From: Alphaproteobacteria bacterium | GTDB taxonomy: Bacteria; Pseudomonadota; Alphaproteobacteria; UBA7887 | Assembly (NCBI GenBank): GCA_965216755.1 | Contig: CBDCGL010000011.1 | Location: 2,720,001 to 2,784,000, forward strand | Length of the DNA stretch: 64,000 bases | Direction: 5' to 3' | Part shown: positions 1-64,000 of the stretch, in pieces | Position numbering within the stretch: the first letter of the stretch is position 1 | Layout of the letters: the number at the start of each line of letters is the position of its first letter | Translations under genes and position numbers: made by a program | The notes under the pieces: generated by a model | The model's input: only the letters and a program-made list of their open reading frames with translations | Database searches by the model: none | Told to the model about the DNA's origin: nothing

Positions 1-107
1 TCGGTGGCTTTGTCGCCGGTTTGGCCTTGATCGGCCTGTTCAAGCGTCGGGACATTCCGTTTTTCGGCGATGGCGGGCCACCGCGTGGCCGCGGCCCCTG
101 GGGATAA
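1..107 (+). CDS. 3' end of probable rhomboid-family intramembrane protease (partial)
   Basis: Frame from base 3 reads GGFVAGLALIGLFKRRDIPFFGDGGPPRGRGPWG*, like the (H)xGGFxAG last helix of rhomboids. TAA at 105-107. Confidence 0.6.
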   Translation, partial: GGFVAGLALIGLFKRRDIPFFGDGGPPRGRGPWG

Positions 108-176
108 CATCGCCGGGACGTGACGATTGCTGTGGCAGCGCCGGCATCGCTTTAAACCTAAATCGTCGTGGTCTGG

Positions 177-259
177 CTTGACCTGGCCACAAGTAAACAC
201 AATCGCCGGCGAAGGGTGCTACCCGCTGCGGTTTGTGTTTACTTGCCCACGGGTCGAGC
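177..259. repeat. Long imperfect inverted repeat between convergent genes
   Basis: CAAGTAAACACAA (190-202) is the perfect reverse complement of TTGTGTTTACTTG (233-245). Outer arms GCTTGACCTG / CGGGTCGAGC also pair, with G-U pairs. Confidence 0.7.
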
Positions 260-354
260 GCGTGGGCGACGAACGAGTTACATGTGATTTCGCCTCGACA
301 ACGGTGGGGTGCTGTGCTGCCCCATGGTTCGTGTGTATCGACCCGTGCGCGCCG

Positions 355-3300
355 TTAATGAAAATTCCGGGCGCGGACGGGAAGGTCGCGCGGATCGCGG
401 GGCTGTCGAGCGGCCTCGTCGGCGTGGGCGGGCGCGTTGTCCATGGTGCCTTTGGGACCGGCCAGTTTGCGCAATGTGTCGGTGAAATCTTCCAAATGTT
501 CCGCGACCACATGGATCACGGCGCCTTCGCGTTGCACCGTGCCCTGCACCGCCAGCAGCTTGGCCCCCAGCACCACACGCCGATAGCGTTCGAACGCATC
601 GGGCCACACGATAATGTTGGCAACCCCGGTTTCATCCTCCAGCGTGGCGAAAATCACGCCCTTGGCGGTGCCCGGCCGCTGGCGCACCAACACCAGACCA
701 GCCAACTTCACCCGCTTGCCGTCGGCCGTGCGCACCAGCCGCGCATTGGGGATGATGCCGCGATGCGCCAAATTGCGACGCAGCAAAGCCAATGGATGCT
801 GCTTCAGCGACAGGCGCAGCACGTTGTAATCCTCGACCACCTCCTCGCCGAGGCTCATGTCGGGCAACGCAACCGCGGGTTCGGTGCCGGCGACCGCGTC
901 GCCATGGCGAGCTTCGGCGGCGGCGAACAACGGCAAGGGTGGTTCGCCCAGGCCCTTGATCGCCCATAGGGCGCGACGTCGGGGCAAGCCGAGGGAACCG
1001 AACGCGTCCGCCTGGGCCAGCCGATCCAGTGCCGCCGCGCTCAACCCCGCCCGCCGCCACAATGCGCGCGGGCTTTCATAACCGGGGCCACGCGCCACCA
1101 TCAGACGCGTGGCGTCCTGCTCCTTGAAGCCTTTGATCTGACGCAAGCCGAGGCGCAGGGCGACGCCGCCGGCCGTGTCGTCCGGCTCCAGCGTACAATC
1201 CCAATCACTGCGATTGACATCGGGTGGACGCACGGTCACGCCGTGATCGCGGGCATCGCGCACGATCTGGGCCGGGGCGTAAAATCCCATTGGCTGGCTA
1301 TTGATCAGCGCCGCCGCGAAGGCGGCCGGATAATGGCATTTCAGCCATGATGACACATAGACCAGCAGAGCAAAACTGGCGGCGTGGCTTTCGGGAAAAC
1401 CATATTCACCGAAGCCTTCGATTTGATTGAAGCAGCGTTCGGCGAACTCACGGTCGTAGCCGCGCGCGACCATGCCCTCAACCAGCTTGACGCGAAAATT
1501 GTGGATCTCGCCGGTTTTGCGAAACGTTGCCATGGCCCGCCGCAACTGGTCGGCTTCCTCGGGCGTGAAACCGGCGGCGACCACGGCGATACGCATCGCC
1601 TGTTCCTGAAACAGCGGCACGCCCAAGGTCTTGCCCAAAACCTCGCGCAGCTCTTCGGACGGAAAGGTCATTTTCTCCTGCCCCGACCGACGGCGCAGAT
1701 AAGGATGCACCATGTCGCCCTGGATCGGCCCCGGACGCACGATCGCCACCTCGATCACCAGGTCATAAAAACTGCGCGGCTTGAGTCGCGGTAGCATGCT
1801 CATTTGTGCGCGGCTTTCGACCTGAAACACACCGATCGAATCGGCCCGGCACAACATGTCATAGACCACCGGATCTTCCGGCGGCACCGTCGCCAAGTTC
1901 AACGGTCTGTCGTGATGCTGGGCCAAAAACGTGAATGCCTTGCGCACACAGGTCAGCATGCCGAGCCCCAACACGTCCATCTTGAGCATGCCAAGCGTGT
2001 CGATATCGTCTTTGTCCCATTCGATCACCGTGCGGTCTTCCATGGCCGCGTTCTCGATCGGCACCATTTCCGACAGTCGCCCTCGGGTGATGACGAATCC
2101 GCCGGTATGCTGCGATAAATGACGGGGAAAGCCGATCAGATCTTGGCTTAACGACAAAGCCATCCCCAAACGGCGATCGCTGGGATCCAATCCGACTTCG
2201 CGTACGTGATCCGGGTTGACGCCATCGCTGCTCCACCCCCACACGGTGCGCGCCAGGGCGCCGACCGTGTCCAGCGACAACCCGAGCGCCTTACCGACCT
2301 CGCGTACCGCGCTGCGCGCCCGATAGGAAATCACCGTCGCGGTCAGGCCGACCCGATCGCGGCCATATTTTTTGTAGATATACTGGATCACCTCTTCGCG
2401 CCGCTCATGTTCGAAATCAACATCGATGTCGGGCGGCTCGTTGCGCGCCGCGCTGATGAAGCGTTCGAACAGCACGTCGTTGCGGCTGGGGTCGACCGCG
2501 GTGATGCCGAGGCAATAGCACACCGCCGAATTGGCCGCCGAACCGCGACCCTGGCACAAAATACCTTGGCTGTTGGCGAAACGAACAATGTCGTAAACGG
2601 TGAGGAAATAGGGCGCGTAGGACAGTTCATCGATCAAACGCAATTCATGATCGATTTGGCCGCGCACTTTGTCGGGCACGCCGTCCGGATAGCGCGCCGT
2701 TGCGCCGTCGGCCACCAAGTCGACCAGGTAGGCTTGCGGCAAGCGGCCGGCAGGGGCCAGTTCGTCGGGATATTCATAGGCCAAACTGTCGAGCGAAAAA
2801 GTGCATGATTCGGCGATTTGAACACTGCGCCGCAACGCTTCTGGATAGGTCGCAAACAGCCGTGCCATTTCGTCGGCGGCTTTAAGGTGCCGTTCGGCAT
2901 TCATCGCCAGCCGCAGGCCGGCCTGATCGATGGTGCAATGTTCCCGAATGCAGGTCAGCACGTCTTGCAAAACGCGCCGATCGGGCCGGTGATAATGTAC
3001 GTCGTTAGTCGCCACCAAAGGCGTGCCGGCGTTGTCTGCAAGCGCGGCGAGGCGTGCGATGCGGGCGGCATCATCGCCCTGATAACGGTGGCTGGCGGCC
3101 AAAAAGCACGGCCCCGGCAGCCGTTTGTTAAACGCCTTCAGCCAGGTCGCAAAGGCGGCATCGGGCCGATCCGGCGGCAGCACGATCAACATATGCCCGT
3201 CATGCTCGTCATGCAGGTCGTTATGGTTGAGCAGACATTGGCCCTTTTCCGCCCGCCGTTTGCCGCGGGTCAGCAGGCGCGACAAACGGCCATAGGCGGC

Positions 3301-3558
3301 CTTGTCGGTTGGCAAGCACAGCACACTCGGCCCCTCGGTGAAATCGAGCCGTGCGCCGACCACCAATTTGATGCCGACTTGCTTGGCCGCCGCGTGGGCC
3401 CGCACCACACCCGCCAAGGAATTGCGATCGGTGAGGGCGATGGCGTGATGACCCAGCGCCGCGGCGGTCACCACCAATTCTTGTGGATGCGCCGCCCCGC
3501 GCAGAAAGGTGAAATTGCTGGTGACCTGCAATTCCGCATAGGCAGCAACGGGCGTCAT
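355..3558 (-). CDS. dnaE2: Error-prone DNA polymerase (DnaE2/ImuC)
   Basis: PHP N-terminus YAELQVTSNFTFLRGA, GRGSAANS, PPDIDVDFEH, GFPESHAASF and C-terminal RNFH. Start taken as ATG 3558 (MTPVAAYAEL). Confidence 0.97.
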   Translation of the reverse strand: MTPVAAYAELQVTSNFTFLRGAAHPQELVVTAAALGHHAIALTDRNSLAGVVRAHAAAKQVGIKLVVGARLDFTEGPSVLCLPTDKAAYGRLSRLLTRGKRRAEKGQCLLNHNDLHDEHDGHMLIVLPPDRPDAAFATWLKAFNKRLPGPCFLAASHRYQGDDAARIARLAALADNAGTPLVATNDVHYHRPDRRVLQDVLTCIREHCTIDQAGLRLAMNAERHLKAADEMARLFATYPEALRRSVQIAESCTFSLDSLAYEYPDELAPAGRLPQAYLVDLVADGATARYPDGVPDKVRGQIDHELRLIDELSYAPYFLTVYDIVRFANSQGILCQGRGSAANSAVCYCLGITAVDPSRNDVLFERFISAARNEPPDIDVDFEHERREEVIQYIYKKYGRDRVGLTATVISYRARSAVREVGKALGLSLDTVGALARTVWGWSSDGVNPDHVREVGLDPSDRRLGMALSLSQDLIGFPRHLSQHTGGFVITRGRLSEMVPIENAAMEDRTVIEWDKDDIDTLGMLKMDVLGLGMLTCVRKAFTFLAQHHDRPLNLATVPPEDPVVYDMLCRADSIGVFQVESRAQMSMLPRLKPRSFYDLVIEVAIVRPGPIQGDMVHPYLRRRSGQEKMTFPSEELREVLGKTLGVPLFQEQAMRIAVVAAGFTPEEADQLRRAMATFRKTGEIHNFRVKLVEGMVARGYDREFAERCFNQIEGFGEYGFPESHAASFALLVYVSSWLKCHYPAAFAAALINSQPMGFYAPAQIVRDARDHGVTVRPPDVNRSDWDCTLEPDDTAGGVALRLGLRQIKGFKEQDATRLMVARGPGYESPRALWRRAGLSAAALDRLAQADAFGSLGLPRRRALWAIKGLGEPPLPLFAAAEARHGDAVAGTEPAVALPDMSLGEEVVEDYNVLRLSLKQHPLALLRRNLAHRGIIPNARLVRTADGKRVKLAGLVLVRQRPGTAKGVIFATLEDETGVANIIVWPDAFERYRRVVLGAKLLAVQGTVQREGAVIHVVAEHLEDFTDTLRKLAGPKGTMDNAPAHADEAARQPRDPRDLPVRARNFH

Positions 3559-3628
3559 AACGGGCAACGCTCCGAAGCACAGGCAACCATCGGATTGACG
3601 ACTTGATATCGGCATTGCCACAACCGAG

Positions 3629-5152
3629 TCACGCAAACAATCCGTGCAGAAACCAGCGTGGCGGCAGGTCGGGGGCGTCGCGATAAAGGCCCTCGCGAAA
3701 CAGCCAAAACCGCGCGCCGGTGTCGTCTTCCACCCGGTAATAATCGCGCGCCGGCGCATCTTCGTGCCACCATTCGCCGCTGATTCGTTCTGGCCCCGCG
3801 GCGCGCACCACCCGATGCACCCGGCCACGCCAGCGAAACAACAGCGGTGGATTGTCGGGTACCATGGCCATCGCCTCCACCGGCACCGGCGGGTTGAGCA
3901 GACGTACCGGCCGCGGCGGCCTGTGCGGCCAATCCGGTACCGGTTCGGTGGCAGGATCGTTGGCGAGCGGCGGCACGGTGGCCACCGCGCGTTCCGGCAC
4001 ATGGCTTTCGCGTGGCACGAAGCGGGCGATATTGTCGGGCCCCAAACGATTGGCAAGTCGGTCGACCAAGACCGCCAAATCACCGCCACCACCGTCGCCC
4101 CGGCCTGCGCCAGCCAGATCACTTTGCGCCGGGCTGACCGCGTCGGTGGCGGTGGCGGCGAGCATCATCACCTCAATGCCCTCGCCGACGTCCAAGCCGT
4201 CGAAGTGGTCGGCGAACAACCGCGCCAAATGCGCGCCATCGCGGGCCGGCCGACTGGTGCCGACCGCAATTGACAAACGCCGGCCATCAAGGCGAAACAG
4301 GCTCAGTTCCAAATGGCGCGCGCCGCGTGCCGCCCGATCCAGCTGGCAGCACAAATCGTCGAGCAAATCACGCAACACCTGGGCAATCGATAGGGTTTCA
4401 ACGATCGGCTCGACAAACGCGCGGCGTGCGTTGTAGGCGGTGACCGGCCGGCGCGGCGACAGTGGCTCACCAACCCGGCCCAGGGCCTGATCCACCCGCT
4501 CGATGACCACAGCGCCAAAGCGCCGCGCCACCGGTGCCCGCGGCGTGCCGATCAAATCACCGATGTGATACAGCCCGACCCGTTCCAAGGCGGCGACGGT
4601 GGCCGCGTCCAGGCGCAAGCCGGCAACGCTGAGCGGCGCCAGCACCGGCCGTACGGCCCCGGGAGCCACGATACCGCCCTGGCCGAAGCGGGCCACCGCC
4701 CAGGCGGCACCGGCGGTATCCGCCAAGGCCGCCCGGACCTGTATGCCGCGCCGGGCGATACCGTCCTTCAGCCGCGCCAGCAAAGCGGTTTCGCCGCCGA
4801 ACAAATGGGCGCATCCGGTGATGTCCAGCCATACCCCGTCATGGCCGTCGACCGCCACCCAGGGCGTGAATCTGAGCGCCCAATCTGCCAAACGCGCCAG
4901 CGCCCGCGCCGCCACGCGCGGCATCGCCGAACGCACATCCAGATCGGGGATCAACGCGCGCGCATCGCTCACGCTCATGCCGGGAGTCAAGCCCGCCGCC
5001 CGCGCCACCGGGCACACGGCCATCAGCCGCGTGGCACCGGCGACCTCCGTACTCAGCACCAGCGGTTTAGCCGGCGATTCGGCATGCCCCTGCTTGCGCG
5101 CCATTAGATCGGTCTGCCAATGGGGCAGCCAAAGCGAAACAATGCGTTTCAT
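3629..5152 (-). CDS. imuB: ImuB, inactive Y-family polymerase-like protein
   Basis: MKRIVSLWLP start, FTPWVAVDG..LDITGCAHLFGGE, C-terminal GPERISGEWW..RDYYRVED..WFLHGLFA. Lies between imuA and dnaE2. Confidence 0.95.
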   Translation of the reverse strand: MKRIVSLWLPHWQTDLMARKQGHAESPAKPLVLSTEVAGATRLMAVCPVARAAGLTPGMSVSDARALIPDLDVRSAMPRVAARALARLADWALRFTPWVAVDGHDGVWLDITGCAHLFGGETALLARLKDGIARRGIQVRAALADTAGAAWAVARFGQGGIVAPGAVRPVLAPLSVAGLRLDAATVAALERVGLYHIGDLIGTPRAPVARRFGAVVIERVDQALGRVGEPLSPRRPVTAYNARRAFVEPIVETLSIAQVLRDLLDDLCCQLDRAARGARHLELSLFRLDGRRLSIAVGTSRPARDGAHLARLFADHFDGLDVGEGIEVMMLAATATDAVSPAQSDLAGAGRGDGGGGDLAVLVDRLANRLGPDNIARFVPRESHVPERAVATVPPLANDPATEPVPDWPHRPPRPVRLLNPPVPVEAMAMVPDNPPLLFRWRGRVHRVVRAAGPERISGEWWHEDAPARDYYRVEDDTGARFWLFREGLYRDAPDLPPRWFLHGLFA

Positions 5153-5906
5153 AGCACCAATCCACTTGCCAGGACTGTGCTCCCGCCGTGCCCCGGCAAC
5201 GGACCCGTTCGACTTGCCAACGCGGCCAGCCGAGACCATCCTGTCCGTCGCGCCCCGCGGCCGGTCGCGGCGCCACCCGCCAACGGGTCAACGCGACACT
5301 GCTGCCCACGCCGCGCCCACTGTCGCAATGACCGTGTAGCAACAGGCACGGCGTGCCAGAGGCCTGGGCCGCCAACTGCAAGCGGCGCCCGGCGGTGAGG
5401 TCAAGCGCACCGACCTCGCCCAACACCGCGCCCAAGCGGCCGGCACGCAGGCTTTCCTCCAGCACCCACAAGGCCTGCTCGGGGTGGCCGGCGCGCACCA
5501 TGATCACCCGCGCCGGGTCAAGCCCAAACGCGTGCAAGCCGGGTGCATAAAGATCCGCCCGCGTAAGACACCACAATGCCGGGCCATGCCCGGCGATCAG
5601 CCGCGCCATCAGCGCCGCCGCGAAGCCGCTGGCCGCCGCGACCGCCGCGGGTGTCGCCGTCGCACTTTCCACCTCGTGCACGCCGCCACGGGGCAAGCCA
5701 CCCCACGGCAACGTTTCATCCAACACCGCGAAACCCAGCGGCGTGGCGGCAATGGCAGCAACCTCGCTGCCCATTTCAAGGGCGTGGATACGCGCCCGCA
5801 AATGGGCAAGCAAAGCCGGATCGGATCGGCGTGTTATGGCCGAACGACGGATCGCCGAATGTGCCGAATGTAACGGCGACGTGTGTAAGATGGCATGACT
5901 CGGCAT
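5067..5906 (-). CDS. imuA: ImuA, RecA-like mutasome protein
   Basis: LDETLPWGGLPRGGVHE, LYAPGL..FGLDP and RRLQLAA motifs. First gene of the imuABC cassette. Confidence 0.92.
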   Translation of the reverse strand: MPSHAILHTSPLHSAHSAIRRSAITRRSDPALLAHLRARIHALEMGSEVAAIAATPLGFAVLDETLPWGGLPRGGVHEVESATATPAAVAAASGFAAALMARLIAGHGPALWCLTRADLYAPGLHAFGLDPARVIMVRAGHPEQALWVLEESLRAGRLGAVLGEVGALDLTAGRRLQLAAQASGTPCLLLHGHCDSGRGVGSSVALTRWRVAPRPAAGRDGQDGLGWPRWQVERVRCRGTAGAQSWQVDWCYETHCFALAAPLADRSNGAQAGACRIAG

Positions 5907-5944
5907 GCCGGATCTCCTGAGCCTTTGGGAACATTTTCATTATT

Positions 5945-5959
5945 GTTCTTGTTTTGTTC
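5945..5959. promoter_or_regulatory. Alphaproteobacterial LexA (SOS) box
   Basis: GTTC-TTGTTTT-GTTC matches GTTC-N7-GTTC, about 40 bp upstream of imuA. Confidence 0.9.
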
Positions 5960-6126
5960 TATTCCAACTCAACCTCGAAGTCAACCATTCCCACCTATAC
6001 CAAAGGCCCGCGCGACCACCACCCGCGGGCGATCAACAGGGCGGTCAGCACAGATGTCGCCTTGACGCGGTTTGCGCCTATGCGCCACATTTTGGACACC
6101 GTGGATGAGCACAGGAAGGTTTAACG

Positions 6127-7122
6127 ATGGCTGCAAGCGTCAACACAGCGACAGACGCGGCCCGGACGGGCATGTTTCGCTATATGACCGCGTCTGTGGA
6201 ACACTCATTGCTTCGCAACGGCAAGGTGCTCACCCGCCGCGACCATGACGGCAGCGACGACGTCTATGAGGGTGTCGATTTGGAAACACGGCAAATGCCC
6301 GTGCACGACGCCCGCAATCTGGAAGGAACCGCGCGCCGTACCCTCACCGTCAATGGCTTTGAGGTATGCGATAGCGTCCTAGCGCGGCCAGACTTGAACT
6401 TCTTCGATCACGAACAGGTCGTGCACCATTACTACCCGCAATGTGCCGAGATCATTCGCGCGGCGAGCGGCGCCCGATTCGTCGCCGCGTTCGACCACAA
6501 TGTGCGTTCGGCGGCCGGCAAACAGAGTAAGCGCCGTATCGAAGGCGGCCAGCAGGTGCAAGGGCCGGCGCACGTTGTCCACGGCGACTACACCCTGACT
6601 AGTGCCCCCCAACGGCTGCGCGACCTGACCAAACCGCCGACAGCGAACGACACCTTGCGGACCTTGTTAGGCGATGGTGAGTCCGTCCTCGACGCCGACG
6701 AGGTCGATCGCGCACTCACGAACGGCCGCTTCGCGATCATCAATGTCTGGCGCAATATCACGGACACACCCGTCGCGACCCATCCGCTTGCCCTGTGTGA
6801 CGCAGCCAGCGTGCGCCCCGAGCATTTGGTGGTGTTCGAAATCCACTATCACGACCGCATTGGCGAAAACTATTTCGCGAAGCACGCGGACGATCATCAA
6901 TGGTATTTCTATCCGGCCCTGACCCGCGATGAAGCCCTGCTGATCAAACAATGGGATTCGGCGGGTGAATTGGCACGTTCAAACGGCGCCCATGCCGATT
7001 CGGCACGGCCTGACTTGCCTTGCACCTTCAGTTTCCACAGTGCTTTCGATGACCCGGCGACACCACCGGACGCACCGGAACGATGGAGCATCGAAGTGCG
7101 TTGCGCGGTGCTCTACGACTGA
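6127..7122 (+). CDS. CmcJ/NvfI/AsaB-family Fe(II)/2OG-type oxidoreductase
   Basis: FDHNVR, VHGDYT (HxD), INVWRNI..PLALCDA, FHSAF, RWSIEVR. Confidence 0.85.
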   Translation: MAASVNTATDAARTGMFRYMTASVEHSLLRNGKVLTRRDHDGSDDVYEGVDLETRQMPVHDARNLEGTARRTLTVNGFEVCDSVLARPDLNFFDHEQVVHHYYPQCAEIIRAASGARFVAAFDHNVRSAAGKQSKRRIEGGQQVQGPAHVVHGDYTLTSAPQRLRDLTKPPTANDTLRTLLGDGESVLDADEVDRALTNGRFAIINVWRNITDTPVATHPLALCDAASVRPEHLVVFEIHYHDRIGENYFAKHADDHQWYFYPALTRDEALLIKQWDSAGELARSNGAHADSARPDLPCTFSFHSAFDDPATPPDAPERWSIEVRCAVLYD

Positions 7123-7363
7123 ACCCAAGCCGCCGCCTTCTAACGGCGGGTAACGCCAATCCAATCGTTCGGTGACGGCCGCGGGTAGACCGCTCATATT
7201 CGTGCGACACCACGGCACTGGCGGCATTCCAAGATGTGCGAACAGCGGCCGCCTGGCGGCTGGCGTCGTTTGCCATCTTCAGCCGCGATACCGATAATGG
7301 AAGGTGACAAAATGGCATTTTGGCGGTCAACCGGACGGGCCGTCCAGCCGAAGGAAATGTGGG

Positions 7364-8542
7364 ATGAACGATCAAGCGACGATACCGGCAGAAACCAGGC
7401 CGACCCGCGCGCAACACGCCGCCGGCATGGCCACGTATCATCAAGAGGGGTTGAGGCTGGCGCGTGAGATCGGCAATCGCGGGCCGGTGCGTTTCGACGC
7501 GAACGGCCGGCTTCACCCCGATATCGTGGCGGCGTATTGGCGACATGGTTTCTATGTTTTCGAAGGGGTCATTGACGCCGACGAAATCGGCGCCCTGCGC
7601 CGCGATGTCGGTACAATGCTGGAACGCGCGCCTGTGACACCCGATGCCACGGTCGATGCCCAGGGGCGGCCGGCGCTGGGGCTCGACTACGCCCGCACGC
7701 CCTATACATTCGTCAAGCCATTGAGCGACCCCTGGGGCGGCACGGATGTGTTGAGTGGCCGCCATCCGAGCAAAATGGCCGAGCCCGCCCCGGATACCGA
7801 TGCGCCTGAGGCCGTGGTCTTTTTGATGTATGGCATGTGCCAAGCCATGCCGGCCGGCCTGCGTCTCTATGGCCATCCCCACCTGTTGTCGATCGCCGAA
7901 GCAATCAATGGCGAAGATTTCGTCCCCTACAATGACGCAATATTCGTCAAGCAACCGGGGCTCGGTGGGTCGGTGGCCTGGCATCAAGACGGCGTCACCC
8001 ATTGGGACTCGCCCGATTGGGATGAAGGCATCCATGGATTCAATTTCCAGGTCCAGCTTTATCCGACGACACCCGGTAATTGTCTGTGGGTGGTGCCCGG
8101 CACACACAAATTGGGTCGCGTCGATATCAAACAGTGGGTGGCCGACAATGGCGGCGACGAAAGATTGCCCGGCGCCGTGCCGTTGACCTGCGCGCCCGGC
8201 GACGTGACGATGGTCAATCGCCAAATGGTCCATGGTTCGTTTGCCAATACCTCGCCGGACCTGCGCGTGTCGATTACCGTTGGCTTCCATCGGCGGAAAT
8301 CGGTTATCGGTGCCAAAGCCGTGCTTGGTGTCGAAGAAGATGGCGTGACCTATGATGAGCAACGCATCTTTGACCGCTCTGCCGTGATCGCGGTGGCGAT
8401 CGATGCCCGCCGGCAACAGCGCCCCGACGAAACACCGTTTCACTACAAACCATTCGCCGGACGCGAAGACGCGTTTCGTTTCAATGACGCGACATTCGAA
8501 CGCGTGATTCGCGACTACAACATCAAAGATCTGGCAATTTGA
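7364..8542 (+). CDS. Phytanoyl-CoA dioxygenase (PhyH) family protein
   Basis: FVKQPG..VAWHQDG, CLWVVPGTHK, MVHGSFANTS..R. Start taken as ATG 7364. Confidence 0.88.
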   Translation: MNDQATIPAETRPTRAQHAAGMATYHQEGLRLAREIGNRGPVRFDANGRLHPDIVAAYWRHGFYVFEGVIDADEIGALRRDVGTMLERAPVTPDATVDAQGRPALGLDYARTPYTFVKPLSDPWGGTDVLSGRHPSKMAEPAPDTDAPEAVVFLMYGMCQAMPAGLRLYGHPHLLSIAEAINGEDFVPYNDAIFVKQPGLGGSVAWHQDGVTHWDSPDWDEGIHGFNFQVQLYPTTPGNCLWVVPGTHKLGRVDIKQWVADNGGDERLPGAVPLTCAPGDVTMVNRQMVHGSFANTSPDLRVSITVGFHRRKSVIGAKAVLGVEEDGVTYDEQRIFDRSAVIAVAIDARRQQRPDETPFHYKPFAGREDAFRFNDATFERVIRDYNIKDLAI

Positions 8543-8587
8543 CGAAGCCGGAGCGGTGCCGCAGGGTCGCGCCCCGGCACGTCAGCG

Positions 8588-10609
8588 TCATCTCGATCGC
8601 GGCCGGGCCTCGACCGCTCTCAGAATATCCGCCGATGCGATCCGGTTGACCTCAGCGAGATCGGCGTCGGCCTTTGCCGCGTCACCGAGCGCGGCGTGCG
8701 CACGACCTCGCAAAGCGAGTGCTTCGGCGCGGTAATAGGTGCCAAACAAACCCGTTTCGATCGGTCCATCCAGCAGTTGCAGCACGTGGTTGTGGTCGAG
8801 CAGCTCGGACGCGGCGCGCGCCATGCGAATGACCAACGCGGCGTCGCTTTCCGGCGCCAGCGTCACGGCAACTTTGCGATAGGGCGTTTGATGGCCTGGA
8901 TTGGCCACCAAAAAGGCCACCCGGTCGCGAGGTCGCAGCGGCCCGAGAATGGCCTCGAGCGTGTCCAGCGAATAGATGGGCCGACCGTCGGCATCCAGGA
9001 TCGTGTCACCAGGTCTGAGCCCGGCCGCCTCGGCAGGGCCCAAAGGCGCGACGGAATGGATCTGCAGCCGATTGCCATATTCCGGGCTGCCGACGCGGTC
9101 GAAATAGACGGCACGCAGATGCGCACCCATCCAGGGTATGCGCGGCGTGGCGGGAATTGTCGGTGCGGTGGCAGCGACAGGCGGCGGGTCGTCGAGCGCC
9201 GCAAGTCGGGCCGGATCGGCCTGTTCAACCAAGGACTGATGAATGAACCCGACACCCCCGCCATGCGCGATCCGGTACCATGCGGCGTTTTTCATCCGAC
9301 CGGTTACCGAAACCCTGGCGCCCTTGCCCACAGATCCGATCCGCGCCGATGACGTGGTCGGCGCCTCGCGGATATTGGCGGCGGTCAACACCACAAAGCG
9401 CCCCGCCATCTCCTCGACCTCGCCGAGCGTGCGCTGCTGGGTTGCAGACGCGGCGGACGCGACGGTGAGCGTTTCGTCGGGCGCCGTTTTCACCCGCGCG
9501 ATCTCGACGAACGCGCCATCGGGAAAGGCCTTCAAATAAGCGGCAAATAACGCGGGATCGTCGCTGTCCTTGATGCTGTCCCAAAACAGGGCATCAGGGT
9601 CCAAATCGGCACGCCGCGAGCCCCCCGCCCCCTCGGCCCGCCGGCGCGCGACCGCGGCGAATGTGCCGTCTGGAAACTGGCGCAAATACTCCTCGTACAG
9701 CGCAGGGTCGTCCGAGTCCTTGATCGTTTCCCAGAACAGGACATCCACAGACGGCCCGGCACCGTCGGAGACAACTTCGACCGTGATATGCGCATCGCCG
9801 AGAAAATAGAAATCGCCGGTCATCGACGAGGATTCCCACGGCACCTGAACGCCGTCGGTGAGTTCTTGAACTTTGACGCGCACCCGCTTGAACACATCAC
9901 CGATTTCCAGGCCCGGAACCGACACCGTTTCAGCAAGCGTCCCCGTGTAAAAGCTGTTCGGCCCATCGCCGTCCAGGGCCACGTGGCCGGGCGCGGTCGC
10001 ATAAGCAATCAGGGTCCCGGACGGCGCGTCGATCGACGCCAGACCGCGCGACAATCCGCGGAAACTCCTGGCATAGGGGTTGTTGCGGCAGGCGTCGAGG
10101 ATAACGATGTTCAGCGGGTTGCCGGCACTGTCCATGCGCGCCAAAAGATAGTCCACATCAACCGCTTCGACCCGCACTTCCTCTTCCGCCTCGATCTGGG
10201 CACCGATTGGAATCATGTAGTTGCGGCCGTCGACCTGAACGCCGTGACCGGCGTAGTAGAACAACCCGACGCCGCCATCCTCTCGCAATCGCTTGCCGAA
10301 CTCGACCACCCCGCGTCGCATTTCGGTTTGGCTCGCATCTTCCAGGGCGATGACATCAAAGCCGACAGCCTCCAAGGCGGCGGCCATGGCACGCGAATCG
10401 TTGACGGGATTAAGCAGCGGCGCGAACGCGTAGCTGGCGTTGCCCATCACCAGCGCCAAACGCGACTCGGCGCGGGCCGGACCATGCACGAACGCGATAA
10501 CGCATAAAGCGGCACAAAGCGACCAGGCCTGCGCAAAAAAGACACGTCGATGCACGTGGCGCGTGGCGGCTCTGGCAAGCAGCCGAAATGTGGCGGATCG
10601 CTGGTTCAC
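8588..10609 (-). CDS. Exported caspase-like (peptidase C14) protein with helical repeats, SH3b, PDZ and TPR-like domains
   Basis: RLALVMGNASY, FYYAGHG (His) and ILDACRNNP (Cys). Two WxxIKDSDDP..Y...FPDG repeats, ANIREAP..W SH3b, GPAEAAGLRPGDTI PDZ. Confidence 0.88.
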   Translation of the reverse strand: MNQRSATFRLLARAATRHVHRRVFFAQAWSLCAALCVIAFVHGPARAESRLALVMGNASYAFAPLLNPVNDSRAMAAALEAVGFDVIALEDASQTEMRRGVVEFGKRLREDGGVGLFYYAGHGVQVDGRNYMIPIGAQIEAEEEVRVEAVDVDYLLARMDSAGNPLNIVILDACRNNPYARSFRGLSRGLASIDAPSGTLIAYATAPGHVALDGDGPNSFYTGTLAETVSVPGLEIGDVFKRVRVKVQELTDGVQVPWESSSMTGDFYFLGDAHITVEVVSDGAGPSVDVLFWETIKDSDDPALYEEYLRQFPDGTFAAVARRRAEGAGGSRRADLDPDALFWDSIKDSDDPALFAAYLKAFPDGAFVEIARVKTAPDETLTVASAASATQQRTLGEVEEMAGRFVVLTAANIREAPTTSSARIGSVGKGARVSVTGRMKNAAWYRIAHGGGVGFIHQSLVEQADPARLAALDDPPPVAATAPTIPATPRIPWMGAHLRAVYFDRVGSPEYGNRLQIHSVAPLGPAEAAGLRPGDTILDADGRPIYSLDTLEAILGPLRPRDRVAFLVANPGHQTPYRKVAVTLAPESDAALVIRMARAASELLDHNHVLQLLDGPIETGLFGTYYRAEALALRGRAHAALGDAAKADADLAEVNRIASADILRAVEARPRSR

Positions 10610-10719
10610 AACGCCTTTATGCTAGGCGTCAACCCCCTGTAGGACAAGGCCTTTGGTACCACTTGCGGCGAATGCCTGGGGACACGCGCGACCTTGAGGC
10701 CCGGCGTGTCCCTGCCCGA

Positions 10720-13125
10720 TCACATCGAATAGCGACCATAGAGCGACAGCTGGGCGGCTTCGAATTCGACGCCTTCGCCCACGTCTTCGTCGTCCATGAA
10801 GTCGAATTCATCTGGCAGCGCCTTGGACCGCAGCACTTTGCCTTCCGGGCCGCGCGGCAGCGCGTTGGTGGGTCCATATTCGGCTTCCAGCTCGGCCACC
10901 TCGGCATCGGTTAGCTTGGTCACAGAAACCGGCGCGCCCTTGAGGTGCGGGACCCCCTGTTCGGCGTCGACCGACGACAAATCTTCATCTTCGGCCAGCT
11001 GCGCCTCGCAGAACGACCACAAGCCCGAAAGGTGTTCGCCACCTTGGCGCGATTCCGGCTTCCACCAGCCGTGCGGAATACGCACCAAGCCCCTTGGCAT
11101 GCTGGAGCGCGCAAAGACACGCCCGAGCATGGCACCGGTCGGCGTCGCGACCCGCGCCCAGGCGCCGTCGGCAATGGCAAGCGTCTGCGTGTCTTCGGGG
11201 TTCATAAAGAAAAGCGGATCCTCGGCGCGCTTGCGCAGCTCCGGCACCTGGCGGTGGCCCGAGCGGAAAAACTCGTCCTCGGGCAAACCGACAAATGAGG
11301 TGAACGGATAGGCCGTGCTGGTGCCAGGTCCCTCGCGATAATAGGGCAACGGATCGAAGCCGAGCGCCGCCAAGACTTCCGAATAGAACTCGACCTTGCC
11401 CGACGGCGTGGCGAAACCGGTCTTGAGATATTTGCGCGCACCATCCTCGGCGGCTTGGCCCTTGTGCAGGATCGGCGGAATGCCGGCGGCGACCACCTCC
11501 GCCCAGGTCTTGCCGCCAGGCTCCAAGCGATAGTCGAACATCTGTTCCGGTGTCGCCCACGGGAATTGCGCGGCCAAACCCATGCGTTTTGCAAGCGCGT
11601 GCCAGAAATACACCACGTTGCGGCACTCGCCCGGCGGTTCCATCGCTTGTTCACTGATGCCGGCCTGCATGCTGGGGCGTTCGGTCCACGCGTCGCCCGG
11701 CAACACATAATCGGCAATCTGTGCGGTCGGCGACATGGCGTGTTCGAAGGCGACGATCAGGTCTTGCTTCATCAAGCCTTCGTAGGCGCGCTTGGTATTG
11801 GCATAGGCGGCCAGCACATTGTTGGCCATCGCGAACAAAGCACGGACCGGATAGGGGTGGCTTTCCGCCATTGCCTTGAACACCGCCATCGGGTGCGCCA
11901 TGTAGCAGCCGCCGACCAGATTTGCCCACCGGATTCCCCATACTTTTTCTGACGCGTCACAAAAAGCGCCGGTGCCACGATAGGTAAAGGCCGGAAACTG
12001 ATCCGAACCCAGTTGCTTCGCCTTTTGCTCCGGCGCCAGCACTTCGTGCATTTCAATCTCGGAATCCGACCGCACCGCCGGATTGAAGCCGATCAGCTGA
12101 TCGCCGCCGGGCACATCGAGATGGCCGCACAACGCGCGCAGCATGCATTGCAACCGAATGGCGGACGTGCTGGAGACCTGTTGATCAGTCACCGGCGTCC
12201 AGGGAATGCAGGCCGGGCCGCTGGTTGCGTACATGCGCGCGCCCGCGGCGATCAACTCAGCATCAACGCCGGTAATCTCGGCCACCCGATCAAGCGGATA
12301 TTCGCGCGCCCGTTCGGCGAGGGCGTCGAAGCCAACCGTCCAATCCCGCACGAACTCTTTATCGTACAGCTCTTCGGAAATGATCACGTTCAGCCAACCA
12401 AGCAATAGTGCAGCATCGGTGCCCGAACGCAGCGGCAACCACAAATCGGCACGCTCGGCGTTTTCGCTGCGCCGTGGGTCGATAACGATCAGCTTGGCGC
12501 CGCCGGCTTGCGCCATGCGGATCGCCTTGTATTCCATGGTCCAGCTATGGCGGCGCGGATCGTGGCCGATCAACACGATACATTTTGATTTGAGAATGTC
12601 CGCGCGCGGAAACCAGCCATACACATAGCGATTGATCGCCGCGGTGTTGCCCGCGCAATAGGCCACGCCGCCGATCCAATTGGGCGAACCGACATGGTTC
12701 ATAAAGCGGCGGCAGAGGCCATTGTCACCCAGCCCGGTGGCGCCGCTTTGGGCGACGGCAAACGCCTCTGGACCATATTGGTCGATGACCTTTTGCAGAC
12801 GCGTGGCGATATCGTCCATTGCCTCGTCCCAGGTCACGCGTTGCCATTCGCCACCCCCGCGCGCGCCGACCCGCTTGAGCGGATAAAGCACCCGGTCCGG
12901 GTGGGCGAAATGCTTGGGCGCGTAAGCGCCTTTCATACACAGCACGCCCCGAAACAGCGGGTGGTCGCGCGTGGTGATTTTGACCACGCGGCCGTCTTCG
13001 ATCTTGGCCGACACCGGGCAAAACCCATCGCAGCTGGTGCAGACAACCGATTTCAGCACGTCCCGCTGGTCATTGTCGGAACCGATGATTTCATCAATGT
13101 CTGTCGGACTTTGATCATCAAGCAT
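10720..13125 (-). CDS. Bis-MGD Mo/W oxidoreductase, acetylene hydratase-like
   Basis: N-terminal CTSCDGFC...CMKG 4Fe-4S motif, YCAGNT metal-ligand region, PLRSGTDAAL, ADYVLPGD.WTERP, ATPSGKVE, IPHGWW. Start uncertain (ATG 13125 chosen). Confidence 0.88.
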   Translation of the reverse strand: MLDDQSPTDIDEIIGSDNDQRDVLKSVVCTSCDGFCPVSAKIEDGRVVKITTRDHPLFRGVLCMKGAYAPKHFAHPDRVLYPLKRVGARGGGEWQRVTWDEAMDDIATRLQKVIDQYGPEAFAVAQSGATGLGDNGLCRRFMNHVGSPNWIGGVAYCAGNTAAINRYVYGWFPRADILKSKCIVLIGHDPRRHSWTMEYKAIRMAQAGGAKLIVIDPRRSENAERADLWLPLRSGTDAALLLGWLNVIISEELYDKEFVRDWTVGFDALAERAREYPLDRVAEITGVDAELIAAGARMYATSGPACIPWTPVTDQQVSSTSAIRLQCMLRALCGHLDVPGGDQLIGFNPAVRSDSEIEMHEVLAPEQKAKQLGSDQFPAFTYRGTGAFCDASEKVWGIRWANLVGGCYMAHPMAVFKAMAESHPYPVRALFAMANNVLAAYANTKRAYEGLMKQDLIVAFEHAMSPTAQIADYVLPGDAWTERPSMQAGISEQAMEPPGECRNVVYFWHALAKRMGLAAQFPWATPEQMFDYRLEPGGKTWAEVVAAGIPPILHKGQAAEDGARKYLKTGFATPSGKVEFYSEVLAALGFDPLPYYREGPGTSTAYPFTSFVGLPEDEFFRSGHRQVPELRKRAEDPLFFMNPEDTQTLAIADGAWARVATPTGAMLGRVFARSSMPRGLVRIPHGWWKPESRQGGEHLSGLWSFCEAQLAEDEDLSSVDAEQGVPHLKGAPVSVTKLTDAEVAELEAEYGPTNALPRGPEGKVLRSKALPDEFDFMDDEDVGEGVEFEAAQLSLYGRYSM

Positions 13126-13416
13126 CGCCACGCACTCCAGTTGCGAACCCAGCTCACACGTTCTGCGTGTGGTTGTCGACAGCATGATAACGGCGTGTGC
13201 GGGACCGGACAATCTGGGCACCCGAGCATCTGCCAAGCGTCAGACGCATGTCGGTGGAACGGTTTTAGTGCTCTCCGACCGCGTTTCGGGCATCGGCAGG
13301 CAAGCCACAGGCGAGAAGCTGTGTTTCCCGATATGTTCGTGTGATCAGGACCGACATGATCTAGTAAGGACGCACCCACAGTGCAAACATGGGGTGTATC
13401 CAACGGGAGGCGCGTT

Positions 13417-14694
13417 ATGAACCGGCTCGAGGACATCGCAAATCACGCTATGGCCGGAACGGCGGCAGGTTCGCCGGCCTTTGTGCCACCCCTCCAACTC
13501 ACGCAAGGGCAGCCGCCACCCGTCGCCGCCAATGGCGGCTTGTCGTATATGGCGTTCGATCGGAAAGGCGATGGCGGAACCGCCGCGGCGACCGCGGCGG
13601 CGCTTGCGCAGATTGCCGAGGGCAAGGGGCAAGCGGTGATCGACAGGCTGGACAGTGCGCCCCCCGGGCCCATCGAGACCCAATGGGGCATCGGGTTTCG
13701 CACCTATGAAGAGTGCCTTGACCATATTCGGGCGAACAACATCGAAGTGCCCGAAGGCGGCCTTGCGCTGCCGCTTCGCTACACGATCCATGAAGAGCCG
13801 ACCTACACCGTTGTCCCCTCCAACGCGCTCTGGCGCGACCCGGGGCGCGCGGCCGACGCAAAAGCGTTGCGCCAGGAAGAGCGGGACATCGCGCGGCGCT
13901 GCCTCTATTTCCCACACGTGATGCGCGATGCGCGGCGCTTGGAGGCATACTACCCGGGTCTTTCGCCCGAGAGCCCGGACTGCATGGATAAGCTTGGGCT
14001 GGCGTTGGCGCACTGCGAATCCAAGTGTGAGAATTTCTACGACTCGGCCGAAGTGGAGCGCGTGTTCTATCCCGAGATGGAACAACTCCTGCTAGCGTTT
14101 TTCCCCGACGCGACCGACGCGTTCGTCTACAACCACGATGTGTTCGACCAGGACTACCAGGGCGACCGCACCGAGGACCAGGACGCCAAGAACCCGGGGG
14201 TCAACGCCCGTTACGCCAACATCGTGCACAATGATCTGAACGACAATAGCGGTCGCGTGAGCTGCCGCGAACTGCTGACCAAGAACCTGCGCAACTTCGG
14301 GCGTGCGCAGCACTATACGGAAGCGGAAGCCGACGCGAAGATGTCGCGCCGGTTCATGTCCATCAACCTTGCCAAGCCGATGGAAACCGTGCGCCAGAAT
14401 CCGTTCGTGCTGTGCGCCTGGCCTTCTTTCGCCGCCCAGCCGTACATCAACAACTATCGGATCTACGACGACCGCGTCGGCGAGACCACTCGCTTCACCT
14501 ACCGCCCGAACCACGAGTGGTACTGGTTTCCTCAGCAGGCGCCCACCGAGGTTTCCATACTGAAATGCTACGATTCCATCACTGATAACTCCGTGTCGCG
14601 CTATTCGTTTCACACGGCCTGCATCGACCCGACCGCGCCGGACGACGCACCCTGCCGCAGGAACGTCGTTGTCCGGTCGTTCGTCTTTTTTTAG
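13417..14694 (+). CDS. CmcJ/NvfI-family oxidoreductase with N-terminal extension
   Basis: YNHDVF, VHNDLN, NPFVLCAW, WYWFPQQ, LKCYDS, FHTAC..DP, RRNVVVRSFVF. GGAGG RBS before ATG 13417. Confidence 0.78.
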   Translation: MNRLEDIANHAMAGTAAGSPAFVPPLQLTQGQPPPVAANGGLSYMAFDRKGDGGTAAATAAALAQIAEGKGQAVIDRLDSAPPGPIETQWGIGFRTYEECLDHIRANNIEVPEGGLALPLRYTIHEEPTYTVVPSNALWRDPGRAADAKALRQEERDIARRCLYFPHVMRDARRLEAYYPGLSPESPDCMDKLGLALAHCESKCENFYDSAEVERVFYPEMEQLLLAFFPDATDAFVYNHDVFDQDYQGDRTEDQDAKNPGVNARYANIVHNDLNDNSGRVSCRELLTKNLRNFGRAQHYTEAEADAKMSRRFMSINLAKPMETVRQNPFVLCAWPSFAAQPYINNYRIYDDRVGETTRFTYRPNHEWYWFPQQAPTEVSILKCYDSITDNSVSRYSFHTACIDPTAPDDAPCRRNVVVRSFVFF

Positions 14695-14878
14695 GAAACA
14701 CTGAGGCGCGACGCCACTTCCGATCCTGGAACGGGGTTTCGATGCCCGGATTGTGTCGATAGGCGACCGCAACCGAATCTGTAATTGGGCCTGTCTTAGG
14801 CATGTTGATACCGATGGCGCGCAGTCGTAGTGTCTTGATCTGACCTGTAATCGGCTAGACCATTTGGGGTCGACGACC

Positions 14879-17800
14879 ATGGCCGAGGCGACGGATCCGA
14901 AACAAAGACTGGCGGCAATTCTGGCCGCAGACGTGGCCGGTTACTCGCGCCTCATGCAAGCCGATGAGCGGGCGACCATCGCCACGCTTAATGAATATCG
15001 CGGCTTGTTCCGTACCGAGATCGAGACCCATGGCGGCCGGGTGGTCGACATGGCCGGTGACAGCGTCCTTGCCGTTTTCGACTCCGCTATTGGCGCGGTG
15101 ACCGCGGCGGTGCAGATCCAGGGCGAGCTGGCGCAGCGCAACGAAGCTTTGCCCGACGACCGACGCATGGCGTTTCGCATCGGCGTCAATCTGGGCGACA
15201 TTTTCGAACAAACCGACGGCACGGTCTACGGCGACGGCGTCAATGTGGCCGCCCGCCTGGAAGCCATGGCCAGCCCCGGTGGCATCAATGTGTCGGGCAG
15301 CGTGTTCGACAGCGTGCGGTCGAAGGTCGGCGTCTCGTTCGACTTTTTGGGCGAGCAAGACGTCAAAAACATCGCCGACCCGGTCCGTGCGTATCGCGTC
15401 GCGAAAGGGGATCCGCAATCGCCGAACGAACACGCGCGCGCACCGAAACGCAAATGGGTCGCTGGCTTGGCCGCGGCCATTGTCTTGGCCATTGTTGCCG
15501 GCGGGCTGTGGCGTTCAGGCGTGTTCAATCCACCTGGTGCCGATCAATCGGAAACGCCGAACACGGCCATCAACGCCCAGAACGAGGGCGACGGCGCAAC
15601 CGAACACCTGCCACCGACGGACAAAGCGTCTGTCGCCGTATTGCCGTTTCAGAACCTCACCACCGACCCTGAACATGCGTTTCTTGCTGATGGTTTGCAT
15701 GAAAACATCATCGCCACGTTGTCTCAAGCGCGAAGCTTGTTTGTGCCGGCCCGGTTTTCGACGTTGCAATACAAAGATGCCAATGTTGACGTCAAAAACG
15801 TGGCAAGAACCCTTGGCGTCGCACATGTGTTGGAAGGCAGCGTGCAAGCCACCGACCAACGTGTGCGCATCACCATGCAGCTTATCGACGCTGAAAGTGG
15901 CGGCCATGTGTGGGCCGAACGTTACGACCGTCCGCTCGACGACGTCTTTGATCTTCAGGATGAAATTACGTTGGAGGTGGTTCGCGCCTTGCAAGTGCGA
16001 TTGACGGAGGGCGATCAGGCCCTCCGTTGGAGCGGCGGCACACGCAGTCTAGACGCTTGGAAAAGGGTCGAACGCGGGCTGGCCTTGATCCGCCGTTTCA
16101 CCAAGGCGGACAGCATAAAGGCGCGTGCGCTTCTGGAAGAAGCGGTTCAAATCGATCCAAACTATGTCCTGGCATGGTCCTACCTAAGCGTTGCCAATGA
16201 ACAGACATATCGTTACGGCTGGAGCGACGATCCGATATTTCTTGAACGTGCCGAAGAGTATCTAGCCAAGGCACTTGCACTAAACGACGAGCTGGCCGCG
16301 CCTTACATTCCGCTTGCGTATTTGCACCGCACGAGGGGGCGGTTGAAGGAAGGCGTCGCCGCGGCCCAAAAAGCCGTGGAGCTTGATCCGAACGGATCTA
16401 TTTCTCGTGCCGCCTTGGCCGAAATGCTGATCGTAGACGGTCAAATCGAGTCAGCCTTGAACAGCATTGACGAAGCGATGCGCTTCAGTCCGGTATTTCC
16501 AGATTGGTATATGGCAACTAAGGCGCACGCCTTACTGCTGGCCGGCGCTGCGGTCGAAGCCGCTGAGTTGTTGGAAGAATACACTCGGCGGGTCCCCAGC
16601 GATCCTGAAAGTATCTGGCAATTGCCGATTGCTCAGGCCCGCGCGGGGCGGCTCGAACTTGCCGAGCATGCAATCGCGTCCTTGCGACAGGCAGAACCGA
16701 CCGCCTCGATCGAGAGCTTCCGACAATTCGCGAGCCGTGTGTGGCCCTATAGGGACCCGGACATCTTGCAAGGACATATTCGCGTTCTCCGCGATCTCGG
16801 ACTTCCCGAACATCCGCCGCACGCCGATGCGGACAAACCATCGATTGCCGTCCTACCATTTGAAAATCTGTCGGGGGATCCGGAACAAGATTATTTCGCC
16901 AAAGGCATCAGCGAGGAGTTGATCACGGCGCTGGGGCGGTTCCCAGCGCTGCGTGTCGCGGCTCGCGGTGCCTCGTTTCTTTTGGCGGGAGAAGCTCCCG
17001 TCGAAGTTGCCCAAGAGCTCAGTGTTGGTTTCGTGCTCGAAGGCTCGGTGCGCAAATCGGGCAACGCTATTCGCATTGATGCGCGCCTTGCAAGCGCCGA
17101 AGGGAACCAGATTTGGGCCGAACGCTTCGAGCGCGACCTCACCGCAGCGAACTTGTTCGCTATCCAAGATGACATCACATCTCGCGTTTCCGCCCGCATC
17201 GCCAGCGGCCACGGAACAATGGCCGAGGATATCCTTGCGCGGAGGCAAATGAACCGCACCGATGACTTGGGTGCGTACGAATGCTATTTGCGTAGCCTCA
17301 GAATTCTCGATGCACCGAGTCCCGGCATATACGCGGAAGGCCGCGACTGTTTGGAGGCGGCGGTCGTGGCCGATCCGAAATTTGTCGATGGCTGGTATTT
17401 GCTGAAGTACATCTATGAATCAGAGTATTTGTTCGGTTTCAATCCGCGCCCACAACCGCTCGAGCGAGCACTTGACGCGGCACAAAAAGTATTGGCACTT
17501 GACCCCACCCATCCGAAGGGTCTTTACGGTCTCGCGACGATCTACTTCATGCGGCAGGAAATATCCCAATTTTACGATACGGCCAATCGGGCGCTGCGCG
17601 TAAACCCAAACGATACTGAGACGATGTACGATCTGGGCTGGATGATCGCATACGCGGGGCAATGGGAGCGCGGGATCGCCCTCGTCGACCGGGCATTCGA
17701 ACTCAATCCTGCGATTGGCAGTCGGATTTACATTCCAAAATCGATTGATAAGTACCGAAGGTCGGACTTTGTTGGCGCTTTGGCGGCTGCGCAGCGTATC

Positions 17801-18034
17801 AATATGCCCGACTTCTGGCGCGACCGGTTCGTCACCACGATCGCGCTCGCCCAACTTGGGCGCCTCGACGAAGCGCGGCAAAGCCTTGACCGCATGCTCG
17901 AACTGCACCCGGCCTTCGCCGAAGATCCTTGGGGCGAGTGCCGCAAGTGGAATTGGTCGGACGAGCTGATCACACACATTCTCGACGGGTTCAGAAAGGC
18001 TGGGCTCGCCATCCCACCTGATCCGGCCGAGTGA
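14879..18034 (+). CDS. Class III adenylate/guanylate cyclase with one TM helix and two TolB_N-like/TPR modules
   Basis: ILAADVAGYSRL, AGDSVLAVF, RIGVNLGD, YGDGVNVAARLE. TM segment WVAGLAAAIVLAIVAGGLW. SVAVLPFQNL and SIAVLPFENL each followed by TPR-like helices. Confidence 0.92.
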   Translation: MAEATDPKQRLAAILAADVAGYSRLMQADERATIATLNEYRGLFRTEIETHGGRVVDMAGDSVLAVFDSAIGAVTAAVQIQGELAQRNEALPDDRRMAFRIGVNLGDIFEQTDGTVYGDGVNVAARLEAMASPGGINVSGSVFDSVRSKVGVSFDFLGEQDVKNIADPVRAYRVAKGDPQSPNEHARAPKRKWVAGLAAAIVLAIVAGGLWRSGVFNPPGADQSETPNTAINAQNEGDGATEHLPPTDKASVAVLPFQNLTTDPEHAFLADGLHENIIATLSQARSLFVPARFSTLQYKDANVDVKNVARTLGVAHVLEGSVQATDQRVRITMQLIDAESGGHVWAERYDRPLDDVFDLQDEITLEVVRALQVRLTEGDQALRWSGGTRSLDAWKRVERGLALIRRFTKADSIKARALLEEAVQIDPNYVLAWSYLSVANEQTYRYGWSDDPIFLERAEEYLAKALALNDELAAPYIPLAYLHRTRGRLKEGVAAAQKAVELDPNGSISRAALAEMLIVDGQIESALNSIDEAMRFSPVFPDWYMATKAHALLLAGAAVEAAELLEEYTRRVPSDPESIWQLPIAQARAGRLELAEHAIASLRQAEPTASIESFRQFASRVWPYRDPDILQGHIRVLRDLGLPEHPPHADADKPSIAVLPFENLSGDPEQDYFAKGISEELITALGRFPALRVAARGASFLLAGEAPVEVAQELSVGFVLEGSVRKSGNAIRIDARLASAEGNQIWAERFERDLTAANLFAIQDDITSRVSARIASGHGTMAEDILARRQMNRTDDLGAYECYLRSLRILDAPSPGIYAEGRDCLEAAVVADPKFVDGWYLLKYIYESEYLFGFNPRPQPLERALDAAQKVLALDPTHPKGLYGLATIYFMRQEISQFYDTANRALRVNPNDTETMYDLGWMIAYAGQWERGIALVDRAFELNPAIGSRIYIPKSIDKYRRSDFVGALAAAQRINMPDFWRDRFVTTIALAQLGRLDEARQSLDRMLELHPAFAEDPWGECRKWNWSDELITHILDGFRKAGLAIPPDPAE

Positions 18035-18224
18035 ATTGGCAAGTATCGATCCCTGCCACGGGCAAGGGTTCTCGGACCGTCAATGCTTGCATTTCGCCAG
18101 AAATGAGGAACGCTTGGCCGCGGCCGTCAAAGACATCATCGAGGCGGGCGGGGTTACGGACTATCGGATAGAGAACTCTCTCAACCCAACGGCGTCGAGG
18201 AAGCCCGTGCGCGGACAGCCGCGC

Positions 18225-18593
18225 TTACTCGCAGGACATCGTATGTGGTCCGGAGACCAATTCCTTGAACACTGTCAGGCTTTTGAAATCATATTCAACA
18301 TCGACCATGCCGCTATACGTCTCCAGCTGAACGACGTAACGCTGGTTGGCGTCGTCGAATTCGTAAATCGGCTCGGGCTCGCCGGCAACGTCTTCCTTGA
18401 CCGAGCGAATGGCATCACCAATTTTCTCGTATCGGCGCCATTCTTGGTTCATTTCATCGAAACAATTCATGGACAGGTCGACCGCGACGTCGTCAGCCTG
18501 CGCGGCGGCCATTAACCCACTCGCGACCACGAAGATGCCCCCCCATATCGCCATTCGCATCATCACGTTGGCTCCCTTTTCCGATCGCACCAC
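18225..18593 (-). CDS. Small exported hypothetical protein
   Basis: Signal-peptide-like MAIWGGIFVVASGLMAAAQA followed by an acidic mature part with two Cys. Confidence 0.6.
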   Translation of the reverse strand: MVRSEKGANVMMRMAIWGGIFVVASGLMAAAQADDVAVDLSMNCFDEMNQEWRRYEKIGDAIRSVKEDVAGEPEPIYEFDDANQRYVVQLETYSGMVDVEYDFKSLTVFKELVSGPHTMSCE

Positions 18594-18732
18594 GGTTCCG
18601 TGGGACTATATCATGCGCGCAGATCTCGGTTGCCAAGTCCAATCCGGCACAACAGGTCTTCGTAGCGCGGATCGGATCGCAACGGGTCGAAAACAGGCGC
18701 GGAACGCAACCGAATCAAACACCAACGACCGG

Positions 18733-18866
18733 GTTACGGTGTTACGGTGGTTACGGTGACAGTTTACTAATTACACTAGATATTGTGCCATTGATACCAA
18801 ATGGTCCATATATAGTGTAATTAGTAAACTGTCACCGTAACATCGTAACCTAGTAAACTGTCACCG
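18733..18866. repeat. REP/REPIN-like composite: perfect 29-bp inverted repeat plus tandem and direct sub-repeats
   Basis: GTTACGGTGACAGTTTACTAATTACACTA (18750-18778) is the exact reverse complement of 18813-18841. GTTACGGT occurs three times in 18733-18757. Extra TAGTAAACTGTCACCG at 18851-18866. Confidence 0.9.
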
Positions 18867-18895
18867 CATACCGTATTCAACCATGGAGGCAACCG

Positions 18896-20197
18896 ATGAC
18901 CAACGCAGCCTTGTCGCCACATATCCTCCGGCCGGAGGACGCCGATCCGCATTGGCAATGGGACCGACGCATTCCGGCTCTCGGCCATACGTCGGTGGAC
19001 TTTGAGCACAGAGTCGATTTTGATCGCCTTCGGCGCTATCGCTTGAGCCGCGCCCGGGCCGCTTTGAAAAACTCCGATTGTGGCGCGTTGCTGTTGTTCG
19101 ACGTGAACAACATCCGCTATGTCTCCGCGACAAAAATCGGTGAATGGGAACGCGACAAGCTGTGTCGCTTTTGCCTGCTGGCCGGCGACAACGAACCCAT
19201 CGTCTGGGATTTTGGCTCGGCGGCGGTACACCATCGGTTTTATTGCGATTGGCTGCCCGATGATTGCTGTCGCGCCGGGGTCGTCGGCATGCGCGGCACC
19301 ATCCCGCCGTCTTTCGGCCTGATGAAGCGCTACGCCGACGAAATCATGTCGCTGCTGCGCGAGGCCGGTGTCGCGGACATGCCGGTCGGCGTCGACCTGG
19401 CGGAAACGGCCATGTTTTTCGAGCTGCAGTCGGCCGGCATGCGCGTTGTTGACGGACAACAGATCATGCTGGACGCGCGCGAAATCAAAAACATCGACGA
19501 AATCCAATTGCTCAATCAGGCGGCGTCGATGGTCGATGGCGTCTATCACATGATTTCGGAAGAGCTGAAACCGGGCGTACGCGAATCGGATATCGTCGCA
19601 ATGTCCAACAAAATGCTCTACGAGATGGGCTCCGACGATGTCGAGGCGATCAACGCCATCTCGGGCGAGCGCTGCAATCCGCATCCACACAACTTCACCG
19701 ATCGGATTATCCGGCCGGGCGACCAGGCATTTTTCGATATCTTGCAGTCCTATGTCGGCTATCGCACCTGCTACTACCGCACGTTCAATGTTGGCAAGGC
19801 CACCCCATCGCAGACCGATGCCTATACCAAGGCACGGGAGTGGCTCGACCATTCCATTGAAATGATCAAGCCCGGCGTTGGCACCGATCAAGTCGCCGCC
19901 GTGTGGCCGGCGGCCGAAGAATTCGGTTTTCCCGATGAACTCTCAGCCTTTGGGCTTCAATTCGGCCATGGTCTCGGCCTGTCGCTTCACGAGCGGCCGA
20001 TCATATCGCGCGTGGTCTCGCTGGAGCACCCGATGGAAATCAAGACCGGCATGGTCTTTGCGTTGGAAACGTTTTGTCCGGCAAGTGATGGCTATTCCGC
20101 GGCCCGGATCGAGGAGGAAGTCGTGGTCACCGACAAGGGCTGTGAAGTGATCACGCTGTTCCCGGCGCAAGAGCTGCCGATCGCGAACCCTTACTAG
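18896..20197 (+). CDS. M24 (Xaa-Pro peptidase/creatinase) family protein
   Basis: DAREIKNIDEI, FFDI..YRTCYYRTF, GHGLGLSLHERP, GMVFALET, ARIEEEVVVT. GGAGG RBS. Confidence 0.88.
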   Translation: MTNAALSPHILRPEDADPHWQWDRRIPALGHTSVDFEHRVDFDRLRRYRLSRARAALKNSDCGALLLFDVNNIRYVSATKIGEWERDKLCRFCLLAGDNEPIVWDFGSAAVHHRFYCDWLPDDCCRAGVVGMRGTIPPSFGLMKRYADEIMSLLREAGVADMPVGVDLAETAMFFELQSAGMRVVDGQQIMLDAREIKNIDEIQLLNQAASMVDGVYHMISEELKPGVRESDIVAMSNKMLYEMGSDDVEAINAISGERCNPHPHNFTDRIIRPGDQAFFDILQSYVGYRTCYYRTFNVGKATPSQTDAYTKAREWLDHSIEMIKPGVGTDQVAAVWPAAEEFGFPDELSAFGLQFGHGLGLSLHERPIISRVVSLEHPMEIKTGMVFALETFCPASDGYSAARIEEEVVVTDKGCEVITLFPAQELPIANPY

Positions 20198-20276
20198 AGC
20201 ACTCTCCGACCATATTGAATCAATGCTGTTTGCGGTCCGGCGTGGCGTTGCGGCGATGTGCCATTGCGCCGCGCCG

Positions 20277-21503
20277 TCACCCGGCGCGGGCTGCATCGAG
20301 CATTTGGCCGGCGAGTGCGGTCTCACCGAGGACCGTGCCCGGCACGCTGCGACCAAAGCCAAATGCATCGCCGTCGGCGGCGTCGCGGTCGGCGACCAGC
20401 ACACGGCCAAGCGCGCGACCACGTTCGACCATGGCCCGCCCGGCCGCCAGGCGCGCCGCGCCCCAGCCAGTGATGGCGCTGTCAATATCGTCGCCGGTGG
20501 CGGCAAACGCGTTGGCCAAAGCGATGGCGTCCTCCGCCGCCTTGGTCACGCCATAGCCGGTGTGGGGGCGCGCGACGAATGCGGCATCACCCAACAGCAG
20601 GGCGCGGTCAAACACGATCTCGGGGCATTGTAGATCGAATATTGCCTGCAAGAACGGGTGCTCAATGTGCGCGGCGAGCTCCGCATGGGGCGGCGCCAGT
20701 CGGCGTGCCGCATCAGCGCGCATGGTGGCGACGACCTCAGCGCGCATGCTCTTGGGCGGCACCGAAACCGCGCGGCGGCGTCCGTCGCGATCGGTGAGCA
20801 GCGCATCTTGCTCAGCCGGCGCACGCGCTTGGCGGTACCACACCCAGTTCAGCCGGCGCGCAGCCGGATCGGCGTCGCCCCCCTCGCCCGCCACCGGATA
20901 GCTCAGCGACTGTTCGCCCGGCGGCAGGCAAAACACGATATGCCGGCCCAGCGCGGCACGGGTGTCGGCGCTCGCCTGGGCCTCGGGCACCATGCCCCGC
21001 CAAGCGACATAGCCGGCGTAGTCGGGGCCGACATCCGGCAACAGGCACTCGCGCACTTCCGATCCGACACCGTCCGCGCCGACCAGCAAATCGGCGGTCT
21101 CACGCCGACCATCATCGAAGGTTGCCGTCACCTGGCCGCCCGACTGTTCGAGGTCACGAAAGCGCGCGCCACGGTGGTAAGCGCTATCCGGCAACGCGGC
21201 CCGCAAATGGCGAAACAGCAAGTCCCACGACGTGACCCGCTGGGTGAGGTCTTTGCCATCGACCACGCGCCCCTCACGGTCGAGCACCTTCCGGCCAACC
21301 AAGGTAACCGGCAACGCGGCATCGGCGTCGACGCCGGCGGTGGTGAGCGCGTCGATCAATTCCGGGTGCGCGGCGATCCCCGCGCCACGGCTTTCCAGCG
21401 CGTCCGCCGAGCGTTCGAACACATCCACTTGCCAGCGCTGTTGGCGCAACAGCAGCGCGGTGAACAGACCGGCCACGGAGCCGCCGATGATTAGCGCACG
21501 CAT
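20277..21503 (-). CDS. FAD-dependent monooxygenase, 2,6-dihydroxypyridine 3-hydroxylase-like
   Basis: IIGGSVAGL, LESRGAGI, GADGVGS, YAGYVAWRG, NWVWY, LLGDAAFVARPH..GVTKAA. Confidence 0.85.
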   Translation of the reverse strand: MRALIIGGSVAGLFTALLLRQQRWQVDVFERSADALESRGAGIAAHPELIDALTTAGVDADAALPVTLVGRKVLDREGRVVDGKDLTQRVTSWDLLFRHLRAALPDSAYHRGARFRDLEQSGGQVTATFDDGRRETADLLVGADGVGSEVRECLLPDVGPDYAGYVAWRGMVPEAQASADTRAALGRHIVFCLPPGEQSLSYPVAGEGGDADPAARRLNWVWYRQARAPAEQDALLTDRDGRRRAVSVPPKSMRAEVVATMRADAARRLAPPHAELAAHIEHPFLQAIFDLQCPEIVFDRALLLGDAAFVARPHTGYGVTKAAEDAIALANAFAATGDDIDSAITGWGAARLAAGRAMVERGRALGRVLVADRDAADGDAFGFGRSVPGTVLGETALAGQMLDAARAG

Positions 21504-21546
21504 CGTCCACTCCTTCTCGTCCTGATAGATCCCAAAGCCATCCCGC

Positions 21547-22278
21547 TCAGGCTCCCAAATAGTACCGCTTGACCAAGTCGCTATCACGCAGCGCGGCGGC
21601 GCTTTCCGCCACATGGGCGATTCGCCCATGCACGATAATCGCGCCGCGATCGGCGATGCGAATGGCCTGATTGAAATTCTGCTCGGCCATCAAAACGGTC
21701 AGGCCGTGACGGTCGCGCAAATCGCCAATCATGGTGATAATCCGGCTGGTCAGCAGCGGTGATAGCCCGACCGACGGTTCATCCACCACCAGCAATTGGG
21801 GGCAGGTCATCAGCGCCCGTGCCAGCGCCAGCATTTGCTGCTCGCCGCCGCTCATGCTGCCGGCGCGTTGGCTGCGACGCTGGGCGAGCACGGGAAACAC
21901 CGAAAAGCAAAAGTCCAGAGATTCGGTCAAGCGCGCCCGCGCCTGCGGACGGTAGGCGCCAAGCATCAGCGTCTCCTCGACCGTCATGTCCGGAAACAGT
22001 CGCCGGCCCTCTGGCACCAACGCAACGCCAAGATCGACGATCGCCTCGGGTTTTTTGCCGACAAGGTCGATGCGCATGCCGTCGCGATCCAGCCAGATCC
22101 GGCCGGCCGAGGGTCTGAGCAAACCGGTGACGCACTTGAGCAGCGTACTCTTGCCGTTGCCGTTGGCGCCGAGCAGAGCCAGCGTTTCGCCGGTGCCGAC
22201 CGTGAGGCTCACCCCGTGCAGCACGCCGATCCGGCCATAGCCGGCTTCGATGCCATCAATGGTCAGGCTAATCGCCAA
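21547..22278 (-). CDS. Liv-type ABC transporter ATPase (LivF-like)
   Basis: GANGNGKST, VPEGRRLF, MSGGEQQM, DEPSVGL. Confidence 0.93.
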   Translation of the reverse strand: MAISLTIDGIEAGYGRIGVLHGVSLTVGTGETLALLGANGNGKSTLLKCVTGLLRPSAGRIWLDRDGMRIDLVGKKPEAIVDLGVALVPEGRRLFPDMTVEETLMLGAYRPQARARLTESLDFCFSVFPVLAQRRSQRAGSMSGGEQQMLALARALMTCPQLLVVDEPSVGLSPLLTSRIITMIGDLRDRHGLTVLMAEQNFNQAIRIADRGAIIVHGRIAHVAESAAALRDSDLVKRYYLGA

Positions 22279-22981
22279 GGTAGGCCCTTTCCACTTCTCG
22301 ATTGCGCATGATTTCGTCCGGCGTGCCCTCGGCGATCAAGTTCCCGGCATCAAGCACGACAATGCGTTCGCAGAACCCCATAACCGCGCGCATGATGTGT
22401 TCGATCATGATCACCGCGATGCCGCGCGCGCAGATATCGTGAAGCAAAGCCACGATCTCGTCGATCTCGTGCGCGGAAAGGCCGGCCATCGCTTCGTCAG
22501 AAACCAACAGGCGTGGTCCGGCAGCGAGGGCGCGCGCGAGTTCGAGCTTGCGCAGCTCAATTTGATTGAGCGTGCTTGCGGGCTCATCCGCTTTCATCGA
22601 CAGCCCGACTTGCGCCAATATCCGTTGTGACTCGCCGGTGGCATCGGTATGGCGGCGCGCGTAATCGAGCGGGATGCGCAGATTCTCCGCCACCGTCATG
22701 GTCGCAAACGGGCGCGGAATCTGGAAACTGCGGGCAATGCCGAGCCGCGTGCGCTGGTGCGCCGGCACGCCGCCAATGTCACGCCCGGCAAAAATGATGC
22801 GACCACCATCGTGGCGCAGCAAGCCCGAGACACAGTTGATCAACGTTGTCTTGCCTGAACCGTTGGGGCCGATCAATCCCAGCCGTTCGCCTTCGGCCAC
22901 GACCAGCGTAATGTCACGCAGGGCGACAAAACCGCCAAAGCGCTTGCCGACCCCGTCGACGCTGAGCAGCGGCGCGGTCAT
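22268..22981 (-). CDS. Liv-type ABC transporter ATPase (LivG-like)
   Basis: MTAPLLSV..FGG, GPNGSGKTT, GIARSFQ, IEHIM, AYLG. ATG 22981 overlaps the upstream stop. Confidence 0.92.
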   Translation of the reverse strand: MTAPLLSVDGVGKRFGGFVALRDITLVVAEGERLGLIGPNGSGKTTLINCVSGLLRHDGGRIIFAGRDIGGVPAHQRTRLGIARSFQIPRPFATMTVAENLRIPLDYARRHTDATGESQRILAQVGLSMKADEPASTLNQIELRKLELARALAAGPRLLVSDEAMAGLSAHEIDEIVALLHDICARGIAVIMIEHIMRAVMGFCERIVVLDAGNLIAEGTPDEIMRNREVERAYLGD

Positions 22982-23931
22982 CGCCCGCGAATCCGGGTCG
23001 CGAGGGTTCGCCATAGACTGACCAAGCCGCCCGGCGCGGCGATCACGAACGCCACCAGCGTCACGCCGACAATCAGCAGATTGAGTTCGGACGAAATGGT
23101 CACGGTCGCCACCTGTTGCAGGGTCGCGAGCAACAGGGCGCCGACCACCGGGCCGAACCAGGTCCCTGCCCCGCCAACCATCGGCATGGCCACGGCGTTG
23201 ACGGCGATATCCAGGCTGAAGACTGAGGGCGGGTCGACGAACGTAATGTAATAAGGAAACGGCGCGCCCGCGAGCCCCATCAGCGCGCCGCTGATGGTCG
23301 TGGCGATCAGTTTCAGGCGAAGTGTCGGCACGCCCGCGCATTCCGCCGCCTGTTCGTCGTCGCGGATCGCGGCGAGGCCGCGACCCAGGCGCGAATGCTC
23401 GATGGTGCGCGCGCACACCACAGCACCCACCGCCAGGATCAGCATCAGCCAGAACAGGAAGGTCACGTAACTGGCAAAGCCCGGCACGGTCTGCGGCCTG
23501 AGCACGAAGCTTCCAGCGGCGCCGCCGACAAAGTCCCAATTGGCGATCAGCGTTTCCAGCACCAGCGCCAGCGCCAACGTCGCGATGGCGAAGTAGACGT
23601 TGCGCAGGCGCAAGGTCAGATAACCGGTGCCGAGCCCGATCAGGCCAGCTACCACGCCGGCGGCCGGCACGGTCACCAGTAGGGGCAATTCCGCCAGCTT
23701 CATCAGCGCGATGGTGGTATAGGCGCCGGCGGCGAAGAACGCCGCGCTACCGAAATTGACGTAACCGGCATAACCGCCCAGGATGTTCCAGGCCGTGGCG
23801 ATGACCACAAACTGCAAAATCACATAGCCAGCAAAGAAATAATATTCGTTGCCGATCAGGTGACAAAGGCCGTAGCCGGCGGCAATCACCGCCAGGGCCG
23901 CACCCGCGAAGGCGGCACGGCCTAGCTCCAT
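22978..23931 (-). CDS. Liv-type ABC permease (LivM-like)
   Basis: WNILGGYAGYVNFG, LRLRNVYFAIATL, AIRDDEQAA, multiple TM segments. Confidence 0.9.
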   Translation of the reverse strand: MELGRAAFAGAALAVIAAGYGLCHLIGNEYYFFAGYVILQFVVIATAWNILGGYAGYVNFGSAAFFAAGAYTTIALMKLAELPLLVTVPAAGVVAGLIGLGTGYLTLRLRNVYFAIATLALALVLETLIANWDFVGGAAGSFVLRPQTVPGFASYVTFLFWLMLILAVGAVVCARTIEHSRLGRGLAAIRDDEQAAECAGVPTLRLKLIATTISGALMGLAGAPFPYYITFVDPPSVFSLDIAVNAVAMPMVGGAGTWFGPVVGALLLATLQQVATVTISSELNLLIVGVTLVAFVIAAPGGLVSLWRTLATRIRGR

Positions 23932-24794
23932 CGTCCCGCCAGTCCCGAGGGCCGCACCGCAAGCGCGATCAGCAAAAATCCGAACACCACCGCCGGCGCC
24001 CATGACGGTCCGTAGAATGTCGCCGTCAAGCTTTCGACGACGCCAAGCGCGAGCGCGGCGAACAGCGTGCCGGCGACGCTGCCCATGCCGCCGAGCACCA
24101 CGATCGCGAACACCCGTCCGATATAACCGCGCCCGATCGACGGTTCGACCGGGCCAATCACGATGAGTAGGGCACCAGCAATGCTGGCCGTGGCAAGGGC
24201 CAAACCGAAGGCAAGCCTGCGAATGCGCTGCGGATCGGCGGCGACGAGTTGCAAGGCGACCGGGTCCTGGGCGACGGCGCGGATGGCGCGGCCGAAAAAC
24301 GTCCGCGTCAGCAACAGATGCAGCCCGCCGACCAGCACCAACGCCACCGCGAACGGCACCAGCATGCGCAGCGGCAAGACGACGCCGGCGATCTCGAATG
24401 TGGCACCGATATAGGGCGCCGAAACCAAACGGTAGTCGACGCCGTAGGCCAGGATCAGGCCAACCTCGACAATGAACATCAGGCCGAAGAAAAATGCGAG
24501 GCCGCGCAACGAATCCGCCTCGCGTGCCTCAAAGACCGCGTGATAGGCGGCATAGAGCAGGACGCCGCCAACGAAGAACAGCGGCGCCATGAGCAAGCCG
24601 GCCGCAATGGGGTCAAGCCCCAGGCTGGCGCTGACAGCAAAAGCGAGATAGGCGCCCAAGATGACAAACGCCGGATGGGCGATGTTGACAATGTTCAAAT
24701 AGCCGAACGCAAGCGTCAGGCCAAGCGTTACGGCGGCATAGAAACCGCCGAGCATCAACCCGGAGGCAATCGCGGCGGGCAGAAGCTCGGCCAT
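23922..24794 (-). CDS. Liv-type ABC permease (LivH-like)
   Basis: GLTLAFGYLNIVNIAH, GRAIRAVAQD, VVLGGMGS, RPSGL. Confidence 0.9.
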   Translation of the reverse strand: MAELLPAAIASGLMLGGFYAAVTLGLTLAFGYLNIVNIAHPAFVILGAYLAFAVSASLGLDPIAAGLLMAPLFFVGGVLLYAAYHAVFEAREADSLRGLAFFFGLMFIVEVGLILAYGVDYRLVSAPYIGATFEIAGVVLPLRMLVPFAVALVLVGGLHLLLTRTFFGRAIRAVAQDPVALQLVAADPQRIRRLAFGLALATASIAGALLIVIGPVEPSIGRGYIGRVFAIVVLGGMGSVAGTLFAALALGVVESLTATFYGPSWAPAVVFGFLLIALAVRPSGLAGRWS

Positions 24795-24806
24795 CGGCCG
24801 CAATGA

Positions 24807-26063
24807 TTACTGGCGCGCGGCAGCAAACGGCGCGATCAATTCGCCCGATTTCCAGGCGGGCGGATCAAGAACAACACGCGTGCCCTCGCGCGAAAACGGC
24901 GCCAGACCTGATTCGGTGATCCCCTGAAACTGAACGATTAGCACGCGACCTTCGCGCCATTCGCCGTCGTCGCCAAACCGAATCGTACCGACCACGGTGT
25001 CGAATGTATTGGCGTGTATATATTCCGCCAGCGCCTTCTGGTCGAGGCCACCGGTGCCTTCCACGGCGGCCGCCAATACTTGCATATAGGCATAGGCAAA
25101 TGGCGGCAGATAGTAGCCCAGCGGATCAACCTCGCCGCCAGCGGCGGCCGCTTGATATTTTTCCAGAAACGCATCGATACCGGGAAAATTGAGAGTCGGC
25201 GCCGGCACCCAAAAATCATAGTTGACGAATCCGTTGAGCATCGGCCCAAGGGCTTCCATCAGCGTCGCATATTGCAGCCCCACCATGCCACCACCGATCT
25301 GCCGCACATCCAGGCCAAGCTCAGCGACCGTGCGCACGATTCCGGCTGAATCTGGCGGATAGGACGCTACGTAAACCACCTCGGCGCCCGAGGCTTGGAT
25401 GGCGCGGATGATCGGCGTGAAGTCGACCGTGCTGGGCGGATAGGTGTCGTCATAGACGATCTCAAGGCCGGCGGCCTCGGCGTTGACACGCGCGCCGATC
25501 AAAGCATTGCGCGGGAACTCGGCATCGGCGCCAACCAGAGCCACGGTTTGCGGCTGCGGGTCCATGGCCATGGCGACGTCGAAGAAGCCTCGCGACCAAC
25601 CAATGCGCGGCTCCGGTCCCGCCGGCATGATCTGGAAATAGCGGTCGTAGCCGAACTCTTCGTTGGCGGCGAGACCGAACAACGACATGAAAACATGACC
25701 GTAGTTCATGGCGATCGGCATGGCCGGCGCAATGGTCGCGGTGCCGTAGCCGGAAACGATCAGATCGACACGGTCAACGTTGATCAGCTTGGTATAGATC
25801 GCCGGCACCTTGGACGGGCTGGTCTGGTCGTCGTAGTAGACCAGCTCCACCGGCCGGCCGAGCAGACCGCCGGCCGCGTTCACATCTTCGGTCCAAATAT
25901 TCATGGCAATCAACGCGGCATTGCCGGCACCGGCCAGTGCGCCGGTTTGTGCCATGCCGAAGCCAATCTTGATCGGGTCCTGCGCGGGCGCTGGCGTTAC
26001 CGCCGCGAAAACCGACGTCCAAACCGCAACTGCCGCCAAAATGAGCCGTGAACGTATCCCCAT
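24807..26063 (-). CDS. Liv-type ABC substrate-binding protein
   Basis: Signal peptide, PIKIG..TGALA, VNAAGGLLGRPVELVYYDD. GGAGG RBS before ATG 26063. Confidence 0.9.
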   Translation of the reverse strand: MGIRSRLILAAVAVWTSVFAAVTPAPAQDPIKIGFGMAQTGALAGAGNAALIAMNIWTEDVNAAGGLLGRPVELVYYDDQTSPSKVPAIYTKLINVDRVDLIVSGYGTATIAPAMPIAMNYGHVFMSLFGLAANEEFGYDRYFQIMPAGPEPRIGWSRGFFDVAMAMDPQPQTVALVGADAEFPRNALIGARVNAEAAGLEIVYDDTYPPSTVDFTPIIRAIQASGAEVVYVASYPPDSAGIVRTVAELGLDVRQIGGGMVGLQYATLMEALGPMLNGFVNYDFWVPAPTLNFPGIDAFLEKYQAAAAGGEVDPLGYYLPPFAYAYMQVLAAAVEGTGGLDQKALAEYIHANTFDTVVGTIRFGDDGEWREGRVLIVQFQGITESGLAPFSREGTRVVLDPPAWKSGELIAPFAAARQ

Positions 26064-26109
26064 GACGCGATCCTCCCCTGGTTCTGCCCGCTTTAACGGT
26101 AAGCATAGT

Positions 26110-27039
26110 CTAGCTCGCCGGGCGCTCCAAACCGGTGGCGTCGGCGGTTGCCACCAGACCGGCGTCCTCCGATACCGCCTGGTCGAGCGCGGCCCAGTCA
26201 AGCTCACCATGGCCCTTGGCCACCGATGCCATGAGCCGGTCTCGCACCAAGCTCGCGATCGGCATCGGCACGCCGAGGGCGTGGGCGGCCTCCAGCGCAA
26301 GGGTCACGTCCTTCAAGCCAAGGACCAGGCGAAAGCCCGCGGGCGTGAAGCGACGTCGCGCAATGGCATCGCCATAGCCCTTGTAGACCGGGCAATCGAA
26401 CAGCGAACTCGCCAGCAGTTCAATAAACGCGACACGGTCGATGCCGCTTTTCTCCACGAATGCGCACGACTCGGCCATGGTCTCGATCGCCGAGGCGATC
26501 ATCGCGTTGCCGGCCAGCTTGACCGCGTTGGCGGTGCCCGGTGCCTCGCCGAAATCCGTGACGCCACGGCTGAACGCGGGAAACAGGTCGGCCAGCCGTT
26601 GTTTCGGTGCCAACTCGCCCGACAATGCGATGCGCAATTGTCCGGCCGCGGCTATCGGCGGGCGGCCGAATACGGGCGCGCACAAATAGTGGCCGCCGGC
26701 ATCTTTGTGCAGGGCGTGCATGCGGCGCCCGGTGGCGACCGCCACCGTGCTCATCGACACATGGACGCCGCCCACGCCGAGGTGGGCGAGGATTCCGTCG
26801 GGTCCTGAGGTCACCGCGTCCAGCGCTTTGTCGTCGCTCAAAATGCTGAACACGACGCCGCCCGGCGGCGTCGCCGCGCCAGGGGTTTCGGCGACCTTTG
26901 CACCGGCCGCGGCAAGCGGTTCCGTTTTGTCGGGCGTGCGGTTGTACACAGTCACCTGGTGGCCGGCATCGACCAACCGCTGGGCGATGCCCCGGCCCAT
27001 ATTGCCGAGACCGATGAATCCGACCGTTTCGCCCATCAT
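26110..27039 (-). CDS. NAD(P)-dependent beta-hydroxyacid dehydrogenase (HIBADH/6PGDH-like)
   Basis: GFIGLGNMG, VYNRT, APVFG, AVKLAGN, LGLKD. Confidence 0.9.
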   Translation of the reverse strand: MMGETVGFIGLGNMGRGIAQRLVDAGHQVTVYNRTPDKTEPLAAAGAKVAETPGAATPPGGVVFSILSDDKALDAVTSGPDGILAHLGVGGVHVSMSTVAVATGRRMHALHKDAGGHYLCAPVFGRPPIAAAGQLRIALSGELAPKQRLADLFPAFSRGVTDFGEAPGTANAVKLAGNAMIASAIETMAESCAFVEKSGIDRVAFIELLASSLFDCPVYKGYGDAIARRRFTPAGFRLVLGLKDVTLALEAAHALGVPMPIASLVRDRLMASVAKGHGELDWAALDQAVSEDAGLVATADATGLERPAS

Positions 27040-27426
27040 GTTCCTCCCTTTTTTGACCCAGTTCCCGGCTGGCGCTGTGGCGGGTCAGACACCCGCGGCC
27101 AACCCCCTGCATCCCGGCATGGCGCCCAAGCACAACGATCATACGAGATACCGATTGTTTGCGCCGCCCATTTGGCCGGTGCCCGACTTCCGGAATTGGC
27201 CAACCTCGACTGTCGCGCGCGCAGCCGCGCGTGTTTCCGTATCGGCCCTTGTGGGCCGAACCCGTCATCAGTGCGCGCGGACCAAAGTCACGCAAGCGAA
27301 CCCAATAGTTTACATCAAGCTATCAAAGATGCGCGGAGGCAACAAAGTGGCGCCGGCCACGTCAGACGATCGAGCCCAACCTCGTTCGGGCATCCATTGA
27401 ATCTGTTGACCGGGATGATTCGCGGT

Positions 27427-27780
27427 TTAGCGTTTTGCCAAACGTGATCTCTTGCCCGGGTTCACGTCATTCTCCTGGGTTCCCCAGTCATGGAGCGCCT
27501 TCAAAACCGGACCCAAACGCTGCCCCTTGGCGGTCAACATATATTTTGCACGGGGCGGATAATCCGAATACAGCCGCCGCTTAACAATGCCATTTTGCTC
27601 AAGGGATTTGAGCCGCGCCGAAAGCGTGGTGGGCGTGATTGTCTCAAGTGATTCAAGGAAATCCTGGAATCGCCGCGGCCCGTCTCTGAACAGATCACGC
27701 AAAACGAGTAAGGCCCAACGCTCACCGACCACATCGAGTGCCCGCGCAATAGGGCACCGCAGACCATATCCCTTCGTCAT
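27427..27780 (-). CDS. HxlR-family winged-helix regulator
   Basis: CPIARALDVVGERWALLVLRDL..RRF, LSARLKSLE, YMLTAKG. Confidence 0.92.
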   Translation of the reverse strand: MTKGYGLRCPIARALDVVGERWALLVLRDLFRDGPRRFQDFLESLETITPTTLSARLKSLEQNGIVKRRLYSDYPPRAKYMLTAKGQRLGPVLKALHDWGTQENDVNPGKRSRLAKR

Positions 27781-27912
27781 GCAGAACCTATACGACTTTG
27801 CCTAGTATTCGACAATAGACTACGATTTATATACTTAATCGATTTGATGGAGTAAGGTGCGGTTCGCGCGAGACGAGACCGCCTCCATTACCAACCAGCG
27901 GGGATCGTTATT

Positions 27913-28842
27913 TTGCCTACACAGGACAATATCGATTGGAGCTTCGGCGGCACCTGGCCATACACCCCAAAATGGTTCGATTCGGCAGACGGCCGACTGC
28001 ACTATGTCGACGAGGGCCCACGCGAAGGACGGCCGGTCGTTTTGGTTCACGGCAATCCCACTTGGGGATATCTGTACAGGAATTTTATTGATCCGCTTGT
28101 CGAAGCCGGTCATCGCGTGATCGTACCGGACCACCTTGGCTTCGGACGTTCGGATAAACCGACCGACCGCGCGTTATATCGAATTCCACAACATGCAGAC
28201 CGTTTGGAGGCATTGCTCGAATCATTGGATCTCTCCAACGTGACAGTCGTCCCACAGGACTGGGGCGGTCCGATCGGACTTGCCTGGGCAGGACGACACC
28301 CCGAGCGAATTCAGGGCCTGTTCATTTTGAACACGTTCGCCCACAAACCGAGAACCGACTACAAGCCCCCCCTAGCACTCAGACTGTTTCGGACACCCGG
28401 AATTGGTGAGATTCTGGTTAAAGGTATGCACGTCTTTGTCCGCGGATTTCTCTTCGGACAAGGGATTGTCAAGCACGATCGGCTAACCAAGAATGTGCGA
28501 CAAGCCTATCTCACGCCACATCCGAATTGGTCGTCACGCACAGGGATATTGGTTTTTCCGCGAGAGATACCGGCCACGCCAACGGCACCACTCAGCCCGT
28601 TTCTAGCGGATGTCGAAGCTGGCCTTCTGCAACTTAGGGATCGCGCCGTTTTTATTGTATGGGCGATGAAAGACCCGGCGTTTAGGCCGGAATTCGTGGA
28701 GTTGCTTTGGAAAAACACTTTTCCTGATGCGGAGGTATTGAGACTGCCGAATGCCGGACATTACCTGCAAGAGGACGCTCATGAAGAAATCGTTCCTGTA
28801 CTGCTTGACTTCCTAGAATCGGCAAAAAAGTCCGCACCGTAG
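27913..28842 (+). CDS. Haloalkane dehalogenase-like alpha/beta hydrolase
   Basis: HYVDEG, HGNPTW, PDHLGFGRSDKP, nucleophile QDWGG, AGHYLQED. TTG start uncertain. Confidence 0.88.
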   Translation: MPTQDNIDWSFGGTWPYTPKWFDSADGRLHYVDEGPREGRPVVLVHGNPTWGYLYRNFIDPLVEAGHRVIVPDHLGFGRSDKPTDRALYRIPQHADRLEALLESLDLSNVTVVPQDWGGPIGLAWAGRHPERIQGLFILNTFAHKPRTDYKPPLALRLFRTPGIGEILVKGMHVFVRGFLFGQGIVKHDRLTKNVRQAYLTPHPNWSSRTGILVFPREIPATPTAPLSPFLADVEAGLLQLRDRAVFIVWAMKDPAFRPEFVELLWKNTFPDAEVLRLPNAGHYLQEDAHEEIVPVLLDFLESAKKSAP

Positions 28843-29402
28843 AATAGGCTTTTTGCCAGGTGCGTCGACGAATTGTCATACAACTTTCGGGGGCCAAAGT
28901 TTGGAACCGATCCGGCAAGCCCGCTGTGCCGCAGATGTTCGGAGCGCGGGCCTGGTAAGCTCACCATTTGTGCCCAACAATCTAGGGTGACACGTGCTGT
29001 AACCCCTGACGTTCGCCCCTTAGGCAACCAACAATCGGCCAATGAACAGGTCGCAAAAGAACAACCCAAATGCGTCCTTGCTGCTTGTCCCCGTGGGGCG
29101 CAAGGTCCGGGTCTGATGCGACGAATAGCCCCTTGACCAGCAGCGCAATATGTCATTGTGCGGTGCCTTGAGAGAACCGCGAAGGAGGGGCCGACGCAAT
29201 AAAGGACGTTATTACAGTTAGATTGAAAGGCTGCGCGTCCTGTCCTTGGCATCGCCAGGCCAGTGTGACAACTGGGTGAGGCACCGACTTTCACGCCCCG
29301 TGAATTTGATTCAAACGTCCGGGCAGCTGCGAGCCACTCACAAACCAGCGATCAAGCTGCCCAAAACGTTGGCCGCCGACTTGCGGCTGGCGGCGCTGTG
29401 CC

Positions 29403-30287
29403 TCAGCTGAAGCGCCGGCCGACCATGGCCTCGGAATCGACCCCGGCGTAGAGGATCTCGCGTTTTCCTTCCATATCCCGCTGACAGCGCGCAAATTCTT
29501 CGTCAAGCAAGCGGCCCTTGGGCGGTTCGAGCAAGGTGAAATGACCGAAGCGGTCCTCGCCGCTGACCAATGAAACGATCGGCTTAAAGCCCGTTTGCTG
29601 CTTCATCGACGGTGTGATGTAACGAATGGCCGAGGCGATGCGCCGGTCATCCGACCGGTTGGGGCCGGACGCATGAAATAGATGCCCGTGATGCATGGAC
29701 ATCTGGCCAGCCCGCAGCTCGATAGCCACGGCCTCAGCCTCGTCGACCTCGACCGCGATCTCTTGGCCACGAGTCAACAGATTGTTCGCGGCAAAAGTGT
29801 CCACATGCGGCACGGCGCGCTCCAGGTGGCTGCCGGGCACAAAGCGCATGCATCCACTTTCGATCGTCGCTGGCGATAACGCCATCCAGCAAGTGACCTC
29901 TTCGACATCGTCGAGGCCCCAATAGGTCAGGTCCTGGTGCCATGAAACAATGTTGGGGCTTTGCGCCTCCTTGATGAACAAAGCCGCGCTCCAGACCATC
30001 AGGTCGGGCCCAAGCACTTGTCGCGCCGCTGCCACCAGCTTCGGGTGACGGATCAAGCGATCGAATGACGGCAGCAGCCGATCGGGGTAGGCGCGCAACA
30101 GGCCAAGGTGCTTGGGATCATCGGCGAGCTCCGCCTCGGCGGCCTCAAGGTCCGCCCGGATGGTGCGCGTCTCGTCCGGGTCGAGGATGCCAAACGGAAA
30201 GGCAAAGCCATCCCGATGATAGTTCGCCGCAAGCCCCGCCGTCGCGTTCGGTTCCCGCGCGGCATCGGCGGACCCTGGTGTTGCCAT
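29403..30287 (-). CDS. PhyH-family dioxygenase
   Basis: FIKEA..VSWHQDLTYWG, GCMRFVPGSH, HHGHLFHASGPNRS..R. Confidence 0.9.
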   Translation of the reverse strand: MATPGSADAAREPNATAGLAANYHRDGFAFPFGILDPDETRTIRADLEAAEAELADDPKHLGLLRAYPDRLLPSFDRLIRHPKLVAAARQVLGPDLMVWSAALFIKEAQSPNIVSWHQDLTYWGLDDVEEVTCWMALSPATIESGCMRFVPGSHLERAVPHVDTFAANNLLTRGQEIAVEVDEAEAVAIELRAGQMSMHHGHLFHASGPNRSDDRRIASAIRYITPSMKQQTGFKPIVSLVSGEDRFGHFTLLEPPKGRLLDEEFARCQRDMEGKREILYAGVDSEAMVGRRFS

Positions 30288-30360
30288 ACTCACGATCCCG
30301 TCCTCCACATTATCATCAACGCATTGCACAACTTAGTATGGACGACTTTCGAACATCTAC

Positions 30361-30395
30361 AAAATCGATATATTTGATACATTCATATCGATTTT
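30361..30395. promoter_or_regulatory. Candidate LysR operator in a divergent promoter
   Basis: Perfect 11-bp inverted repeat AAAATCGATAT (30361-30371) / ATATCGATTTT (30385-30395), containing ATC-N9-GAT (30364-30378). Confidence 0.6.
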
Positions 30396-30408
30396 ACGGA
30401 TATTTGGA

Positions 30409-31332
30409 ATGCGCCTCAATCGCTTCGACCTGAACCAGCTTGTCTGCCTCGAGGCTTTGCTGACCGAATGCAGCGTTAGCCGGGCGGCTGCGCGGATCCA
30501 TCTCAGTCAGTCCGCCGTGAGCACGGTACTCGCCCAGCTGCGCGCGCATTTCGGCGACGCGCTGCTGGTCCGTTCGGGGCGCGGCCTGGTCCTGACGCCG
30601 TTCGCCCGGGATCTGATTCAACCGGTCAAGGAGCTACTGGTGCGCGCGCACGCGTTGACGGCGCTGAGCCCGGAACGCGCACCCGCCGACGTGGACCGGG
30701 ATCTGACCATCGCCGCGTCCGACTACACCATGGCGGCATTCATGGCCGATGCCATAAGACGGGCCAATCAGCGGATGCCCAATCTGCGGTTCGACATCTT
30801 GCCGCTGTCCGAACAGTCGGCAGGCCTGATGAATCGGGGTGAAATCGATCTGATGCTGGCCGGGCAAGCGCTGGTGGTGGGCCGCCCGCCCAATGCCACG
30901 GTGTGCGCGGATAACTACGCCTGTTTGGTCTCGGCCGACCATGACTTGCCCGATCAGGCGATGACCGTGGACTCCTATTTCGCGCGGCGCCATGTGGTGG
31001 TGCGCTACTTTGAATCGCAGCTGACATTCGCGGACGAGGACGCGTTGCGTCGACGTGGATTGCGGCGGCCCCGCCAGATCGCCGTTTGGTCTCACGCCCT
31101 AGTGCCGCAATTGATTTCCGGCACATCGATGATCGCGACGATCCCCCAGCGCATTGCCCAGCAATTCAGTACGCGCTGGCCGTTGAAGATCTATCCCTTT
31201 CCGTTCGCGACCGAGCCCATGCACGTATTTGCTTATTGGCATCCGAGCCGTGAGCATGACCCTGTGCTCAAGCATGTCATGTCGCTTGTCTCCGATGTCC
31301 TCGCCAAACCAAGTAACTCTGGCCTCCCATGA
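30409..31332 (+). CDS. LysR-family regulator (NodD/DntR-like subgroup)
   Basis: FDLNQLVCLEALLTECSVSRAA..LSQSAVS..LRAHFGDALLVR, IAASDY, C-terminal YWH..DP. Confidence 0.92.
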   Translation: MRLNRFDLNQLVCLEALLTECSVSRAAARIHLSQSAVSTVLAQLRAHFGDALLVRSGRGLVLTPFARDLIQPVKELLVRAHALTALSPERAPADVDRDLTIAASDYTMAAFMADAIRRANQRMPNLRFDILPLSEQSAGLMNRGEIDLMLAGQALVVGRPPNATVCADNYACLVSADHDLPDQAMTVDSYFARRHVVVRYFESQLTFADEDALRRRGLRRPRQIAVWSHALVPQLISGTSMIATIPQRIAQQFSTRWPLKIYPFPFATEPMHVFAYWHPSREHDPVLKHVMSLVSDVLAKPSNSGLP

Positions 31333-31372
31333 GCCTTCGCGCGCGATCGGGCGCGTCGGTTTGCGAGTCGTG

Positions 31373-32893
31373 TCACTGCGTGGCATTGCCCACCCAGTCC
31401 GGTAACAGGCCGAGTTCGATGCCGAACACAGCCCGGACCGCGCTGTAGGTTATCGCCATCGTGACCACCAGCCCCGTAATGTTGGCCAAGACACCCGCGC
31501 GCACAAGCTGGGCAATGCGAATATATCCACTTGCGAACACCACGGCGTTTGGCGGCGTCGCCACCGGCATCATGAACGCGCAGCTCGCGGCCAGAACGGT
31601 GGGGAAGACAAGCAACAGCGGATTTTCGCCGAGACCAACGGCGACCGCAGCGACGATCGGCAGAAATGTGGCCGTGGTGGCGGTGTTGCTGGTCAGCTCG
31701 GTCAGCAGGATCATCAGCGCCACCACGCACAGGATGACGATAACCGTCGGCAGCCCCGCGAGACCACCGGTCTGACCGCCGATCCAATCGGCAAGGCCGC
31801 TGCCCTTGATGCCGGCGGCCAGAGACAAGCCACCGCCGAACAGGATCACGACACCCCAGGGCAGCTTGCTGGCCCAATCGCCACTCAGCACAAAGATGCC
31901 TTTACGCGGCTCGACCGGAACCACGAACATGGCCAGCGCGCCAAGGAAGGCGATCGCCGTGTCGTGCAGGGGGATGCCGGTGGCCTCCGTGATCATGGGC
32001 CGAAACACCCACAGCGCCGCGGTGACGGCGACAATCACAGCCACCAAGCGTTCGCCGCGCGACATCGGCCCAAGATCCTTGAGCTGCTCCGCGATCATGG
32101 CGGCTTGGCCGGGTACCGCCGGCAGATGGAGCGGAAAGACGATGCGCGTCAAGATGACCCAGACAATTGGCAACATGATGACCATGGTCGGCACGCCCAC
32201 CATCATCCAGTCGAGAAAACTGACATCGATTCCGTAGGTTTCGGACATAAATCCGGCAAGCACGGCATTGGGAGCCGTGCCGATCAATGTGCCCATCCCC
32301 CCGATTGTCGCAGCGTAGGCGATGCCGATCATCAGGGCGGTCGCAAAGCGCCGATTTTCCGCCTGCCGGGCGGCATCGTCACCGGCCTCGCGCGTCGCGA
32401 AATCGATCACCGACAGGGCAATGGGCACCATCATGACCGTTGTTGTGGTGTTGAACACCCACATGCTGATCGGTGCCGTTGCCAACATAAAACCGCCCAC
32501 CACATTAACCGGGCGGCCACCGACCAACGCCACGAGATTGAGGGCGATGCGCCGATGCAGGCCCCAGCGCTGCATGCCGAGGGCGATGATAAATCCGCCC
32601 AACATCAGGAAAATAATGGGATTGGCGTAAGGATAGGCCGTCTCCTTGATCGGCATCACGTCGAGCAGGGGAAATGCCGCCAGAGGAATCAACGCCGTCG
32701 CCGATAGCGGAATGGCTTCGCTGACCCACCAAGTTGCGATTAGCGCGGCAACTGCCGCCGTGTGCCAGCCGGCTACCGACAACCCAGCCGGCGCTGGCAT
32801 GGCTTCGAGCGCCAAAAAGACGACAACGCCGAGGATCAGCCCGATGGCTTGGCTGCGGGCATAGCTGCCCTCGGTCTCTTGGTTTTCACTCAT
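31373..32893 (-). CDS. DASS/SLC13 sodium:dicarboxylate or sulfate symporter
   Basis: WWVSEAIP, SMWVFNT, GTLIGTAPN, TELTSNTAT, AFMMPVATPPNA. Confidence 0.93.
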   Translation of the reverse strand: MSENQETEGSYARSQAIGLILGVVVFLALEAMPAPAGLSVAGWHTAAVAALIATWWVSEAIPLSATALIPLAAFPLLDVMPIKETAYPYANPIIFLMLGGFIIALGMQRWGLHRRIALNLVALVGGRPVNVVGGFMLATAPISMWVFNTTTTVMMVPIALSVIDFATREAGDDAARQAENRRFATALMIGIAYAATIGGMGTLIGTAPNAVLAGFMSETYGIDVSFLDWMMVGVPTMVIMLPIVWVILTRIVFPLHLPAVPGQAAMIAEQLKDLGPMSRGERLVAVIVAVTAALWVFRPMITEATGIPLHDTAIAFLGALAMFVVPVEPRKGIFVLSGDWASKLPWGVVILFGGGLSLAAGIKGSGLADWIGGQTGGLAGLPTVIVILCVVALMILLTELTSNTATTATFLPIVAAVAVGLGENPLLLVFPTVLAASCAFMMPVATPPNAVVFASGYIRIAQLVRAGVLANITGLVVTMAITYSAVRAVFGIELGLLPDWVGNATQ

Positions 32894-33142
32894 TGGACCC
32901 TCTCACGGTTGCGCGCGGTGGCACATGGGTGTCGGACCGCTTGCTTTTCATTGTGTTGGGCAGCAGTGCGACAGTATTAGCCGCGTTGCACCGGTGAGGA
33001 AATCGACAATATCATGCCGCCGTGTGTGTCTCTGACCCACCACACCCAATGGCGGCGGCGATCCAAGGTTGACGAAATTGGTGCGCCCGGAGACGCGCAA
33101 GCGAATTGACCACCAGCGGACCGTAGAGGCGATCTTTCAACC

Positions 33143-34285
33143 ATGCTGACAACCATCTCCGAAATCGAGGTCCATACCCTGCGCACGCCACACGAGACGC
33201 GTCCGCACTGGGTAAGCCACTTCATCGTGCCGACTGCGAACGAGCTGTTGGTGCGCCTGCGCACAAATGACGGTATTGAGGGCTTCGGCCTGGCCACCGC
33301 CTATGGCGATATCGGGCCCATCGTCGCGGCGATCAAGTCCGGGTTGCCCGAGCAGATCATTGGCATGAACCCGCTGGCACCGGAGCAAATCTATCACAAG
33401 CTATTCGCCCTGACCGCGACCCGTACGGCGAGCGAAAAAGGCTGGAGCCGGGAAGCGCTGGTACGGATCTCGGCGGCCATTGACATCGCCTGCTGGGATA
33501 TTGTCGGCAAGATCGCGAATCTGCCGCTGTATCAACTGTTCGGGGGGTACCGCGATCGGGTCCCCTGCTACGTCACCTGTGCCTATTACCGAGAGGGCAA
33601 AGACAATGCAGAACTCCGTGACGAAATCAAACGGCTGGTCGCCCAAGGCCATCGCGGCTTCAAAGCCAAGGTGGGGGGACTGACTCTGGCCGAGGACATC
33701 AGCCGCATGGAAATCGTGCGCGAGGAGATCGGACCGGACCGTGACCTGATGATCGACGTCAATCGGGCCTGGGATCTGAAGACCGCCATCGAGGGCGCCC
33801 GACTGCTGGAGCCACTAAACCCGGTGTGGTTGGAGGAGCCGGTGCGATGGATGGACGACCGGCGCGAGTTGAAACTGTTGTCGCAACGGACCGCGATCCC
33901 CCTCTCGGGCGGCGAGAGCGAGCTGACCGGCTATGGTTGCCGGGCGATGCTGGAGGAAGGCGCGATTCAACTTCTGCAATTCGACTGCACCATGTTCGGT
34001 GGCTTCACCGAGGGGCGCAAGCTGGCGGCGCTGTGCGAACTCAATCATGTTGATGTCGCCCCGCACCACGACTGCTTCATTCATGCGTCGCTGGTGGCGG
34101 CCACGCCGGCAGGGCGGATCGTCGAGTCGTTCACGGATCCGGAACGCGATCCCCTGCAGGCCGAGCTGTTCGAGAATCCGCCTCAGATCAAGGATGGCTG
34201 GCTGACACTGAACGATGCCCCGGGCCTTGGATTGACCCTTTCGAAACCGGCGGTCGAGAAATTCGGCACCCAAATCTTCAAGTAG
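33143..34285 (+). CDS. Mandelate racemase/muconate lactonizing enzyme (enolase superfamily)
   Basis: IDIACWDIVGK, FKAKVG (KxK), MIDVN, WLEEP, GGESE. Confidence 0.92.
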   Translation: MLTTISEIEVHTLRTPHETRPHWVSHFIVPTANELLVRLRTNDGIEGFGLATAYGDIGPIVAAIKSGLPEQIIGMNPLAPEQIYHKLFALTATRTASEKGWSREALVRISAAIDIACWDIVGKIANLPLYQLFGGYRDRVPCYVTCAYYREGKDNAELRDEIKRLVAQGHRGFKAKVGGLTLAEDISRMEIVREEIGPDRDLMIDVNRAWDLKTAIEGARLLEPLNPVWLEEPVRWMDDRRELKLLSQRTAIPLSGGESELTGYGCRAMLEEGAIQLLQFDCTMFGGFTEGRKLAALCELNHVDVAPHHDCFIHASLVAATPAGRIVESFTDPERDPLQAELFENPPQIKDGWLTLNDAPGLGLTLSKPAVEKFGTQIFK

Positions 34286-34507
34286 TTCCGTGCCCTCGCC
34301 ACAATGCCATGCACAAAGATAGCCTAGCATCCGCGACGTTTGCGCGCCGCGAAAACGGCCCTTGAGCTATTCGCGAAAATCGGAGGCGCGGCCGGTTCGA
34401 GTCACGGCTGGTGGTGATGACACCGGATTTGGCGCGATCGCGAGCATTCGTCACCGCCGGTGGTTTGTGATACGGTCAGCGGTGTTGAGGAATAAGGAAG
34501 CACCGAC

Positions 34508-35383
34508 GTGATGATTCGACGGGCGATTGCCCAGCTGGTGGCGCTCACCTTCTGCGGTGCCGCCGCCCATGCCGGAGACACCAACTCGCACAGCGCGGCG
34601 GCGGCTGGGCCGGTGACGCGTGACCTTGGCGGCACCGTGGTACGCGCGCGCGATCCAGTGCCGCTTGACTCGACGGTATGGCAAGAGCTGCGCGCCACGA
34701 TGTTGGGTGACGCGCCGGCGGTCTATTCTGACTCCAAGGTCCGCCTGGTAATGCCGCGCACGGTCGAGGACGCGTTCAATGTGCCGGTGGTGGTCAAACT
34801 GTCTGACCGGATCGGCCCTGTCGCCCAGATTGTCGTGATGGCCGAGAACAACCCGATCCAGACGGCGGCGCAAATTTTTCCGCGCCGGTCGATCGGCGCC
34901 ATCGGCATGAACATTCGCCTTGAGCAAACGACACCGGTACGCGCCGCCGCGCTTGACGCCAATGGCGTTTGGCACGTCGCGACCACCGAAGTGGAGGTGA
35001 TGAATCCAGGCGGCTGCTCGACGCCGATCGGCGCCAGCGGGGCAGGCGCGGCGCCGGTCGGCGCGATTGCCGTCAAACGCTTCGCGCGGCCAGACCGCGC
35101 GACCCGGTTGAAAGTCGGTATCACCCATCCGATGGATACCGGTTTCGCGCCCGACACCAACGGCGACATTGTGCCGGCCTACTATGTCGACACGCTGACT
35201 GTCACCGATACCGCCGGACCGATCGCCGATCTGGTCACTTGGGCGGCGCTGTCCCCCAATCCAAGCTTTTTTTTCGACCTGCCCGAAGCGCGGCAAAGCG
35301 TTCGCGTGACCGCGTCAGACACCAGGGGGCGCGCCTTCGAAGCCCTTGAAGCTAGCCACGAGACATCAGACAAGCCGTCTTGA
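34508..35383 (+). CDS. Fused SoxYZ-like carrier (quinoprotein dehydrogenase-associated type)
   Basis: Signal peptide, ENNP, IRLEQTTPVRAAA, GGC swinging-arm motif (NPGGCS), SoxZ-like THPMDTG and LSPNP. Confidence 0.82.
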   Translation: MMIRRAIAQLVALTFCGAAAHAGDTNSHSAAAAGPVTRDLGGTVVRARDPVPLDSTVWQELRATMLGDAPAVYSDSKVRLVMPRTVEDAFNVPVVVKLSDRIGPVAQIVVMAENNPIQTAAQIFPRRSIGAIGMNIRLEQTTPVRAAALDANGVWHVATTEVEVMNPGGCSTPIGASGAGAAPVGAIAVKRFARPDRATRLKVGITHPMDTGFAPDTNGDIVPAYYVDTLTVTDTAGPIADLVTWAALSPNPSFFFDLPEARQSVRVTASDTRGRAFEALEASHETSDKPS

Positions 35384-35669
35384 TGGGCCACACCGCGCGG
35401 ACGGTGTTTGATGTGTTGGCGCCTTCGCGCCTGGATCATCCTGCAAGGTCAATACCGACGGACCGCTTCAGGTGACCATTCAATGCTCGTTGAAATCTAA
35501 CTCTTCACGTTCGCTTCGACGGGTCGGCAGATGGCGGCCACCAGCGGCGTCCGGCAGGGCCGTTGTCGTTGACGGCATCTGGTTCCAAGACTGGCTGGCC
35601 TTGGAGGTGCCTGCGTGGAGCCCTGGCACCAGCCTATCAAAGCCACAGCATTGTAACCCATTGATATAT

Positions 35670-35678
35670 TGGCGCACC
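35670..35678. repeat. Left att core (duplicated tRNA 3' end)
   Basis: TGGCGCACC, followed by TTCGAACC at 35692 as in the tRNA copy. Confidence 0.85.
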
Positions 35679-35776
35679 TCGAAGGAGAAACTTCGAACCG
35701 CCTCTTTGAAACACTACAAGACTGGGACACCTACCTCAAGGAGAACACTGTCGAGTTCAGGGAGCCTGCACCATGA
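35678..35776 (+). other. Detached 3' segment of the serine recombinase gene (joined in the excised circle)
   Basis: In frame with the shared GCG CAC codons, reads LEGETSNRLFETLQDWDTYLKENTVEFREPAP*. The TGA (35774-35776) overlaps the mobC ATG (35773). Confidence 0.75.
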
Positions 35777-36222
35777 CGCAGCACTCCCAGGATTGGAATC
35801 GCGGCAGCACCTCAAAGGCTTTCACGGACGCGGCGAGGCAAGCCCAATCACAGCCGTATGAAAAACCGGTTCCATTCTCTCTGCGTCTGACGCGCGAAGA
35901 ACGGGCGCAACTGCATGCGCAGGCTGGAGATCAGCCACTCGGTGCCTACATTCGCCACCAATTGCTAGGCGACAAAGCCCAAAAGCGCCGCCGCACACGC
36001 CGGCCCGGAGTCGACCACCAGAAGCTTGCATTGGTACTTGCCGAACTCGGACGTTCGCGGCTCGCCTCCAACCTGAACCAACTTGCCAAGGCAACAAATA
36101 TGGGCACGTTGGACGTATCCGCCGATCTCGAACAGGAGCTCCGTGAGGCTTGCCAGTCCATCGCGGCGATGCGTGAGAAACTAGTCTCGGCCCTGGGCGT
36201 GAAGGTGGAGTCTGGAAAATGA
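35773..36222 (+). CDS. mobC: MobC-like relaxosome accessory protein
   Basis: RHH-like FSLRLTREERAQL..LGAYIR and LAELG...SNLNQLAK motif. ATGA overlap with the relaxase. Confidence 0.85.
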   Translation: MTQHSQDWNRGSTSKAFTDAARQAQSQPYEKPVPFSLRLTREERAQLHAQAGDQPLGAYIRHQLLGDKAQKRRRTRRPGVDHQKLALVLAELGRSRLASNLNQLAKATNMGTLDVSADLEQELREACQSIAAMREKLVSALGVKVESGK

Positions 36223-37511
36223 TACTCGTAGGAAATCAGCGGGGCGGAGCGAAAAGCTTGGCCCTCCATCTGCTGAAAGACGAGAACGATCATGTGGAGG
36301 TGTTCGAACTTCGGGGCTTCGCCTCGGATGAATTGCTCCCTGCACTGAACGAAGCCTACGCCGTGAGCCGGGGCACGCGCTGCAAGCAATTCCTGTTCTC
36401 GCTCAGCTTAAACCCACCGCGTACCGAGAATGTCGAAACGGGCGTGTTTGAGAACGCTATTGACAGAATCGAGGAAAAGCTGGGTTTACAGGGTCAGCCC
36501 CGCGCCATCGTCTTTCATGAAAAGAACGGCCGCCGTCATGCGCATGCGGTGTGGAGCCGGATCGACACAGGTGAAATGAAGGCAGTTCCCCTGCCCTACA
36601 CGAAATTCAGACTGCGGGACATATCGCGTGAGCTTTACCTGGAGCATGGCTGGACCATGCCGCACGGTCTTATGAACTCCGAAGCGCGCGATCCTAAGAA
36701 CTTCACCTTGGCGGAATGGCAACAGGCCAAGAGGATCGGCAAAGACCCACGCGAAATTAAGACCGTCTTCGAGGATTGCTGGGCGGTGAGCGATACGCAG
36801 GCTGCGTTTGCCCATGCCCTAAAGGAGCGCGGCTACGTTCTCGCACGCGGCGACAAGCGCGGTTTCGTGGCGCTCGATTTCCGTGGTGAAGTCCACTCGG
36901 TCTCCAAGCGGGTCGGGATCAAGGCGAAGGACGTGCGCGCCAAGCTGTGCGATGAGGAATCTCTGCCTTCCGTCGATAAAGCCAGAAGCCAGATTGCCGA
37001 GGGCATGGCGGCGCGGCTTCAGGAATTAGAGGGTCAACACCGCAAGACAATTGATGCTCGCACAGCCGCGCTTGAACAACGTTGCAGGACGTTGACGCGC
37101 CAACATGTGGATAAACGACGGGCCATGTCCGAATTCCATGAAGCCCGCCAGCTACGAGAAAGGTGTTTACGCCAGGACCGGTTCCGAAGCGGTTTGCGCG
37201 GCCTCTATGACAGGGTGACAGGGCAGCATAAGAGGATTCGTGAGCGCAATGAGGATGAAGCCTGGCAGGCCCTTTTGCGCGACCGGCGGGAGAAAGATGC
37301 ACTGATATTCCGGCAGCTCGAAGAACGTCGGAACATTCAAGATCGACTTGAAAAACTCAGGTCGCTGAAGTCAGAACGGACAACCGAGCTCAAACGCGAC
37401 ATCGACGCGTACCAGGAGATGAAGGAAGGCGAGCGTGAGAAACTGGAACGTCATCGCAGTGACAAACCACGCATCCAGCGGCGACGGCCCGGCAGAGACC
37501 TGGGGAGATAA
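36219..37511 (+). CDS. Relaxase/mobilization nuclease (MOBP-like)
   Basis: MILVGNQRGG, FSLSLNPP, AIVFHEKNGRRHAHAVWSRID (3-His HUH motif), coiled-coil C-terminus. Confidence 0.9.
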   Translation: MILVGNQRGGAKSLALHLLKDENDHVEVFELRGFASDELLPALNEAYAVSRGTRCKQFLFSLSLNPPRTENVETGVFENAIDRIEEKLGLQGQPRAIVFHEKNGRRHAHAVWSRIDTGEMKAVPLPYTKFRLRDISRELYLEHGWTMPHGLMNSEARDPKNFTLAEWQQAKRIGKDPREIKTVFEDCWAVSDTQAAFAHALKERGYVLARGDKRGFVALDFRGEVHSVSKRVGIKAKDVRAKLCDEESLPSVDKARSQIAEGMAARLQELEGQHRKTIDARTAALEQRCRTLTRQHVDKRRAMSEFHEARQLRERCLRQDRFRSGLRGLYDRVTGQHKRIRERNEDEAWQALLRDRREKDALIFRQLEERRNIQDRLEKLRSLKSERTTELKRDIDAYQEMKEGEREKLERHRSDKPRIQRRRPGRDLGR

Positions 37512-37690
37512 AGTTCAGCCGGCCAACAAAATGAAAAATGGGGTGCGCCTGCACCCCTGCCTCGTGGCGAACAGGGGTGTGCAAGCGGAAGGAAAAATCG
37601 GCGGCGGGCGCACAAGCGTCAGCGCGGAGCCTCGGGAGACCGCCTATTTTTCCTGAAGCGCGCTGAGGGCGAAGCCCTAAGCCGCGTGAG

Positions 37691-37769
37691 GGATCGAAGC
37701 CGCATGGCCGAGACCGCGTATTGCGGGCTCGGTTTACGAGAGCCCGGTCCGGCTTCAGCCGGACGTGCC
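37691..37769 (+). repeat. Structured dispersed repeat, copy A
   Basis: TCGAAGCCGCATGGCCGA...GGGCTCGGTTTACGAGAGCCCG-GTCCGGCT-TC-AGCCGGAC-GTGCC. Confidence 0.85.
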
Positions 37770-38169
37770 GGGAAGCCAGAACCGAATCAGCCTATGATTT
37801 GAAATGTTAGAATTCACGGCCTTGATTACCCATTTATCGGTACCAATCTCCCAGGTCGCTTGGCCACAGGCAAAAACTGTGAACGCCGATTTGGGCGGCT
37901 TTACATGCGCCGGGAAATGTGTTTCTAGAGTGACGCGCTTTCTAGCGACGCTGGATCGGCTCGCTGACCGTGTTCTTCAACACCCCGCTAAGCGCCAGGA
38001 CGTAAGCCGGAAGTGCCGAAATATCCGTAAATGGTGTGTCGGGTCCGTTTTTTTCAATTCTGCATTGACAGTGCCGTCAGCTAGATGGTTACCTTCTCAT
38101 GAAGCTTCCTTTGCAGCTGCGTGAGGTTATTCTTTTGCCCCTTCCAAGTCCCGTTTTTGCGGTTGGAGC

Positions 38170-38675
38170 GTGACTCCGCTGCAAGCCGAGCGTCTGCTGA
38201 TCATTGTTCAAGAGGCCAAACAAAACGGATGGTATATGGGAACTTCAGCAGAATTAGCGAAACTTTTTGGAGGCGATGGCATTAGTGTCACGCCAAGGGC
38301 GGCAAACTATTTCATTACGCACTTGGCTGGGGCATACGGGTGTTGCAGCAAGCAAGGCAGGCGCTGGAGGGTCGATCACGAAAACTTGTGCACTGAAACC
38401 GGAAAGTGCCGCCTACCTGATGGAGTTGCAGCGACTGTGCCAGAGTGGTGCGAACAGGGCGTACCGGGTTTCAAGAGAAGAGTTCTGCCAGGTTCTTGAA
38501 ACGAGGTATGGAGCCGACAGGGAAACCATGGACGATTTCTTCGAGGTCGCGCTCGGAGGCGACTATGTGGAGGCGCTCGTTAACCCACGAGGCTACATCC
38601 GGCCTGGGCCACGGATGGATGCAGCAGCTTGAATACCTGGAGTTATTGTCAAGGAGTGTGGCATCGAATGAATAA
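38170..38675 (+). pseudogene. Probable frameshifted hypothetical gene
   Basis: Protein-like sequence appears to pass through three overlapping ORFs: 38170..38499, 38267..38632 and 38445..38675. Confidence 0.4.
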
Positions 38676-38735
38676 ATATGAAATAATCCGGAGTATTTCT
38701 TTATGTTAGTCCGTGTATTTAAAAGGTAATGTACT

Positions 38736-38972
38736 ATGAAAATCAGAAAAATGCATACTGAAGAAAATCCACCCGAAAGGAAAGGGTTGGTACGGACGTT
38801 TGAAGACCTACGTCGTGAGGCTGGTCCACTTGAGGAAAGGCTGAAGCGTTATGGTTTCGATTTGTACGGTGATCACGAAGGGTTCTATGATTCTCAGAAT
38901 GCGGAACTTAAGAGGAAATCCGACGAACACCTAAAGGCGCCGCTGCTCAGCATAGCTAAACAGGAACCATGA
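38736..38972 (+). CDS. Hypothetical protein, 78 aa
   Basis: AT-rich upstream region with AAGG RBS. ATGA overlap with the next gene. Confidence 0.55.
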   Translation: MKIRKMHTEENPPERKGLVRTFEDLRREAGPLEERLKRYGFDLYGDHEGFYDSQNAELKRKSDEHLKAPLLSIAKQEP

Positions 38973-39673
38973 ATGCGGACGATGAAGGGACAATTGATGT
39001 CAATACGGAGATCCGAGACGTATTAGACTATTATCAAGACACCTTTGTTCTCGCCGGCACGACGTACGCAGAAATATCCAAAAGGACTAACGCAAACGAA
39101 CCTCTTTCTCCTCTCGTACTCGGCGAAGTGCGGAGTGCTCTTACTCATCTGGCGCGAGCCAGCAAAGCGCGCCCAGAGAATTCACAAAAAGAATTGTTCC
39201 GTTCGCGTCGGCACATAGCGGTCGCCGCACGTGAAGCCATTAAAGCCAGCATCACCCTCATCAGAGATGATGTAGAAACAAATTTTCGTTCGAGCATCGA
39301 ATTCTTTGGGCGGGCCGACGAGCAACATGTAAGAGACGCGATGCTGATCGACGCCCGCGTCGCAAAAATGATTGAAGCCGAAGATGACCAAAGCCTAGAG
39401 CAAACCCAAGCGGATATCAGAGACTACAAAGAAATATTGTCATGCTATTTAGCTCTTCGCGAAAAGCAATTAGATGAGGAGTATATAGGACAATTTCTCA
39501 GTAGTGCCGAAATGAGAGCGGAAATCGAAAAGAGGAAAGAACGAGTACAAGAGGACGAGAGGAAGAAAATTGCCACGACGAAGAAAAAAACACGAAGAAC
39601 GGATATTATTGTTTTATTTGTCGTCACAATCGTAGGCGCATTACTCAGTTGGGCGCTAGGTCTTATCCCATAA
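38969..39673 (+). CDS. Hypothetical helical protein with C-terminal TM anchor
   Basis: 234-aa ORF with a charged coiled-coil, then IIVLFVVTIVGALLSWALGLIP. Confidence 0.75.
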   Translation: MNADDEGTIDVNTEIRDVLDYYQDTFVLAGTTYAEISKRTNANEPLSPLVLGEVRSALTHLARASKARPENSQKELFRSRRHIAVAAREAIKASITLIRDDVETNFRSSIEFFGRADEQHVRDAMLIDARVAKMIEAEDDQSLEQTQADIRDYKEILSCYLALREKQLDEEYIGQFLSSAEMRAEIEKRKERVQEDERKKIATTKKKTRRTDIIVLFVVTIVGALLSWALGLIP

Positions 39674-39712
39674 ATCAGCGGGCTGCCAAATAAGAATTTG
39701 GTTCACGAGTGT

Positions 39713-39792
39713 GGTCGAAGCCGAATGGCCGAAGCCTGACGCAGACGGGGTTCGGTTCACGAGGGCCTGGTCCGGCTTTAGTCGGACGTGCC
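39713..39792 (+). repeat. Structured dispersed repeat, copy B
   Basis: TCGAAGCCGAATGGCCGA...GGGTTCGGTTCACGAGGGCCTG-GTCCGGCT-TT-AGTCGGAC-GTGCC. Confidence 0.85.
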
Positions 39793-39837
39793 CGATGAAG
39801 ATTCGCACGTGATTGACACATCTAGTAGATTGATAGT

Positions 39838-41154
39838 ATGGCATGGGAACACAACAAAGAGCAGTGCCCGCTGGCCGCCGTCGATCGGCGGCTCGAAGAC
39901 GTGCATCGGTTTTGGCACCAAGCGGAGGAAGTCTACTTCGACCCTGACGCCTTCCGTGTTGCCATTCAGGCGGCGATCCAGACCGCGCGGACCGTGACGC
40001 TTGTTCTTCAAAAAAATAAGAATGTCCTCCCCGACTTCGACAAATGGTACGAGCCTTGGCAGGAAAAACTCGGTGCCAACGCGCTTATGAAATGGATGGT
40101 GGAGGCGCGCAATCGCATTGAAAAGCAAGGCGACCTTGACGCGCATAGCTTTGTGAGCGCCGAAATCGTCGCTTCGCACCTGGACGAAGGCCTGCACATC
40201 CAGGTTCCAGCAAGGTTATCCGACGCACCGCTGGCTCTCATAAGAAGCATTCCCGCGAACGCCCTCGGCGAACACATGAAAAAGGACGGCATCTTGAGAA
40301 TCCGCCGCCGCTGGATCGAGAACAGCTTGCCGGACTACGAGCTTCTGGATGCGGTCGCAGATGCCTACGGCCAACTCTCCCAAGTCGTACGCGCCGCGCA
40401 CCGTCAGATGGGCGTCGGCGGTCCGGAGACGACGAACGTGACGACGGGCCAGACTTACCCCGACGGTGATCGCGCTGGGCGCTTGCCGTGCATGATCGGG
40501 CACGAAGACGCACGCACGCTCGACGTTTGGCTGGCGACAGGCGAGCCATTGGAATTCTCAGAAGTACCGCACAAAGTCGATCTATCTAAAGGTCCCGAGG
40601 TGATGAAGCGGTACGGCGTCGAGCCGCAAGAGATGTTTGCAGACAGTGGACTGCCGGAGGACCACGCCCGCACGCTATTCGCCACCGCCCGCAAGATGTT
40701 CGAGAAAGACGGCTACCACATCACGCTGGCGATTCTATTACCCGATGGTAAGCCTGCCGCGTTCCGCGAGCTGCGGCCCGAAGAACACGGTCACAAATAC
40801 ATGATGATGCGCAACCTTGCGCATGAAGCCCAACGCATTGGTGCGGACTCTGTGATCCTCATCAGCGAATCATGGAGCGCGCCCGCTAACCCAGCCAAAC
40901 CCTACATGCGGCCCGTGGATTCACCTGATCGCCGCGAGCTTCTGACAGCGACAGTCGTGTCGAAAGCCGGAGAGCCACTACATCTGTCAGCGGAAATATT
41001 TCGAGAGAAGAACAAGGTTTCGCTAGGCGAGACACACGAGAATAGCGGCGGCTCGCACTACGCCTTCGCGCCATTCTACGAAGTGTGGGGCAAGGAAATT
41101 CCTGCGATCTGGGTTTCCGGGGAACGCACCGCCGATTCTGCTGAAGAGAAATAG
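39838..41154 (+). CDS. Hypothetical protein, 438 aa
   Basis: Long ORF with natural composition lying between repeat copies B and C. No family recognised with confidence. Confidence 0.8.
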   Translation: MAWEHNKEQCPLAAVDRRLEDVHRFWHQAEEVYFDPDAFRVAIQAAIQTARTVTLVLQKNKNVLPDFDKWYEPWQEKLGANALMKWMVEARNRIEKQGDLDAHSFVSAEIVASHLDEGLHIQVPARLSDAPLALIRSIPANALGEHMKKDGILRIRRRWIENSLPDYELLDAVADAYGQLSQVVRAAHRQMGVGGPETTNVTTGQTYPDGDRAGRLPCMIGHEDARTLDVWLATGEPLEFSEVPHKVDLSKGPEVMKRYGVEPQEMFADSGLPEDHARTLFATARKMFEKDGYHITLAILLPDGKPAAFRELRPEEHGHKYMMMRNLAHEAQRIGADSVILISESWSAPANPAKPYMRPVDSPDRRELLTATVVSKAGEPLHLSAEIFREKNKVSLGETHENSGGSHYAFAPFYEVWGKEIPAIWVSGERTADSAEEK

Positions 41155-41213
41155 AACGTCCTTGGCCGCCCTTTAGCACCCGGCACAAAACAGAGTTGCA
41201 TGCGCAACCCTGT

Positions 41214-41269
41214 GGGGTTCGGTTCACGAGAGCCCGACCCTCCGTAGCCGTAACGAAGGAGGGCGCGCC
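41214..41269 (+). repeat. Structured dispersed repeat, copy C (partial)
   Basis: GGGGTTCGGTTCACGAGAGCCCG-A-CCCTCC...GGAGGG-CGCGCC. Confidence 0.75.
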
Positions 41270-41342
41270 TCATCACAAAGCGCCATTCAGCAGGAGCGAC
41301 TGAAACACAATTGAGACAATCAGAAAGCCAATCGAATGCTCT

Positions 41343-43013
41343 TTAACGTGCCTTCCAGATTATGAGGCTAGCGAGTGAAAGTATTCGGATCATGTCGATA
41401 ACTTTGTTGTGGTCAAAGCGCAAAAGGCCAAGGTGGGCTCCTTCATTGCGAATGACCCAGAAGGAGAGCAAGGCCCGAACGACCGGATTGTAGGCGCCGC
41501 CCGCCTTGATGCGCGCGATCTGCGCGAGCCTACTCGGCAAAGTGCTCTTGCCCGTATCTACGAGCTTTCCGTAGCGCGTAAATAGAGGGCAGAGATCAAC
41601 CGGCCCATTCACATTAAAAATGCGCCGAAGCTTTCGGGATAAAGTATCACCGCGCGGCTCAAGGCCTCGGTCGATAATCGCTTCATTGGCAATCATCTCA
41701 CATAATGTGGCCATGTTAACGAGTTCGGATGTCGAAGCCGCTCGGTGAATTGGATCGTCCCGCCGCTCCAGATCAACGAGCCGCCGGAAATGCCAGTAAT
41801 ATTGGTAAAGTCCTCTTTCTTCCAACCAATCGCAAAAATGACCTAATTCTGCTTCACTGACCGGAAATGGAGCCGGCAAAGGGCCAAGCGCTTCATCCGC
41901 CCATCGCTTTAGCGAGCGGATCGTCAAGGAGCGCTGCTCTTCCGTCCAGTCGGGATAAACCACTTCAAGTGTAGGTCTGAAATGACCCATGCGCCGTCCT
42001 ACGCGAGCGACTACATCGCGGGGATTAATCGCCGTCGCGCTGCGCAAGAACATGATCGAAGAATGGATGTTGCGCTTGTACTCCTCTGCTACAGCCGCAG
42101 GGCCGACCTTCTGCGCGTTATGCCACCACTCACACTGCTTGCCGATAAAGCTGATCACATCGTCTTCGGATAGTCCGCTTGCGCGAAACGTCTGATCCGC
42201 GATCTCACGTTCGCGTCGCAAATATCGCTGCCATGGCCTGTAGGGTATGCGGCCATGTTGATCGCGGTCGCCTATGAAAGTTTGAAGCGAGTTATGCGCA
42301 TAGGCATGAAAATACCCTACCGCCTTAAAGTGCCGCTCGTACTCTCTAAGCTCACGAAGTTCGCGGTAGCCCTCAATATTGACGCTCTGTTGTGAGCGTG
42401 TCCTTAGCTCGTCAAGAGTTAGCACATTGCCACGCAGGACTTCTGTTCCTAGATGCTCGTCATCAAGCGGATAATAGATATGCACGCCCGAGCGCAGGAT
42501 CGCAGCGAGCCAGAATATTTGCCAGTAGTGATAGAAGCTTGGCGTATCGTGATCGGGGTTCGAAAGGATGGGACCGCCATCAGTTTGATAGAGACGGACG
42601 CGGCGGTCTTCCCATGATGTGAAGCTATCGCGCGAAAACTCCGTCTGGATAAACGGACGATGCGCATCATCGAGCACGTCGAGCGCGTGAATGCTCTCTC
42701 CATAGCGGTGCGCATCGGGCCAGCGCGCGATGGCCTGCATGAGAGAGGCGGCGTCATTAAGGCGCGACCCGTCCGGCTCGATGGGATCGACGATATCGAC
42801 ATGCGGGTAGGTCTCACGGGTGCAACGCCGCAAAATATCCGCAGGCAGATTGATCCGGCACACGGGCGTCAGCAGACCTTCTCTTTCAAGAAACTCCATC
42901 AGCTCCCTTGCAGGAGGATGCGTGCTTAGATCGAGATCAACGGCGTAATCGCACAGTTCTTTTTGACGTATGTAGCGCCGCCCGAATCTGTTTTTTGTTC
43001 TTATTGGCGTCAT
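41343..43013 (-). CDS. Hypothetical protein with C-terminal HEPN-like RNxxxH motif
   Basis: Start taken as ATG 43013 (MTPIRTK), 19 bp after the herA stop. Helical C-terminus with IRNEGAH. Confidence 0.7.
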   Translation of the reverse strand: MTPIRTKNRFGRRYIRQKELCDYAVDLDLSTHPPARELMEFLEREGLLTPVCRINLPADILRRCTRETYPHVDIVDPIEPDGSRLNDAASLMQAIARWPDAHRYGESIHALDVLDDAHRPFIQTEFSRDSFTSWEDRRVRLYQTDGGPILSNPDHDTPSFYHYWQIFWLAAILRSGVHIYYPLDDEHLGTEVLRGNVLTLDELRTRSQQSVNIEGYRELRELREYERHFKAVGYFHAYAHNSLQTFIGDRDQHGRIPYRPWQRYLRREREIADQTFRASGLSEDDVISFIGKQCEWWHNAQKVGPAAVAEEYKRNIHSSIMFLRSATAINPRDVVARVGRRMGHFRPTLEVVYPDWTEEQRSLTIRSLKRWADEALGPLPAPFPVSEAELGHFCDWLEERGLYQYYWHFRRLVDLERRDDPIHRAASTSELVNMATLCEMIANEAIIDRGLEPRGDTLSRKLRRIFNVNGPVDLCPLFTRYGKLVDTGKSTLPSRLAQIARIKAGGAYNPVVRALLSFWVIRNEGAHLGLLRFDHNKVIDMIRILSLASLIIWKAR

Positions 43014-43032
43014 CGCATTGCACTCGCATAGC

Positions 43033-45171
43033 TTAGTCCGGCGGCAAGGCTTCGCCATTTGCCGGTGGGTCTTCGCCTTCGGCCTGCTCCCATGATGATG
43101 CGATAGGAGGCCAGTCTGGAGGCACACCCTCCCGGCGCAGCCAGGTACCCCAGAATTTCGGATCATCCGAACGCGGACGTTGTGGCCTCTGCAGATCACG
43201 AATGCGAATAAGCACAGGTGTTGGCACGGCCCACCCGAGAAGAATGGCCTGTTGCGAGGGAAGAGTTGGAAGTTCGCCGAGAAGCCCGCCCAGAGCATCG
43301 GGAACCAGGCGGCGGACTAGATTCTGGTCTACATCATTGACGATACGGTGAAGCAGGAACGAATTGCACTGCGCGAGCACGGTTGGTGAAAGCTCTAATG
43401 GGCGCTGCGAGGCAAGAACCAAGCCCAACCCGAATTTGCGCCCCTCTCGTGCGATACGCTCAAATGTCTGACGGCACAACTCAGAGGCTTGCGCGCTGGC
43501 ACCGACATCGGCGTCCCGGCGCACAAAACTGTGCGCTTCTTCGAGCACAACGACCGTGGGCAAAGAAGCATCATTTTCTTTGATGTGACGCTGCAACGCC
43601 TCGAAGATCAGGCGGGATATGACAGCAATAGCAATATGAACGACATCCGAAGGAACAAGCGAGAGATCGAGGATAACAAGCGGTTCCTGATTGCCTTCTA
43701 CCGGCCCTAGAAGACTATTGAGCCATGAGCCAAGCGAATCGGCACCCTCGGTGTCGATCACGGGGCGGAGCCCTGCATCGCCAAGCATAACCTGTATTCG
43801 GTTTATGAGCGGCTCAACATTGTTCAGCGCCTGCCCACCCGTTGCCATGGCAACGTCGTGGATGCGGTCGGGAAGCGCGGCGACATCAAAGCGAACGGGC
43901 GCATCCTCACTGATTTCGCCGTGCGTTGCTGCGATGGAAAAGGCGTCGGTAATCGTGCGGAGCTGTGCTAGTACGATTTGCACATCGGCTGGCTGAAAAT
44001 CGTTGTAGCCAGAGGAGTTTTGTGATGTCCAGTGGCGGCGCGCGCGCACTTGTTCAATCGGATCACGAATGGCGATAATGGCGTCTTTCAGATCAGCCGC
44101 GTCCGCGCCGTACTCTTCCAAGGTTGCCTCGTCGGTCTCGCTCAGCCCGAGAAGTCCTTCGAGCAATGATCCAAAATCACGATTCTGGGGAAACCCGGCG
44201 ACGCTTTGGGGCAATTCGGCATAAAGTTGTTCTACTTGACGCACATAGCCGTTGTAGCGGCGAGTGGCTTGCACACTTGCCGTCATTGCTGATGAGCCGG
44301 CGTTACGCAATTGCCGCAGCGCTCTTAGGAGTAAGGGGCGTTGCACTCCGGGTTGTGCGGAAGTGAAGGCAGCCCATTCCTGTCCGTTCCAGAGCCAGCC
44401 GGGCACAGTGAGTGGACGTATATCACCCTGACCGCCAACGGAAAAGCGCCGCACAGGCAATGTCCCATCGTTAAACGCCTGCGCATATTCGCCGTTGGGA
44501 TCAAGGATTATGAAGCGGGCGTTGGCAGGCTCGCCATTTTGCCCGTCCGGCTGGGCCGCCTTAGCGCTTTCCAGAGACCAGCGCACGATGCCTGCGACCG
44601 AGCACGACTTGCCGCTTCCGGTATTGCCCAGAACGGCAAGATGCCTACCAAAGAGTTTATCGGGATGGACCCACACGCGGGCGTTGCCTGCAAAAGGCGC
44701 CGTTCCGATTTGAATGAGTCTATCATCGGTCTTGGCTTCGACAATCGAGCGCAATTGGATAGCGCTCGGAAGGAGAACAGGATCGCCAACTGAGGGTAAA
44801 ACCGGAACACCGCGTTCAAGAGAGTAAAGCGGCTGGCCGTCTTCATCCTCGCCTTCGCGGAAGAGCGTCCCGAAGGGGATGGCAATCACGGTGCGGGCCG
44901 GAAAGGGAAGATCGACAAGCGCTTCATCCTTTTTACCGTTACCAGGCCTTGCGCGGACGATGGAGATTTCCTTGATAGCCGCAACGACAGCTCCGGTCTC
45001 ATTGGGAACCAGAACGTAGGCGTTTACTCGCGGAAAACCTGTCGGCGTGCCAGTATTAAGCGCTGTAGCCTGCGGCGTTTCGTTGAAAAGTGCGATACGT
45101 AGCTCGTCCGCTGTGACTGTTTCGACCCTGCCAACAGAGAGCGTTCCGATACGCTCGACAATCGTAGTCAT
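43033..45171 (-). CDS. HerA/FtsK-family ATPase (anti-phage HerA type)
   Basis: HAS-barrel-like N-terminus, RHLAVLGNTGSGKS, ILDPNGEY, VLEEAH, RIAREGRKFG, SQRP, QCNSFLLHR. Confidence 0.93.
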   Translation of the reverse strand: MTTIVERIGTLSVGRVETVTADELRIALFNETPQATALNTGTPTGFPRVNAYVLVPNETGAVVAAIKEISIVRARPGNGKKDEALVDLPFPARTVIAIPFGTLFREGEDEDGQPLYSLERGVPVLPSVGDPVLLPSAIQLRSIVEAKTDDRLIQIGTAPFAGNARVWVHPDKLFGRHLAVLGNTGSGKSCSVAGIVRWSLESAKAAQPDGQNGEPANARFIILDPNGEYAQAFNDGTLPVRRFSVGGQGDIRPLTVPGWLWNGQEWAAFTSAQPGVQRPLLLRALRQLRNAGSSAMTASVQATRRYNGYVRQVEQLYAELPQSVAGFPQNRDFGSLLEGLLGLSETDEATLEEYGADAADLKDAIIAIRDPIEQVRARRHWTSQNSSGYNDFQPADVQIVLAQLRTITDAFSIAATHGEISEDAPVRFDVAALPDRIHDVAMATGGQALNNVEPLINRIQVMLGDAGLRPVIDTEGADSLGSWLNSLLGPVEGNQEPLVILDLSLVPSDVVHIAIAVISRLIFEALQRHIKENDASLPTVVVLEEAHSFVRRDADVGASAQASELCRQTFERIAREGRKFGLGLVLASQRPLELSPTVLAQCNSFLLHRIVNDVDQNLVRRLVPDALGGLLGELPTLPSQQAILLGWAVPTPVLIRIRDLQRPQRPRSDDPKFWGTWLRREGVPPDWPPIASSWEQAEGEDPPANGEALPPD

Positions 45172-46448
45172 GCCGCCCCGCCTTCGCAGTCAGGCTCTCC
45201 CTGGCCCGTCTTTCCCCGCCGTTCAACCAGTTCACTCATTCGAATGGTTAGCGGATCAATGGCAGGCTTGGGCAGATAGTGTGCGACAAGCTGAGCAATA
45301 TCGCCGAAGTGTTTGCCAAGAAGGAGCGTGAGTTGCTGCGGCCTTCCAGCGCGCTCCACAAATGCAGAAACTCTTTCATGCGGCTTTTCACCCCAACCGA
45401 GAATGACGAGGTGCGTAGACGGGATCGTCAGCATGTCCCCGATAACTCTGTTGATGTGGTCGTCGCCAAAACCGAAGCCATAGCTTACAAGAACGTTGTT
45501 CGGCTGGCAGATTGATGATGAAAAATCGCGGAAGAGATCGGCATAGGGATAGGCAGCCGTCTCTACGTCCTTGACCGCATTGGGATAGATCATCACCGAG
45601 TTGCGCGGGCTATCAGGCACCGCAGGATGCGTTGCGTCTGCACCAAAGGGCAGGCCCGTGCGGTAAAGGCGCGGTTGTTCGTAGCGCCAGTCGAGCGAAC
45701 CGTGAAGCTTTGTAAAATGCATCACGCCTTCAAGATGGCGGGGCTCACCGCGAATACCCGGCGGCGTGTAGTGCATATCGATGTGCAGACGGGATGATCT
45801 GAATTCCGGGTCAAGTGCACCAATAAATCGGTCGATGATGCGAAGCCCGGCATGATCGCAGCCATGTTCAATCAAGCGGTCATAGTTGGTGGTAAATATG
45901 TGTAACCTTTCTCGCGATGCTGCGCGGCTGGCAAAACTCATCAGGAAGGAAACTAGAATCTCACTTGGCGAAGGCCCGCCAGCGGCGGGCACCGTGTTCA
46001 AGCCGTCGGCGATGCCTTTCTCAGTCGCAAGCACGTCCTTGATGAATCCGCCAAGCACATTGTCGATTGCCGCTTCCCAGGCAGGAGCGTCCTCATGTTC
46101 GAGAATTTGCAGACCGGCGAGAAGCGCGAGCGCGGCAGAAATTTGGTCTTCAATATTGGCGCTGCCACGCCCCATGCCTTCGGCCATCTTCTTCGCGTGC
46201 GCGTTAACCTTCTCCACGCCTTCGCAATCAAATTCGGCCTCGGCCATGGTGACGGGCGCGGCACCGGCTTGAACAGCAATGCCGGTGGTAAAGCCATTGC
46301 CGAGAAGAAGGGACAGGTGTTCGGCTTGAAAGACAGCTGACAGCCATGGCTCGATACGTCTGCGCCATGCGCCCGTATCACTAGCCGGGTCTTCGGGAAC
46401 GTGCGTCTCACCACCGATATGAACGATATGATCATGATCCCAATTCAT
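45168..46448 (-). CDS. SIR2-like (SIR2_2) protein
   Basis: [41 protein letters not shown] overlaps with both neighbours. Confidence 0.9.
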
Positions 46449-47182
46449 GACCTTGCCGCCTCCGCTGCCACATGGCCTGCGAGCTCGCTGACAAAGGTCC
46501 GAAGGCCGGTCATTTCGCTAAGGTCTGAGTATTCGCCGGTACCGGCGCCGTTGCGCGGCGATATGATGACCGACGCCGCCGTGTAGAGTTGCTCCTGCAC
46601 CAACTTACGACACAAGATGTTGTAACGGTCGGCATAGGACGCAGTCTCAAATTCAGCAAAAACCGGAAAATGCGGTGAGATATCCTTGACCGGCGCGCGT
46701 GATTTCGGGGCATCCTCGAGCAACATGAGCCAGCCAACAAAGGGCCGCGGCTGTTCGCCGAATGCGCCTTCGCGATAGGCGGTCCACAGGTCGTGGGCAT
46801 TGCCGATGGCCTCTTCGGTCCGGTTGTTGAAATTGTTGCCGAATGACGGACCGACTTGGCTCTTGAACTCCAGCACCGCGACCAAATGGCCCCGATTCAT
46901 TACGAGCAGGTCCCACTGCTTCGTTGGCCGAAAATAACCCGGAAGCGTCACGACCCGGCGCTTTCTGTGGATGTCTGCGAGACCGAGACCGTTGGCGCGC
47001 ACGATCTCCACGACCAGCGCGACGAACCCATCCATATTCTTGCCCGCCGTGACACCAGCGCGCTCGCCCTGATCTGCGTTGCCTGACTCGATTTGTTTCT
47101 GACGGGCCTGCTCACGATTGCCCCAGAACGCCTGAACAGCCTCGCGCGCCTTTTGTTCGTAATTTGCCAGATCAATCGCCAT
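46445..47182 (-). CDS. Type II restriction endonuclease, PaeR7I/XhoI family (predicted CTCGAG)
   Basis: [52 protein letters not shown], closely resembling R.PaeR7I as I recall it. Confidence 0.9.
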
Positions 47183-47193
47183 GCCCGTCTTTC

Positions 47194-48921
47194 TTATGCG
47201 TTTCCGTTTCCTCCGAGTGCGGCCCTCTCATCCTTGGACAAGCGATAGAGCTTGAATGCCGCCTTGTTGCAGGCCTCCGTATCACCGCGTTGTGCCGCCT
47301 TGATTAGCGCGCCCTTGATATCGGCAGGCACGTCCTGCCAGCGCGGCAGGCGAATTCGCCGCAGGTATTGCGCCTGAAAGCGGAAATAGCCACCCCGCAT
47401 CTGCGTTGAGTAGATCGAAACGAACAATCGTGCAATCCCTGATTGCAGCACAGACTGCAAAGCCTTCAAGTCCCATTTATCGGACGTGATGAAATAAAGA
47501 TTGTGGTGCGGGTAAAGCTTGCCGTCCTCATAGACGATATGGGCTTCACCCTTGATGTCGGGGATGAGCAGCTTCGGCTTGGTGGCGAGTACCGGGTAAA
47601 TCCGGTCAATGGTACGATACCAGTTTGCCGGTGCTTTTTTTGCAATATGCCGTTTGGCGATCTTGTCCTTGCGCGCTTCCAGATAGGCGCGCAGCTTGGG
47701 GTAGTTGCCGAGATCAACAAGCCCGACTTCATCGGCGAACGGATTGACGATGCCAAGCCCACGCCATTTGACCTCGCCGCTCAAGATATCGCGCGTCATG
47801 ACCAGCGGCAGCTTGCGGTCCGGCTCCACGTCAAGTTCGTCGAAGGGGCCGATAAAAGCCTTGTCATTGCCGGTTGCAACACCGATCCCGACCTTGCACC
47901 CGGCTTCTTCGATAAGCGGAAACTCGCTTTCCAGCCTGCGCACAAGGGCAAGCTGATCCGGGGATTCGAGTATCCAGGGTTCCGTTCCCGCCGCGACCCC
48001 CGCTAGCTCTTTGACAACGGAATCCGGACCCGGCACGTGTTTGGAAAGCAGCTGTTTGCCTAATGATCGCAGCGCTTTGTGGCTAATCCCCGGGCGGCGC
48101 GCGATGCGGGTCTTTCCCGGCTTTTCGTTGGCGATGATGGTAATGGCCGGATAAGCGATCACATCCGCATGGAAAGCAGGCGTATTCACCATGTCCACAT
48201 AGACCTTCAAGTGAAAACGCTCGGCAACAAGCTGCCGAAGCTGCCTGCCATAACGGTTCTTCATCCACCTGTCGGCGCAGATGAAACCGAGCGCGCTTTT
48301 TGTGCGAAGCAGATTCAGTGAGCGCTCGATGAAGGGGATATAGAGGTCGGCCCTGTCGAAGATCGTTTTGTACCGTGCACGGTACTCTGCCATCAGAGCG
48401 TCCGGAATAAGTTCCTGCCGAACGTAAGGTGGGTTGCCAACTACGTAGTCGAATGCGTCGGGTATGGGTGTGAGAAGAAAATCCCCACATACCAGCCAGG
48501 TATTTGTGAGACGCTCCGCATCACGATACTTTATCCCAGCTTCTATGAGCTGCGTGACAACGCGTTTACGCGTTGCTGAAAACGTGCTCTTGTGAAGCTC
48601 AACCGCTTTGATGCTGTCTTTGAGGCTCTCGAACGCATTGCCCTTTCCGCGGTGTCGCCGCCATGCTTCGAGCAAGCGCTCGACGATGATCAGAAGAAAA
48701 TCCCCCTCGCCAAATGAGGGCTCTAGGAGGCGGCGCTCGAATAGAGGCTTGTTGGGCGTGTAGCCCAAGAGGTCGAGAATGAACTCTACAACTTCGCGGC
48801 GCGTGTAGATTGCGCCTCGTTCTTCAATACCGGCAACAGCAAGATCTTTTAATGCATCCTCAACCGGACACATACCTGGAATCGACATCTGGCGGAGCTG
48901 AGGGTGTGCTGGTTCCGGCAT
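47194..48921 (-). CDS. N6-adenine DNA methyltransferase, gamma class (M.PaeR7I/TaqI-like)
   Basis: [11 protein letters not shown] (motif I), VVGNPPYVR (motif IV), ADLY..FIE, TaqI_C-like KLLIPDIK. Confidence 0.93.
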
Positions 48922-49142
48922 CAATAAGTCTCTCCCGCTTTGGCCTGTTCCAATTCGCCGAGAGTCACCTCGATGGTCCCGCCATTCCTGTGACGCTGCA
49001 AAAACTCGCGCATGGATCGTCGAATGAGCCAGGAAGCCGTGACTTCGCTGTTCCGGGCCAGTTTGTCGAACGCGGCGTAGTCATCCGGATCGACCGTCAC
49101 CGTAATTCGCTTCATCGGCTTAAGTATTTTACGCTTCGGCAT
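48921..49142 (-). CDS. Ribbon-helix-helix (CopG-like) regulator
   Basis: [28 protein letters not shown]. Its TGA overlaps the methyltransferase ATG. Confidence 0.78.
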
Positions 49143-49566
49143 AGTTTGCATATCTCTGATGCATAGTTTCATAGCGCATAATACCATATCTGCGACGATT
49201 TAAAAGAAGGCATACCAAATCTGGGGGTGCAAATCGCTGTAAGCCGCGCAGCTCGCCGCATTCAAGAAAGGTTCCAGGTTATGCGCTAACGGCGATCCGT
49301 TCGTCGATGGGGTCCAGGGGAGAGCTGACATCTCCCCGGTCTCGATGAAATCGTCATGGGGTTTTCAGGGGAGCAGGAACGCGCCCTTGAATGGCGATGA
49401 AACAGCCACTCGTTTCTGCATGGTCCGGTGCAGGTGGAGAGGCATGTCTCCAGGTCCTGCGAGTGATTGACCGGCGATACGGTCTGCTGGCGCATGAAGG
49501 CTCGATGCCAGGCATGCGCCATGGGCCGGGGGGATGCAACGGGGGCGCGCTAGCGGGCCCCCTTGC

Positions 49567-49599
49567 CGAGATGGCGTTGTAGTACAACGCACATCTTGC
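49567..49599 (+). other. Candidate oriT
   Basis: Inverted repeat GCGTTGT-AGT-ACAACGC (49574-49590) immediately followed by ACATCTTG/C, resembling the MOBP nick consensus YATCCTG/Y. Confidence 0.4.
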
Positions 49600-49661
49600 G
49601 CGCGCGCTAGTTCTGTTGCGCTGGTCTGTTGCGCGCGCTAGTCCTGTTGCGCCGGTCTGTT
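49600..49661 (+). repeat. 31-bp tandem direct repeat (2 copies, 2 mismatches)
   Basis: GCGCGCGCTAGTTCTGTTGCGCTGGTCTGTT / GCGCGCGCTAGTCCTGTTGCGCCGGTCTGTT. Confidence 0.9.
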
Positions 49662-49739
49662 GTTGGTTTCGGTGCAGCGCGGGGTCACGCGGTAAATTCG
49701 GCTGAATTCATACGGCAATGCAGAATAGGGTCATCTTAG

Positions 49740-50888
49740 ATGTCAGCCTCACCTGAGAACTTCGACCTGTTCAAACGCTTCGCAAGGGAGCGCCTACAGG
49801 CTTCAGCCTTTCATGCCGACGGTGAGAAAGACAGTGAATATCTTTTTCACGCGTCGTTGAACTCCACCGATGCTCTCATGGCCTGGGCGGCCGGTGCGAC
49901 GAACCGTTGTGGCGAAACCTTTGAAGTAATTCCAGGATTTGTCGATATCTATCGTCCCAATGCATTTGCGGACCGTTTTGAAAGCAAGTATTTCCTCGGT
50001 ATGTATTCTGCCATGTTCGTTGCCGTTGCTGAGTTCGCTATGTATTGCATGACTCAATCTGACTTCATGAGCGGCATTGGCAGAGCCGAATTGGAGACAT
50101 CTCCGTCACCTGAAGACAGTCACGCACCTGGCCTTTGGCTCATCAACCGCACGAAGATGGGTGGGCGTGTGCATGAACGACACAGCCAAAAACTCACGCC
50201 ACGGTGCGACATCCGATATCAGACTTCAATCTATCTTTGTTTATTAATGGCTCGATTTGCCTGGCTGCATGAAATGGCTCATGCGTTTAACGGACATGTC
50301 GCCTACACGTCCGCAAACGGCATGTCTTCGCGCATTAATGAAGTCGCAGAACCGCATGCTTTGGTCGAATATGATCTCGGTCAGGATAAGGAGGATGAGA
50401 AAGCGCGGGTAATGCGTTGCCTAGAATTCGATGCCGACCAATCCGCTTTTTGGGCCAGCATTAATATACAGATTCGTGACTTGGAAAACATCGAAGGAAT
50501 TCGTGCCATCGACCAAACCACGCGTCTATCCTTAGCTCTGTTCGGCGCCTACGCGATGACTTGGTTGTTTGGTGAATTTCAGGCGGAGTGCGGTTCGGTC
50601 AAGAATTTCACGCACCCTGAGCCGCATCTCAGGCTACAGAACCTAATCAAGGTTGGAACAGACCGGGTTGTGCCTTTGGTCAATGGTTTTGATGAGATCA
50701 ACACGCAAGTTTGCCGAGAGTTCGATGCTATTCGTAATTCGATTCCGGGGATCTTTCTGCCCGGAGACCTTCTGTCGGAAAGCGGCAATCGCCAAATTCA
50801 AATCGCACTGGCGGAATCTCTCGATCAGGTTAAGGCCATGCAAGAGGCGCTGCAGGCCTATCAATTTAGCGAAAAAGAGAGTCGATAA
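49740..50888 (+). CDS. HExxH zinc metalloprotease, Lit/peptidase U49-like
   Basis: PNAFA, WLHEMAH..NGH, LEFDAD, THPEPHLRL. Confidence 0.7.
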   Translation: MSASPENFDLFKRFARERLQASAFHADGEKDSEYLFHASLNSTDALMAWAAGATNRCGETFEVIPGFVDIYRPNAFADRFESKYFLGMYSAMFVAVAEFAMYCMTQSDFMSGIGRAELETSPSPEDSHAPGLWLINRTKMGGRVHERHSQKLTPRCDIRYQTSIYLCLLMARFAWLHEMAHAFNGHVAYTSANGMSSRINEVAEPHALVEYDLGQDKEDEKARVMRCLEFDADQSAFWASINIQIRDLENIEGIRAIDQTTRLSLALFGAYAMTWLFGEFQAECGSVKNFTHPEPHLRLQNLIKVGTDRVVPLVNGFDEINTQVCREFDAIRNSIPGIFLPGDLLSESGNRQIQIALAESLDQVKAMQEALQAYQFSEKESR

Positions 50889-50914
50889 AGCTGGGCGGCG
50901 CGCCATTTGACTCG

Positions 50915-51709
50915 TTACTCTACCTTCAGCTCCAAGAGGAAAAGGCACCTGCGAGATTTTGGTTGAGAGGCGTAGAACGTCGCGGCTCTGTCCAAAAGGG
51001 ATTTATCGAAAGCGACGCGATCCTGAAACGCCGAACGTAAATCCACGGGCGTAGGTTCAGCGGTTTGCATCACAACAAACCGGTGAGTGCCGCGATCCCG
51101 TACCTCACGCATGAAGACGGGCCTGCCTGACGCTTCATTGAGCCCAGGCAAATATATGGACCGGCTTTCGGCCTCGAATGTCGCCGCAAGGCCGCCCCAG
51201 GTTTGTTGAACGTTTTGCATGGCCAAAACGTACTGACCATGCAGAGACGACCTGAAGACGACCCTAAACCATTCATTGAGTTTGATAACTGCGTCTGGCT
51301 CAGGGGCATCGCCGACCGGTTCCGACTCGACCAGTTCCATGTTCGACCGATCTGCGCGAATGATGCTGCCGGCGTCGTTGATCGCTTCATCCTCGATAAG
51401 CCCGGCAAGCGATATTGTCGGCGCAGCTCGAAACTCGCTTTCAAGTTCGGATGCCGGTCCAAGAATCAGCTTGCGGACTTCGTCGTCAGGGCGATGGGCG
51501 GGGAGCGCACTGGAGAAAAGGTCCACAAGTTTTTGAAAACTGCCCTTTGGCACCGCGTTAGGCTCTCTATTGGCGGCACCGTCTGCCCACCACTGGATCG
51601 TCTTGGGTGATTTGCCGAGCGCGACTGCAATAGCGTCCCAATCCGAATAACAGCCGTAAGCGATCAGAATATTTAGCTTCTTCCGGAGCTCGGGCACGCT
51701 GACCGCCAT
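50915..51709 (-). CDS. Hypothetical protein with N-terminal HTH-like and C-terminal beta-rich domains
   Basis: WDAIAVALGKSPKTIQWW HTH-like segment. GAGG RBS. Confidence 0.7.
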   Translation of the reverse strand: MAVSVPELRKKLNILIAYGCYSDWDAIAVALGKSPKTIQWWADGAANREPNAVPKGSFQKLVDLFSSALPAHRPDDEVRKLILGPASELESEFRAAPTISLAGLIEDEAINDAGSIIRADRSNMELVESEPVGDAPEPDAVIKLNEWFRVVFRSSLHGQYVLAMQNVQQTWGGLAATFEAESRSIYLPGLNEASGRPVFMREVRDRGTHRFVVMQTAEPTPVDLRSAFQDRVAFDKSLLDRAATFYASQPKSRRCLFLLELKVE

Positions 51710-51799
51710 TCTATGGTCACCTCTTCAAAACCAGCAGTTCTCTGGATTTTACCTGAACATGCCGCCCGCAAGGCGGGGCAGTATCACCCGTACCCGTGA

Positions 51800-52492
51800 A
51801 TGCCTGCATACGAAAGTCGGTTTTCGGAAAGAAGTTTCACCACCTGCGTGTCTAGGAGATTTGAAATGAAACGTGATCTTTACCGCCGGAAGCGAACGCG
51901 TGGCGACAGCCCACGTATTGCGAGGAGCGCCCCAACATTTTTGACGCGTTACCCAAGAAGCTCCGAAACATCTGAGTCCGGTGGCCCAACCGACCAAATC
52001 TACAGCGAACTCCGTTACGCTTACGACTATTTCAATACGGTACTATTTCGTGGAGTACTCCCTCCTTGCCTGATCACACTGCAACGGCATCGCCATGCCC
52101 TTGGCTTCTTCGCCGGTGGTCGTTTCGCTAATTCGGAGCATCAATTGGCCGACGAAATAGCCCTCAATCCGAGCGGGATGTCGCGGTGCTCAATTATACA
52201 GATTCTCTCGGTTCTGGTGCATGAACAATGCCATCTCTGGCAATTTCATTTCAGTGAATACGACGGCCGGCGTGGGATCGTACGGCCGTATCATGACCGG
52301 GAATGGGGATCGAAGATGGAGTCGATCGGCCTCATTCCCACCAATACGGGTAAGCCAGGCGGCAAGCGAACCGGACGGCATGTATCTCATTACATAGTTT
52401 CGTCGGGTCGTTTCGCCGTGGCGTGCGCCACCCTTCTGTCCTCGGGTTTCAGCATCTCGTGGATGGAACGGGTGCTTGTCGCGCGAGATTAA
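51800..52492 (+). CDS. SprT-like zinc metalloprotease
   Basis: YDYFNTVLF..LP, EIALNP, LVHEQCHLWQ, YHDREW..KM..IGL. Start uncertain. Confidence 0.85.
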   Translation: MPAYESRFSERSFTTCVSRRFEMKRDLYRRKRTRGDSPRIARSAPTFLTRYPRSSETSESGGPTDQIYSELRYAYDYFNTVLFRGVLPPCLITLQRHRHALGFFAGGRFANSEHQLADEIALNPSGMSRCSIIQILSVLVHEQCHLWQFHFSEYDGRRGIVRPYHDREWGSKMESIGLIPTNTGKPGGKRTGRHVSHYIVSSGRFAVACATLLSSGFSISWMERVLVARD

Positions 52493-52554
52493 CGCACGAG
52501 CTTCTTTGAGGACGCATGCTTGTCTAATGATTTTCAAATAAAAGGAAATGCAGG

Positions 52555-53982
52555 ATGGCAGATAAGCGTATTCAGCGCGGCGGGGAGCGCGCACACAAAG
52601 GCAACGGCTACGACACTGTCGGTCGCAAGAGTTCGCAATCCGCTCATTCAAAGAAGAATTCATACATTGCTGAACGCACACGCGAGGTCAACGGACCAAG
52701 CCGCGAGGGCATGAGTGTGTTTACTGAGCCTAATACCTGGATGGATTCATTTGGGCGCGAAGTTCTTCGCTCCGTTCAAAAACGAAGCAGCACGCTTGGT
52801 TGCCGTGTTGAAGATTTCAATAGCAGCCGTCCCGACACAGCGATGGCAGAGATCAAATTCGAGGCCAAAGTTGCTGAGGACGCGATTGCTCAGGCAGCGC
52901 GGAACGCGTGCGAACGTCTAGTCTCGATCCGGGAAACCCGCTGGCGGGCTTATCAAGAGCTTCGGCTGATGCAGTGGATATACAATACGAAACGGCGTCC
53001 AGTTCTGCCGGACCGCCTCAAGAATGGCTATCTGGTCGGAATGTTCGGTTTGGCGGAAGGCCTGGGCGCGGGCGCGCTTATGGCGGCCGATGGCAAGATG
53101 GCCCCGGAAATCGGGATCGCTTATGGCCTGGCTTTTGCCGGAACGAATCTGATGATGGCCGGTTTGGCGGGCTTCATAGCGCGCTATTTTCATTATCGCA
53201 CCATGCCGGGGGCTTTGGACCCAGATGGCCGCCCCATGCGCATCGCCGCTTGGACGGGCTTTGCCGCAACGACTTGCTTCCTATTGTTGTTACTTTTCAG
53301 TGCAGCACGGACTCGCGCGACCGGTTCCCACAATGAAATCTTCGATTTCGGAAGTGTCAGTTTCTTGGCCACTTTCAACGACTCGCTGGCCGTGGCCTTA
53401 ATCGCGCTGGGCGTCGTGGGCAGCGTGATCGGCGCTATCAAGGGGTATTCGGGAATCTACGACAAATATCCAGGGTTCCTGCAAGCCCAGCAAGCAGCGC
53501 AGGACCGCAGCGACGCTGTCGCCGACGAAATTGTGGATTCGTGCCTGGACACAATCAACTCAACGTATGAAAAGTTCGAACGGATATTCAGAACGCATAG
53601 CAAGGCAGCTATAAGGGAAGCCAAACGCTATAATCGGAAACTTAGGGCACTGACTAAAAGTATTTTACGCCACAATAAGAAGATAGATCAGGCTCAGGCC
53701 CGCTTTCAGGCATATCACTCCACATTGCAGCTCGGGGCGGCGCGCGTTACCGGGGAAGCTACGTACTTGGAGTCGCCCTTCGACGACACGGATTTCGACA
53801 AAGAACGGATCGATACCTCAGCTTTGGAGGGCCATACGCCGATCGCTCTGAACGGTGGTGGATCGGACCTGTTGACGCGATTGCGGATTGGTCGGGATGA
53901 AGCGCTTGGGCTTCTGCAAGAAGCGTATCTGCGTTTCATGACCGAGTCGGACGAGCCAAAAGCATCTAACAGCAGCACGTAA
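52555..53982 (+). CDS. Hypothetical multi-TM protein with coiled-coil C-terminus
   Basis: About four hydrophobic segments followed by a long helical region. Alternative start at ATG 52711. Confidence 0.75.
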   Translation: MADKRIQRGGERAHKGNGYDTVGRKSSQSAHSKKNSYIAERTREVNGPSREGMSVFTEPNTWMDSFGREVLRSVQKRSSTLGCRVEDFNSSRPDTAMAEIKFEAKVAEDAIAQAARNACERLVSIRETRWRAYQELRLMQWIYNTKRRPVLPDRLKNGYLVGMFGLAEGLGAGALMAADGKMAPEIGIAYGLAFAGTNLMMAGLAGFIARYFHYRTMPGALDPDGRPMRIAAWTGFAATTCFLLLLLFSAARTRATGSHNEIFDFGSVSFLATFNDSLAVALIALGVVGSVIGAIKGYSGIYDKYPGFLQAQQAAQDRSDAVADEIVDSCLDTINSTYEKFERIFRTHSKAAIREAKRYNRKLRALTKSILRHNKKIDQAQARFQAYHSTLQLGAARVTGEATYLESPFDDTDFDKERIDTSALEGHTPIALNGGGSDLLTRLRIGRDEALGLLQEAYLRFMTESDEPKASNSST

Positions 53983-53995
53983 GGAGAGTGAAGCT

Positions 53996-54877
53996 ATGGC
54001 CAGTTTTGGAGGCTACAGACGGCGCGACCCTATAAGCCGGGCGTTGCTCATATCAGGGATTATCATCATTCCAGGCCTGGCGATTGGAGCGACAACTTGG
54101 GGTGTAAGCCGGGTCGCTGACATTGAACGGATGGACCGGGAAACTTTTTGCTACAGGCAAGATGAACAAGCGCACACGGGATTCATGATCGATGCATCTT
54201 TTGATAGCATCACAAGTGAACGGCAAAAGCGCGACTTGCGCAATGCGTTGATCGGCGCTTTTGAAAATATGGAGCCTAACGGACAGCTCTCGGTCTTCAC
54301 GACCGCCAAGGACAAAATCGGCACTTTTCTGGTACCGGTGATCCGTTTTTGCCGCCCCATGCGAACCTTGGACGAACAGACGCAGGTTGGCGTGGCCAAA
54401 CAGACGCAGGCTTATCTATCTCGTCATTATGAAGAGGCCCGACGCCTTTTCATTGGCCAGGTTGATGAACTGATAGCCAAGGCTGCGGACCCTGAGCGAC
54501 AAGCCGATCACAGCCCGATTATGGAGCAAGTTCAGTCACTTTCGCACCATGGCTTTTCAGGGCGGCTACGCAAGATGGTCATCTACACGGATGGTCTGCA
54601 AAACAGCGAGGTACGACGGTTCTGCTTGGTAAAAGGTCATTTGCCGAGCTTTGAGAGGTTCAGCCAACATTCCGATTACAGGCTGGTGCGCCCTGGTTCA
54701 CTGGCAGGCGTGGATATCGAAATCCTTTTGGTCGAGCATACGCTTTTCCCGTCAAAGGACTTGAAGTTCTGCACTAACAATGAAATCCGCGCCTTTTGGA
54801 CGGGATATTTCGAGGCAGCGGACGCGGCCTCCGTGCAGATGATCCGTCTGCCTTATGGCGGGCTGGGCCGGTCGTGA
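53996..54877 (+). CDS. Membrane-anchored hypothetical protein with vWA/MIDAS-like motifs
   Basis: N-terminal TM, FMIDASFDS, VIYTDGLQNS. AGGAG RBS; GTGA overlap with the T4CP. Confidence 0.65.
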   Translation: MASFGGYRRRDPISRALLISGIIIIPGLAIGATTWGVSRVADIERMDRETFCYRQDEQAHTGFMIDASFDSITSERQKRDLRNALIGAFENMEPNGQLSVFTTAKDKIGTFLVPVIRFCRPMRTLDEQTQVGVAKQTQAYLSRHYEEARRLFIGQVDELIAKAADPERQADHSPIMEQVQSLSHHGFSGRLRKMVIYTDGLQNSEVRRFCLVKGHLPSFERFSQHSDYRLVRPGSLAGVDIEILLVEHTLFPSKDLKFCTNNEIRAFWTGYFEAADAASVQMIRLPYGGLGRS

Positions 54878-56637
54878 CGTACGGATCAAATAGAGGCGGA
54901 GGCAACGTAGAGGGGCCGAGTTTCCTGGTACTGTTGGCCGTTGCGGGCGGCCTGATCTGGCTTTCCATCCATCTTGGGCCGCCCATGGTGCAGGGACAGC
55001 TTCGCCCGCTCCCGGCGCTAGTCTTCTTCGTCGCCGGTATCATGCTGCTTCGCCTCGCCATTCGCGGATTGGAACTGTTGGCCTGCCTGATCGACTGGCA
55101 GAGCAGCCGAACCCCAACGGGAAAGGATGGCCTGGCCGCATGGGCGAGGAAGAACGATTACAAGGCGGAATTGCGCGAGGCGAATGGCGGGCCGTTCTGG
55201 GGCCTGAGCCTTGGTCGCAAACCGGCACCACTCTTCATTGACTACGTATCCAATGCGATGACTGTCGCGCCTGCCGGATCAGGAAAAGGCATCTGCACAG
55301 TCGTTCCGAACGGCATGAGTATCCGCGCCAGCAAAGCCTTTGCGGATTTCAAAGGCGAGCTTGTCTGCATGCTCAAACAGCCGCTGGAAGCGCGTGGGGA
55401 AATCGTACGTATACTCAATCCCGGAGGCCTGTGGGAAGAAACAATCGGGCCAAGCGAGCTCTATAGCCCACTCGATATTCTTGCGGATGATCTGAACCGG
55501 CCTGGTGGCTTGCGCGATATCCCAGACGATCAGCGCGAGATGAATAATCAAATCCTCCCCGAGCCGAGTGAGCGCGAATCAGAGAATTCCTATTTTAGGG
55601 AAGGTTCAAGGCGGCTGATGGCGGATGCCGAGTTGATGGAGGTGATGGTCGATGAATATGACGCCACATTCTCCTCGGCCGCGCTACTGATTGAAGACCG
55701 TCAGCGGCTGGAGGACATGGCGCGATGGATGGCCGGAGTCGATTTGGACGGGAAGCCCCACCCGGGCGGACCGTTTCCGATTGAGCAAACACCGTGGGCA
55801 GCGAAGCACGATGTGCGCGATGTGGCGGAGTTTGCACAGCTTGTGCGCGCGCGAGCCCACAATCTCCTGGCGTTAGCGACTGCGGACGATTCGCGGACGT
55901 TCGATTCCTTCATTACTGGAGCACAGCAAGCCCTTGCACCATTCGCGTTTGGCCGCATCGCACCTTGCATGGGCCGTTCGACGTTCAGCATGGACGAACT
56001 GAAGCAGGGTGACCATCCGACCAACCTATTTATCGTTGCCGATGCAAGCCGTATGGAAGCATACAAGCCTTTCATCGGGTTAATCCAATGGTGCTGCATG
56101 ACCGCGATCAAGCGCCATAATAACAAAGAGCGACCGGTCTATTTTATCTTAGATGAGGCCACTAACTATAGAGTCAGCGGCCTGGAGAGCCTTCTGACCT
56201 GGGGGCGGTCTTATGGGCTCCGGCTACACGTCATTTTCCAGGACTTTGCCGCATTTGAACGGATCTATGGAAAGACCGCATTGGACACGCTGCTCAGCGA
56301 GACCGAAATCAAACAGATACTGCCGGGGCAGCGCTCACCGAAAACCTTGGAACTAATCTCCAAGAAGATGCTTGGGGATCAATCGATCATGGCTGCAAGT
56401 ATCGGACGCGATAATCACTTGTCCGGACTCAGAGAGACTATGAGCGAGACCGGCCGGCCCTTGATGACGATGGACGAACTTAGACGCACTGACAAGGGAT
56501 TGCTGTTTGTCCGGCGCTGCAAACCGATCCTTTTCGAACCTGTTTCTTATGCGGAAATTTCGCCCTGGCGCGATCAGGTTGGGATCAATCCCTACTTCGG
56601 CAAACCATACCGGAAGAAAGTAAAGCTGAGACTCTGA
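54874..56637 (+). CDS. Type IV coupling protein, VirD4/TraG family
   Basis: Two N-terminal TMs, APAGSGKG, DFKGE, ILDEATN, GRSYGL..IFQD. Confidence 0.9.
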   Translation: MTYGSNRGGGNVEGPSFLVLLAVAGGLIWLSIHLGPPMVQGQLRPLPALVFFVAGIMLLRLAIRGLELLACLIDWQSSRTPTGKDGLAAWARKNDYKAELREANGGPFWGLSLGRKPAPLFIDYVSNAMTVAPAGSGKGICTVVPNGMSIRASKAFADFKGELVCMLKQPLEARGEIVRILNPGGLWEETIGPSELYSPLDILADDLNRPGGLRDIPDDQREMNNQILPEPSERESENSYFREGSRRLMADAELMEVMVDEYDATFSSAALLIEDRQRLEDMARWMAGVDLDGKPHPGGPFPIEQTPWAAKHDVRDVAEFAQLVRARAHNLLALATADDSRTFDSFITGAQQALAPFAFGRIAPCMGRSTFSMDELKQGDHPTNLFIVADASRMEAYKPFIGLIQWCCMTAIKRHNNKERPVYFILDEATNYRVSGLESLLTWGRSYGLRLHVIFQDFAAFERIYGKTALDTLLSETEIKQILPGQRSPKTLELISKKMLGDQSIMAASIGRDNHLSGLRETMSETGRPLMTMDELRRTDKGLLFVRRCKPILFEPVSYAEISPWRDQVGINPYFGKPYRKKVKLRL

Positions 56638-56644
56638 GAGAGGT

Positions 56645-56938
56645 GTGCACGAAATGAAACACTATGTACCGAGGCGACTCCGGCCCTGGGCCCTGCCCGC
56701 TCTGGCGGTGCGGACGCTGATCTATATCCTCGGGCACTGGCCGCTTGCCTTGGTTGCAGCGCTTATCATCTCACCGGTCGGTCCGCATCTACGTATCCAA
56801 TACAGCTACTTCGATTACGGCGGCGGCCTGAGGTCGATGACCGAGTGCGATTATTTCGGATCACGCGGAATGGTGAAGTATCGCTTCGGCAGTCAATGCC
56901 CAATCGTCGCCATCATCGATACGCGAGATGTGCAATGA
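56645..56938 (+). CDS. Small membrane-associated hypothetical protein
   Basis: GAGG RBS, hydrophobic segment, C-x-YFG..G...CP motif. Confidence 0.6.
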   Translation: MHEMKHYVPRRLRPWALPALAVRTLIYILGHWPLALVAALIISPVGPHLRIQYSYFDYGGGLRSMTECDYFGSRGMVKYRFGSQCPIVAIIDTRDVQ

Positions 56939-57029
56939 CATTGATTGGTTTTTCATTCCGAACGTTCTGCCTTAAGGCCGAACGCGACGGAGACACTAGG
57001 GAAGGCGGACTCAGAAACGAGGCACTAGA

Positions 57030-57314
57030 ATGAGTGAGTATGACAATAAAAACCAAGACCGCAAGCCGGCCTTTATCGCCTACAGCGTACGCGATTCCCA
57101 GGACGGAAAAGGACATTGGAACCGCATCGGTGCTGCATGGGAGCATAGAGATGGCCAGGGTTATGAAATCAGCCTTGACAGCCTGCCTATCAATGGTCGC
57201 GTAACGCTGCGCCAACTGCGTGAAGAGCGAATGCAGGATTACGAAAGTGCGCGGGGGGCCCGCGAGCCAAGGCACCATGCGGAACGAACGCAGAGCCGTG
57301 GACGGCAACGGTAA
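57030..57314 (+). CDS. Small DUF736-like protein
   Basis: WNRIGAAWEHRDGQG..ISLD.LP motif. GAGG RBS. Confidence 0.65.
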   Translation: MSEYDNKNQDRKPAFIAYSVRDSQDGKGHWNRIGAAWEHRDGQGYEISLDSLPINGRVTLRQLREERMQDYESARGAREPRHHAERTQSRGRQR

Positions 57315-57735
57315 CCGAAAAGGCGCGCGCCACGGCCGCGGGAGCACCGGTGGTTACACTAGGGATGACGACGATCTGTATGCGGGCGCAGACGACAGAG
57401 TGCGGTCGCATTCGGTAGCCAAATTGGCTTTCGATAAGGCGCGCGATCCGCTGAGCAACTGCCAAATCGAGGATATTGACAAGAGCGAGACAGGGCGGCG
57501 CGAAGAAAGCGGGGGCGGATCGCAGATGGTGAAGCGTCACCGCCCCTTTCCTGAGCTAAAGCCATCTTTTGCACTGGCCCAGTATGCCATCCGTGAGGCA
57601 TTCAACAGGGCATGGCTCAGGGAGCAGCGGGCGGCGCGACTCGCGCGGATGCGACAGGTACGGGCGGTACGTGCCGCGACAGAGCGGAAACAGGAAATGC
57701 CGCGTTTCCCTAAAGGCCCTACACCGAAACTTTGA
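57220..57735 (+). CDS. Hypothetical protein (true start probably downstream, e.g. ATG 57526)
   Basis: C-terminal part MVKRHRPFPELKP..FNRAWLREQR looks protein-like. Confidence 0.4.
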   Translation: MKSECRITKVRGGPASQGTMRNERRAVDGNGNRKGARHGRGSTGGYTRDDDDLYAGADDRVRSHSVAKLAFDKARDPLSNCQIEDIDKSETGRREESGGGSQMVKRHRPFPELKPSFALAQYAIREAFNRAWLREQRAARLARMRQVRAVRAATERKQEMPRFPKGPTPKL

Positions 57736-57796
57736 CCGAAGGAAAATCTAAATCGGGGCATGAAAATAGTTGCCGTGCGAATAATAATGGTTTAAT

Positions 57797-57811
57797 GTTC
57801 TTGTTTCGTTC
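57797..57811. promoter_or_regulatory. LexA box upstream of the recombinase operon
   Basis: GTTC-TTGTTTC-GTTC, 14/15 identical to the imuA box, in an AT-rich promoter-like gap. Confidence 0.82.
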
Positions 57812-57859
57812 TATCAAAAGCAGCACAAAGGGAACAAACGGCTTTGAAGGAAAGCGCTT

Positions 57860-58199
57860 GTGAATCAGACAGACAAAAAGAGAGAAAGGAGAGCACACAG
57901 GCAGACAGGAAATGCCGCCCCCGCGGACTCGCTTGACCTTGATCCCCACGAATATCGGGAGCACCTGGAAGGTTTGCACCTAACTGAAGCCGAGGAAAAT
58001 GAGCTTCTGCTGGCGCTATGGTCCATTATGAAAGCCTTTGTCGACTTGGGTTTCGGGGTAGATTCTATCCACCATTTTTTCCCGGCGCTTGGGCCAAATT
58101 CTACGCAAGCTTCGCCGGAAGCGTTAGAATCAAACGATCGGAAATCTGCTCGTCAGTCAGAGGAAGGCAGTTTTGATCCGGCGAGAAAGATGGTGGGCC

Positions 58200-58213
<14 letters not shown>
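57860..58213 (+). CDS. Small hypothetical protein overlapping the recombinase start
   Basis: [27 protein letters not shown] helical core. Overlaps the recombinase 5' end. Confidence 0.65.
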
Positions 58214-59924
<1,711 letters not shown>

Positions 59925-60863
59925 GGTCGGCGACCGTTAGCCCGGCGCGATCGACCGCGGCAAGAATCTCAGCGATGGCGGTTTCGCTCGGTCGATAGCG
60001 CACCTGCAAACGGCGCGGGCCGATCAACTCGCACTGAAACTGCGCCAGCGCGCCCGGCACAGCGGTCAAGTCGTCAGCCACAATCAGGGTCAGCGCTTTG
60101 CGGTCGAGTCGCTCGACCAGCGGCCCCGTACGATCGCACGCGACCACCTCGCCATGATTGATGATCGCCACCCGTTCGCACATCTCCTCGGCTTCTTCCA
60201 GGTAGTGAGTGGTCAGCAACACGGTCGTACCGCGCCCGTTTAACGCCCGCACATAGCTCCATAATTGGCTGCGCAGTTCCACATCGACGCCGGCGGTCGG
60301 TTCGTCCAACACCAGCACCGGCGGATCGTGGACCATCGCCTTGGCGACCATCAGCCGCCGGCGCATGCCACCGGACAGCCGCCGCGTATAGGCCGATGCC
60401 TTGTCGGTCAAACCCAAGGCCGCCAGAATCTCATCCGTGCGCCGCGCCGCGGCGGGCACGCCGTAATAACCGGCCTGGATTTCCAAGGTCTCGCGTGGGG
60501 TAAAGAACGGGTCGATCACCAGCTCTTGCGGCACAATGCCGATGGCGGCACTGGCGCCGCGGCGATCGGTGTCGATATCGCGATCCCAAATCGTTACGGT
60601 GCCGCTGGTCTTGTTGACCATCCCGGCCAGGATATTGATGAAGGTCGACTTGCCGGCGCCATTTGGCCCGAGCAGGCCGAAAATCGAACCGCGCGGAATA
60701 TCCAGTTCAATGCCTTTCAGCGCCGGCACCGCATCGCCGCGCCGCGACCGATAGACCTTATGCAGAGCGCGTGCGCGGATCGCGAAATCGGGTATGGCGG
60801 TGCTAATCGGCATGGTCACTCTCGATCAATGGGCGGGGCCAGCATAGCAGATCGGGCGACGCG

Positions 60864-61421
60864 TCAACTGCCCGGAACGACGGTTAAGGTCAATCCCTCG
60901 AAGCGGCCGGTGACCGCGATCTCTTTGTCGATCTCGCCAATCGCCCCGCCATGAGCGCGAAATTCGAAGCTGCCCGCCCAGCTGTCATCGGTTTGCTGCA
61001 GATGCAGGATCCCGGTCGTATCGGCGCCAAAATTGCGGATTGGCCGACGCTGGACAAACAGCGCCAAGGCGCCGCCATCGGTCATCATCGGATCAAAGGT
61101 TAGATCATAGTCTTTCGCTTCCAGTGGCGCGGCGCCGTAGATCATGATCGTGACCGCCCCGGACTGGTCACTTTGATCGTCGCGACCAAACCAAAACATA
61201 TGCGTCGCCGGCAGGCCATCTTGCGCCGGACTGGCCGATAAGATCATGCGCGCGTCAGGCGGCGCAAATGTCGCGACCGCGTCGCCCGTGATCTCTATTT
61301 CAAAGTCGCCCGCGCTATTGGTCGCGTCCTCGCCACAAGCACCAAGGACCGTTGCCACGGCGACAAACGCCAAACCGAGCCAATTGCCCGACCGGCGTCG
61401 ATTGCATCCAAATTGAAGCAT
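60864..61421 (-). CDS. Putative lipoprotein
   Basis: Basic N-terminus, hydrophobic stretch, LGAC lipobox, beta-rich body. Confidence 0.6.
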   Translation of the reverse strand: MLQFGCNRRRSGNWLGLAFVAVATVLGACGEDATNSAGDFEIEITGDAVATFAPPDARMILSASPAQDGLPATHMFWFGRDDQSDQSGAVTIMIYGAAPLEAKDYDLTFDPMMTDGGALALFVQRRPIRNFGADTTGILHLQQTDDSWAGSFEFRAHGGAIGEIDKEIAVTGRFEGLTLTVVPGS

Positions 61422-61548
61422 GGCGCGCCATATCCGTAAGGAGACCAAGCCCGACCACGATAGCACGGCGGATGCGGCTGGCGGGCTTCGCCCCACAAAT
61501 GCTACAAATCATGGCGATCACTGAAGACACAGCGCCGGACGGCAAGCC

Positions 61549-61734
61549 ATGACACCGATTGAGACCCTGACCACAACCACAACCACCTTGGCTTGCGATG
61601 GCGGCGGCGGGCCGCTTGGCCATCCGCGCGTCTTCCTGCATGTGAACGACGAAGGCGTTGTGGACTGCCCCTATTGCGGCCGCCATTACATCTTGGCCCG
61701 CGACGGCGCAACCACCGAGGCGGCCGACGCCTGA
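61549..61734 (+). CDS. zf-CHCC zinc-finger protein
   Basis: ACDGGGGPLGHPRVFL..DCPYCGR. Confidence 0.9.
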   Translation: MTPIETLTTTTTTLACDGGGGPLGHPRVFLHVNDEGVVDCPYCGRHYILARDGATTEAADA

Positions 61735-61773
61735 CCGGGCGCGCCCACCGAAAACCGCGCCGTCACACCCGTT

Positions 61774-63933
61774 ATGTACCGCGCCGACATACCGCCGATA
61801 CTGCCAATGGTGCGCGCGCTATGGCTGGCCGTTGCCTGCACCGTTTGGGCTGGCATCGCCCACGCCGGCATGGACGATCCGCTGGCGCAACGCCTGACAC
61901 CCGACGTGCTGGATTACGCTTTTCCCGGAGCCGAAGATTTAGGCGAGAACCTTGACGGCGACGTCCCTGCCGTCGAAGTGCTGATCGACGAAACCGTGGC
62001 CGGCTATATCGTTTCGACATTCGATACCGTGCCATCGGCGGGATTTGCGGGCGAACCATTCGACATTGTGGTCGGGCTTGATCTGAGGGGGCGTGTGCGC
62101 GGCTTGGTGCTGCTGGAACATCACGAGCCGATCATCGGCCCGAGCATGATTCGGGCTGAACTGGTTCAAGCTTTCCTGGACCAGTTGGAGAATTTTGCGG
62201 TCGTTCGTTCGTTGCGCTCCAAACGGCGCAAGGTTGACGCGGTTTCCGGCGCCACGGTGAGCTCCAAATTGATGCTCAGTGCGTCAGTTTCGGCCGGCCG
62301 CAAGATCGCGCAAGCCACCGGGATCGTGCCCGCGACCAGCGCCACCGCGCTGGCGCCCGACGTCGACACTGCCGTGCGGCAGGGTTGGCACCAAATGGTC
62401 GCCAACGGCGATATCGCCGCGCTGGAGCTGACCAATGCCGATGTCGCCGCGGCTTTCGACAACACGGCCGGCACGCTCAGGCTCGGTGCCCCGGACGACA
62501 TGTTTGTCACCATTTACCTCACCATGGCGACGCCGCGCGCGATTGGCGGTAATCTGTTTGGCGACCGCTGGCAGAACTTCATGCTCAGCCAAACCGAGGC
62601 CGGCGACCAAGTGATCGTGATCGCCGCCCATGGTGAATATGACGCGTTTGGCAGCACCGGCACGTTCTCCAACCAGTTCGACCTTATTCGCATTGTCCAG
62701 GGCGACAAGACCATCGCGCTCAGCCGTGACGACAAGCTGGCGCACACGGCGATCCGCTTGCGCGACGCCCCACGGCCCATGGAACATGCCCTGTTCAAGG
62801 TCGGGCCCAAACAAGGCTTCGATCCGTTTCAACCATGGTCGCTGAAATTGCTTGTGACGCCGGGCGCGGTCGGGCTGGCGCGGGATGCGGCCCCGGCGGT
62901 ATTCGAACGGCGGTATCGCATTCCGGCAGCCTATGTGGTCGGCAATGAGTTTGCCTTGGAAGACGCGGGTTTCAAAACGCCAAACTATGTGATGTTCGGT
63001 CTGTTGCGTGAAAGCCTGCTGACCGACTGGCAGCGGGAATGGGTGGCGCGCGCCGGCGACATCGGCATTTTGGCTGTCATGTTGGCCGTGCTGACCTTGG
63101 TGCTGGTGTTCCAGAACACAATTTCCCAAAGCCGGCGGCTGCATACCACCGTGCGTTTGGTGTTTCTTGTGGCGATGCTTGGTTGGTTGGGTTGGCTTAA
63201 GGATGCGCAGCTGACCAGCATCAATATCATAGCCTATTTTCAGGCATTTTTTGAGGACTTGGATCCGGCCTTGTTCTTGCTCGATCCGCTGATTTTCATT
63301 TTGTCGGTATATGTCGGCGTGACCTTGTTGTTGTGGGGGCGCGGCGTGTTTTGCGGTTGGCTGTGCCCGTTCGGCGCCCTGCAGGAACTGCTGAACAAGT
63401 TCGCGCGTTTGGTCCGCATGCCGCAGGTGCAAATTGGCGAAGCGCTGCAGGAACGGTTGTGGGCGGTAAAATATGTGGTGGTGGCGGTGGTTTTTGGCCT
63501 CGCTTTTTTCTCCATGGACGCGGCGATTAAAGCCGCCGAGGTGGAACCCTTCAAGACCGCCATAATCGTACCCTTCGACCGCAGTTGGCCGTACCTCGCC
63601 TATGTTGGCGTGCTGTTGGTGATCGGGCTCAGTATAGAGCGTTTTTTCTGCCGTTTCTTGTGCCCGCTGGGCGGCGCGCTCAGCTTGCTCGGCCGCGCCC
63701 GGTTGTTGCATTGGCTCAGACGCCGGCCGCAATGCGGCAATCCGTGCCGCATCTGCCGCCACTCCTGCCCGGTCGGTGCCATTCGCGAAAACGGCGTCAT
63801 CGACATGAACGAGTGCTTTCAGTGCCTGGATTGCCAGGTTGATTACCTTGACACCCATGTCTGCCCACCCCTGGTCGCCGCCCACAAGCGCGCCGCCCGC
63901 CCGCGTGCCACTCCCGGTCCGGTGGTGGCGTGA
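61774..63933 (+). CDS. NosR/NirI-family flavinylated membrane Fe-S protein
   Basis: HHEPI, FMN-attachment VDAVSGATVSS, GRGVFCGWLCPFGALQE, FCRFLCPLG, C..C...C...CP and ECFQCLDCQ. Confidence 0.9.
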   Translation: MYRADIPPILPMVRALWLAVACTVWAGIAHAGMDDPLAQRLTPDVLDYAFPGAEDLGENLDGDVPAVEVLIDETVAGYIVSTFDTVPSAGFAGEPFDIVVGLDLRGRVRGLVLLEHHEPIIGPSMIRAELVQAFLDQLENFAVVRSLRSKRRKVDAVSGATVSSKLMLSASVSAGRKIAQATGIVPATSATALAPDVDTAVRQGWHQMVANGDIAALELTNADVAAAFDNTAGTLRLGAPDDMFVTIYLTMATPRAIGGNLFGDRWQNFMLSQTEAGDQVIVIAAHGEYDAFGSTGTFSNQFDLIRIVQGDKTIALSRDDKLAHTAIRLRDAPRPMEHALFKVGPKQGFDPFQPWSLKLLVTPGAVGLARDAAPAVFERRYRIPAAYVVGNEFALEDAGFKTPNYVMFGLLRESLLTDWQREWVARAGDIGILAVMLAVLTLVLVFQNTISQSRRLHTTVRLVFLVAMLGWLGWLKDAQLTSINIIAYFQAFFEDLDPALFLLDPLIFILSVYVGVTLLLWGRGVFCGWLCPFGALQELLNKFARLVRMPQVQIGEALQERLWAVKYVVVAVVFGLAFFSMDAAIKAAEVEPFKTAIIVPFDRSWPYLAYVGVLLVIGLSIERFFCRFLCPLGGALSLLGRARLLHWLRRRPQCGNPCRICRHSCPVGAIRENGVIDMNECFQCLDCQVDYLDTHVCPPLVAAHKRAARPRATPGPVVA

Positions 63934-64000
63934 CGTGACGTCCGCCGGCTAAGCCGCCGCCGTCGGGGCCAGGGTTTCGCCGCGCCACAGGCGGCTGAGG

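Follow-up and report, generated by a model that had tools for sequence, protein, structure and literature searches.

An integrative mobilizable element at the CCA end of a tRNA-Arg gene, with an attP half-site that resembles the tRNA 3' end and carries its T-loop box five nucleotides further out

The element and its genes

The window analysed here, a stretch of 64,000 nucleotides from an alphaproteobacterial genome, contains between about 36 and 60 kb a region whose GC content is 0.50-0.59, against 0.61-0.65 outside. [quoted passage not shown] The coordinates of its features are collected in Table 1. Going from left to right, Pfam searches identified a NikA/MobC-like protein, a MobA/VirD2 relaxase, a HerA-type ATPase with a SIR2-like protein, a XhoI-type endonuclease with an N6 methylase, a SprT-like protein, TraG/VirD4 and the LSR. 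An IME is expected to combine its own integrase with a relaxase and accessory mobilization genes, and to lack a full mating-pore gene set. Besides the integrase, the element has a relaxase, a NikA/MobC-like accessory protein and a coupling protein of the TraG/VirD4 type; among the 23 ORFs scanned, several of which belong to no Pfam family, no further type IV secretion family was found. No tyrosine recombinase was detected by Pfam in the same 23 ORFs, and the identity with the tRNA is only 9 bp, against the long, gene-rebuilding tRNA fragment in the attP of tyrosine-type tRNA islands; by these features the element is not such an island.

Concerning the rest of the gene content, the minus strand carries a defence cargo at 43033-48924, where the SIR2-like gene stands beside the HerA/DUF87 ATPase and the XhoI-family endonuclease beside an Eco57I/TaqI-like N6 methylase. 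A 45-nt repeat composed of two GC-rich hairpin-like halves occurs three times inside the island (37725-37769, 39748-39792 and 41215-41259), with 62-87% identity to the reference copy.

Table 1. Coordinates of the element, its attachment sites and the neighbouring features in the window
Feature	Position	Strand	Remarks
SoxY/SoxZ, chromosomal side left of the element	34508-35383		higher GC
Whole integrated element	35670-59721	.	~24 kb, IME type
B arm of attL, chromosomal flank	35640-35669	+	would follow the tRNA-Arg 3' end in the empty site; outer limit nominal
Core, left copy of the 9-bp identity	35670-35678	+	TGGCGCACC; inferred to contain the crossover
P' arm of attL, element side	35679-35699	+	AGGA in tRNA register 35683-35686; 5 extra nt 35687-35691; box TTCGAACC 35692-35699
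Integrase C-terminal tail, coding sequence	35678-35776	+	read only in the circular form; 32 residues including T-S-N
NikA/MobC-like protein	35773-36222	+	Pfam PF21983 (1.2e-5), PF05713 (0.0016)
MobA/VirD2-type relaxase	36219-37511	+	Pfam PF03432 (3.6e-13)
Large serine recombinase, element-encoded part (507 aa)	58200-59720	+	Pfam PF00239, PF07508, PF13408
Fixed-synonymous blocks in the integrase 3' end	59643-59685, within a constrained stretch 59543-59685 (about -170 to -28 from 59713)	+	73 family genes
P arm of attR	59686-59712	+	encodes the disordered last residues of the element-encoded integrase
Right core copy and B' arm (tRNA 3' end)	59713-59737	+	TGGCGCACC 59713-59721; T-loop box TTCGAACC 59730-59737
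tRNA-Arg (anticodon CCG), integration target	59713-59789	-	ARAGORN; sole tRNA gene of the window

The integrase

The integrase belongs to the large serine recombinases, and all three domains of this class were recognised by Pfam. The resolvase-type catalytic domain PF00239 was found at 2.4e-23, the recombinase domain PF07508 with 26.4 bits against a cut-off of 21.1, and the zinc-ribbon domain PF13408 at 8e-10. Residues Y12, R14 and S16 of the catalytic domain, as well as the zinc-ribbon cysteines C295, C298, C319 and C324, are invariant in 40 sequences. In the AlphaFold model (pLDDT 80.9) long helices at 351-429, inserted between the zinc-ribbon strands, correspond to the coiled coil of this class; the approximately 70 residues after it (437-494) belong to no Pfam family, and residues 495-507, the last 13 encoded by the element, have a pLDDT below 50 and are predicted to be disordered. 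The best Foldseek matches to the model are the SPbeta, Bxb1, PhiC31 and LI integrases over their full length, with 9dxf at 2e-17. A phmmer search of PDB with the single protein retrieved catalytic domains only and a profile was required to reach further; the family profile matched the C-terminal domains of A118 integrase (4kis) over 225-428 at 1.4e-8. Both the profile and the modelled fold also agree with the catalytic domains of serine recombinases.

Neither the last 140 residues of the integrase nor the small ORF upstream of it showed a Pfam family above the cut-off, in searches extended to E-values of 5. This small ORF (57860-58213) overlaps the start of the integrase gene and is conserved in one of the related loci discussed below (L057, 9639-10001); it is a candidate directionality factor or regulator. 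A tblastn search of the integrase against the PLSDB plasmids gave no match at 1e-40, and at 1e-5 only relatives with less than 27% identity.

Anatomy of the attachment sites

The two ends of the element share the 9-bp sequence TGGCGCACC, which is the reverse complement of the CCA end, the discriminator and five acceptor bases of the tRNA-Arg. A second shared sequence, TTCGAACC, is the reverse complement of tRNA positions 52-59, T-loop included. An earlier note made on this DNA had placed TTCGAACC 17 nt from the start of TGGCGCACC in the tRNA half and 22 nt from it in the element half, and both offsets, counted from the start of the 9-bp identity and not from the centre of the site, are exact; in the tRNA half 8 nt separate the end of TGGCGCACC from TTCGAACC. 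The segment 35670-35699 comprises the core of attL and its half on the element side (P'). Comparing P' with the tRNA end, 21 of 25 positions align with a single gap of 5 nt: 10 of the 14 proximal positions match unshifted, and 8 of the 9 box positions match at shift 5. As far as its sequence tells, P' is an imitation of the tRNA 3' end, in which the first ~17 nt (TGG ... AGGA) stand in register and are followed by five extra bases and then by the T-loop box.

Both motifs were counted in the window. TTCGAACC is present four times, against 2.78 expected, and is not over-represented (at least four copies in 32 of 100 shuffles); TGGCGCACC also occurs four times, against 1.41 expected (at least four in 8 of 100 shuffles). 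The 16 nt that follow the core on the tRNA side were also aligned to the element side, with a single gap of 0-10 nt permitted: the best alignment, 12 of 16 positions, requires a gap of exactly 5, and only 380 of 127,782 other positions of the window do as well (0.3%). Neither sequence is rare alone, but the arrangement stands out. Since the pattern recurs at the same offset in four of four relatives (see below), a chance resemblance in a GC-rich genome is a very unlikely explanation, to the point of being negligible.

The displacement in related elements

The arms of related elements can be read when the left end falls within the 10-kb flank or when attP is intact. Using NikA/relaxase homologues and an nhmmer profile, four such loci were found (L006, L013, L041 and L057), all belonging to the subset with a NikA/relaxase left end; homologues of both genes lie downstream of attL or attP in each of them. 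We compared the tRNA 9-mer at +16..+24 with each element arm at shifts from -4 to +12. A shift of 5 was the single best one in all five arms, with 8 of 9 matches in the window and in L013, 7 in L006, 5 in L041 and 6 in L057, the last compared with the consensus; the boxes of these last two arms are degenerate. No other shift in the scanned range exceeded 5 matches, or 4 in L041 and L057. Unshifted, the proximal positions +3..+16 match the tRNA at 10 (window), 12, 6 and 9 of 14 positions, and GGA is present at +14..+16 in four of the five arms. Thus, in the right halves (P' against B'), the distal motif lies about 5 bp further out in attP and the proximal part remains in register. The earlier note had suggested aligning the att sites of homologous elements as a check on the spacing, and the spacing withstood it in all four readable relatives.

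The same note had stated that the zinc-ribbon motif of large serine integrases is located 5 bp further out in attP than in attB, and this rule is indeed in print. In the description of the LI integrase the 9-bp zinc-ribbon motif occupies half-site positions 11-19 of attB but 16-24 of attP, while the part bound by the recombinase domain does not move (PMC3783163); the cryo-EM work on the SPbeta integrase reports the displacement as confirmed, with a size of 4 bp, DBD2 being nearer to the centre on the attB halves (PMC11722253).

Further attL sites were searched for in two ways. The longest-prefix match of each element to its own tRNA end yielded, beyond L013 and L041, only GC-rich 8-10-mers without supporting features. 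A search for a tRNA prefix followed by a shifted box in 605,783 nt upstream of 76 integrases, at shifts from -3 to +13, was passed by L013 alone, at shift 5. Most elements are evidently longer than the 10-kb flank.

tRNA targets of the integrase family

The protein search returned 3,163 matches, of which the top 120 listed are 58-100% identical. Among these 120 homologues the C-terminus is a tRNA-antisense tail in 108 by pattern and in 4 more by eye; 4 stop at or before the junction and 4 have other tails. For the loci themselves we considered the best 80 of at least 555 confirmed stretches, with one genome per species. In 68 of these 80 the integrase gene passes without a break into the TGG of a complete tRNA gene on the minus strand, which is tRNA-Arg in 57 cases (five anticodons), Glu and Leu in 3 each, Thr in 2, and Ala, Phe and Ser in 1 each, so the targets among the 80 best loci span the tRNAs of seven amino acids. 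In 6 loci the integrase abuts a 3' fragment of a tRNA, in 2 the tRNA is cut by the end of the contig and 2 end before the junction. The family is found in Pseudomonadota, Bacteroidota, Verrucomicrobiota, Nitrospirota, Acidobacteriota and Bdellovibrionota.

Some loci merit a separate description. In the six fragment loci (L010 at 11496-14679, L015, L017, L050, L071 and L076) only about 45 nt of tRNA 3' end lie next to the integrase, and in L010 a complete tRNA-Arg is present 3.1 kb beyond the fragment; such fragments are the signature of a later second island in the same tRNA gene, that is, of a tandem array. The junction of L038 (~11483-11540) is tRNA-like but odd: it reads TGGCGCGG, TCGAAC then starts at +19 instead of +18, and ARAGORN did not call a tRNA there. 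It may represent a pseudo-site or a tRNA that has decayed. L057 is the only locus among the 80 with an uninterrupted order of integrase, tail, NikA and relaxase, which is an attP-like arrangement; its integrase gene (10001-11626) is broken into three ORFs and the copy is decayed.

The non-Arg targets are scattered on a FastTree phylogeny of 73 integrases. Seven pairs of integrases with at least 90% identity (93-99.6%) are found at different tRNA sequences, for example Arg-TCT and Arg-CCG (99.6%), Thr-TGT and Thr-CGT (98.6%), and Glu-CTC and Arg-CCG (93.3%). The last pair, L072 and L073, consists of two contigs of one metagenome-assembled Lichenihabitans genome bin, with near-identical P arms. 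Within the seven pairs the targets differ at +6, +8..+14, +17 and +24..+27, and never at 0-5, 7, 15, 16 or 18-23. Over 78 junctions of the family TGG, the G at +4 and the G at +15 are invariant, the G at +14 is present in 63, the A at +16 in 76 and TCGAAC at +18..+23 in 75-77. It should be noted that tRNAs as such have an invariant T-loop and TCGAAC, so that their constancy in the tRNA halves does not show that the enzyme reads them. The occurrence of near-identical integrases at different tRNAs fits the idea of the earlier note that related elements could retarget many tRNAs.

The integrase tail and synonymous constraint

In the integrated state the integrase ORF has no stop codon inside the element: it continues through the right core and the antisense strand of the tRNA gene as far as 59924. 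In the circular form the frame would continue across the junction, so that attP lies inside the integrase gene and the tail is swapped on integration, the ~68 codons of antisense tRNA and flank (59712-59924) of the integrated form standing against a conserved 32-residue tail in the circle. The latter would end in a TGA (35774-35776) that shares bases with the start codon, ATG, of the NikA-like gene. The earlier note had also read the attP copy of TTCGAACC as coding for the S-N residues of the tail, and the frame agrees with it. On the basis of these reading frames, the tail swap could represent a built-in switch between an integration-competent and an excision-state enzyme.

The peptide [ED]G[ED]x[SL][NK]xLFxxLxxW[DEN] is conserved in five elements (window, L006, L013, L041 and L057), with an insertion in L013; the part of it that lies beyond the att region, LF..L..W[DEN], is found in the window, L006, L041 and L057 and in variant form in L013. 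Scans with nhmmer and with the peptide pattern retrieved the tail only in the same four relatives, and a search of a set of 5.8 billion proteins, limited to the tail region and to longer proteins, found no integrase with a tail of the L057 type.

Since the box is inside a conserved coding tail, protein constraint could account for some of its conservation and for the whole of the spacing modulo 3. It is therefore necessary to consider that the box might be kept only for the Ser-Asn of a functional tail, with no role in DNA recognition. Such an explanation would account for a peptide conserved well past the att region, for a spacing kept anyway because indels that are not a multiple of three would be lethal to the tail, and for the boxes of L057 and L041, where bases and residues change together (Leu-Asn and Ser-Lys, respectively). 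In P', however, the Gly codon is GGA in 4 of 4 cases (16% in the integrase genes of the family), the Ser codon TCG in 4 of 4 (21%) and the Asn codon AAC in 4 of 4, whereas several codons are used for the conserved Leu and Phe residues a few codons downstream of the att region. The fixed synonymous sites of the box and of the preceding GGA seem to speak against a purely protein explanation, but no more than suggestively, since the sample is small and the elements are related. Moreover, the tail peptide leaves the unshifted proximal similarity to the tRNA (10 and 12 of 14) unexplained. We consider coding constraint alone unlikely.

The same observations bear on the possibility that P' is a relic, that is, a decayed tRNA 3' fragment of the kind found in the attP of tyrosine-integrase islands, which received a 5-nt insertion, later became coding and is not read by the enzyme. 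The alignment with the tRNA end, interrupted by one gap only, is what a relic would show, and tRNA islands are described as commonly carrying tRNA fragments (PMC4383910). But a neutral copy would have drifted at the invariant synonymous sites, and the 5-nt displacement is kept across elements that share no more than 39-54% identity between their NikA proteins and that have tRNA-Ala among their targets. A relic is, in our opinion, quite improbable.

Synonymous constraint was also found at the 3' end of the element-encoded integrase gene, over the blocks reported in Table 1. At the fixed positions Leu is encoded by TTA in 70 of 73 genes (7% in the background), Arg by CGA in 49 of 67 (9%) and Phe by TTC in 72 of 72, and p-values below 1e-8 are reached in 6 of the 16 conserved columns of the last 60 codons against 1 of 177 elsewhere. 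The resulting motifs, among them GGnTTTCGAACnCC and CCnTTCAAGGynTTAG, are not at the mirror positions of the P' box.

Crossover and the opposite arms

Large serine recombinases typically use short att sites with little in common except a central dinucleotide. The identity between the two junction copies covers 0..+8 (9 bp) in the window, 0..+10 (11 bp) in L013 and -1..+7 (8-9 bp) in L041, and in L006 it is limited to TGG, GC at +4/+5 and +7. From the comparison of L006, L013 and L041 the crossover would be TG, GG or GC within the first 6 nt, if its position is the same in the whole family. With a crossover at TG or GG the box would span half-site positions 21-28 of attP and 16-23 of attB, and its distance from the centre would exceed that in the LI integrase by 4-5 bp. 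A crossover at GC (+4/+5) would fit LI within 1 bp, and this dinucleotide is palindromic. Natural sites usually avoid a palindromic central dinucleotide.

The sites of canonical serine integrases are pseudo-palindromes, each half-site repeating the motifs of the other. This was not found here: within 36 nt, and for any crossover in the core, the P and B arms of the window, L013, L006 and L041 contain no mirror T-loop-like box, the best match being 5 of 8. In the window the best box match is 4 of 8 in the B arm, which has no similarity to the P arm, and 5 of 8 in the P arm. Also, no consistent shift between P and B was observed in the four elements with both junctions. The earlier note, which had seen no symmetric motif in the other half-sites, was right on this point. 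Since the B arm is whatever sequence follows each tRNA, recognition must be one-sided.

The absence of a mirror motif in the P and B arms is also what would be expected if the box were read by something other than the canonical zinc ribbon, such as a family-specific C-terminal region or an accessory protein acting on an intrinsically asymmetric site. In agreement with this possibility, the residues between the coiled coil and the disordered end have no Pfam family, the integrase gene is immediately preceded by a small conserved ORF, and additional DNA or RNA elements are suggested by the strong synonymous constraint between -170 and -28. On the other hand, a half-turn displacement of 5 nt combined with an unshifted proximal part is the exact zinc-ribbon signature described for the LI integrase (PMC3783163), and no evidence ties any other domain to DNA. 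A different reader is decidedly unlikely.

A model of site recognition

The mechanism proposed in the earlier note, that the enzyme reads the invariant T-loop, is held here in a narrower form. The recurrence of the 5-nt shift in the four readable relatives argues for it; the missing mirror motif and the possible constraint on the coding tail weigh against it, and both the role of the zinc-ribbon domain as the reader of the box and the position of the crossover are points that we infer. In this narrower form the tRNA gene would be bound by one integrase subunit, whose recombinase domain would contact the CCA/acceptor part while the zinc-ribbon domain contacts the T-loop box. On P', a subunit of the same type would place its zinc-ribbon domain further out by half a helical turn; in this enzyme family such a displaced geometry would mark the site as attP and not attB, permitting the synapsis of attP with attB. 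Strand exchange would then take place within the first 6 nt, at TGG or at the following GC. As the key bases are common to all tRNAs, near-identical integrases could land in different tRNA genes. We hold it on balance probable that one subunit reads the CCA/acceptor part together with the T-loop box, and that the P' box, half a turn further out, sets the attP geometry.

Comparison with known systems

One of the closest known systems is the A118/LI integrase (Rutherford et al. 2013, PMC3783163), described with the same set of catalytic, recombinase and zinc-ribbon domains plus coiled coil, and with the same combination of a fixed proximal motif and a distal motif displaced by 5 bp. As described there, LI sites are pseudo-palindromic and each half has the motif, which here is confined to the right halves; unlike in LI, the target here is the end of a tRNA gene and attP is inside the integrase gene. 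The SPbeta, Bxb1 and PhiC31 integrases (9dxf, 9iu2 and 9tep) are the best structural matches to the model; their sequence identity is 14-16%, and their targets are protein genes or intergenic sites, in contrast to the tRNA gene found here.

Serine recombinases at tRNA genes are presented as rare in a 2011 paper, with phiRSM1 at tRNA-Ser and eight Mycobacterium AICEs at tRNA-Leu (PMC3218068). The present element is similar to phiRSM1, which integrates at the 3' end of tRNA-Ser, in having a serine recombinase at a tRNA gene, a comparison made by description only; the account of these cases in PMC3218068 does not describe T-loop reading, 5-bp mimicry or the use of several tRNAs. In the Islander paper serine integrases are stated not to be known to target tRNA genes (PMC4383910), and a 2017 review of IMEs reports serine-integrase IMEs only in Firmicutes and only within genes. 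The supplement of PMC8627217 contains no statement as to which Mesorhizobium IMEs use serine integrases.

The tRNA islands of tyrosine integrases, as presented in the Islander work (PMC4383910), share with the present family the 3' tRNA site, the flanking repeat of the tRNA end and the tandem arrays at one tRNA. They differ in the enzyme family; moreover, the shared sequence here measures only 9 bp (3-11 bp in relatives), and the cut falls at the extreme end of the tRNA. Archaeal integrases of the SSV1 type are tyrosine recombinases whose attP is inside the gene, which is cut in two on integration. The position of attP within the integrase gene is thus common to both, but here only the last ~33 codons are swapped. 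The multi-targeting LSRs (Durrant et al. 2022, PMC10083194) likewise include closely related enzymes with several target loci; that clade is described with DUF4368 and with AT-rich or TT-core motifs, whereas no DUF4368 was found here, and the main text of that paper does not mention tRNA.

Our literature search found no paper on T-loop reading, on a 5-bp displaced tRNA mimic in attP or on the present integrase family. The rule of the attP shift is known; what is new is a variant architecture of serine-integrase att sites.

Conclusions

Putting these observations together, one may tentatively picture a large and widespread clade of serine integrases that uses universal features of tRNA genes as attB, exchanging strands at the encoded CCA end and docking its zinc ribbon on the T-loop box, with one-sided att sites, a half-turn mimic in attP and the tail swap as a possible directionality switch; as a whole we regard this picture as possible, with the doubts somewhat heavier than the arguments in its favour. 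For the insertion of large DNA, serine integrases are the tools of choice, limited by the need to find or reprogram attB sites. If the clade reads invariant tRNA features, there would be a simple rule to derive the attP half-site from the target, with the same proximal part and the distal box 5 bp further out, and if the picture is true the enzymes of the clade could be retargeted to any tRNA gene by few changes. It would also provide a case of strongly asymmetric att sites and would correct the older view, as expressed in the Islander paper (PMC4383910), of tRNA targeting as a property of tyrosine integrases only. For the family itself, it would explain how one enzyme lineage moves among tRNA genes across several phyla.

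Follow-up and report, generated by a model that had tools for sequence, protein, structure and literature searches.

The myxophage Mx8 carries attP inside its tyrosine integrase ORF, and the gene is changed by integration (IntP/IntX); in Tn916 and Tn4451, circle-specific expression comes about through the joined ends. In the ssrA islands of Dehalococcoides, dsiB overlaps att and reads into the tmRNA gene (McMurdie et al., 2011; PMC3146451), and the parts of that report available to us contain the authors' speculation that full function is perhaps reached only on the circularized element. With regard to targets, the available sections of the Islander paper state that no targeting of tRNA genes by serine integrases is known (PMC4383910), and integrative mobilizable elements (IMEs) with a serine recombinase are described, in the accessible part of another account, with insertion inside protein genes (PMC5704250).

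Here we analyse a stretch of 64,000 nucleotides from an alphaproteobacterium (the window), in which an earlier note made from the sequence alone had seen a recombinase gene split by its own att site. We consider it quite probable that the window holds an IME of ~24 kb whose recombinase inserts it at the very 3′ (CCA) end of a tRNA gene, with attP inside the 3′ end of the recombinase gene itself. In contrast to both statements on targets, about 120 close homologues of this enzyme in Alpha-, Beta- and Gammaproteobacteria do target tRNA genes, and the deposited proteins of the family carry tRNA-derived junk ends while their true C-terminus is missing.

The island and its recombinase

The mobilizable island (~24 kb, 35670–59721) lies at the 3′ CCA end of a tRNA-Arg(CCG) gene (59713–59789, minus strand), the integration target, which remains intact. 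On the plus strand, the attR core TGGCGCACC (59713–59721) is the antisense of the 3′ end of this gene, CCA included, and the attL core (35670–35678, plus strand), again TGGCGCACC, repeats this antisense end with its CCA. The crossover dinucleotide would be located within TGGCGCACC or at the TGG end of the core; in the family at large, att cores measure 6–9 bp and start with TGG in all cases. As the repeat of the 9-mer core is not significant by itself (4 matches in the window versus 1.41 expected, with 8 of 100 shuffles reaching 4), the island boundaries are based on the tRNA end, on the shift in GC content (~0.55 between the cores versus ~0.62 outside the island) and on the family-wide architecture.

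At the left end of the island, a mobC/NikA-like relaxosome accessory gene (35773–36222; PF21983 with E = 1.2e-5 and 25.8 bits, slightly below the cut-off of 27; PF05713 with E = 0.0016) is followed by a gene for a MobA/VirD2-type relaxase (36219–37511; PF03432, 50.4 bits) whose ATG overlaps the mobC stop. Towards the right end lie a gene for a TraG/VirD4-like type IV coupling protein (54796–56637, by Pfam), a conserved 117-aa ORF (orf117, 57860–58213) and the large serine recombinase gene (58200–59924), the start of which is overlapped by orf117; all five are on the plus strand. In between, the minus strand carries defence-gene cargo (41343–48924): by Pfam, a HerA-like helicase grouped with a SIR2-like protein, and an XhoI-type endonuclease (a restriction enzyme) grouped with an Eco57I/TaqI-like methylase. 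The cargo also includes an unknown 651-aa ORF, and a SprT-like ORF is found at 51800–52492. Mating-pore families, VirB4-type included, were absent from the 20 ORFs scanned, 10 of which, several of them longer than 200 aa, had no Pfam match. With its own recombinase, a NikA/MobC-like protein, a relaxase, a coupling protein, cores at a tRNA end and a GC shift, and because the mob genes come without a pore family among the scanned ORFs, the island is best called an integrative mobilizable element with defence genes.

An ORF of the orf117 type stands directly upstream of the recombinase gene in 9 loci (the window; L036 at 2544–2906; L090–L099). This ORF gave no Pfam match and may encode an accessory or directionality factor; its core begins Y..L..., and it has an LLxxLW helix with a loose likeness to the tail helix described below. 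Rfam detected no RNA family in 35200–36300. A pattern scan for promoters and terminators, a weak method, yielded nothing in 35300–36300 and a single weak promoter-like site at 57760–57788.

The recombinase has a catalytic domain at residues 9–155 (PF00239, 83.3 bits; cut-off 23.3) with the conserved motif YCR(I/V)S, in which S16, which we take to be the nucleophile, is present in at least 90% of the sequences. A recombinase domain (PF07508, 26.3 bits; cut-off 21.1) and a zinc-ribbon (PF13408, 39.4 bits; cut-off 25.3) are also recognized, and the four cysteines of the latter (Cys 295, 298, 319 and 324) are all invariant. Residues 1–507 keep every domain on one side of att; the C-terminal 32 residues alone are exchanged.

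Two C-termini of one gene

The ORF of the integrated recombinase starts with the ATG at 58200, crosses the attR core in frame and ends with the stop at 59922–59924. Of its 574 aa, codons 1–507 (to 59720) are element-encoded, and the final 67 aa are translated from the antisense of the tRNA gene and from host flank. In that frame, the left end (35672–35776) reads AHLEGETSNRLFETLQDWDTYLKENTVEFREPAP* with the TGA at 35774–35776. This P′ arm of attP (plus strand) encodes the native recombinase C-terminus (AH and 32 new residues) and its TGA, and the predicted joined recombinase is thus 507 + 32 = 539 aa long. The TGA overlaps the mobC ATG (35773–35775), which follows the core by 94 bp, and the end of mobC in turn overlaps the relaxase ATG (36219). 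The split of the gene by its own att site is thereby confirmed, and all sequence statements of the earlier note (the 539-aa joined frame, the 32-aa tail, the 67-aa antisense tail and both ATGA overlaps) hold.

We compared 119 close recombinase homologues (57–71% identity) from a large protein collection. Their alignment stops at about residue 505, beyond which 114 of the 119 continue into tRNA-antisense tails (MARPxGFEPxT..SIQLSYG; 108 by pattern and 6 by eye); of the other five, three stop at the core or ahead of it and two (P0111 and P0116) have different tails. In the window and in these 114 homologues, then, the gene runs with its 3′ end across att into tRNA antisense and has its stop outside the element. 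The host-encoded junk tails of the homologues range from ~10 to more than 250 aa, and an antisense tRNA gene adjoins the recombinase 3′ end in 8 of the 10 genome loci fetched. The tRNA targets in recombinase loci are Arg-CCG, Arg-TCT, Ser-GCT, Leu-TAG, Leu-GAG and Thr-GGT, with Thr-CGT and Met-CAT found elsewhere.

For the far end, 80 loci from Alpha-, Beta- and Gammaproteobacteria were fetched with the relaxase as anchor, 78 of them with a mobC match. The helix pattern of the tail occurs just upstream of mobC in 69 of 79 loci (the window counted; about four are spurious, namely the mis-picked L036, L067, L075 and L078), and 61 of 79 show an overlap between the tail stop and the start codon of mobC in the mobC frame (60 ATGA and one GTGA; an earlier overlap rule had counted 60), counts that overstate the number of independent events since many loci are close kin, for instance a Nitrosospira cluster. 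Tail length varies from 34 to ~70 residues, the overlap with mobC being preserved throughout. From the 61 tails, 36 were hand-picked for diversity and clean coordinates, leaving out near-identical Nitrosospira copies, and gave the consensus xxLEGExSNxLFETLxDWxxQLxxxxxFxEPxP, in which L15 and W18 are invariant. A subgroup with long tails (~60–80 aa; L007, L011, L015, L017, L018, L020, L022, L023, L024, L032 and L071) has its TGG-N19-TCGAAC half-site further upstream, and several of its members possess an extra (L)LxEW(N/K)xNxK before the usual helix. In P0125 the tail frame continues into mobC-like sequence and in P0130 into an HTH-like protein, indicating that the gene behind the tail differs between elements.

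Joined genes occur in nature. A profile of the tails retrieved P0123, a 378-aa metagenome protein with its N-terminus cut by the contig end, which has Recombinase and Zn-ribbon domains and ends in ...LPFNALGGFLEGKSKMARLEGQTSNRLFETLEEWNTYLKDNVPYFQEPQP, the recombinase body being followed by KSKMARLEGQTSNRLFETLEEWNTYL...EPQP. P0022, a homologue in the integrated form with 77% identity to P0123, is identical to it over the last 45 aligned residues and diverges into tRNA antisense after KSKMA. Twelve plasmid records match P0123, none of them over at least 80% of its length, and a plasmid-borne intact joined gene was therefore discarded as a candidate, as was the 547-aa 'tail ORF' of L077 as a recombinase, which is actually the antisense of a host gene. 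In L036 (2906–4531) and L072 (2866–4573) the chromosome has a decayed recombinase gene that leads directly into tail and mobC, and recombinase fragments joined to a tail are present in L026 (4355–4561) and P0124; these are probably tandem or remnant copies, and the three chromosomal ones preserve attP-like junctions.

Six elements could be read at both ends; in all of them the recombinase frame stays open across a core beginning with TGG and leads on into the helix. The ends were paired by anchoring on TGG, pairing by the longest common substring having been dropped as it picked chance matches. Besides the window (TGGCGCACC), the pairs and their shared cores are L002/L091 (TGGCGGAGA), L032/L093 (TGGTGCCC), L105/L067 (TGGTGG), L107/L096 (TGGTGC) and L109/L099 (TGGTGC). 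In the last three the tail stop is TAG or TAA and no mobC lies behind it; the element of L067 has its mobC at the recombinase end, divergent from the recombinase. It follows from these three pairs that the tail belongs to the recombinase and not to mobC; the coupling to mobC is a feature of a large subgroup that includes the window. Far-end conservation of the tail in homologous elements, the check proposed in the earlier note, is hence borne out (the 69 of 79 loci above, and an in-frame pN/pS of 0.37, described below), and the joined frame it had predicted is found naturally in P0123, L036 and L072, with six attL/attR pairs being in frame; the position of the tail before mobC, on which the note had also proposed a check, is seen in the 61 loci with stop/start overlap and not in the three pairs just named.

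The presumed pair L021/L092 has only TGG and scattered matches in common, with the differing cores TGGCGCGGC (L021, 4440–4470) and TGGTGCGCC (L092, ~2990–3010) at a tRNA-Arg-TCT gene; it may represent insertion into a non-cognate tRNA via TGG crossover alone, or no true pair. A search of 30 related genomes with left-flank DNA for an empty attB matched the host ORF only, with no tRNA nearby. The four public runs that hold the stretch contain it in metagenome contigs with a depth of 2–7, too low to judge the circle junction or an empty site. Neither a circle junction nor an empty attB was seen for this island, and loose ends at the tRNA in public reads were rejected as island junctions because they come from other organisms.

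A predicted docking site for the tail

The AlphaFold model of P0123 (mean pLDDT 81) comprises the recombinase and zinc-ribbon domains, a long coiled coil of two long antiparallel helices (190–238 and 242–268), a post-coiled-coil helical region, a disordered linker (331–350, pLDDT below 50) and, at the C-terminus, the tail helix (350–369, pLDDT 58–69). Matches from a sequence search of the PDB were confined to catalytic-domain relatives. All 25 PDB matches at E ≤ 0.001 in a Foldseek search with the P0123 model are serine integrases (LI 4kis, Bxb1, phiC31 and others).

We then modelled the recombinase body of the window (residues 1–505) in complex with its 34-aa tail, using unpaired alignments and three controls. 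The complex score was 0.61 (runs of 0.61, 0.55 and 0.63), compared to 0.00 for the best of the three controls; the mark set for this score is one that 58 of 80 solved complexes and 2 of 110 mismatched pairs attain, counts that are only a rough benchmark because author-supplied alignments were used. At least 65% of the contacts were common to the runs, with a partner pLDDT of at least 61. As we know of no comparable solved complex, the predictor is unlikely to have passed by reproducing a structure already known to it. In the model, tail residues 7–29 contact residues 361–368, 440–469 and 489–494 of the body, positions that make up the base of the first helix of the coiled coil together with the helices that follow the coiled coil, and the predicted contacts include the family-conserved F361, W365, A444, F447, L448, L469 and P491. 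From these models, the tail helix probably docks on the base of the coiled coil.

Such docking makes it conceivable, at a little under even chances, that the native tail changes the activity or the directionality of the recombinase. The two isoforms may also differ in stability, and a rather unlikely alternative takes this as the entire effect: the junk tail would destabilise or misfold the integrated enzyme, keeping excision rare, and the native tail would merely cap the protein. The wide range of junk-tail lengths speaks for such a swap, as does the analogy with integration-dependent immunity of mycobacteriophages, in which, according to the accessible part of the account, integration removes a C-terminal degradation tag (PMC9262239); against it, the complex model puts the native tail in a conserved groove, which is more than a simple cap would do. 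The stability swap can be compatible with an attP-in-gene IME whose circle-form enzyme regains its tail.

The P′ arm as DNA and as protein

The core-proximal part of the P′ arm looks like an att half-site. At 35692–35699 (plus strand), 22 nt after the T of TGG, the codons GAA ACT TCG AAC contain a T-loop mimic, TTCGAACC, a putative recognition motif for the zinc-ribbon domain in the attP half-site. The spacing from TGG to TTCGAAC is 22 nt in 31 of the 32 P′ arms with an exact TCGAAC, versus 17 nt in tRNAs, where the motif is the T-loop. In the available part of a phiC31 integrase study, the zinc-ribbon domain lies at attP positions 17–27 and 5 bp closer in attB (bioRxiv 10.1101/2025.05.02.651858), a shift with which the 22 versus 17 nt agree, as a matter of sequence geometry only. 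The P′ arm thus looks like a mimic of the tRNA acceptor and T-arm stretched by 5 bp, and this geometry would put the crossover at or near TGG. By eye, the P′ arm of the window also contains an inverted repeat (35679–35696, TCGAAG-GAGAAA-CTTCGA, flanked by GGCG/CGCC) that resembles a T-arm/acceptor minihelix; it recurs in L026 and is absent from the tRNA-Ser-targeting L002. Further upstream, the Arg of a conserved GxRT motif, ~65 nt before the TGG core (59648–59653 in the window), is CGA or AGA in 11 of the 11 recombinase loci where the motif search found Arg; NGA makes up 16% (57/356) of the Arg codons in eight of these genes. Codon choice in GxRT yields T[CA]GAAC, a third T-loop-like DNA motif at a fixed distance inside the recombinase gene.

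At its other end the P′ arm is occupied by signals for mobC. The last tail codons read GAG (23 of 23 Glu codons), CCR, NNN, CCA/CTA and TGA and hold a GGAG Shine-Dalgarno and the ATGA, in the window an AGGGAG Shine-Dalgarno and the stop/start overlap at 35759–35776 (plus strand). Translational coupling is implied by the ATGA overlap and could also be the task of a separate leader ORF of ~35 aa that starts at NTG (the base before TGG), is translated in both states and merely delivers ribosomes to mobC. The attL frame does begin with TTG in the window (35669–35671) and, as a consequence of the TGG core, with ATG, GTG or TTG in many relatives. We nonetheless regard a leader as improbable: the DNA upstream of NTG is unrelated host DNA without a conserved ribosome-binding site, a ribosome shuttle has no need for a helix with an invariant L..W...L, the tail is kept in elements where no mobC follows it, and in the circle, where no stop lies between recombinase and tail, fusion is unavoidable.

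The codons of the 36 tails separate the constraint on DNA from that on protein. In the block of the amphipathic helix (LFETLQDWDTYL, 35702–35737, plus strand; L22 is nearly as constant as the two invariant residues), entropy is near 0 at codon position 2 and 1.6–2.0 at position 3, the invariant Leu is written with each of the six Leu codons, and the in-frame pN/pS of 0.37 compares with 0.76 and 2.1 in the other two frames, from which we conclude that this block is selected as protein. The core-proximal codons, by contrast, are nearly fixed (GGA for 15 of 16 Gly, GAA for 19 of 23 Glu, TCG for 16 of 20 Ser and AAC for 24 of 25 Asn) and together spell TTCGAAC. By their sequence, the first ~9 codons of the tail are conserved as DNA, for the att half-site, and the last ~4 likewise, for the mobC ribosome-binding site; a tail conserved as peptide, as had been supposed, is therefore upheld for the helix block and not for the codons on either side. 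That the whole tail is conserved as DNA alone (attP half-site, mobC ribosome-binding site, perhaps oriT or operator), with a functionless peptide and equivalent enzyme forms, is very improbable, for although these outer codons are indeed fixed at the DNA level and the T[CA]GAAC kept by codon choice inside the recombinase gene indicates strong DNA-level constraint in the region, the helix has free third positions, six Leu codons and its low pN/pS in frame, and is retained in elements with no mobC behind it.

A proposed switch and its relation to known systems

In an IME that inserts into the CCA end of a tRNA gene through an attP in its own recombinase gene, the integrated enzyme would keep all catalytic and DNA-binding domains and end in host-encoded junk, and on the excised circle the P′ arm would close the ORF and restore the native tail. 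Its first ~30 bp would act as an attP half-site, an imitation of the tRNA acceptor and T-loop in which the T-loop motif is displaced outwards by 5 bp, in line with the position of a serine integrase's zinc-ribbon domain on attP versus attB; its middle would encode a conserved amphipathic helix of the circle-form enzyme, probably seated at the coiled-coil base, the coiled coil being the motif that governs serine-integrase directionality; and its end would supply the Shine-Dalgarno and ATGA overlap for mobC. In the circle, orf117, recombinase, mobC and relaxase would thus make up one co-oriented, overlapping string. Transcripts from upstream of orf117 and the recombinase would continue into mobC and the relaxase, and ribosomes ending the recombinase would restart at the overlapping mobC ATG. 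We infer, with somewhat more confidence than doubt, that the mob/relaxosome genes are expressed mainly from the circle, after excision, with the caveat that the mobC Shine-Dalgarno would also serve a read-through transcript from the co-oriented host gene at 34508–35383.

The helix would be present only on the circle-form enzyme, which must integrate in a new host, and could tune synapsis or direction at the coiled-coil base; the integrated-form enzyme, which must excise, would be without it. In its fullest form the proposal is more tentative than a tail effect as such: only the excised form would have a helix clamping the coiled-coil base where recombination directionality factors (RDFs) act, so that recombination itself adds or removes a directionality module, integration and excision are carried out by two isoforms of one gene in a widespread proteobacterial clade targeting tRNA-CCA ends, and the same 100 bp serve as att half-site, tail and translational coupler to the relaxosome genes. 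If the tail does alter activity, this would be a natural control of serine-integrase directionality, of relevance to mobile-element biology and integrase engineering, and excision, transfer-gene expression and re-integration would be kept in order without a separate regulator.

The dsiB islands resemble the present island in layout: a large serine recombinase gene always overlaps att at its 3′ end, and its stop falls beyond the island, either in antisense of the tmRNA gene or in the island that follows. They differ from it in the tmRNA target, the CcrB-like enzyme and a second small recombinase, and in the available part of the report no conserved far-end tail, selection test, mob coupling or att half-site analysis is described (PMC3146451). 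The earlier note had named no such coupling for a serine-recombinase IME; an att-overlapping gene of this class was thus already on record, while the link to mob genes holds up as a difference as far as that portion of the report extends. In the literature consulted we found no description of this proteobacterial tRNA-targeting family or of its conserved far-end tail, although the supplementary tables of Durrant et al. (PMC10083194) and TIGER/Islander could list such integrases, nor of the triple use of the P′ arm or a translational overlap with mob genes.

Integrases of the SSV family likewise have attP inside the integrase ORF, and integration alters or splits the gene, according to the accessible text (PMC7253208). 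These are tyrosine enzymes whose gene is split in two, and the SSV1 type is defined by integration leaving two non-functional gene parts, whereas in the window the domains in residues 1–507 remain together and only the last 32 residues are exchanged. In the mycobacteriophages BPs and Brujita, attP is in a coding region, attB is a tRNA gene and the exchange of a C-terminus is the switch, as proposed here; unlike here, the split gene is the repressor, the integrase is a tyrosine enzyme and what is lost is a degradation tag of the ssrA type, as described in the available part of that account (PMC9262239). Promoter switching in ICEKp1 and ICEclc, in the portion of the source at hand, similarly has joined ends placing genes under far-end promoters, with expression dependent on excision (PMC13023037). 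Circle-specific ICEs act via transcription only, whereas the junction of the window would also make a different protein and an overlapped string of recombinase, mobC and relaxase.

The proposed role of the tail comes close to the control of serine integrases by RDFs, in which, by the available part of the phiC31 study, a module near the coiled-coil base or the zinc-ribbon tip decides which att pair undergoes synapsis (bioRxiv 10.1101/2025.05.02.651858), and to artificial integrase-RDF fusions, in which a C-terminal module reprograms direction, as given in the accessible portion of that work (PMC5737554). In the window, by contrast, the module would be a natural tail of 32 aa, added and removed by recombination itself, with a putative effect on direction.

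Follow-up and report, generated by a model that had tools for sequence, protein, structure and literature searches.

A structured element at cargo boundaries of an alphaproteobacterial mobilizable island, and its possible role as a single-strand signal on transferred DNA

The repeats considered here lie in a mobilizable island of about 24 kb, situated at a tRNA-Arg gene and equipped with a relaxase, a coupling protein and a serine recombinase. The features are collected in table 1; by the window we mean the whole stretch of 64,000 nucleotides that was analysed. Against the NCBIfam MobP-type relaxase family the relaxase gave a weak match, under the cut-off. Family searches gave no match for the four or five ORFs of the first cargo module, nor for the 438-aa ORF of the second. 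The first-pass annotation had reported three structured direct repeats bracketing unrelated cargo, all in one orientation, with the first interval more AT-rich than the second. This description holds. The GC content of the A–B interval is 0.48–0.50 and that of B–C 0.58, all ORFs between the copies are on the + strand, and the repeats sit just past the stop codons of successive + strand genes, at the boundaries of unrelated cargo. An integron cassette array was also tried as a description of this cargo and rejected: only the B–C interval would be a single-ORF cassette, A–B having four or five ORFs.

Table 1. Positions of the repeat copies, cargo and island features within the window.
Feature	Position	Strand	Remarks
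NikA/MobC-like accessory gene	35773–36222	+	Pfam; island backbone
MobA/VirD2-type relaxase	36219–37511	+	Pfam; island backbone (35773–37511)
GGGCGAAGCCC mini-hairpin	37667–37677	+	read from sequence; directly 5' of A
Copy A	37684–37768	+	intact; model R1 79 bits, E 2e-16
Cargo module 1 (A–B)	37804–39673	+	ORFs of 106, 109/121, 78 and 234 aa; GC 0.48–0.50
Orphan GGTTCACGAG	39700–39709	+	same as junction of B; abuts B 5' end
Copy B	39704–39791	+	degraded; model R1 52 bits, E 2e-10
Cargo module 2 (B–C)	39838–41154	+	single 438-aa ORF; GC about 0.58
Copy C	41214–41268	+	3' half only; full model R1 just 11 bits
Further cargo, C to oriT-like block	41343–48924	−	unknown 651-aa ORF, HerA, SIR2, XhoI-type endonuclease, methylase
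oriT-like block	49458–49600	+	conserved in related islands; 82% identity to G101
Large serine recombinase	58173–59924	+	island right end; conserved in G149
tRNA-Arg(ccg)	59713–59789	−	overrun by serine recombinase ORF

How much of the element does each copy retain? The core GGGYTCGGTTYACGAGRGCCYG is found at 37725, 39748 and 41215 of the window, always on the + strand; these three matches compare with none in 100 dinucleotide-preserving shuffles. The hairpin 3' of the core has the arms GTCCGGCT/AGCCGGAC in A, GTCCGGCT/AGTCGGAC in B and CCCTCC/GGAGGG in C, each time followed by CGTGC or CGCGC, and the claim that structure is kept while the arms differ is confirmed for all three. As had also been noted, A and B share a further motif, TCGAAGCCGNATGGCCGA (repeat family D2), and an additional GGTTCACGAG stands beside B, which looks like a rearrangement scar. 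In copy A, P1 pairs GCGTG (37684–37688) with CGTGC (37764–37768) and P2 pairs GGGATC (37690–37695) with GAGCCC (37740–37745); P3 is CC-GCAT-GG, the junction is TTTACGA, P4 is CCGAG...CTCGG with a variable tip, and P5 is the hairpin at 37748–37763. Copy B has weakened P1 and P2 helices (GTGGTC/GGGCCT), retains P4 through a double change from G–C to A–U, and has a P5 that is 87% like that of A (repeat family D1). Copy C matches the 22-nt core exactly and comprises the 3' strand of P4, the junction, the 3' strand of P2, P5 (ACCCTCC...GGAGGG) and the 3' strand of P1 (CGCGC); it scores 11 bits with the full model because only this 3' half is present, the 5' half being absent. P5 and the 3' side of P1 survive in both B and C. 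The P5 of C resembles that of locus L091, unlike the P5 of A or B, and C comes from another lineage of the element than A and B.

The GGGCGAAGCCC motif next to copy A also precedes the element copies of the IncN plasmids and of the related island G101, and it is the cause of a weak blastn match of query positions 1–58 to IncN plasmids. Across the 5.0 Mb genome there were four pattern matches and three model matches, none of them outside the island and contig C10. This small contig holds the only copy besides A–C; with one extra copy in the whole genome, the repeats are therefore not genome-wide.

The element is not confined to this island. A scan of genome_contigs with a 5'-half pattern gave at least 114 stretches, and the loci collected together with the window provide at least 93 distinct full copies; alignment A2 has 94 sequences. 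Model R1 was built for this family. We find the element, typically about 85–125 nt long, in at least about 90 other loci, many of which are related ICEs, and counts for the family are not independent. Its hosts are Alpha-, Beta- and Gammaproteobacteria, IncN plasmids (within the ‘CUP’ repeats) and Bacteroidales MAGs; within the class, 12 of the 151 sampled genomes have it, this one included. The family fold is built up from the outside inwards. A closing helix P1 of 5 bp surrounds P2 (GGGAUN/N'AGCCC, with an internal A.G), inside which stand two hairpins, the short P3 and the long P4 (CCGAG-A-C...G-G-CUCGG); most copies have in addition a variable hairpin P5 after P2 and before P1 closes. In A2, 94.7% of the cells pair, against 83.8% on shuffling, a level reached by 0 of 500 shuffles. 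The covariation score is 0.236 against 0.072 (again 0 of 500 shuffles), slid controls remaining at or below 0.035, and the pair 13–82 alone occurs as CG 39 times, GC 29, UA 10 and AU 6. P1 is fully closed in 65 of the 93 copies; with swapped 5-mers the mean was 25.7 and the maximum 35. This covariation supports helices P1, P2 and P4, and with them the earlier suggestion that structure is preserved by compensatory change. The unpaired nucleotides GGGAU.GAAG, GAGAC and UUCACGA are strongly conserved, some columns being invariant. Thermodynamically, with DNA parameters, the fold is not outstanding (z −2.3 for A, about 0 for other copies).

A match to a known ncRNA family or terminator had been named as a check. 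Rfam 15 at gathering thresholds gave no relevant match for the window and nine loci, searches at E up to 10 with A–C and the best-scoring copy gave nothing relevant, and no terminator-like site overlaps a copy. Elements of this kind are known, and the family itself appears to be undescribed.

What lies beside the element elsewhere? On its 5' side, 26 of the 78 genes in the sampled loci are ArdC, all 26 on the opposite strand and at a median distance of 228 nt, the element lying mostly 50–430 nt upstream of ardC. The 3'-side genes of these loci are diverse: GmrSD (three), AbiEii and HipA (two each) and AIPR, besides a reverse transcriptase, two Eco57I-type methylases and a PLD nuclease. By crude longest-ORF calls, 57 genes on the 5' side are antiparallel to the element and 21 run the same way, with 53 and 35 on the 3' side. 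Plasmids have two to five co-oriented copies per cluster. Three MOBF plasmids (IncN, Massilia, Ralstonia) have oriT between this cluster on one side and the coupling protein and relaxase on the other, with the element on the strand opposite the relaxase coding strand. In the textbook MOBF/F geometry, the strand opposite the relaxase coding strand is the transferred (T) strand. Leading-region genes are oriented for transcription off that strand (Samuel et al. 2024, PMC11541004).

Does the island conform to this geometry? Its oriT-like block has an inverted repeat, GCGTTGTA (49574–49581)/TACAACGC (49583–49590), then ACATCTTG|CG, and the arms covary in three islands by compensatory changes. After the inverted repeat the + strand reads ACAKCTTGCG (ATCCTGCG in G149), and in alignment A3 homology stops at this nick-like motif. 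The MOBP nick consensus is ATCCTG|C. We propose a nick after 49598 on the + strand; the motif is on that strand and homology ends there, which would place the nick, and hence the T strand, on the strand of the element. The call derives from the likeness to the MOBP consensus and from the end point of homology. The proposed T strand also encodes the relaxase itself, an unusual arrangement that counts against that assignment. G149, the minimal relative, has ArdC (− strand) first, followed by 240 nt, the element, 60 nt and the oriT-like block. The orientation of the element tracks the probable T strand despite opposite local genes in the window, in G101 and on contig C10.

Comparison with three related islands places the homology breakpoints at the element. 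Within the element region, homology of the window is limited to 37682–37745 with G101, 37689–37746 with G149 and 37689–37751 with G115. This core of 58–64 nt is 84–89% identical, against 65–69% for the flanking backbone. The earlier suggestion of a ‘homology anchor’ fits these data, homology being confined to just that core, and the core may have served in this way. Loss or inversion of regions through recombination between CUP repeats is reported for IncN plasmids (PMC3490853, PMC5371602), and those CUP repeats contain the element.

These observations suggest to us that the element is a single-strand initiation signal of the T strand and, in addition, a homology anchor beside a cargo hotspot, a reading to which we give about an even chance. 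The element would fold and act single-stranded on the transferred strand, where the folded form would start RNA synthesis and so prime the complementary strand. Early transcription would result as well for a gene placed behind it and templated by the T strand, ardC for example. As a conserved sequence beside a site that accumulates cargo, the element could double as a homology anchor, and cargo modules would be swapped or added when copies on different mobile elements recombine. Of the window copies, A would be the working resident and B and C the decaying or truncated leftovers of successive acquisitions, which would give the cassette-like look without integron machinery. Both A and B have + strand genes on either side and no suitably oriented gene behind them; RNA copied from the + strand would be antisense to the relaxase gene or the cargo, and therefore only the priming role would fit here. 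More tentatively, and with rather less than an even prospect of being right, we suggest a cross-phylum, uncatalogued class of folded-ssDNA T-strand signals, unlike the Frpo hairpin promoters, which would prime, promote early anti-restriction expression (ardC), mark the edge of a hotspot for defence and other cargo and, through recombination between copies, permit integron-like exchange without an integrase.

Might the element instead act as RNA, the chief alternative? Its own strand might then give a small structured RNA running antisense or divergently to ardC, or its complement might be a cis-element of the operon mRNA, placed between ardC and the gene before it. In either form its role would be to control establishment genes, and the window copies would be RNA genes or their remnants. 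Covariation does not separate RNA from ssDNA. The loops favour the element strand as the one that folds, with 28 GNA or GNRA loops against two on the complement, which has also two UNCG loops. Between RNA and DNA they speak in part for each: the 28 comprise nine GNRA loops, as RNA might have, outnumbered by 19 GNA triloops closed by C–G, which are typical of very stable DNA mini-hairpins. Wobbles in the core are G.U in 13 cases and A.C in two, a count biased by a search pattern that fixed the 5' strands. In P1, G.U rescues five copies and A.C 12, which leans towards the complement. The STAXI motif, near ssb and antirestriction genes, offers a precedent in which RNA is favoured (Weinberg et al. 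2010, PMC2864571). Against this, neither flank showed a conserved promoter at constant spacing: upstream, no position exceeds 0.31 bit of information, and downstream only the two bases right after P1 are higher (0.48 and 0.40), the remainder being at most 0.21. The interval 37400–41500 has two promoter-like sites (38658–38687, +; 41416–41389, −), neither on a repeat, and four terminator-like sites, none on A, B or C. With a conserved upstream promoter and a downstream terminator both absent, and an orientation that matches the probable T strand against the local genes in the window, G101 and contig C10, we consider action as RNA rather unlikely. The same terminator search, together with the lack of a T run in the repeats, bears on whether they are ordinary intergenic terminators or a REP- or MITE-like selfish repeat, as their G+C-rich hairpins just past stop codons might suggest. 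Only four copies occur in 5.0 Mb, all on mobile elements, and multi-helix covariation with cross-phylum conservation does not fit; this explanation is largely refuted already and hardly credible.

A binding site, in single- or double-stranded DNA, for a protein encoded by the mobile element (the ssDNA-binding N-domain of ArdC, SSB, a primase or a relaxosome accessory) would protect, handle or terminate the transferred strand. It would account for the tight linkage to ardC among the 5'-side neighbours (26/78), for the strong conservation of unpaired nucleotides and for the 60 nt between element and oriT-like block in G149. We nevertheless judge it improbable: the window, G101 and the IncN plasmid have the element without ardC, several copies lie kilobases away from oriT, and its occurrence in several phyla, beside very unlike partner genes, points towards a host factor. 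The cassette-like arrangement had originally been attributed to attC-like single-strand recombination sites of an undescribed system. On this view a site-specific recombinase, perhaps the serine recombinase of the island, would cut out and insert gene cassettes there. Such a system might leave direct repeats right behind the stops of consecutive + strand genes, junction scars, which the half copy C and the orphan of 10 nt at 39700 resemble, and a fold retained while P5 varies in sequence. An attC site has an inverse core RYYYAAC and a core GTTRRRY at the ends of an imperfect palindrome. Between 37500 and 41400 there is no such pair 40–150 nt apart on either strand, and the conserved core of about 60 nt has several helices rather than the bulged hairpin of the attC type. 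The observation that no integron integrase is in sight is borne out, none of the 11 PF00589 matches of the genome lying in the window (the closest ones stand 18 kb ahead of it and 30 kb beyond it), and the absence of a tyrosine recombinase argues against this reading as well. The scars of B and C start at different positions of the element and share no common crossover point, module A–B has several ORFs, and homologues of the 438-aa gene in two other genomes have no element within 1.5 kb. Nor is the family private to the island; it is spread over conjugative elements of several phyla, and in many ICEs the element is single and adjoins ardC. We think recombination at such sites very unlikely. 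The structure, the cargo boundaries and the anchor of the first-pass annotation survive; its attC and integron interpretation does not.

What would a single-strand initiation signal of this kind mean? Priming and expression of incoming plasmid and ICE DNA at the ssDNA stage are so far known only from a few enterobacterial hairpin promoters. A different, strongly covarying element would offer a testable handle on establishment in groups where little is known. In the sampled loci it has ardC or backbone on one side and variable defence or toxin–antitoxin cargo on the other, a practical landmark, and a covariance model could be used on unannotated mobile elements to find their cargo hotspots and perhaps the polarity of the T strand. 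Its presence inside the CUPs would also account for rearrangement of the CUP region of IncN plasmids.

Among known systems, attC sites resemble the element in folding as a single strand, in lying 3' of cargo genes in one orientation and, in one part (P5), in conserving structure above sequence; they differ in that the window has no intI, attI or R and L core boxes, and has instead a conserved 60-nt core and multi-gene modules. Another likeness in description is to the single-strand origins (sso) of rolling-circle plasmids, a different replicon type. These signals fold as ssDNA, are specific for strand and orientation and lie just upstream of the nick; in the G149 island the element stands 60 nt before the oriT-like block. 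The radC motif was reportedly described by Weinberg et al. in 2010 as a structured mobile-element motif. STAXI and radC share with the element a conserved structure near ssb, antirestriction, integrase and methylase genes of mobile elements, with a role in ssDNA discussed. Their folds are different, STAXI being tandem pseudoknots with UUCG loops (PMC2864571). Neither of the two Rfam 15 families matches the element at E up to 10.

The core of the element is homologous to part of the conserved upstream repeat (CUP) found in the leading region of IncN plasmids (pKM101/R46; Delver & Belogurov 1997, as cited in PMC5371602, PMC3490853). Like the window repeats, CUPs are direct repeats in a single orientation, in their case at the 5' ends of successive leading-region operons, and the IncN plasmid pN-Cit has three copies of the element (R1 57–58 bits) at the gene-distal end of repeat units of about 560–700 bp. 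CUPs are IncN-specific and carry a promoter and an ArdK operator (PMC5371602, PMC3490853), whereas the window appears to share only the structured core (about 60–130 nt), with no apparent ArdK or promoter part; the other 450–570 bp or so of the IncN unit are missing from its copies. The cited sections of these CUP accounts do not mention the fold of the core or its spread beyond IncN. The Frpo/ssi elements of the F, ColIb-P9 and pESBL leading regions are, like this element, repeated and folded; they lie on the T strand, upstream of anti-restriction, ssb and methylase genes for which the T strand is the template, and they are proposed to be both primers and promoters (PMC11541004, PMC12672017). 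As described there, the Frpo type is a long single hairpin that rebuilds −35 and −10 boxes, whereas our element is a G+C-rich multi-helix junction in which no such boxes were found, a distinction drawn from the description of Frpo and not from sequence comparison. The Frpo-like geometry, on the T strand and upstream of genes templated by it, would fit the three MOBF plasmids and the ArdC loci. In the window neither A nor B has a gene in the required orientation behind it, though the strand of the element fits the putative nick.

If three related repeats flank unrelated cargo genes, what are they? The first-pass annotation, which took them for attC-like sites or homology anchors of serial gene capture, had placed copies A, B and C correctly: the 22-nt core lies at 37725, 39748 and 41215, always on the + strand, and its three matches in the window compare with none in 100 shuffles. 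A repeat search joined them in one family (identity to A over 45 nt, 87% for B and 62% for C) and recovered the second block common to A and B. The variable hairpin followed by CGTGC or CGCGC, the orphan GGTTCACGAG, the + orientation of all ORFs between copies and the GC contrast of the cargo modules (0.48–0.50 versus 0.58) were borne out as well. The whole 5.0 Mb genome contains just one further copy, on the 18-kb contig C10, and the repeat is thus not a dispersed one. The covariance model that had been proposed was built here as R1 (scores in the table). A is an intact example of a folded unit of some 85–125 nt with helices P1–P5. The low score of C reflects the presence of the 3' half alone; its P5 is like that of another locus (L091) and unlike the P5 of either A or B, so neither of these two was the template for C.

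Coordinates of the repeats and neighbouring features (scores in bits from the covariance model R1; G101 is another genome with a related island)
Feature	Position	Strand	Remarks
Low-GC island	~35.45 to 59.71 kb		adjoins tRNA-Arg(ccg)
NikA/MobC-like gene, MobA/VirD2-type relaxase	35773-37511	+	first genes of island
Non-coding stretch	37511-37643		130 nt past relaxase stop; ~67% conserved with G101
Terminator-like hairpin and T run	37540-37557	-	between copy A and relaxase stop
Copy A	37684-37768	+	intact; 79 bits; repeats with cargo follow relaxase
Orphan GGTTCACGAG	39700-39709		
Copy B	39704-39791	+	P1 and P2 weakened; P4 retained via double change; 52 bits
Copy C	41214-41268	+	begins in 3' strand of P4; 11 bits
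Unknown 651-aa ORF, HerA, SIR2, XhoI-type endonuclease, Eco57I/TaqI-type methylase	41343-48924	-	after repeats
SprT-like gene, coupling protein			after - strand defence genes
oriT-like block	49458-49600		82% identity to G101
Two iteron-like direct repeats (GCGCGCGCTAGTYCTGTTGCGCYGGTCTGTTG)	49599-49665		directly past putative nick; missing from G101 there
Large serine recombinase	58173-59924	+	last in island order
tRNA-Arg	59713-59789	-	

How far does this unit extend beyond the window? By blastn against plasmids, copy A matched Bradyrhizobium, Tritonibacter, Azospirillum, Xanthobacter, Massilia and Ralstonia, and IncN weakly. Three of five plasmid records place the match among ssb, toprim, ArdC-like, methylase or RadC genes; the IncN match lies near ssb and SprT-like genes, and the Xanthobacter match between parA and a toxin–antitoxin pair. 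A pattern drawn from the 5' half (GGGATNGAMGCCNNNNGGNNGAGA), which that half of the element therefore had to satisfy, found at least 114 stretches in genome contigs. The 3' half was also present in 86 of the 117 matches in loci, among the matches listed, and at least 93 distinct copies were extracted from loci and window together. Among the matches listed the hosts are mainly Alphaproteobacteria; others are Halomonas, a Methylococcales MAG, Betaproteobacteria, enterobacterial IncN plasmids and MAGs of Muribaculaceae, Prevotellaceae and Bacteroides. Of 151 genomes sampled from the class, 12 carry the element, this one counted. A family search gave a single match, in G015, which had two mismatches and lacked the rest of the element; we took it as chance.

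The fold is backed by an aligned core, A2, of 94 sequences, in which P2 is GGGAUN/N'AGCCC, P3 is CC-GNAN-GG and P4 is CCGAG-A-C...G-G-CUCGG with a variable tip. Paired cells amount to 94.7% against 83.8% in shuffles, and the covariation score is 0.236 against 0.072 (0/500 shuffles reach either value; slid controls stay at or below 0.035). One pair occurs in all four Watson–Crick combinations (CG 39, GC 29, UA 10, AU 6). P1, a 5-bp helix that closes the element round the variable hairpin P5, is fully closed in 65 of 93 copies; with swapped 5-mers the number averages 25.7 and peaks at 35. Its 5-mers co-vary as GCGCA/TGCGC, GCGCG/CGCGC, GCGTC/GACGC, GCGTT/AACGC and GCGAT/ATCGC. Thermodynamic folding alone is unremarkable, the energies being ordinary. 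Copies on Bacteroidales MAG contigs (L014, L023, L027, L028, L059, L077 and L099) have the common core, in which the covarying P2 pair is A-U, and carry a longer conserved 3' extension (...CTCGGATGGCCGG.AGGCACCGCCCG), which suggests an extra helix in that lineage.

Does the element belong to a known RNA? A known ncRNA family would have spoken against the earlier reading; Rfam 15 gives no family match for the element. Proteo-phage-1, its only match on any repeat, scored 18.8 bits on A against a gathering score of 42 and was rejected. So was a tRNA or tmRNA remnant: ARAGORN gives only the tRNA-Arg, whose 3' end is unlike the repeat.

The neighbours were called crudely, as the nearest longest ORF within 800 nt. 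Among the matches listed, 57 of 78 such ORFs on the 5' side run on the opposite strand, as do 53 of 88 on the 3' side. ArdC accounts for 26 of the 78 5'-side neighbours among the matches listed, all 26 on the opposite strand and starting 50–430 nt from the element (median 228); methylases, ArdA, RadC, BrxA and DUF2958 also occur there. The 3'-side cargo, scanned for 54 of 88, is diverse: GmrSD (three), AbiEii, HipA and Eco57I-type methylases (two each), AIPR, a reverse transcriptase, a PLD nuclease, SMC-like ATPases, a UvrD-type helicase and others. In this sample, therefore, the element marks the edge between a conserved gene of the backbone and a variable region; many of the loci are related ICEs, which makes the counts non-independent. 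Co-oriented clusters of two to five copies occur on plasmids of Ralstonia (5), Massilia (5), IncN (3) and Xanthobacter (2). We conclude that the family is strongly structured, widespread and tied to conjugative establishment regions.

The window's own copies lie in a mobilizable island (IME). The 651-aa ORF (end 43298), which precedes a SIR2–HerA pair, overlaps the HerA ORF as called (from 43033), and the serine recombinase ORF crosses the opposite-strand tRNA-Arg gene. Protein-level homology to the related island of G149 reaches 59753, within the tRNA; the integrase gene thus terminates in sequence that it shares with the 3' part of the tRNA. The terminator-like hairpin before copy A would halt leftward RNA from the element region; a similar one occupies the matching place in G101 (L155, ~5588-5615), where ~170 nt are inserted between a GCGAAGC mini-hairpin and the element. 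The genome's fourth copy (L157) sits on C10, at 18.3 kb a small contig resembling a mobilizable plasmid, which encodes RepA, ParA, a MobA/MobL relaxase, a coupling protein and HipA-HTH; the copy lies between DUF2958 and the HTH gene and in the same sense as both. On contig C8 one relaxase match is seen twice (1014-2225 and 16748-17959), probably the assembly reading round a ~15.7 kb circle.

Are the repeats then recombination sites of cassettes? The first-pass annotation rightly saw no integron integrase, as none of the genome's 11 PF00589 matches lies inside the window. The attC mechanism itself finds no support: the repeats show no attC core sites, and the window has no tyrosine recombinase. 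The ORFs between repeats match no family from Pfam, PADLOC or NCBIfam. Two other genomes carry homologues of the 438-aa cargo gene, none with the element within 1.5 kb; unlike an attC, then, the element is not carried along with this gene. The half copy (C), the degraded copy (B) and the 10-nt orphan do not share their breakpoints, a pattern that fits recombination and decay better than a fixed crossover site. Apparent "joints" in contigs of three metagenome runs (37714>41219 and 37717>41215) have sides of 22–29 nt with 7–12 other letters between them; we rejected them as excision products and read them as copies from other organisms, one side of which aligns with the 5' part of A and the other with the 3' part of C.

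The idea of a homology anchor fared better. Of 401 genomes sampled from the class, 27 have a relaxase homologue, this one counted; with 1.5-kb flanks only the G101 locus includes the element, which in G149 and G115 lies ~4 kb further on. Around the element, homology to the window is confined to the core (window positions 37682-37745 against G101, 37689-37746 against G149, 37689-37751 against G115), at 84–89% identity against 65–69% for backbone genes, and the cargo-side DNA is unrelated. In the window the cargo comes after the element, and so it does in G101, where it includes a type I restriction–modification system; in G149 and G115 it comes before. The breakpoints in these three relatives, with the IncN precedent, support an anchor. 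Homologous or illegitimate recombination through the element may exchange modules, in the manner reported for the conserved upstream repeats (CUPs) of IncN plasmids; A would be the resident copy, B and C leftovers. On our reading the element is a conserved sequence sitting at a cargo hotspot.

What might so conserved a structure do? On three MOBF plasmids, oriT separates the element cluster from the coupling-protein and relaxase genes, and the element strand is opposite to that coding relaxase; by textbook F/R388 geometry we take it to be the T strand, that transferred in conjugation. In the island, the conserved non-coding block 49458-49600, ~12 kb from the relaxase gene, is shared with G101, G149 and a locus of Devosia (L029). 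Within it lies an inverted repeat, the arms of which differ among three islands by changes that preserve pairing, and then ACAKCTTGCG (ATCCTGCG in G149), where homology stops; ACATCTTGCG is the candidate nick-site sequence of the island family. The block has the appearance of a MOBP-type oriT whose predicted nick falls on the + strand, in which case the element would again belong to the T strand. The island relaxase would then be encoded by the T strand, which is unusual. A search of other loci matched 3 of 92: L029 is real, its block following the element downstream without a change of strand, and we regard the 1-mismatch matches in L017 and L008 as spurious.

G149, a minimal relative, is arranged as nikA, relaxase, GST, MarR, ArdC(-), element, 60 nt, oriT-like block, serine recombinase and tRNA. 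The element would there occupy the 3' end of the T strand, from which a single primer would suffice to copy that strand completely. Special stable loops number 28 GNA/GNRA (19 of them GNA triloops) on the element strand, against two GNA and two UNCG on the complement. Wobble-pair counts in P1 trend opposite to those in the core, the core count being biased by the search pattern. We found neither a promoter conserved at constant spacing from the element nor a terminator after it. Strand geometry, the G149 position, loop bias and this absence of conserved promoter or terminator lead us to prefer a T-strand signal for single-strand initiation. RNA started at the element would prime complementary-strand synthesis and might also serve early transcription of any suitably oriented gene behind it. 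RNA begun at A or B would be antisense to its neighbours, so that priming alone fits in the window. Samuel et al. (PMC11541004) describe the T strand as the template of leading-region genes.

The literature search, run on full texts, returned no paper with a title or abstract describing the motif. The family and its fold appear undescribed; an earlier description may nevertheless stand under CUP or in supplementary motif lists, one candidate being the Rhizobiales-1 motif of PMC2864571, for which Rfam has no entry. The main result is the family itself. Its kind is known, from leading-region structured signals and CUP repeats. The IncN copies form the gene-distal ends of ~560–700 bp repeat units. 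Those copies fall, according to PMC5371602 and PMC3490853, in the CUP-controlled regulon region, where deletions or inversions are ascribed to recombination between CUPs.

Follow-up and report, generated by a model that had tools for sequence, protein, structure and literature searches.

PrrC has an N-terminal ABC-type NTPase and is encoded in a Type I restriction-modification (R-M) locus. In the portions of the literature available to us, it is described as latent under the linked R-M system until a phage anti-restriction factor activates it (PMC1484252, PMC3458546). SIR2-HerA (Nezha) is a NAD+-depleting abortive system according to the accessible text of PMC11514289 and PMC13434337, which agrees with an earlier, sequence-only reading of the DNA studied here. 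It is a two-gene system whose cloned units are functional, and the available sections of PMC11472057 and PMC13434337 describe no third gene. DARNA joins a HEPN RNase domain with R117x4H122 to a domain of unknown function; the available part of this preprint (10.64898/2026.02.22.705581) also cites the HEPN motif definition used here. HepT is neutralised by MntA via adenylylation, as stated in the accessible part of PMC7641770.

The window, i.e., the whole 64,000-nucleotide stretch of alphaproteobacterial DNA analysed, carries six genes on the minus strand between positions 41343 and 49142. The ORF list and translations gave the order RHH, MTase, REase, SIR2, HerA, and a sixth gene, G6. The features of this array and its flanks are:

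48921..49142, minus strand: RHH (CopG-type) protein, 73 aa (Pfam RHH_1, 7.5e-9)
47194..48921, minus strand: Type II N6-adenine MTase, M.PaeR7I-like, with Eco57I catalytic and TaqI_C specificity domains
46445..47182, minus strand: XhoI/PaeR7I-family Type II REase, 245 aa (Pfam XhoI PF04555, 7.3e-98)
45168..46448, minus strand: predicted SIR2 NADase subunit, 426 aa (PADLOC SIR2 PDLC04079, 6.2e-175)
43033..45171, minus strand: predicted HerA ATPase subunit, 712 aa (PADLOC HerA PDLC04098, 3.8e-251)
41343..43013, minus strand: G6 (sixth gene), 556 aa; its family of ~550-aa proteins is uncharacterised
41346..41771, minus strand: C-terminal ~140 aa of G6 (residues ~415–556), HEPN-like region with invariant E439, R522, and H527
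41153..41172, minus strand: terminator-like hairpin with T-rich tail (consensus scan; such sites are at chance level)
49139..49169, no strand assigned: direct repeat, two exact copies of the 9-mer AAACTATGC (minus-strand reading)

Re-derivation from the ORFs bore out the six minus-strand genes and the junctions claimed in the sequence-only reading. The RHH stop and the MTase ATG share one base (TGATG), 11 nt separate MTase and REase, the REase/SIR2 and SIR2/HerA junctions are ATGA overlaps (4 nt in the latter), and 19 nt lie between HerA and the sixth gene. All six proposed gene identities were likewise supported, five of them by Pfam or PADLOC and the sixth by an Rx4H motif, without a family match. 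As the genes are tightly spaced and co-directional, they are probably co-transcribed as one unit, again in line with that reading. A consensus scan found no sigma-70-like sites between the RHH and HerA genes, which together with the tight junctions indicates that these genes are at least expressed together; the region as a whole holds two such sites against 5.1 expected, both within the sixth gene. Terminator-like sites occur at chance level (13 vs. 9.6 ± 3.0 expected), and the hairpin listed above lies ~170 nt downstream of G6, in a convergent intergenic region. The copies of AAACTATGC are 22 nt apart and flank the RHH start; the pair is a putative operator. The array also contains 11 ORFs on the opposite strand or in alternative frames, none with a Pfam match. 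GC3 is 0.64–0.69 in RHH, MTase, and REase, 0.575–0.585 in SIR2, HerA, and the sixth gene, and 0.75–0.77 in core genes. That SIR2, HerA, and the sixth gene have equal values would be in keeping with a common history.

The RHH protein is a probable transcriptional regulator heading the array. In a tblastn search, no RHH homologue adjoined the nine plasmid PaeR7I R-M loci, and the best plasmid homologue (37% identity) directly precedes the defence genes HmaA and DUF1156. The MTase was matched by Pfam Eco57I (1.1e-23), TaqI_C (1.9e-7), and N6_Mtase (3.4e-6) and by PADLOC MTase_II (PDLC03313, 2.7e-254), with the catalytic motif NPPY at residue 163, inside the Eco57I match (154–248). The REase covers positions 1–190 of the 191 of the PF04555 model and matches PADLOC REase_II (1.6e-116). 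Identities to the methylases and endonucleases of the nine plasmid PaeR7I loci are 56–65% and 60–72%, respectively, and the M-R order is the same. Judged by 71.7% identity of the REase to the gene annotated paeR7IR on pRSB105, the pair would recognise CTCGAG, the XhoI/PaeR7I site. In the window, CTCGAG is rarer than expected (5 sites vs. 15.6 ± 3.45), a scarcity that is consistent with PaeR7I-type specificity, but not specific for it.

The gene downstream of plasmid PaeR7I-type R-M varies: a PDC-S06 ATPase, a ThsB-like TIR, an Abi_C protein, or none. In the archetypal cassette, it is an Abi_C protein with the string RNNKSLAH. PaeR7I-type plasmid cassettes thus often carry a variable second-line defence gene downstream, and layering is therefore generic rather than special to this array.

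The SIR2 match to PADLOC spans residues 20–416, and Pfam SIR2_2 was matched as well. N188 (TTNYD) and H249 (KLHGS) show the 61-residue spacing of the SaSir2 catalytic dyad N226/H287, and both blocks align with conserved blocks of 8j4u_A. In HerA, the PADLOC match spans residues 1–695, accompanied by Pfam DUF87 (1.2e-17), a Walker A motif GNTGSGKS at 182, and VVVLEE at 540. HerA found sequence matches among the HerA chains of solved SIR2-HerA structures (9c1m, 8xau, 8wiv, 8j4u), and phmmer against Nezha chains gave 6.7e-20 for SIR2 and 3e-31 for HerA. SIR2 scored 108.4 bits, below the NCBIfam SIR2_antiphage equivalog cut-off of 500 bits, and HerA scored 201.5 and 168.7 bits, below the HerA_antiphage cut-offs of 800 and 850 bits. 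By these scores the pair is classified as a divergent clade, within the PADLOC subfamily models and outside the NCBIfam equivalogs. The neighbours of SIR2-HerA vary by plasmid locus and include AbiE, Type I R-M, Type IIG R-M, SbcCD-like genes, or none.

G6 had no match in Pfam, PADLOC, or NCBIfam, and a G6 profile search of the PDB returned no relevant match (a single irrelevant one at E 0.45). Relatives were found in 48 clusters by word-indexed search and in 355 representative clusters by profile search (E ≤ 1e-3). The 651-aa upstream extension found no support, since the relatives share the start Met of the 556-aa form. Across 115 family members with 15–77% identity to G6, the only invariant columns are E439 (41697–41699), R522, and H527 (115/115). 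The latter two delimit RNEGAH (residues 522–527, 41433–41450), and N523 is kept in 91 members. They form RNxxxH, an Rx4H (HEPN-like) motif that fits the Rx4-6H signature of the HEPN superfamily. Helical periodicity was favoured in 103 of the 137 windows of the C-terminal region in a crude hydrophobic-moment scan. HEPN models from Pfam, NCBIfam, and PADLOC were matched neither by 30 close members (E ≤ 10) nor by 73 distant ones (E ≤ 0.01). Pattern search detected no Walker A or NTPase domain in G6, and neither the AAA_13 (Pfam) nor the PrrC (PADLOC) model matched. To judge from the motif, the C-terminal ~140 aa are most likely a HEPN-type RNase effector.

SoFic (PDLC03963), a single-gene system, lies directly upstream of a G6 relative in loci L001, L002, and L007, and a complete AbiEi+AbiEii pair does so in L004. 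In four of the eight genome loci that include upstream DNA, the gene immediately ahead, in the same orientation and 30–118 nt away, is thus SoFic or AbiEii. The Fic proteins concerned are not one clade: over ~100 aa, the L007 protein is only 28–31% identical to those of L001 and L002. Gabija adjoins the relative in L018, and the relative is alone in L005, L006, L008, L017, and L019. Counting the window, recognised defence genes adjoin the family in 7 of 13 loci (SoFic three times, AbiE, Gabija, a TIR effector-like gene, and SIR2-HerA). Pfam and PADLOC scans of the neighbours of G6 relatives revealed no R-M genes, and each of these loci lies on a mobile element or close to one.

The array itself is cargo of a ~24-kb low-GC integrative mobilizable element with relaxase, coupling protein, serine recombinase, and tRNA-Arg. 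GC content is 0.50–0.59 between about 36 and 60 kb of the window vs. 0.61–0.69 outside. The element is marked by:

35773..37511, plus strand: NikA-like accessory protein and MobA/VirD2-type relaxase, left end of the island (Pfam NikA-like 1.2e-5, under the curated cut-off; Relaxase 3.6e-13)
54796..56637, plus strand: VirD4/TraG-type coupling protein (Pfam T4SS-DNA_transf 4.3e-30, TraG-D_C 2.2e-21; NCBIfam conju_CD1115 6.5e-31, under its cut-off)
58173..59924, plus strand: large serine recombinase, right end of the island (Pfam Resolvase 2.4e-23, Zn_ribbon_recom, Recombinase)
59713-59789, minus strand: tRNA-Arg(CCG), within the 3' part of the serine recombinase gene

The linkage of the modules was surveyed by tblastn of the six proteins in 28 module-bearing loci, i.e., 9 genome contigs and 19 plasmid stretches. 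This sample excludes the closest relatives, which lie on metagenome contigs, and named genomes with HerA 77–84% identical; for SIR2-HerA and R-M the loci come from plasmids only, at 41–57% and 56–72% identity, respectively. Twelve loci held the sixth gene only, seven SIR2+HerA only, and nine MTase+REase only; none combined two modules. Accordingly, SIR2, HerA, MTase, and REase were absent from all 12 loci with a sixth-gene relative, R-M and the sixth gene from the seven plasmid SIR2-HerA loci, and SIR2-HerA and the sixth gene from the nine plasmid PaeR7I-type R-M loci. The occurrence of one module per locus elsewhere points to an ordinary stacked defence island, not to an integrated machine. 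Independent assortment of the modules, which the sequence-only reading had named beforehand as the finding that would speak against it, was thus observed in these 28 loci, closest relatives excluded. Its proposal that the 556-aa protein is a third component of SIR2-HerA finds no support in the 12 relative loci, none of which holds SIR2 or HerA. Of its layered defence, the generic second-line gene behind PaeR7I-type R-M stands, but the specific guarding of this Type II R-M by SIR2-HerA and the HEPN-like protein found no counterpart in the 28 loci.

In a whole-array blastn search against plasmids, none of the 207 matching records covered more than 27% of the array, and that part was the R-M. Plasmid records with a match numbered 648 for HerA, 111 for REase, and 3 for the sixth gene, and on these three plasmids no SIR2-HerA lay within 5 kb of the sixth-gene relative. 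When the longest contigs of 47 sixth-gene relatives were compared with those of 118 HerA relatives, none of the 47 was equal in size. The longest contig measures 16351 bp for both the HerA relative P0225 (78% identity) and the REase relative P0380 (80%), with a chance expectation of 0.56 for such a coincidence, and 2725 bp for both the sixth-gene relative P0005 (66%) and the REase relative P0360 (82%), with an expectation of 0.35. Given these coincidences, module linkage may recur in close relatives.

We consider it likely that the array is a composite defence island, in which three modules that are self-sufficient elsewhere are stacked generically and are not coupled by a dedicated molecular mechanism. 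The phage phenotypes described for it here are predictions from sequence. The PaeR7I/XhoI-type pair, headed by the RHH regulator, would cut incoming unmethylated DNA. By homology, SIR2 and HerA would form a HerA-SIR2 complex that depletes NAD+ upon infection (abortive infection). In G6, read from its motif and neighbourhoods as a putative autonomous HEPN-like abortive effector, the N-terminal ~410 aa may hold the C-terminal effector inactive until a trigger has been detected. Restriction would act first and the abortive systems second; the gain would come from stacking and co-transfer, and the modules could be co-regulated via one promoter and RHH. Several observations count against the composite island: the two ATGA overlaps and the 11- and 19-nt gaps are tighter than mere neighbourhood, no promoter-like site separates the RHH and HerA genes, GC3 is common to SIR2, HerA, and the sixth gene, two pairs of relatives agree in the size of their longest contig, and the HEPN membership of G6 rests on its motif.

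An unlikely alternative takes G6 for something other than a HEPN nuclease or a defence gene: it would have some other role on mobile elements, as cargo or in their maintenance, and RNxxxH would belong to a different kind of site. The unmatched HEPN models, the absence of a PDB sequence match, and the location of all relative loci on or near mobile elements favour this reading. However, the invariance of E, R, and H down to 15% identity, together with the frequent N after R, is what a HEPN-type active site would be expected to show, and recognised defence genes are immediate neighbours in more than half of the loci.

It is rather improbable that G6 is a plug-in partner of the enzyme encoded upstream (Fic AMP-transferase, AbiEii nucleotidyltransferase, or SIR2), whose covalent modification would silence the HEPN-like site until release on infection, as with MntA/HepT. 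The same-strand SoFic or AbiEii genes directly upstream argue for such a partnership, but the gene occurs without one in L005, L006, L008, and three plasmids, the upstream systems, namely the AbiEi-AbiEii pair of L004 and the single-gene SoFic, are complete and known to work alone, and the Fic proteins do not form a single clade. The precedent of HepT/MntA, where AMPylation controls a HEPN RNase in the accessible parts of PMC7641770 and PMC13000451, also speaks for it. A wider proposal, to which we give a similarly small chance, is that G6 founds a new HEPN-type RNase class, a plug-in last line functionally coupled to varied complete first-line systems; these would be SoFic, AbiE, SIR2-HerA, and the PaeR7I R-M. 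Coupling could then mean silencing by nucleotidyl- or ADP-ribosyl-transferase chemistry, or triggering when a phage disables the upstream system. If this were true, the operon of the window would be a true three-tier unit.

A very unlikely reading is that the array works as a single integrated, layered whole: SIR2-HerA and the HEPN-motif protein would watch over the R-M, much as PrrC does over EcoprrI, and fire when restriction is inhibited. The tight junctions and the probable single transcript would suit it, as would the activation of latent PrrC cited above, the possible second co-occurrence of REase and HerA on a 16351-bp contig, and the abortive-type genes often found downstream of PaeR7I-type cassettes. 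Yet no related locus of the 28 combines two modules, the sixth protein has neither a Walker A/NTPase domain nor a PrrC model match, the downstream partners of PaeR7I R-M (PDC-S06, ThsB-TIR, Abi_C, or none) are mutually unrelated, and SIR2-HerA functions as a cloned two-gene unit. Least credible of all is a pairing of G6 with the PaeR7I-type R-M, for which it would serve as HEPN-type back-up, SIR2-HerA having been inserted later between REase and G6: the shared 2725 bp of P0005 and P0360, which leave room for both genes only if these abut, and the RNNKSLAH string of the archetypal Abi_C protein hint at it, but the size coincidence is compatible with chance, neither MTase nor REase occurs in the 12 sixth-gene-relative loci, GC3 places the sixth gene with SIR2-HerA rather than with the R-M, and hhalign of the G6 family against the Abi_C protein of the PaeR7I cassette found no relation (probability 0.28%).

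As the R-M and SIR2-HerA parts are textbook systems, the composite island is chiefly of interest as an example of several defence systems being packed by mobile elements into a single transcription unit. A new single-gene defence system or toxin might be found at little cost in the unannotated ~550-aa family, whose members recur immediately after complete abortive systems. Downstream of PaeR7I-type R-M, differing second-line genes recurrently occupy the slot; should a census bear this out, new defence genes could conveniently be sought there.

Compared with the PaeR7I/XhoI cassette, the array has the same M-then-R order, an Eco57I/TaqI_C methylase, and an XhoI-family endonuclease. It is headed by RHH, whereas the archetypal cassette has an invertase, and its downstream slot is filled by SIR2-HerA and the sixth gene instead of Abi_C, PDC-S06, a ThsB-like TIR, or nothing. 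With SIR2-HerA (Nezha), it shares adjacent overlapping genes, full-length PADLOC matches, the N/H dyad, and the Walker motifs. In contrast to all seven plasmid relatives, SIR2 is translationally coupled to an upstream REase here, and an extra gene follows HerA after 19 nt.

HepT/MntA type VII toxin-antitoxin systems resemble the four genome loci in which the HEPN-motif gene stands beside a Fic or AbiEii transferase. The window and at least six other G6-family loci lack such a transferase, and G6 is about four times larger than a typical HepT. Like PrrC-EcoprrI and RloC, the array links a nuclease-motif gene to an R-M locus, and it shares with them the idea of a back-up that fires once restriction is blocked (available parts of PMC1484252, PMC3458546, PMC2610378). 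G6 differs in having no Walker A motif or PrrC match and in accompanying a Type II R-M, and the constant R-M linkage of PrrC (PMC3458546, as far as its accessible text goes) contrasts with none in the 12 loci of G6 relatives. Among single-protein HEPN effectors, the Rx4H motif is N-terminal in DARNA and C-terminal in G6, and G6, whose effector role is putative, matches no PADLOC model by sequence; with DARNA/PD-T7-3, ApeA, and AbiF/AbiD it nevertheless has in common one large protein, an Rx4H site next to a large non-catalytic domain, and a place in defence islands.

The sequence-only reading had described an array of six consecutive minus-strand genes joined by tight junctions. Both the layout and the gene identifications proved correct, the former by ORF calls and junction sequences, the latter by Pfam, PADLOC, motif and identity evidence. 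The genes, in order of transcription, are:

48921-49142, minus strand: RHH protein (Pfam RHH_1, 7.5e-9)
47194-48921, minus strand: MTase (Pfam Eco57I 1.1e-23, TaqI_C and N6_Mtase; PADLOC MTase_II 2.7e-254), NPPY motif at residue 163
46445-47182, minus strand: REase (Pfam XhoI 7.3e-98; PADLOC REase_II 1.6e-116)
45168-46448, minus strand: SIR2 protein (PADLOC 6.2e-175)
43033-45171, minus strand: HerA (PADLOC 3.8e-251), Walker A at 182, VVVLEE at 540
41343-43013, minus strand: sixth gene, 556 aa, no match in Pfam, PADLOC or NCBIfam

The RHH stop and the MTase ATG have one base in common (TGATG), the REase/SIR2 and SIR2/HerA junctions are ATGA overlaps, and gaps of 11 nt and 19 nt separate MTase from REase and HerA from the sixth gene, respectively. 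The REase is 71.7% identical to the product of a gene annotated paeR7IR on plasmid pRSB105. CTCGAG occurs at 5 sites in the whole window, compared to 15.6 ± 3.45 expected from shuffles, and one of these lies in the REase gene (46715). In the SIR2 protein, N188 and H249 are located within TTNYD and KLHGS blocks that can be aligned to their counterparts in the Nezha SIR2 structure 8j4u_A, and their spacing equals that of the SaSir2 catalytic dyad N226/H287 as given in the accessible text of PMC11514289. Similarly, the window HerA matches in sequence the HerA chains from SIR2-HerA complexes of solved structure. As the NCBIfam equivalog cut-offs for anti-phage SIR2 and HerA were not reached, the pair was assigned to a divergent clade of the known system. 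A longer, 651-aa reading of the sixth ORF, overlapping HerA by 266 nt, is not supported, because 29 aligned relatives start at the same Met region as the 556-aa form. None of the 11 opposite-strand or alternative-frame ORFs within the array had a Pfam match.

Co-transcription of the array from one RHH-controlled promoter is plausible, since a consensus scan found no sigma-70-like site from the RHH to the HerA gene, the string TGGTATTAT upstream of RHH (49186-49178) resembles an extended -10 when read by eye, and an exact 9-mer flanks the RHH start in two copies 22 nt apart. In the scanned region, two sigma-70-like sites were detected versus 5.1 expected, both within the sixth gene. Terminator-like sites were at chance level (13 versus 9.6 ± 3.0), one of them ~170 nt past the sixth gene. 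In the divergent intergenic region upstream of RHH (49188-49739), a 31-nt unit is repeated in tandem (49600-49661), and there are several palindromes rich in GC. Rfam gave no family there, and across 35-60.5 kb only a tRNA matched. The only RHH homologue met, absent from the 28 loci sampled for the other modules, is encoded in L024 (5001-10195), the closest plasmid relative (37% identity), directly ahead of an HmaA helicase gene (PADLOC E = 0) and a DUF1156 gene. The comparison suggests that the window RHH is of a type that recurrently leads methylation-based defence operons.

The array probably represents three independent defence layers that are expressed together, stacked rather than integrated. 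The R-M module would restrict unmethylated DNA, and SIR2-HerA would act by abortive NAD+ depletion, by homology with the systems described in the accessible texts of PMC11514289, PMC11472057 and PMC13434337. The sixth protein would be an autonomous HEPN-like effector, for which an RNase role is proposed tentatively, at slightly less than an even chance. Four rival explanations are taken below in descending order of weight.

When 1.84 billion representatives were searched by profile, 355 relatives of the sixth protein were found at E ≤ 1e-3 and 227 at ≤ 1e-10. Among the 150 matches listed, full-length members were nearly all ~500-610 aa long, the others being shorter fragments, and two members carried N-terminal extensions. 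When 115 full-length members, whose identity to the window protein ranges from 15% to 77%, were aligned, only E439, R522 and H527 were invariant, while N523 was kept in 91/115 and H109, D112, Y161, W164 and Q165 in 108-112/115. The string R522-N-x3-H527, 30 residues ahead of the C-terminus, satisfies the HEPN RNase signature Rx4-6H, as cited in the accessible part of the DARNA preprint, and a crude hydrophobic-moment scan favoured helical periodicity; yet neither HEPN models (Pfam, PADLOC, NCBIfam) nor a PDB profile search matched, so that the protein is a HEPN-like candidate by motif only. A Walker A pattern is absent from the sixth protein, Pfam gave no convincing domain in the common region of 73 distant members, and tblastn against 50,697 phage records returned no match. 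The missing HEPN-model and PDB matches would fit a sixth protein that is neither a HEPN nor a defence protein. We consider this unlikely: the motif stands against it, and a recognised defence gene is the immediate neighbour of the sixth gene or its relative in 7/13 loci, window included, which points to a defence or toxin role through guilt by association.

Besides the window, these loci comprise nine from genomes (relatives 38-67% identical) and three from plasmids (distant, ~25% identity). A SoFic-type Fic protein is encoded directly upstream on the same strand in L001, L002 and L007 (PDLC03963; 1.3e-51, 9.3e-27 and 2.3e-21, respectively), and a complete AbiEi-AbiEii pair lies upstream in L004 (PDLC02290, 2.1e-119). 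Of the plasmid relatives, one is adjacent to Gabija (L018), one to a TIR effector-like gene (L017), and one stands alone (L019). This variety shows that the sixth gene is not tied to SIR2-HerA. The upstream Fic and AbiEii genes are compatible with the sixth protein being a plug-in partner of an upstream transferase in the manner of HepT/MntA. No credible upstream partner was found in L005, L006 and L008, and we regard this explanation as distinctly improbable. The idea that AbiEii lacks its antitoxin in L004 was rejected, since that locus also encodes an AbiEi homologue, and the small ORFs upstream of the family gene in L004, L006 and L008 appear to be off-frame artefacts. In L006, the stop of the sixth-gene relative falls within a 4-nt overlap with an 84-aa RHH/HicB-like gene of the YlcI/YnfO type (11656-11910), the only small putative regulator or antitoxin seen coupled to this family.

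The reading of three stacked layers draws mainly on the distribution of the modules. In addition to the 12 sixth-gene loci, seven plasmid loci with SIR2-HerA (41-57% identity) and nine with PaeR7I-type R-M (56-72% identity) were sampled, and all six window proteins were compared with every locus by tblastn. Twelve loci contained the sixth gene only, seven SIR2 and HerA only, and nine MTase and REase only. A SIR2-HerA pair with a HEPN-like third component guarding the Type II R-M as one layered system, as the sequence-only reading had it, is thus not supported; the modules assort independently, 0/28 loci holding two of them. With blastn, 0/207 plasmid records matching the array covered more than 27% of it, the covered part being the R-M. 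The abundance of the genes also differed, with any match in 648 plasmid records for HerA, 111 for REase and 3 for the sixth gene, and in a large protein collection 48 clusters for the sixth protein versus at least 6028 for HerA (E ≤ 1e-100) and at least 7978 for REase (E ≤ 1e-40).

As a linkage proxy for close relatives, equal sizes of the longest contigs reported for relatives of two genes were counted. Sixth-gene and HerA relatives gave 0 equal sizes among 47 x 118. HerA and REase relatives gave two (1757 and 16351 bp; 0.56 expected by chance), of which the 1757-bp coincidence was rejected because both genes are too large for it; at 16351 bp, linkage of a HerA relative (P0225, 78% identity) and an REase relative (P0380, 80%) is possible by size. 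Sixth-gene and REase relatives gave one (0.35 expected by chance), a 2725-bp equality (P0005, 66%, and P0360, 82%) that is possible only if the genes abut. The R-M module may therefore be linked to SIR2-HerA and to the sixth gene in one close relative each, a recurrence that fits island inheritance and leaves general independence standing. For the guard arrangement, to which the tight junctions and the 16351-bp equality would be favourable, the chance is very small.

Elsewhere, SIR2-HerA is flanked by AbiEi/AbiEii (L010, L012, L020), a Type I R-M and an AAA ATPase (L011), or a Type IIG enzyme and a CapP-like peptidase (L021), with nothing notable in L022 and L023. On the rhizobial/methanotroph plasmids of L010 (6001-13114) and L011 (6001-13130), a 4-nt overlap leads from the pair into genes for an SbcD-like phosphoesterase and an SbcC/Rad50-like ATPase of ~1256 aa, a possible four-gene variant recalling HerA with Mre11/Rad50. 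Downstream of the PaeR7I-type REase were found a PDC-S06 AAA_13 ATPase (directly in L015; in L013 convergent and located past a gene resembling a pPIWI-associated nuclease), a ThsB-like TIR protein (L014), or, past two hypothetical genes, an Abi_C protein with RNNKSLAH (L016, L028, L029), and nothing defence-like in L025, L026 and L027. The three Abi_C loci are one lineage, the archetypal IncP-type plasmid cassette (L016 2674-7688; L028 and L029 3674-8688), ordered invertase-M-R, unknowns of 82 and 274 aa, and the 274-aa Abi_C protein. Abi_C is listed in Pfam as an Abi family, presumably within the HEPN clan. The C-terminal tails of the PDC-S06 ATPases have no common Rx4-6H string, and these were therefore not counted as HEPN proteins. 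Profile alignment by hhalign gave no sign of kinship of the sixth family with the Abi_C protein, the 274-aa gene beside it, or a 262-aa upstream gene of L003 (probabilities 0.28%, 0.14% and 0.28%). The varied downstream genes indicate that the slot behind PaeR7I-type R-M often holds a second-line gene, these being mutually unrelated. Such a slot and the 2725-bp equality would suit a sixth gene that is an R-M-linked back-up, with SIR2-HerA inserted, an explanation that the twelve loci with the sixth gene only oppose and that we hold to be the least likely.

The three stacked layers appear to be the cargo of a foreign element. From ~36 to 60 kb the GC content is 0.50-0.59, versus 0.61-0.69 outside, and this low-GC island contains:

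35773-37511: NikA-like protein and MobA/VirD2 relaxase
54796-56637: VirD4/TraG coupling protein
58173-59924, plus strand: large serine recombinase
59713-59789, minus strand: tRNA-Arg(CCG), within the 3' part of the recombinase ORF

Based on the relaxase, coupling protein and recombinase, and with no mating-pair genes seen in the island, we read 35700-59950 as an integrative mobilizable element. The position of the tRNA gene suggests integration at or into tRNA-Arg(CCG), the element supplying part of that gene. GC3 values of 0.64-0.69 (RHH, MTase, REase) and 0.575-0.585 (SIR2, HerA, sixth gene), compared to 0.75-0.77 for three flanking core genes, fit a foreign and possibly mosaic origin. When the whole island was searched against plasmids by megablast, only the tRNA matched. 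The divergent neighbour (49740-50888) had no plasmid relative, and those of the convergent neighbour (39838-41154, 438 aa) are all hypothetical, on scattered plasmids. These two ORFs and those at 50915-51709, 52555-53982 and 53996-54877 gave no Pfam, PADLOC or NCBIfam match. A ~90-nt intergenic repeat with a hairpin is present in two full copies (~37690-37790 and ~39710-39810) between plus-strand island genes, and its 21-nt core recurs shortly after the end of the sixth gene (41214-41234).

The literature consulted on SIR2-HerA with HEPN or with R-M yielded no description of a three-gene or an R-M-coupled SIR2-HerA; supplementary tables of the cited papers could hold further neighbourhoods. 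The accessible text of the synergy preprint (10.1101/2022.08.21.504612) gives several co-localised pairs of R-M and other systems, and 'HerA' does not occur in its main text. Nothing relevant was found in the literature on PaeR7I together with abortive infection. Compared to known systems, what is new here is limited to one uncharacterised HEPN-motif family and the particular stacking of systems already known.
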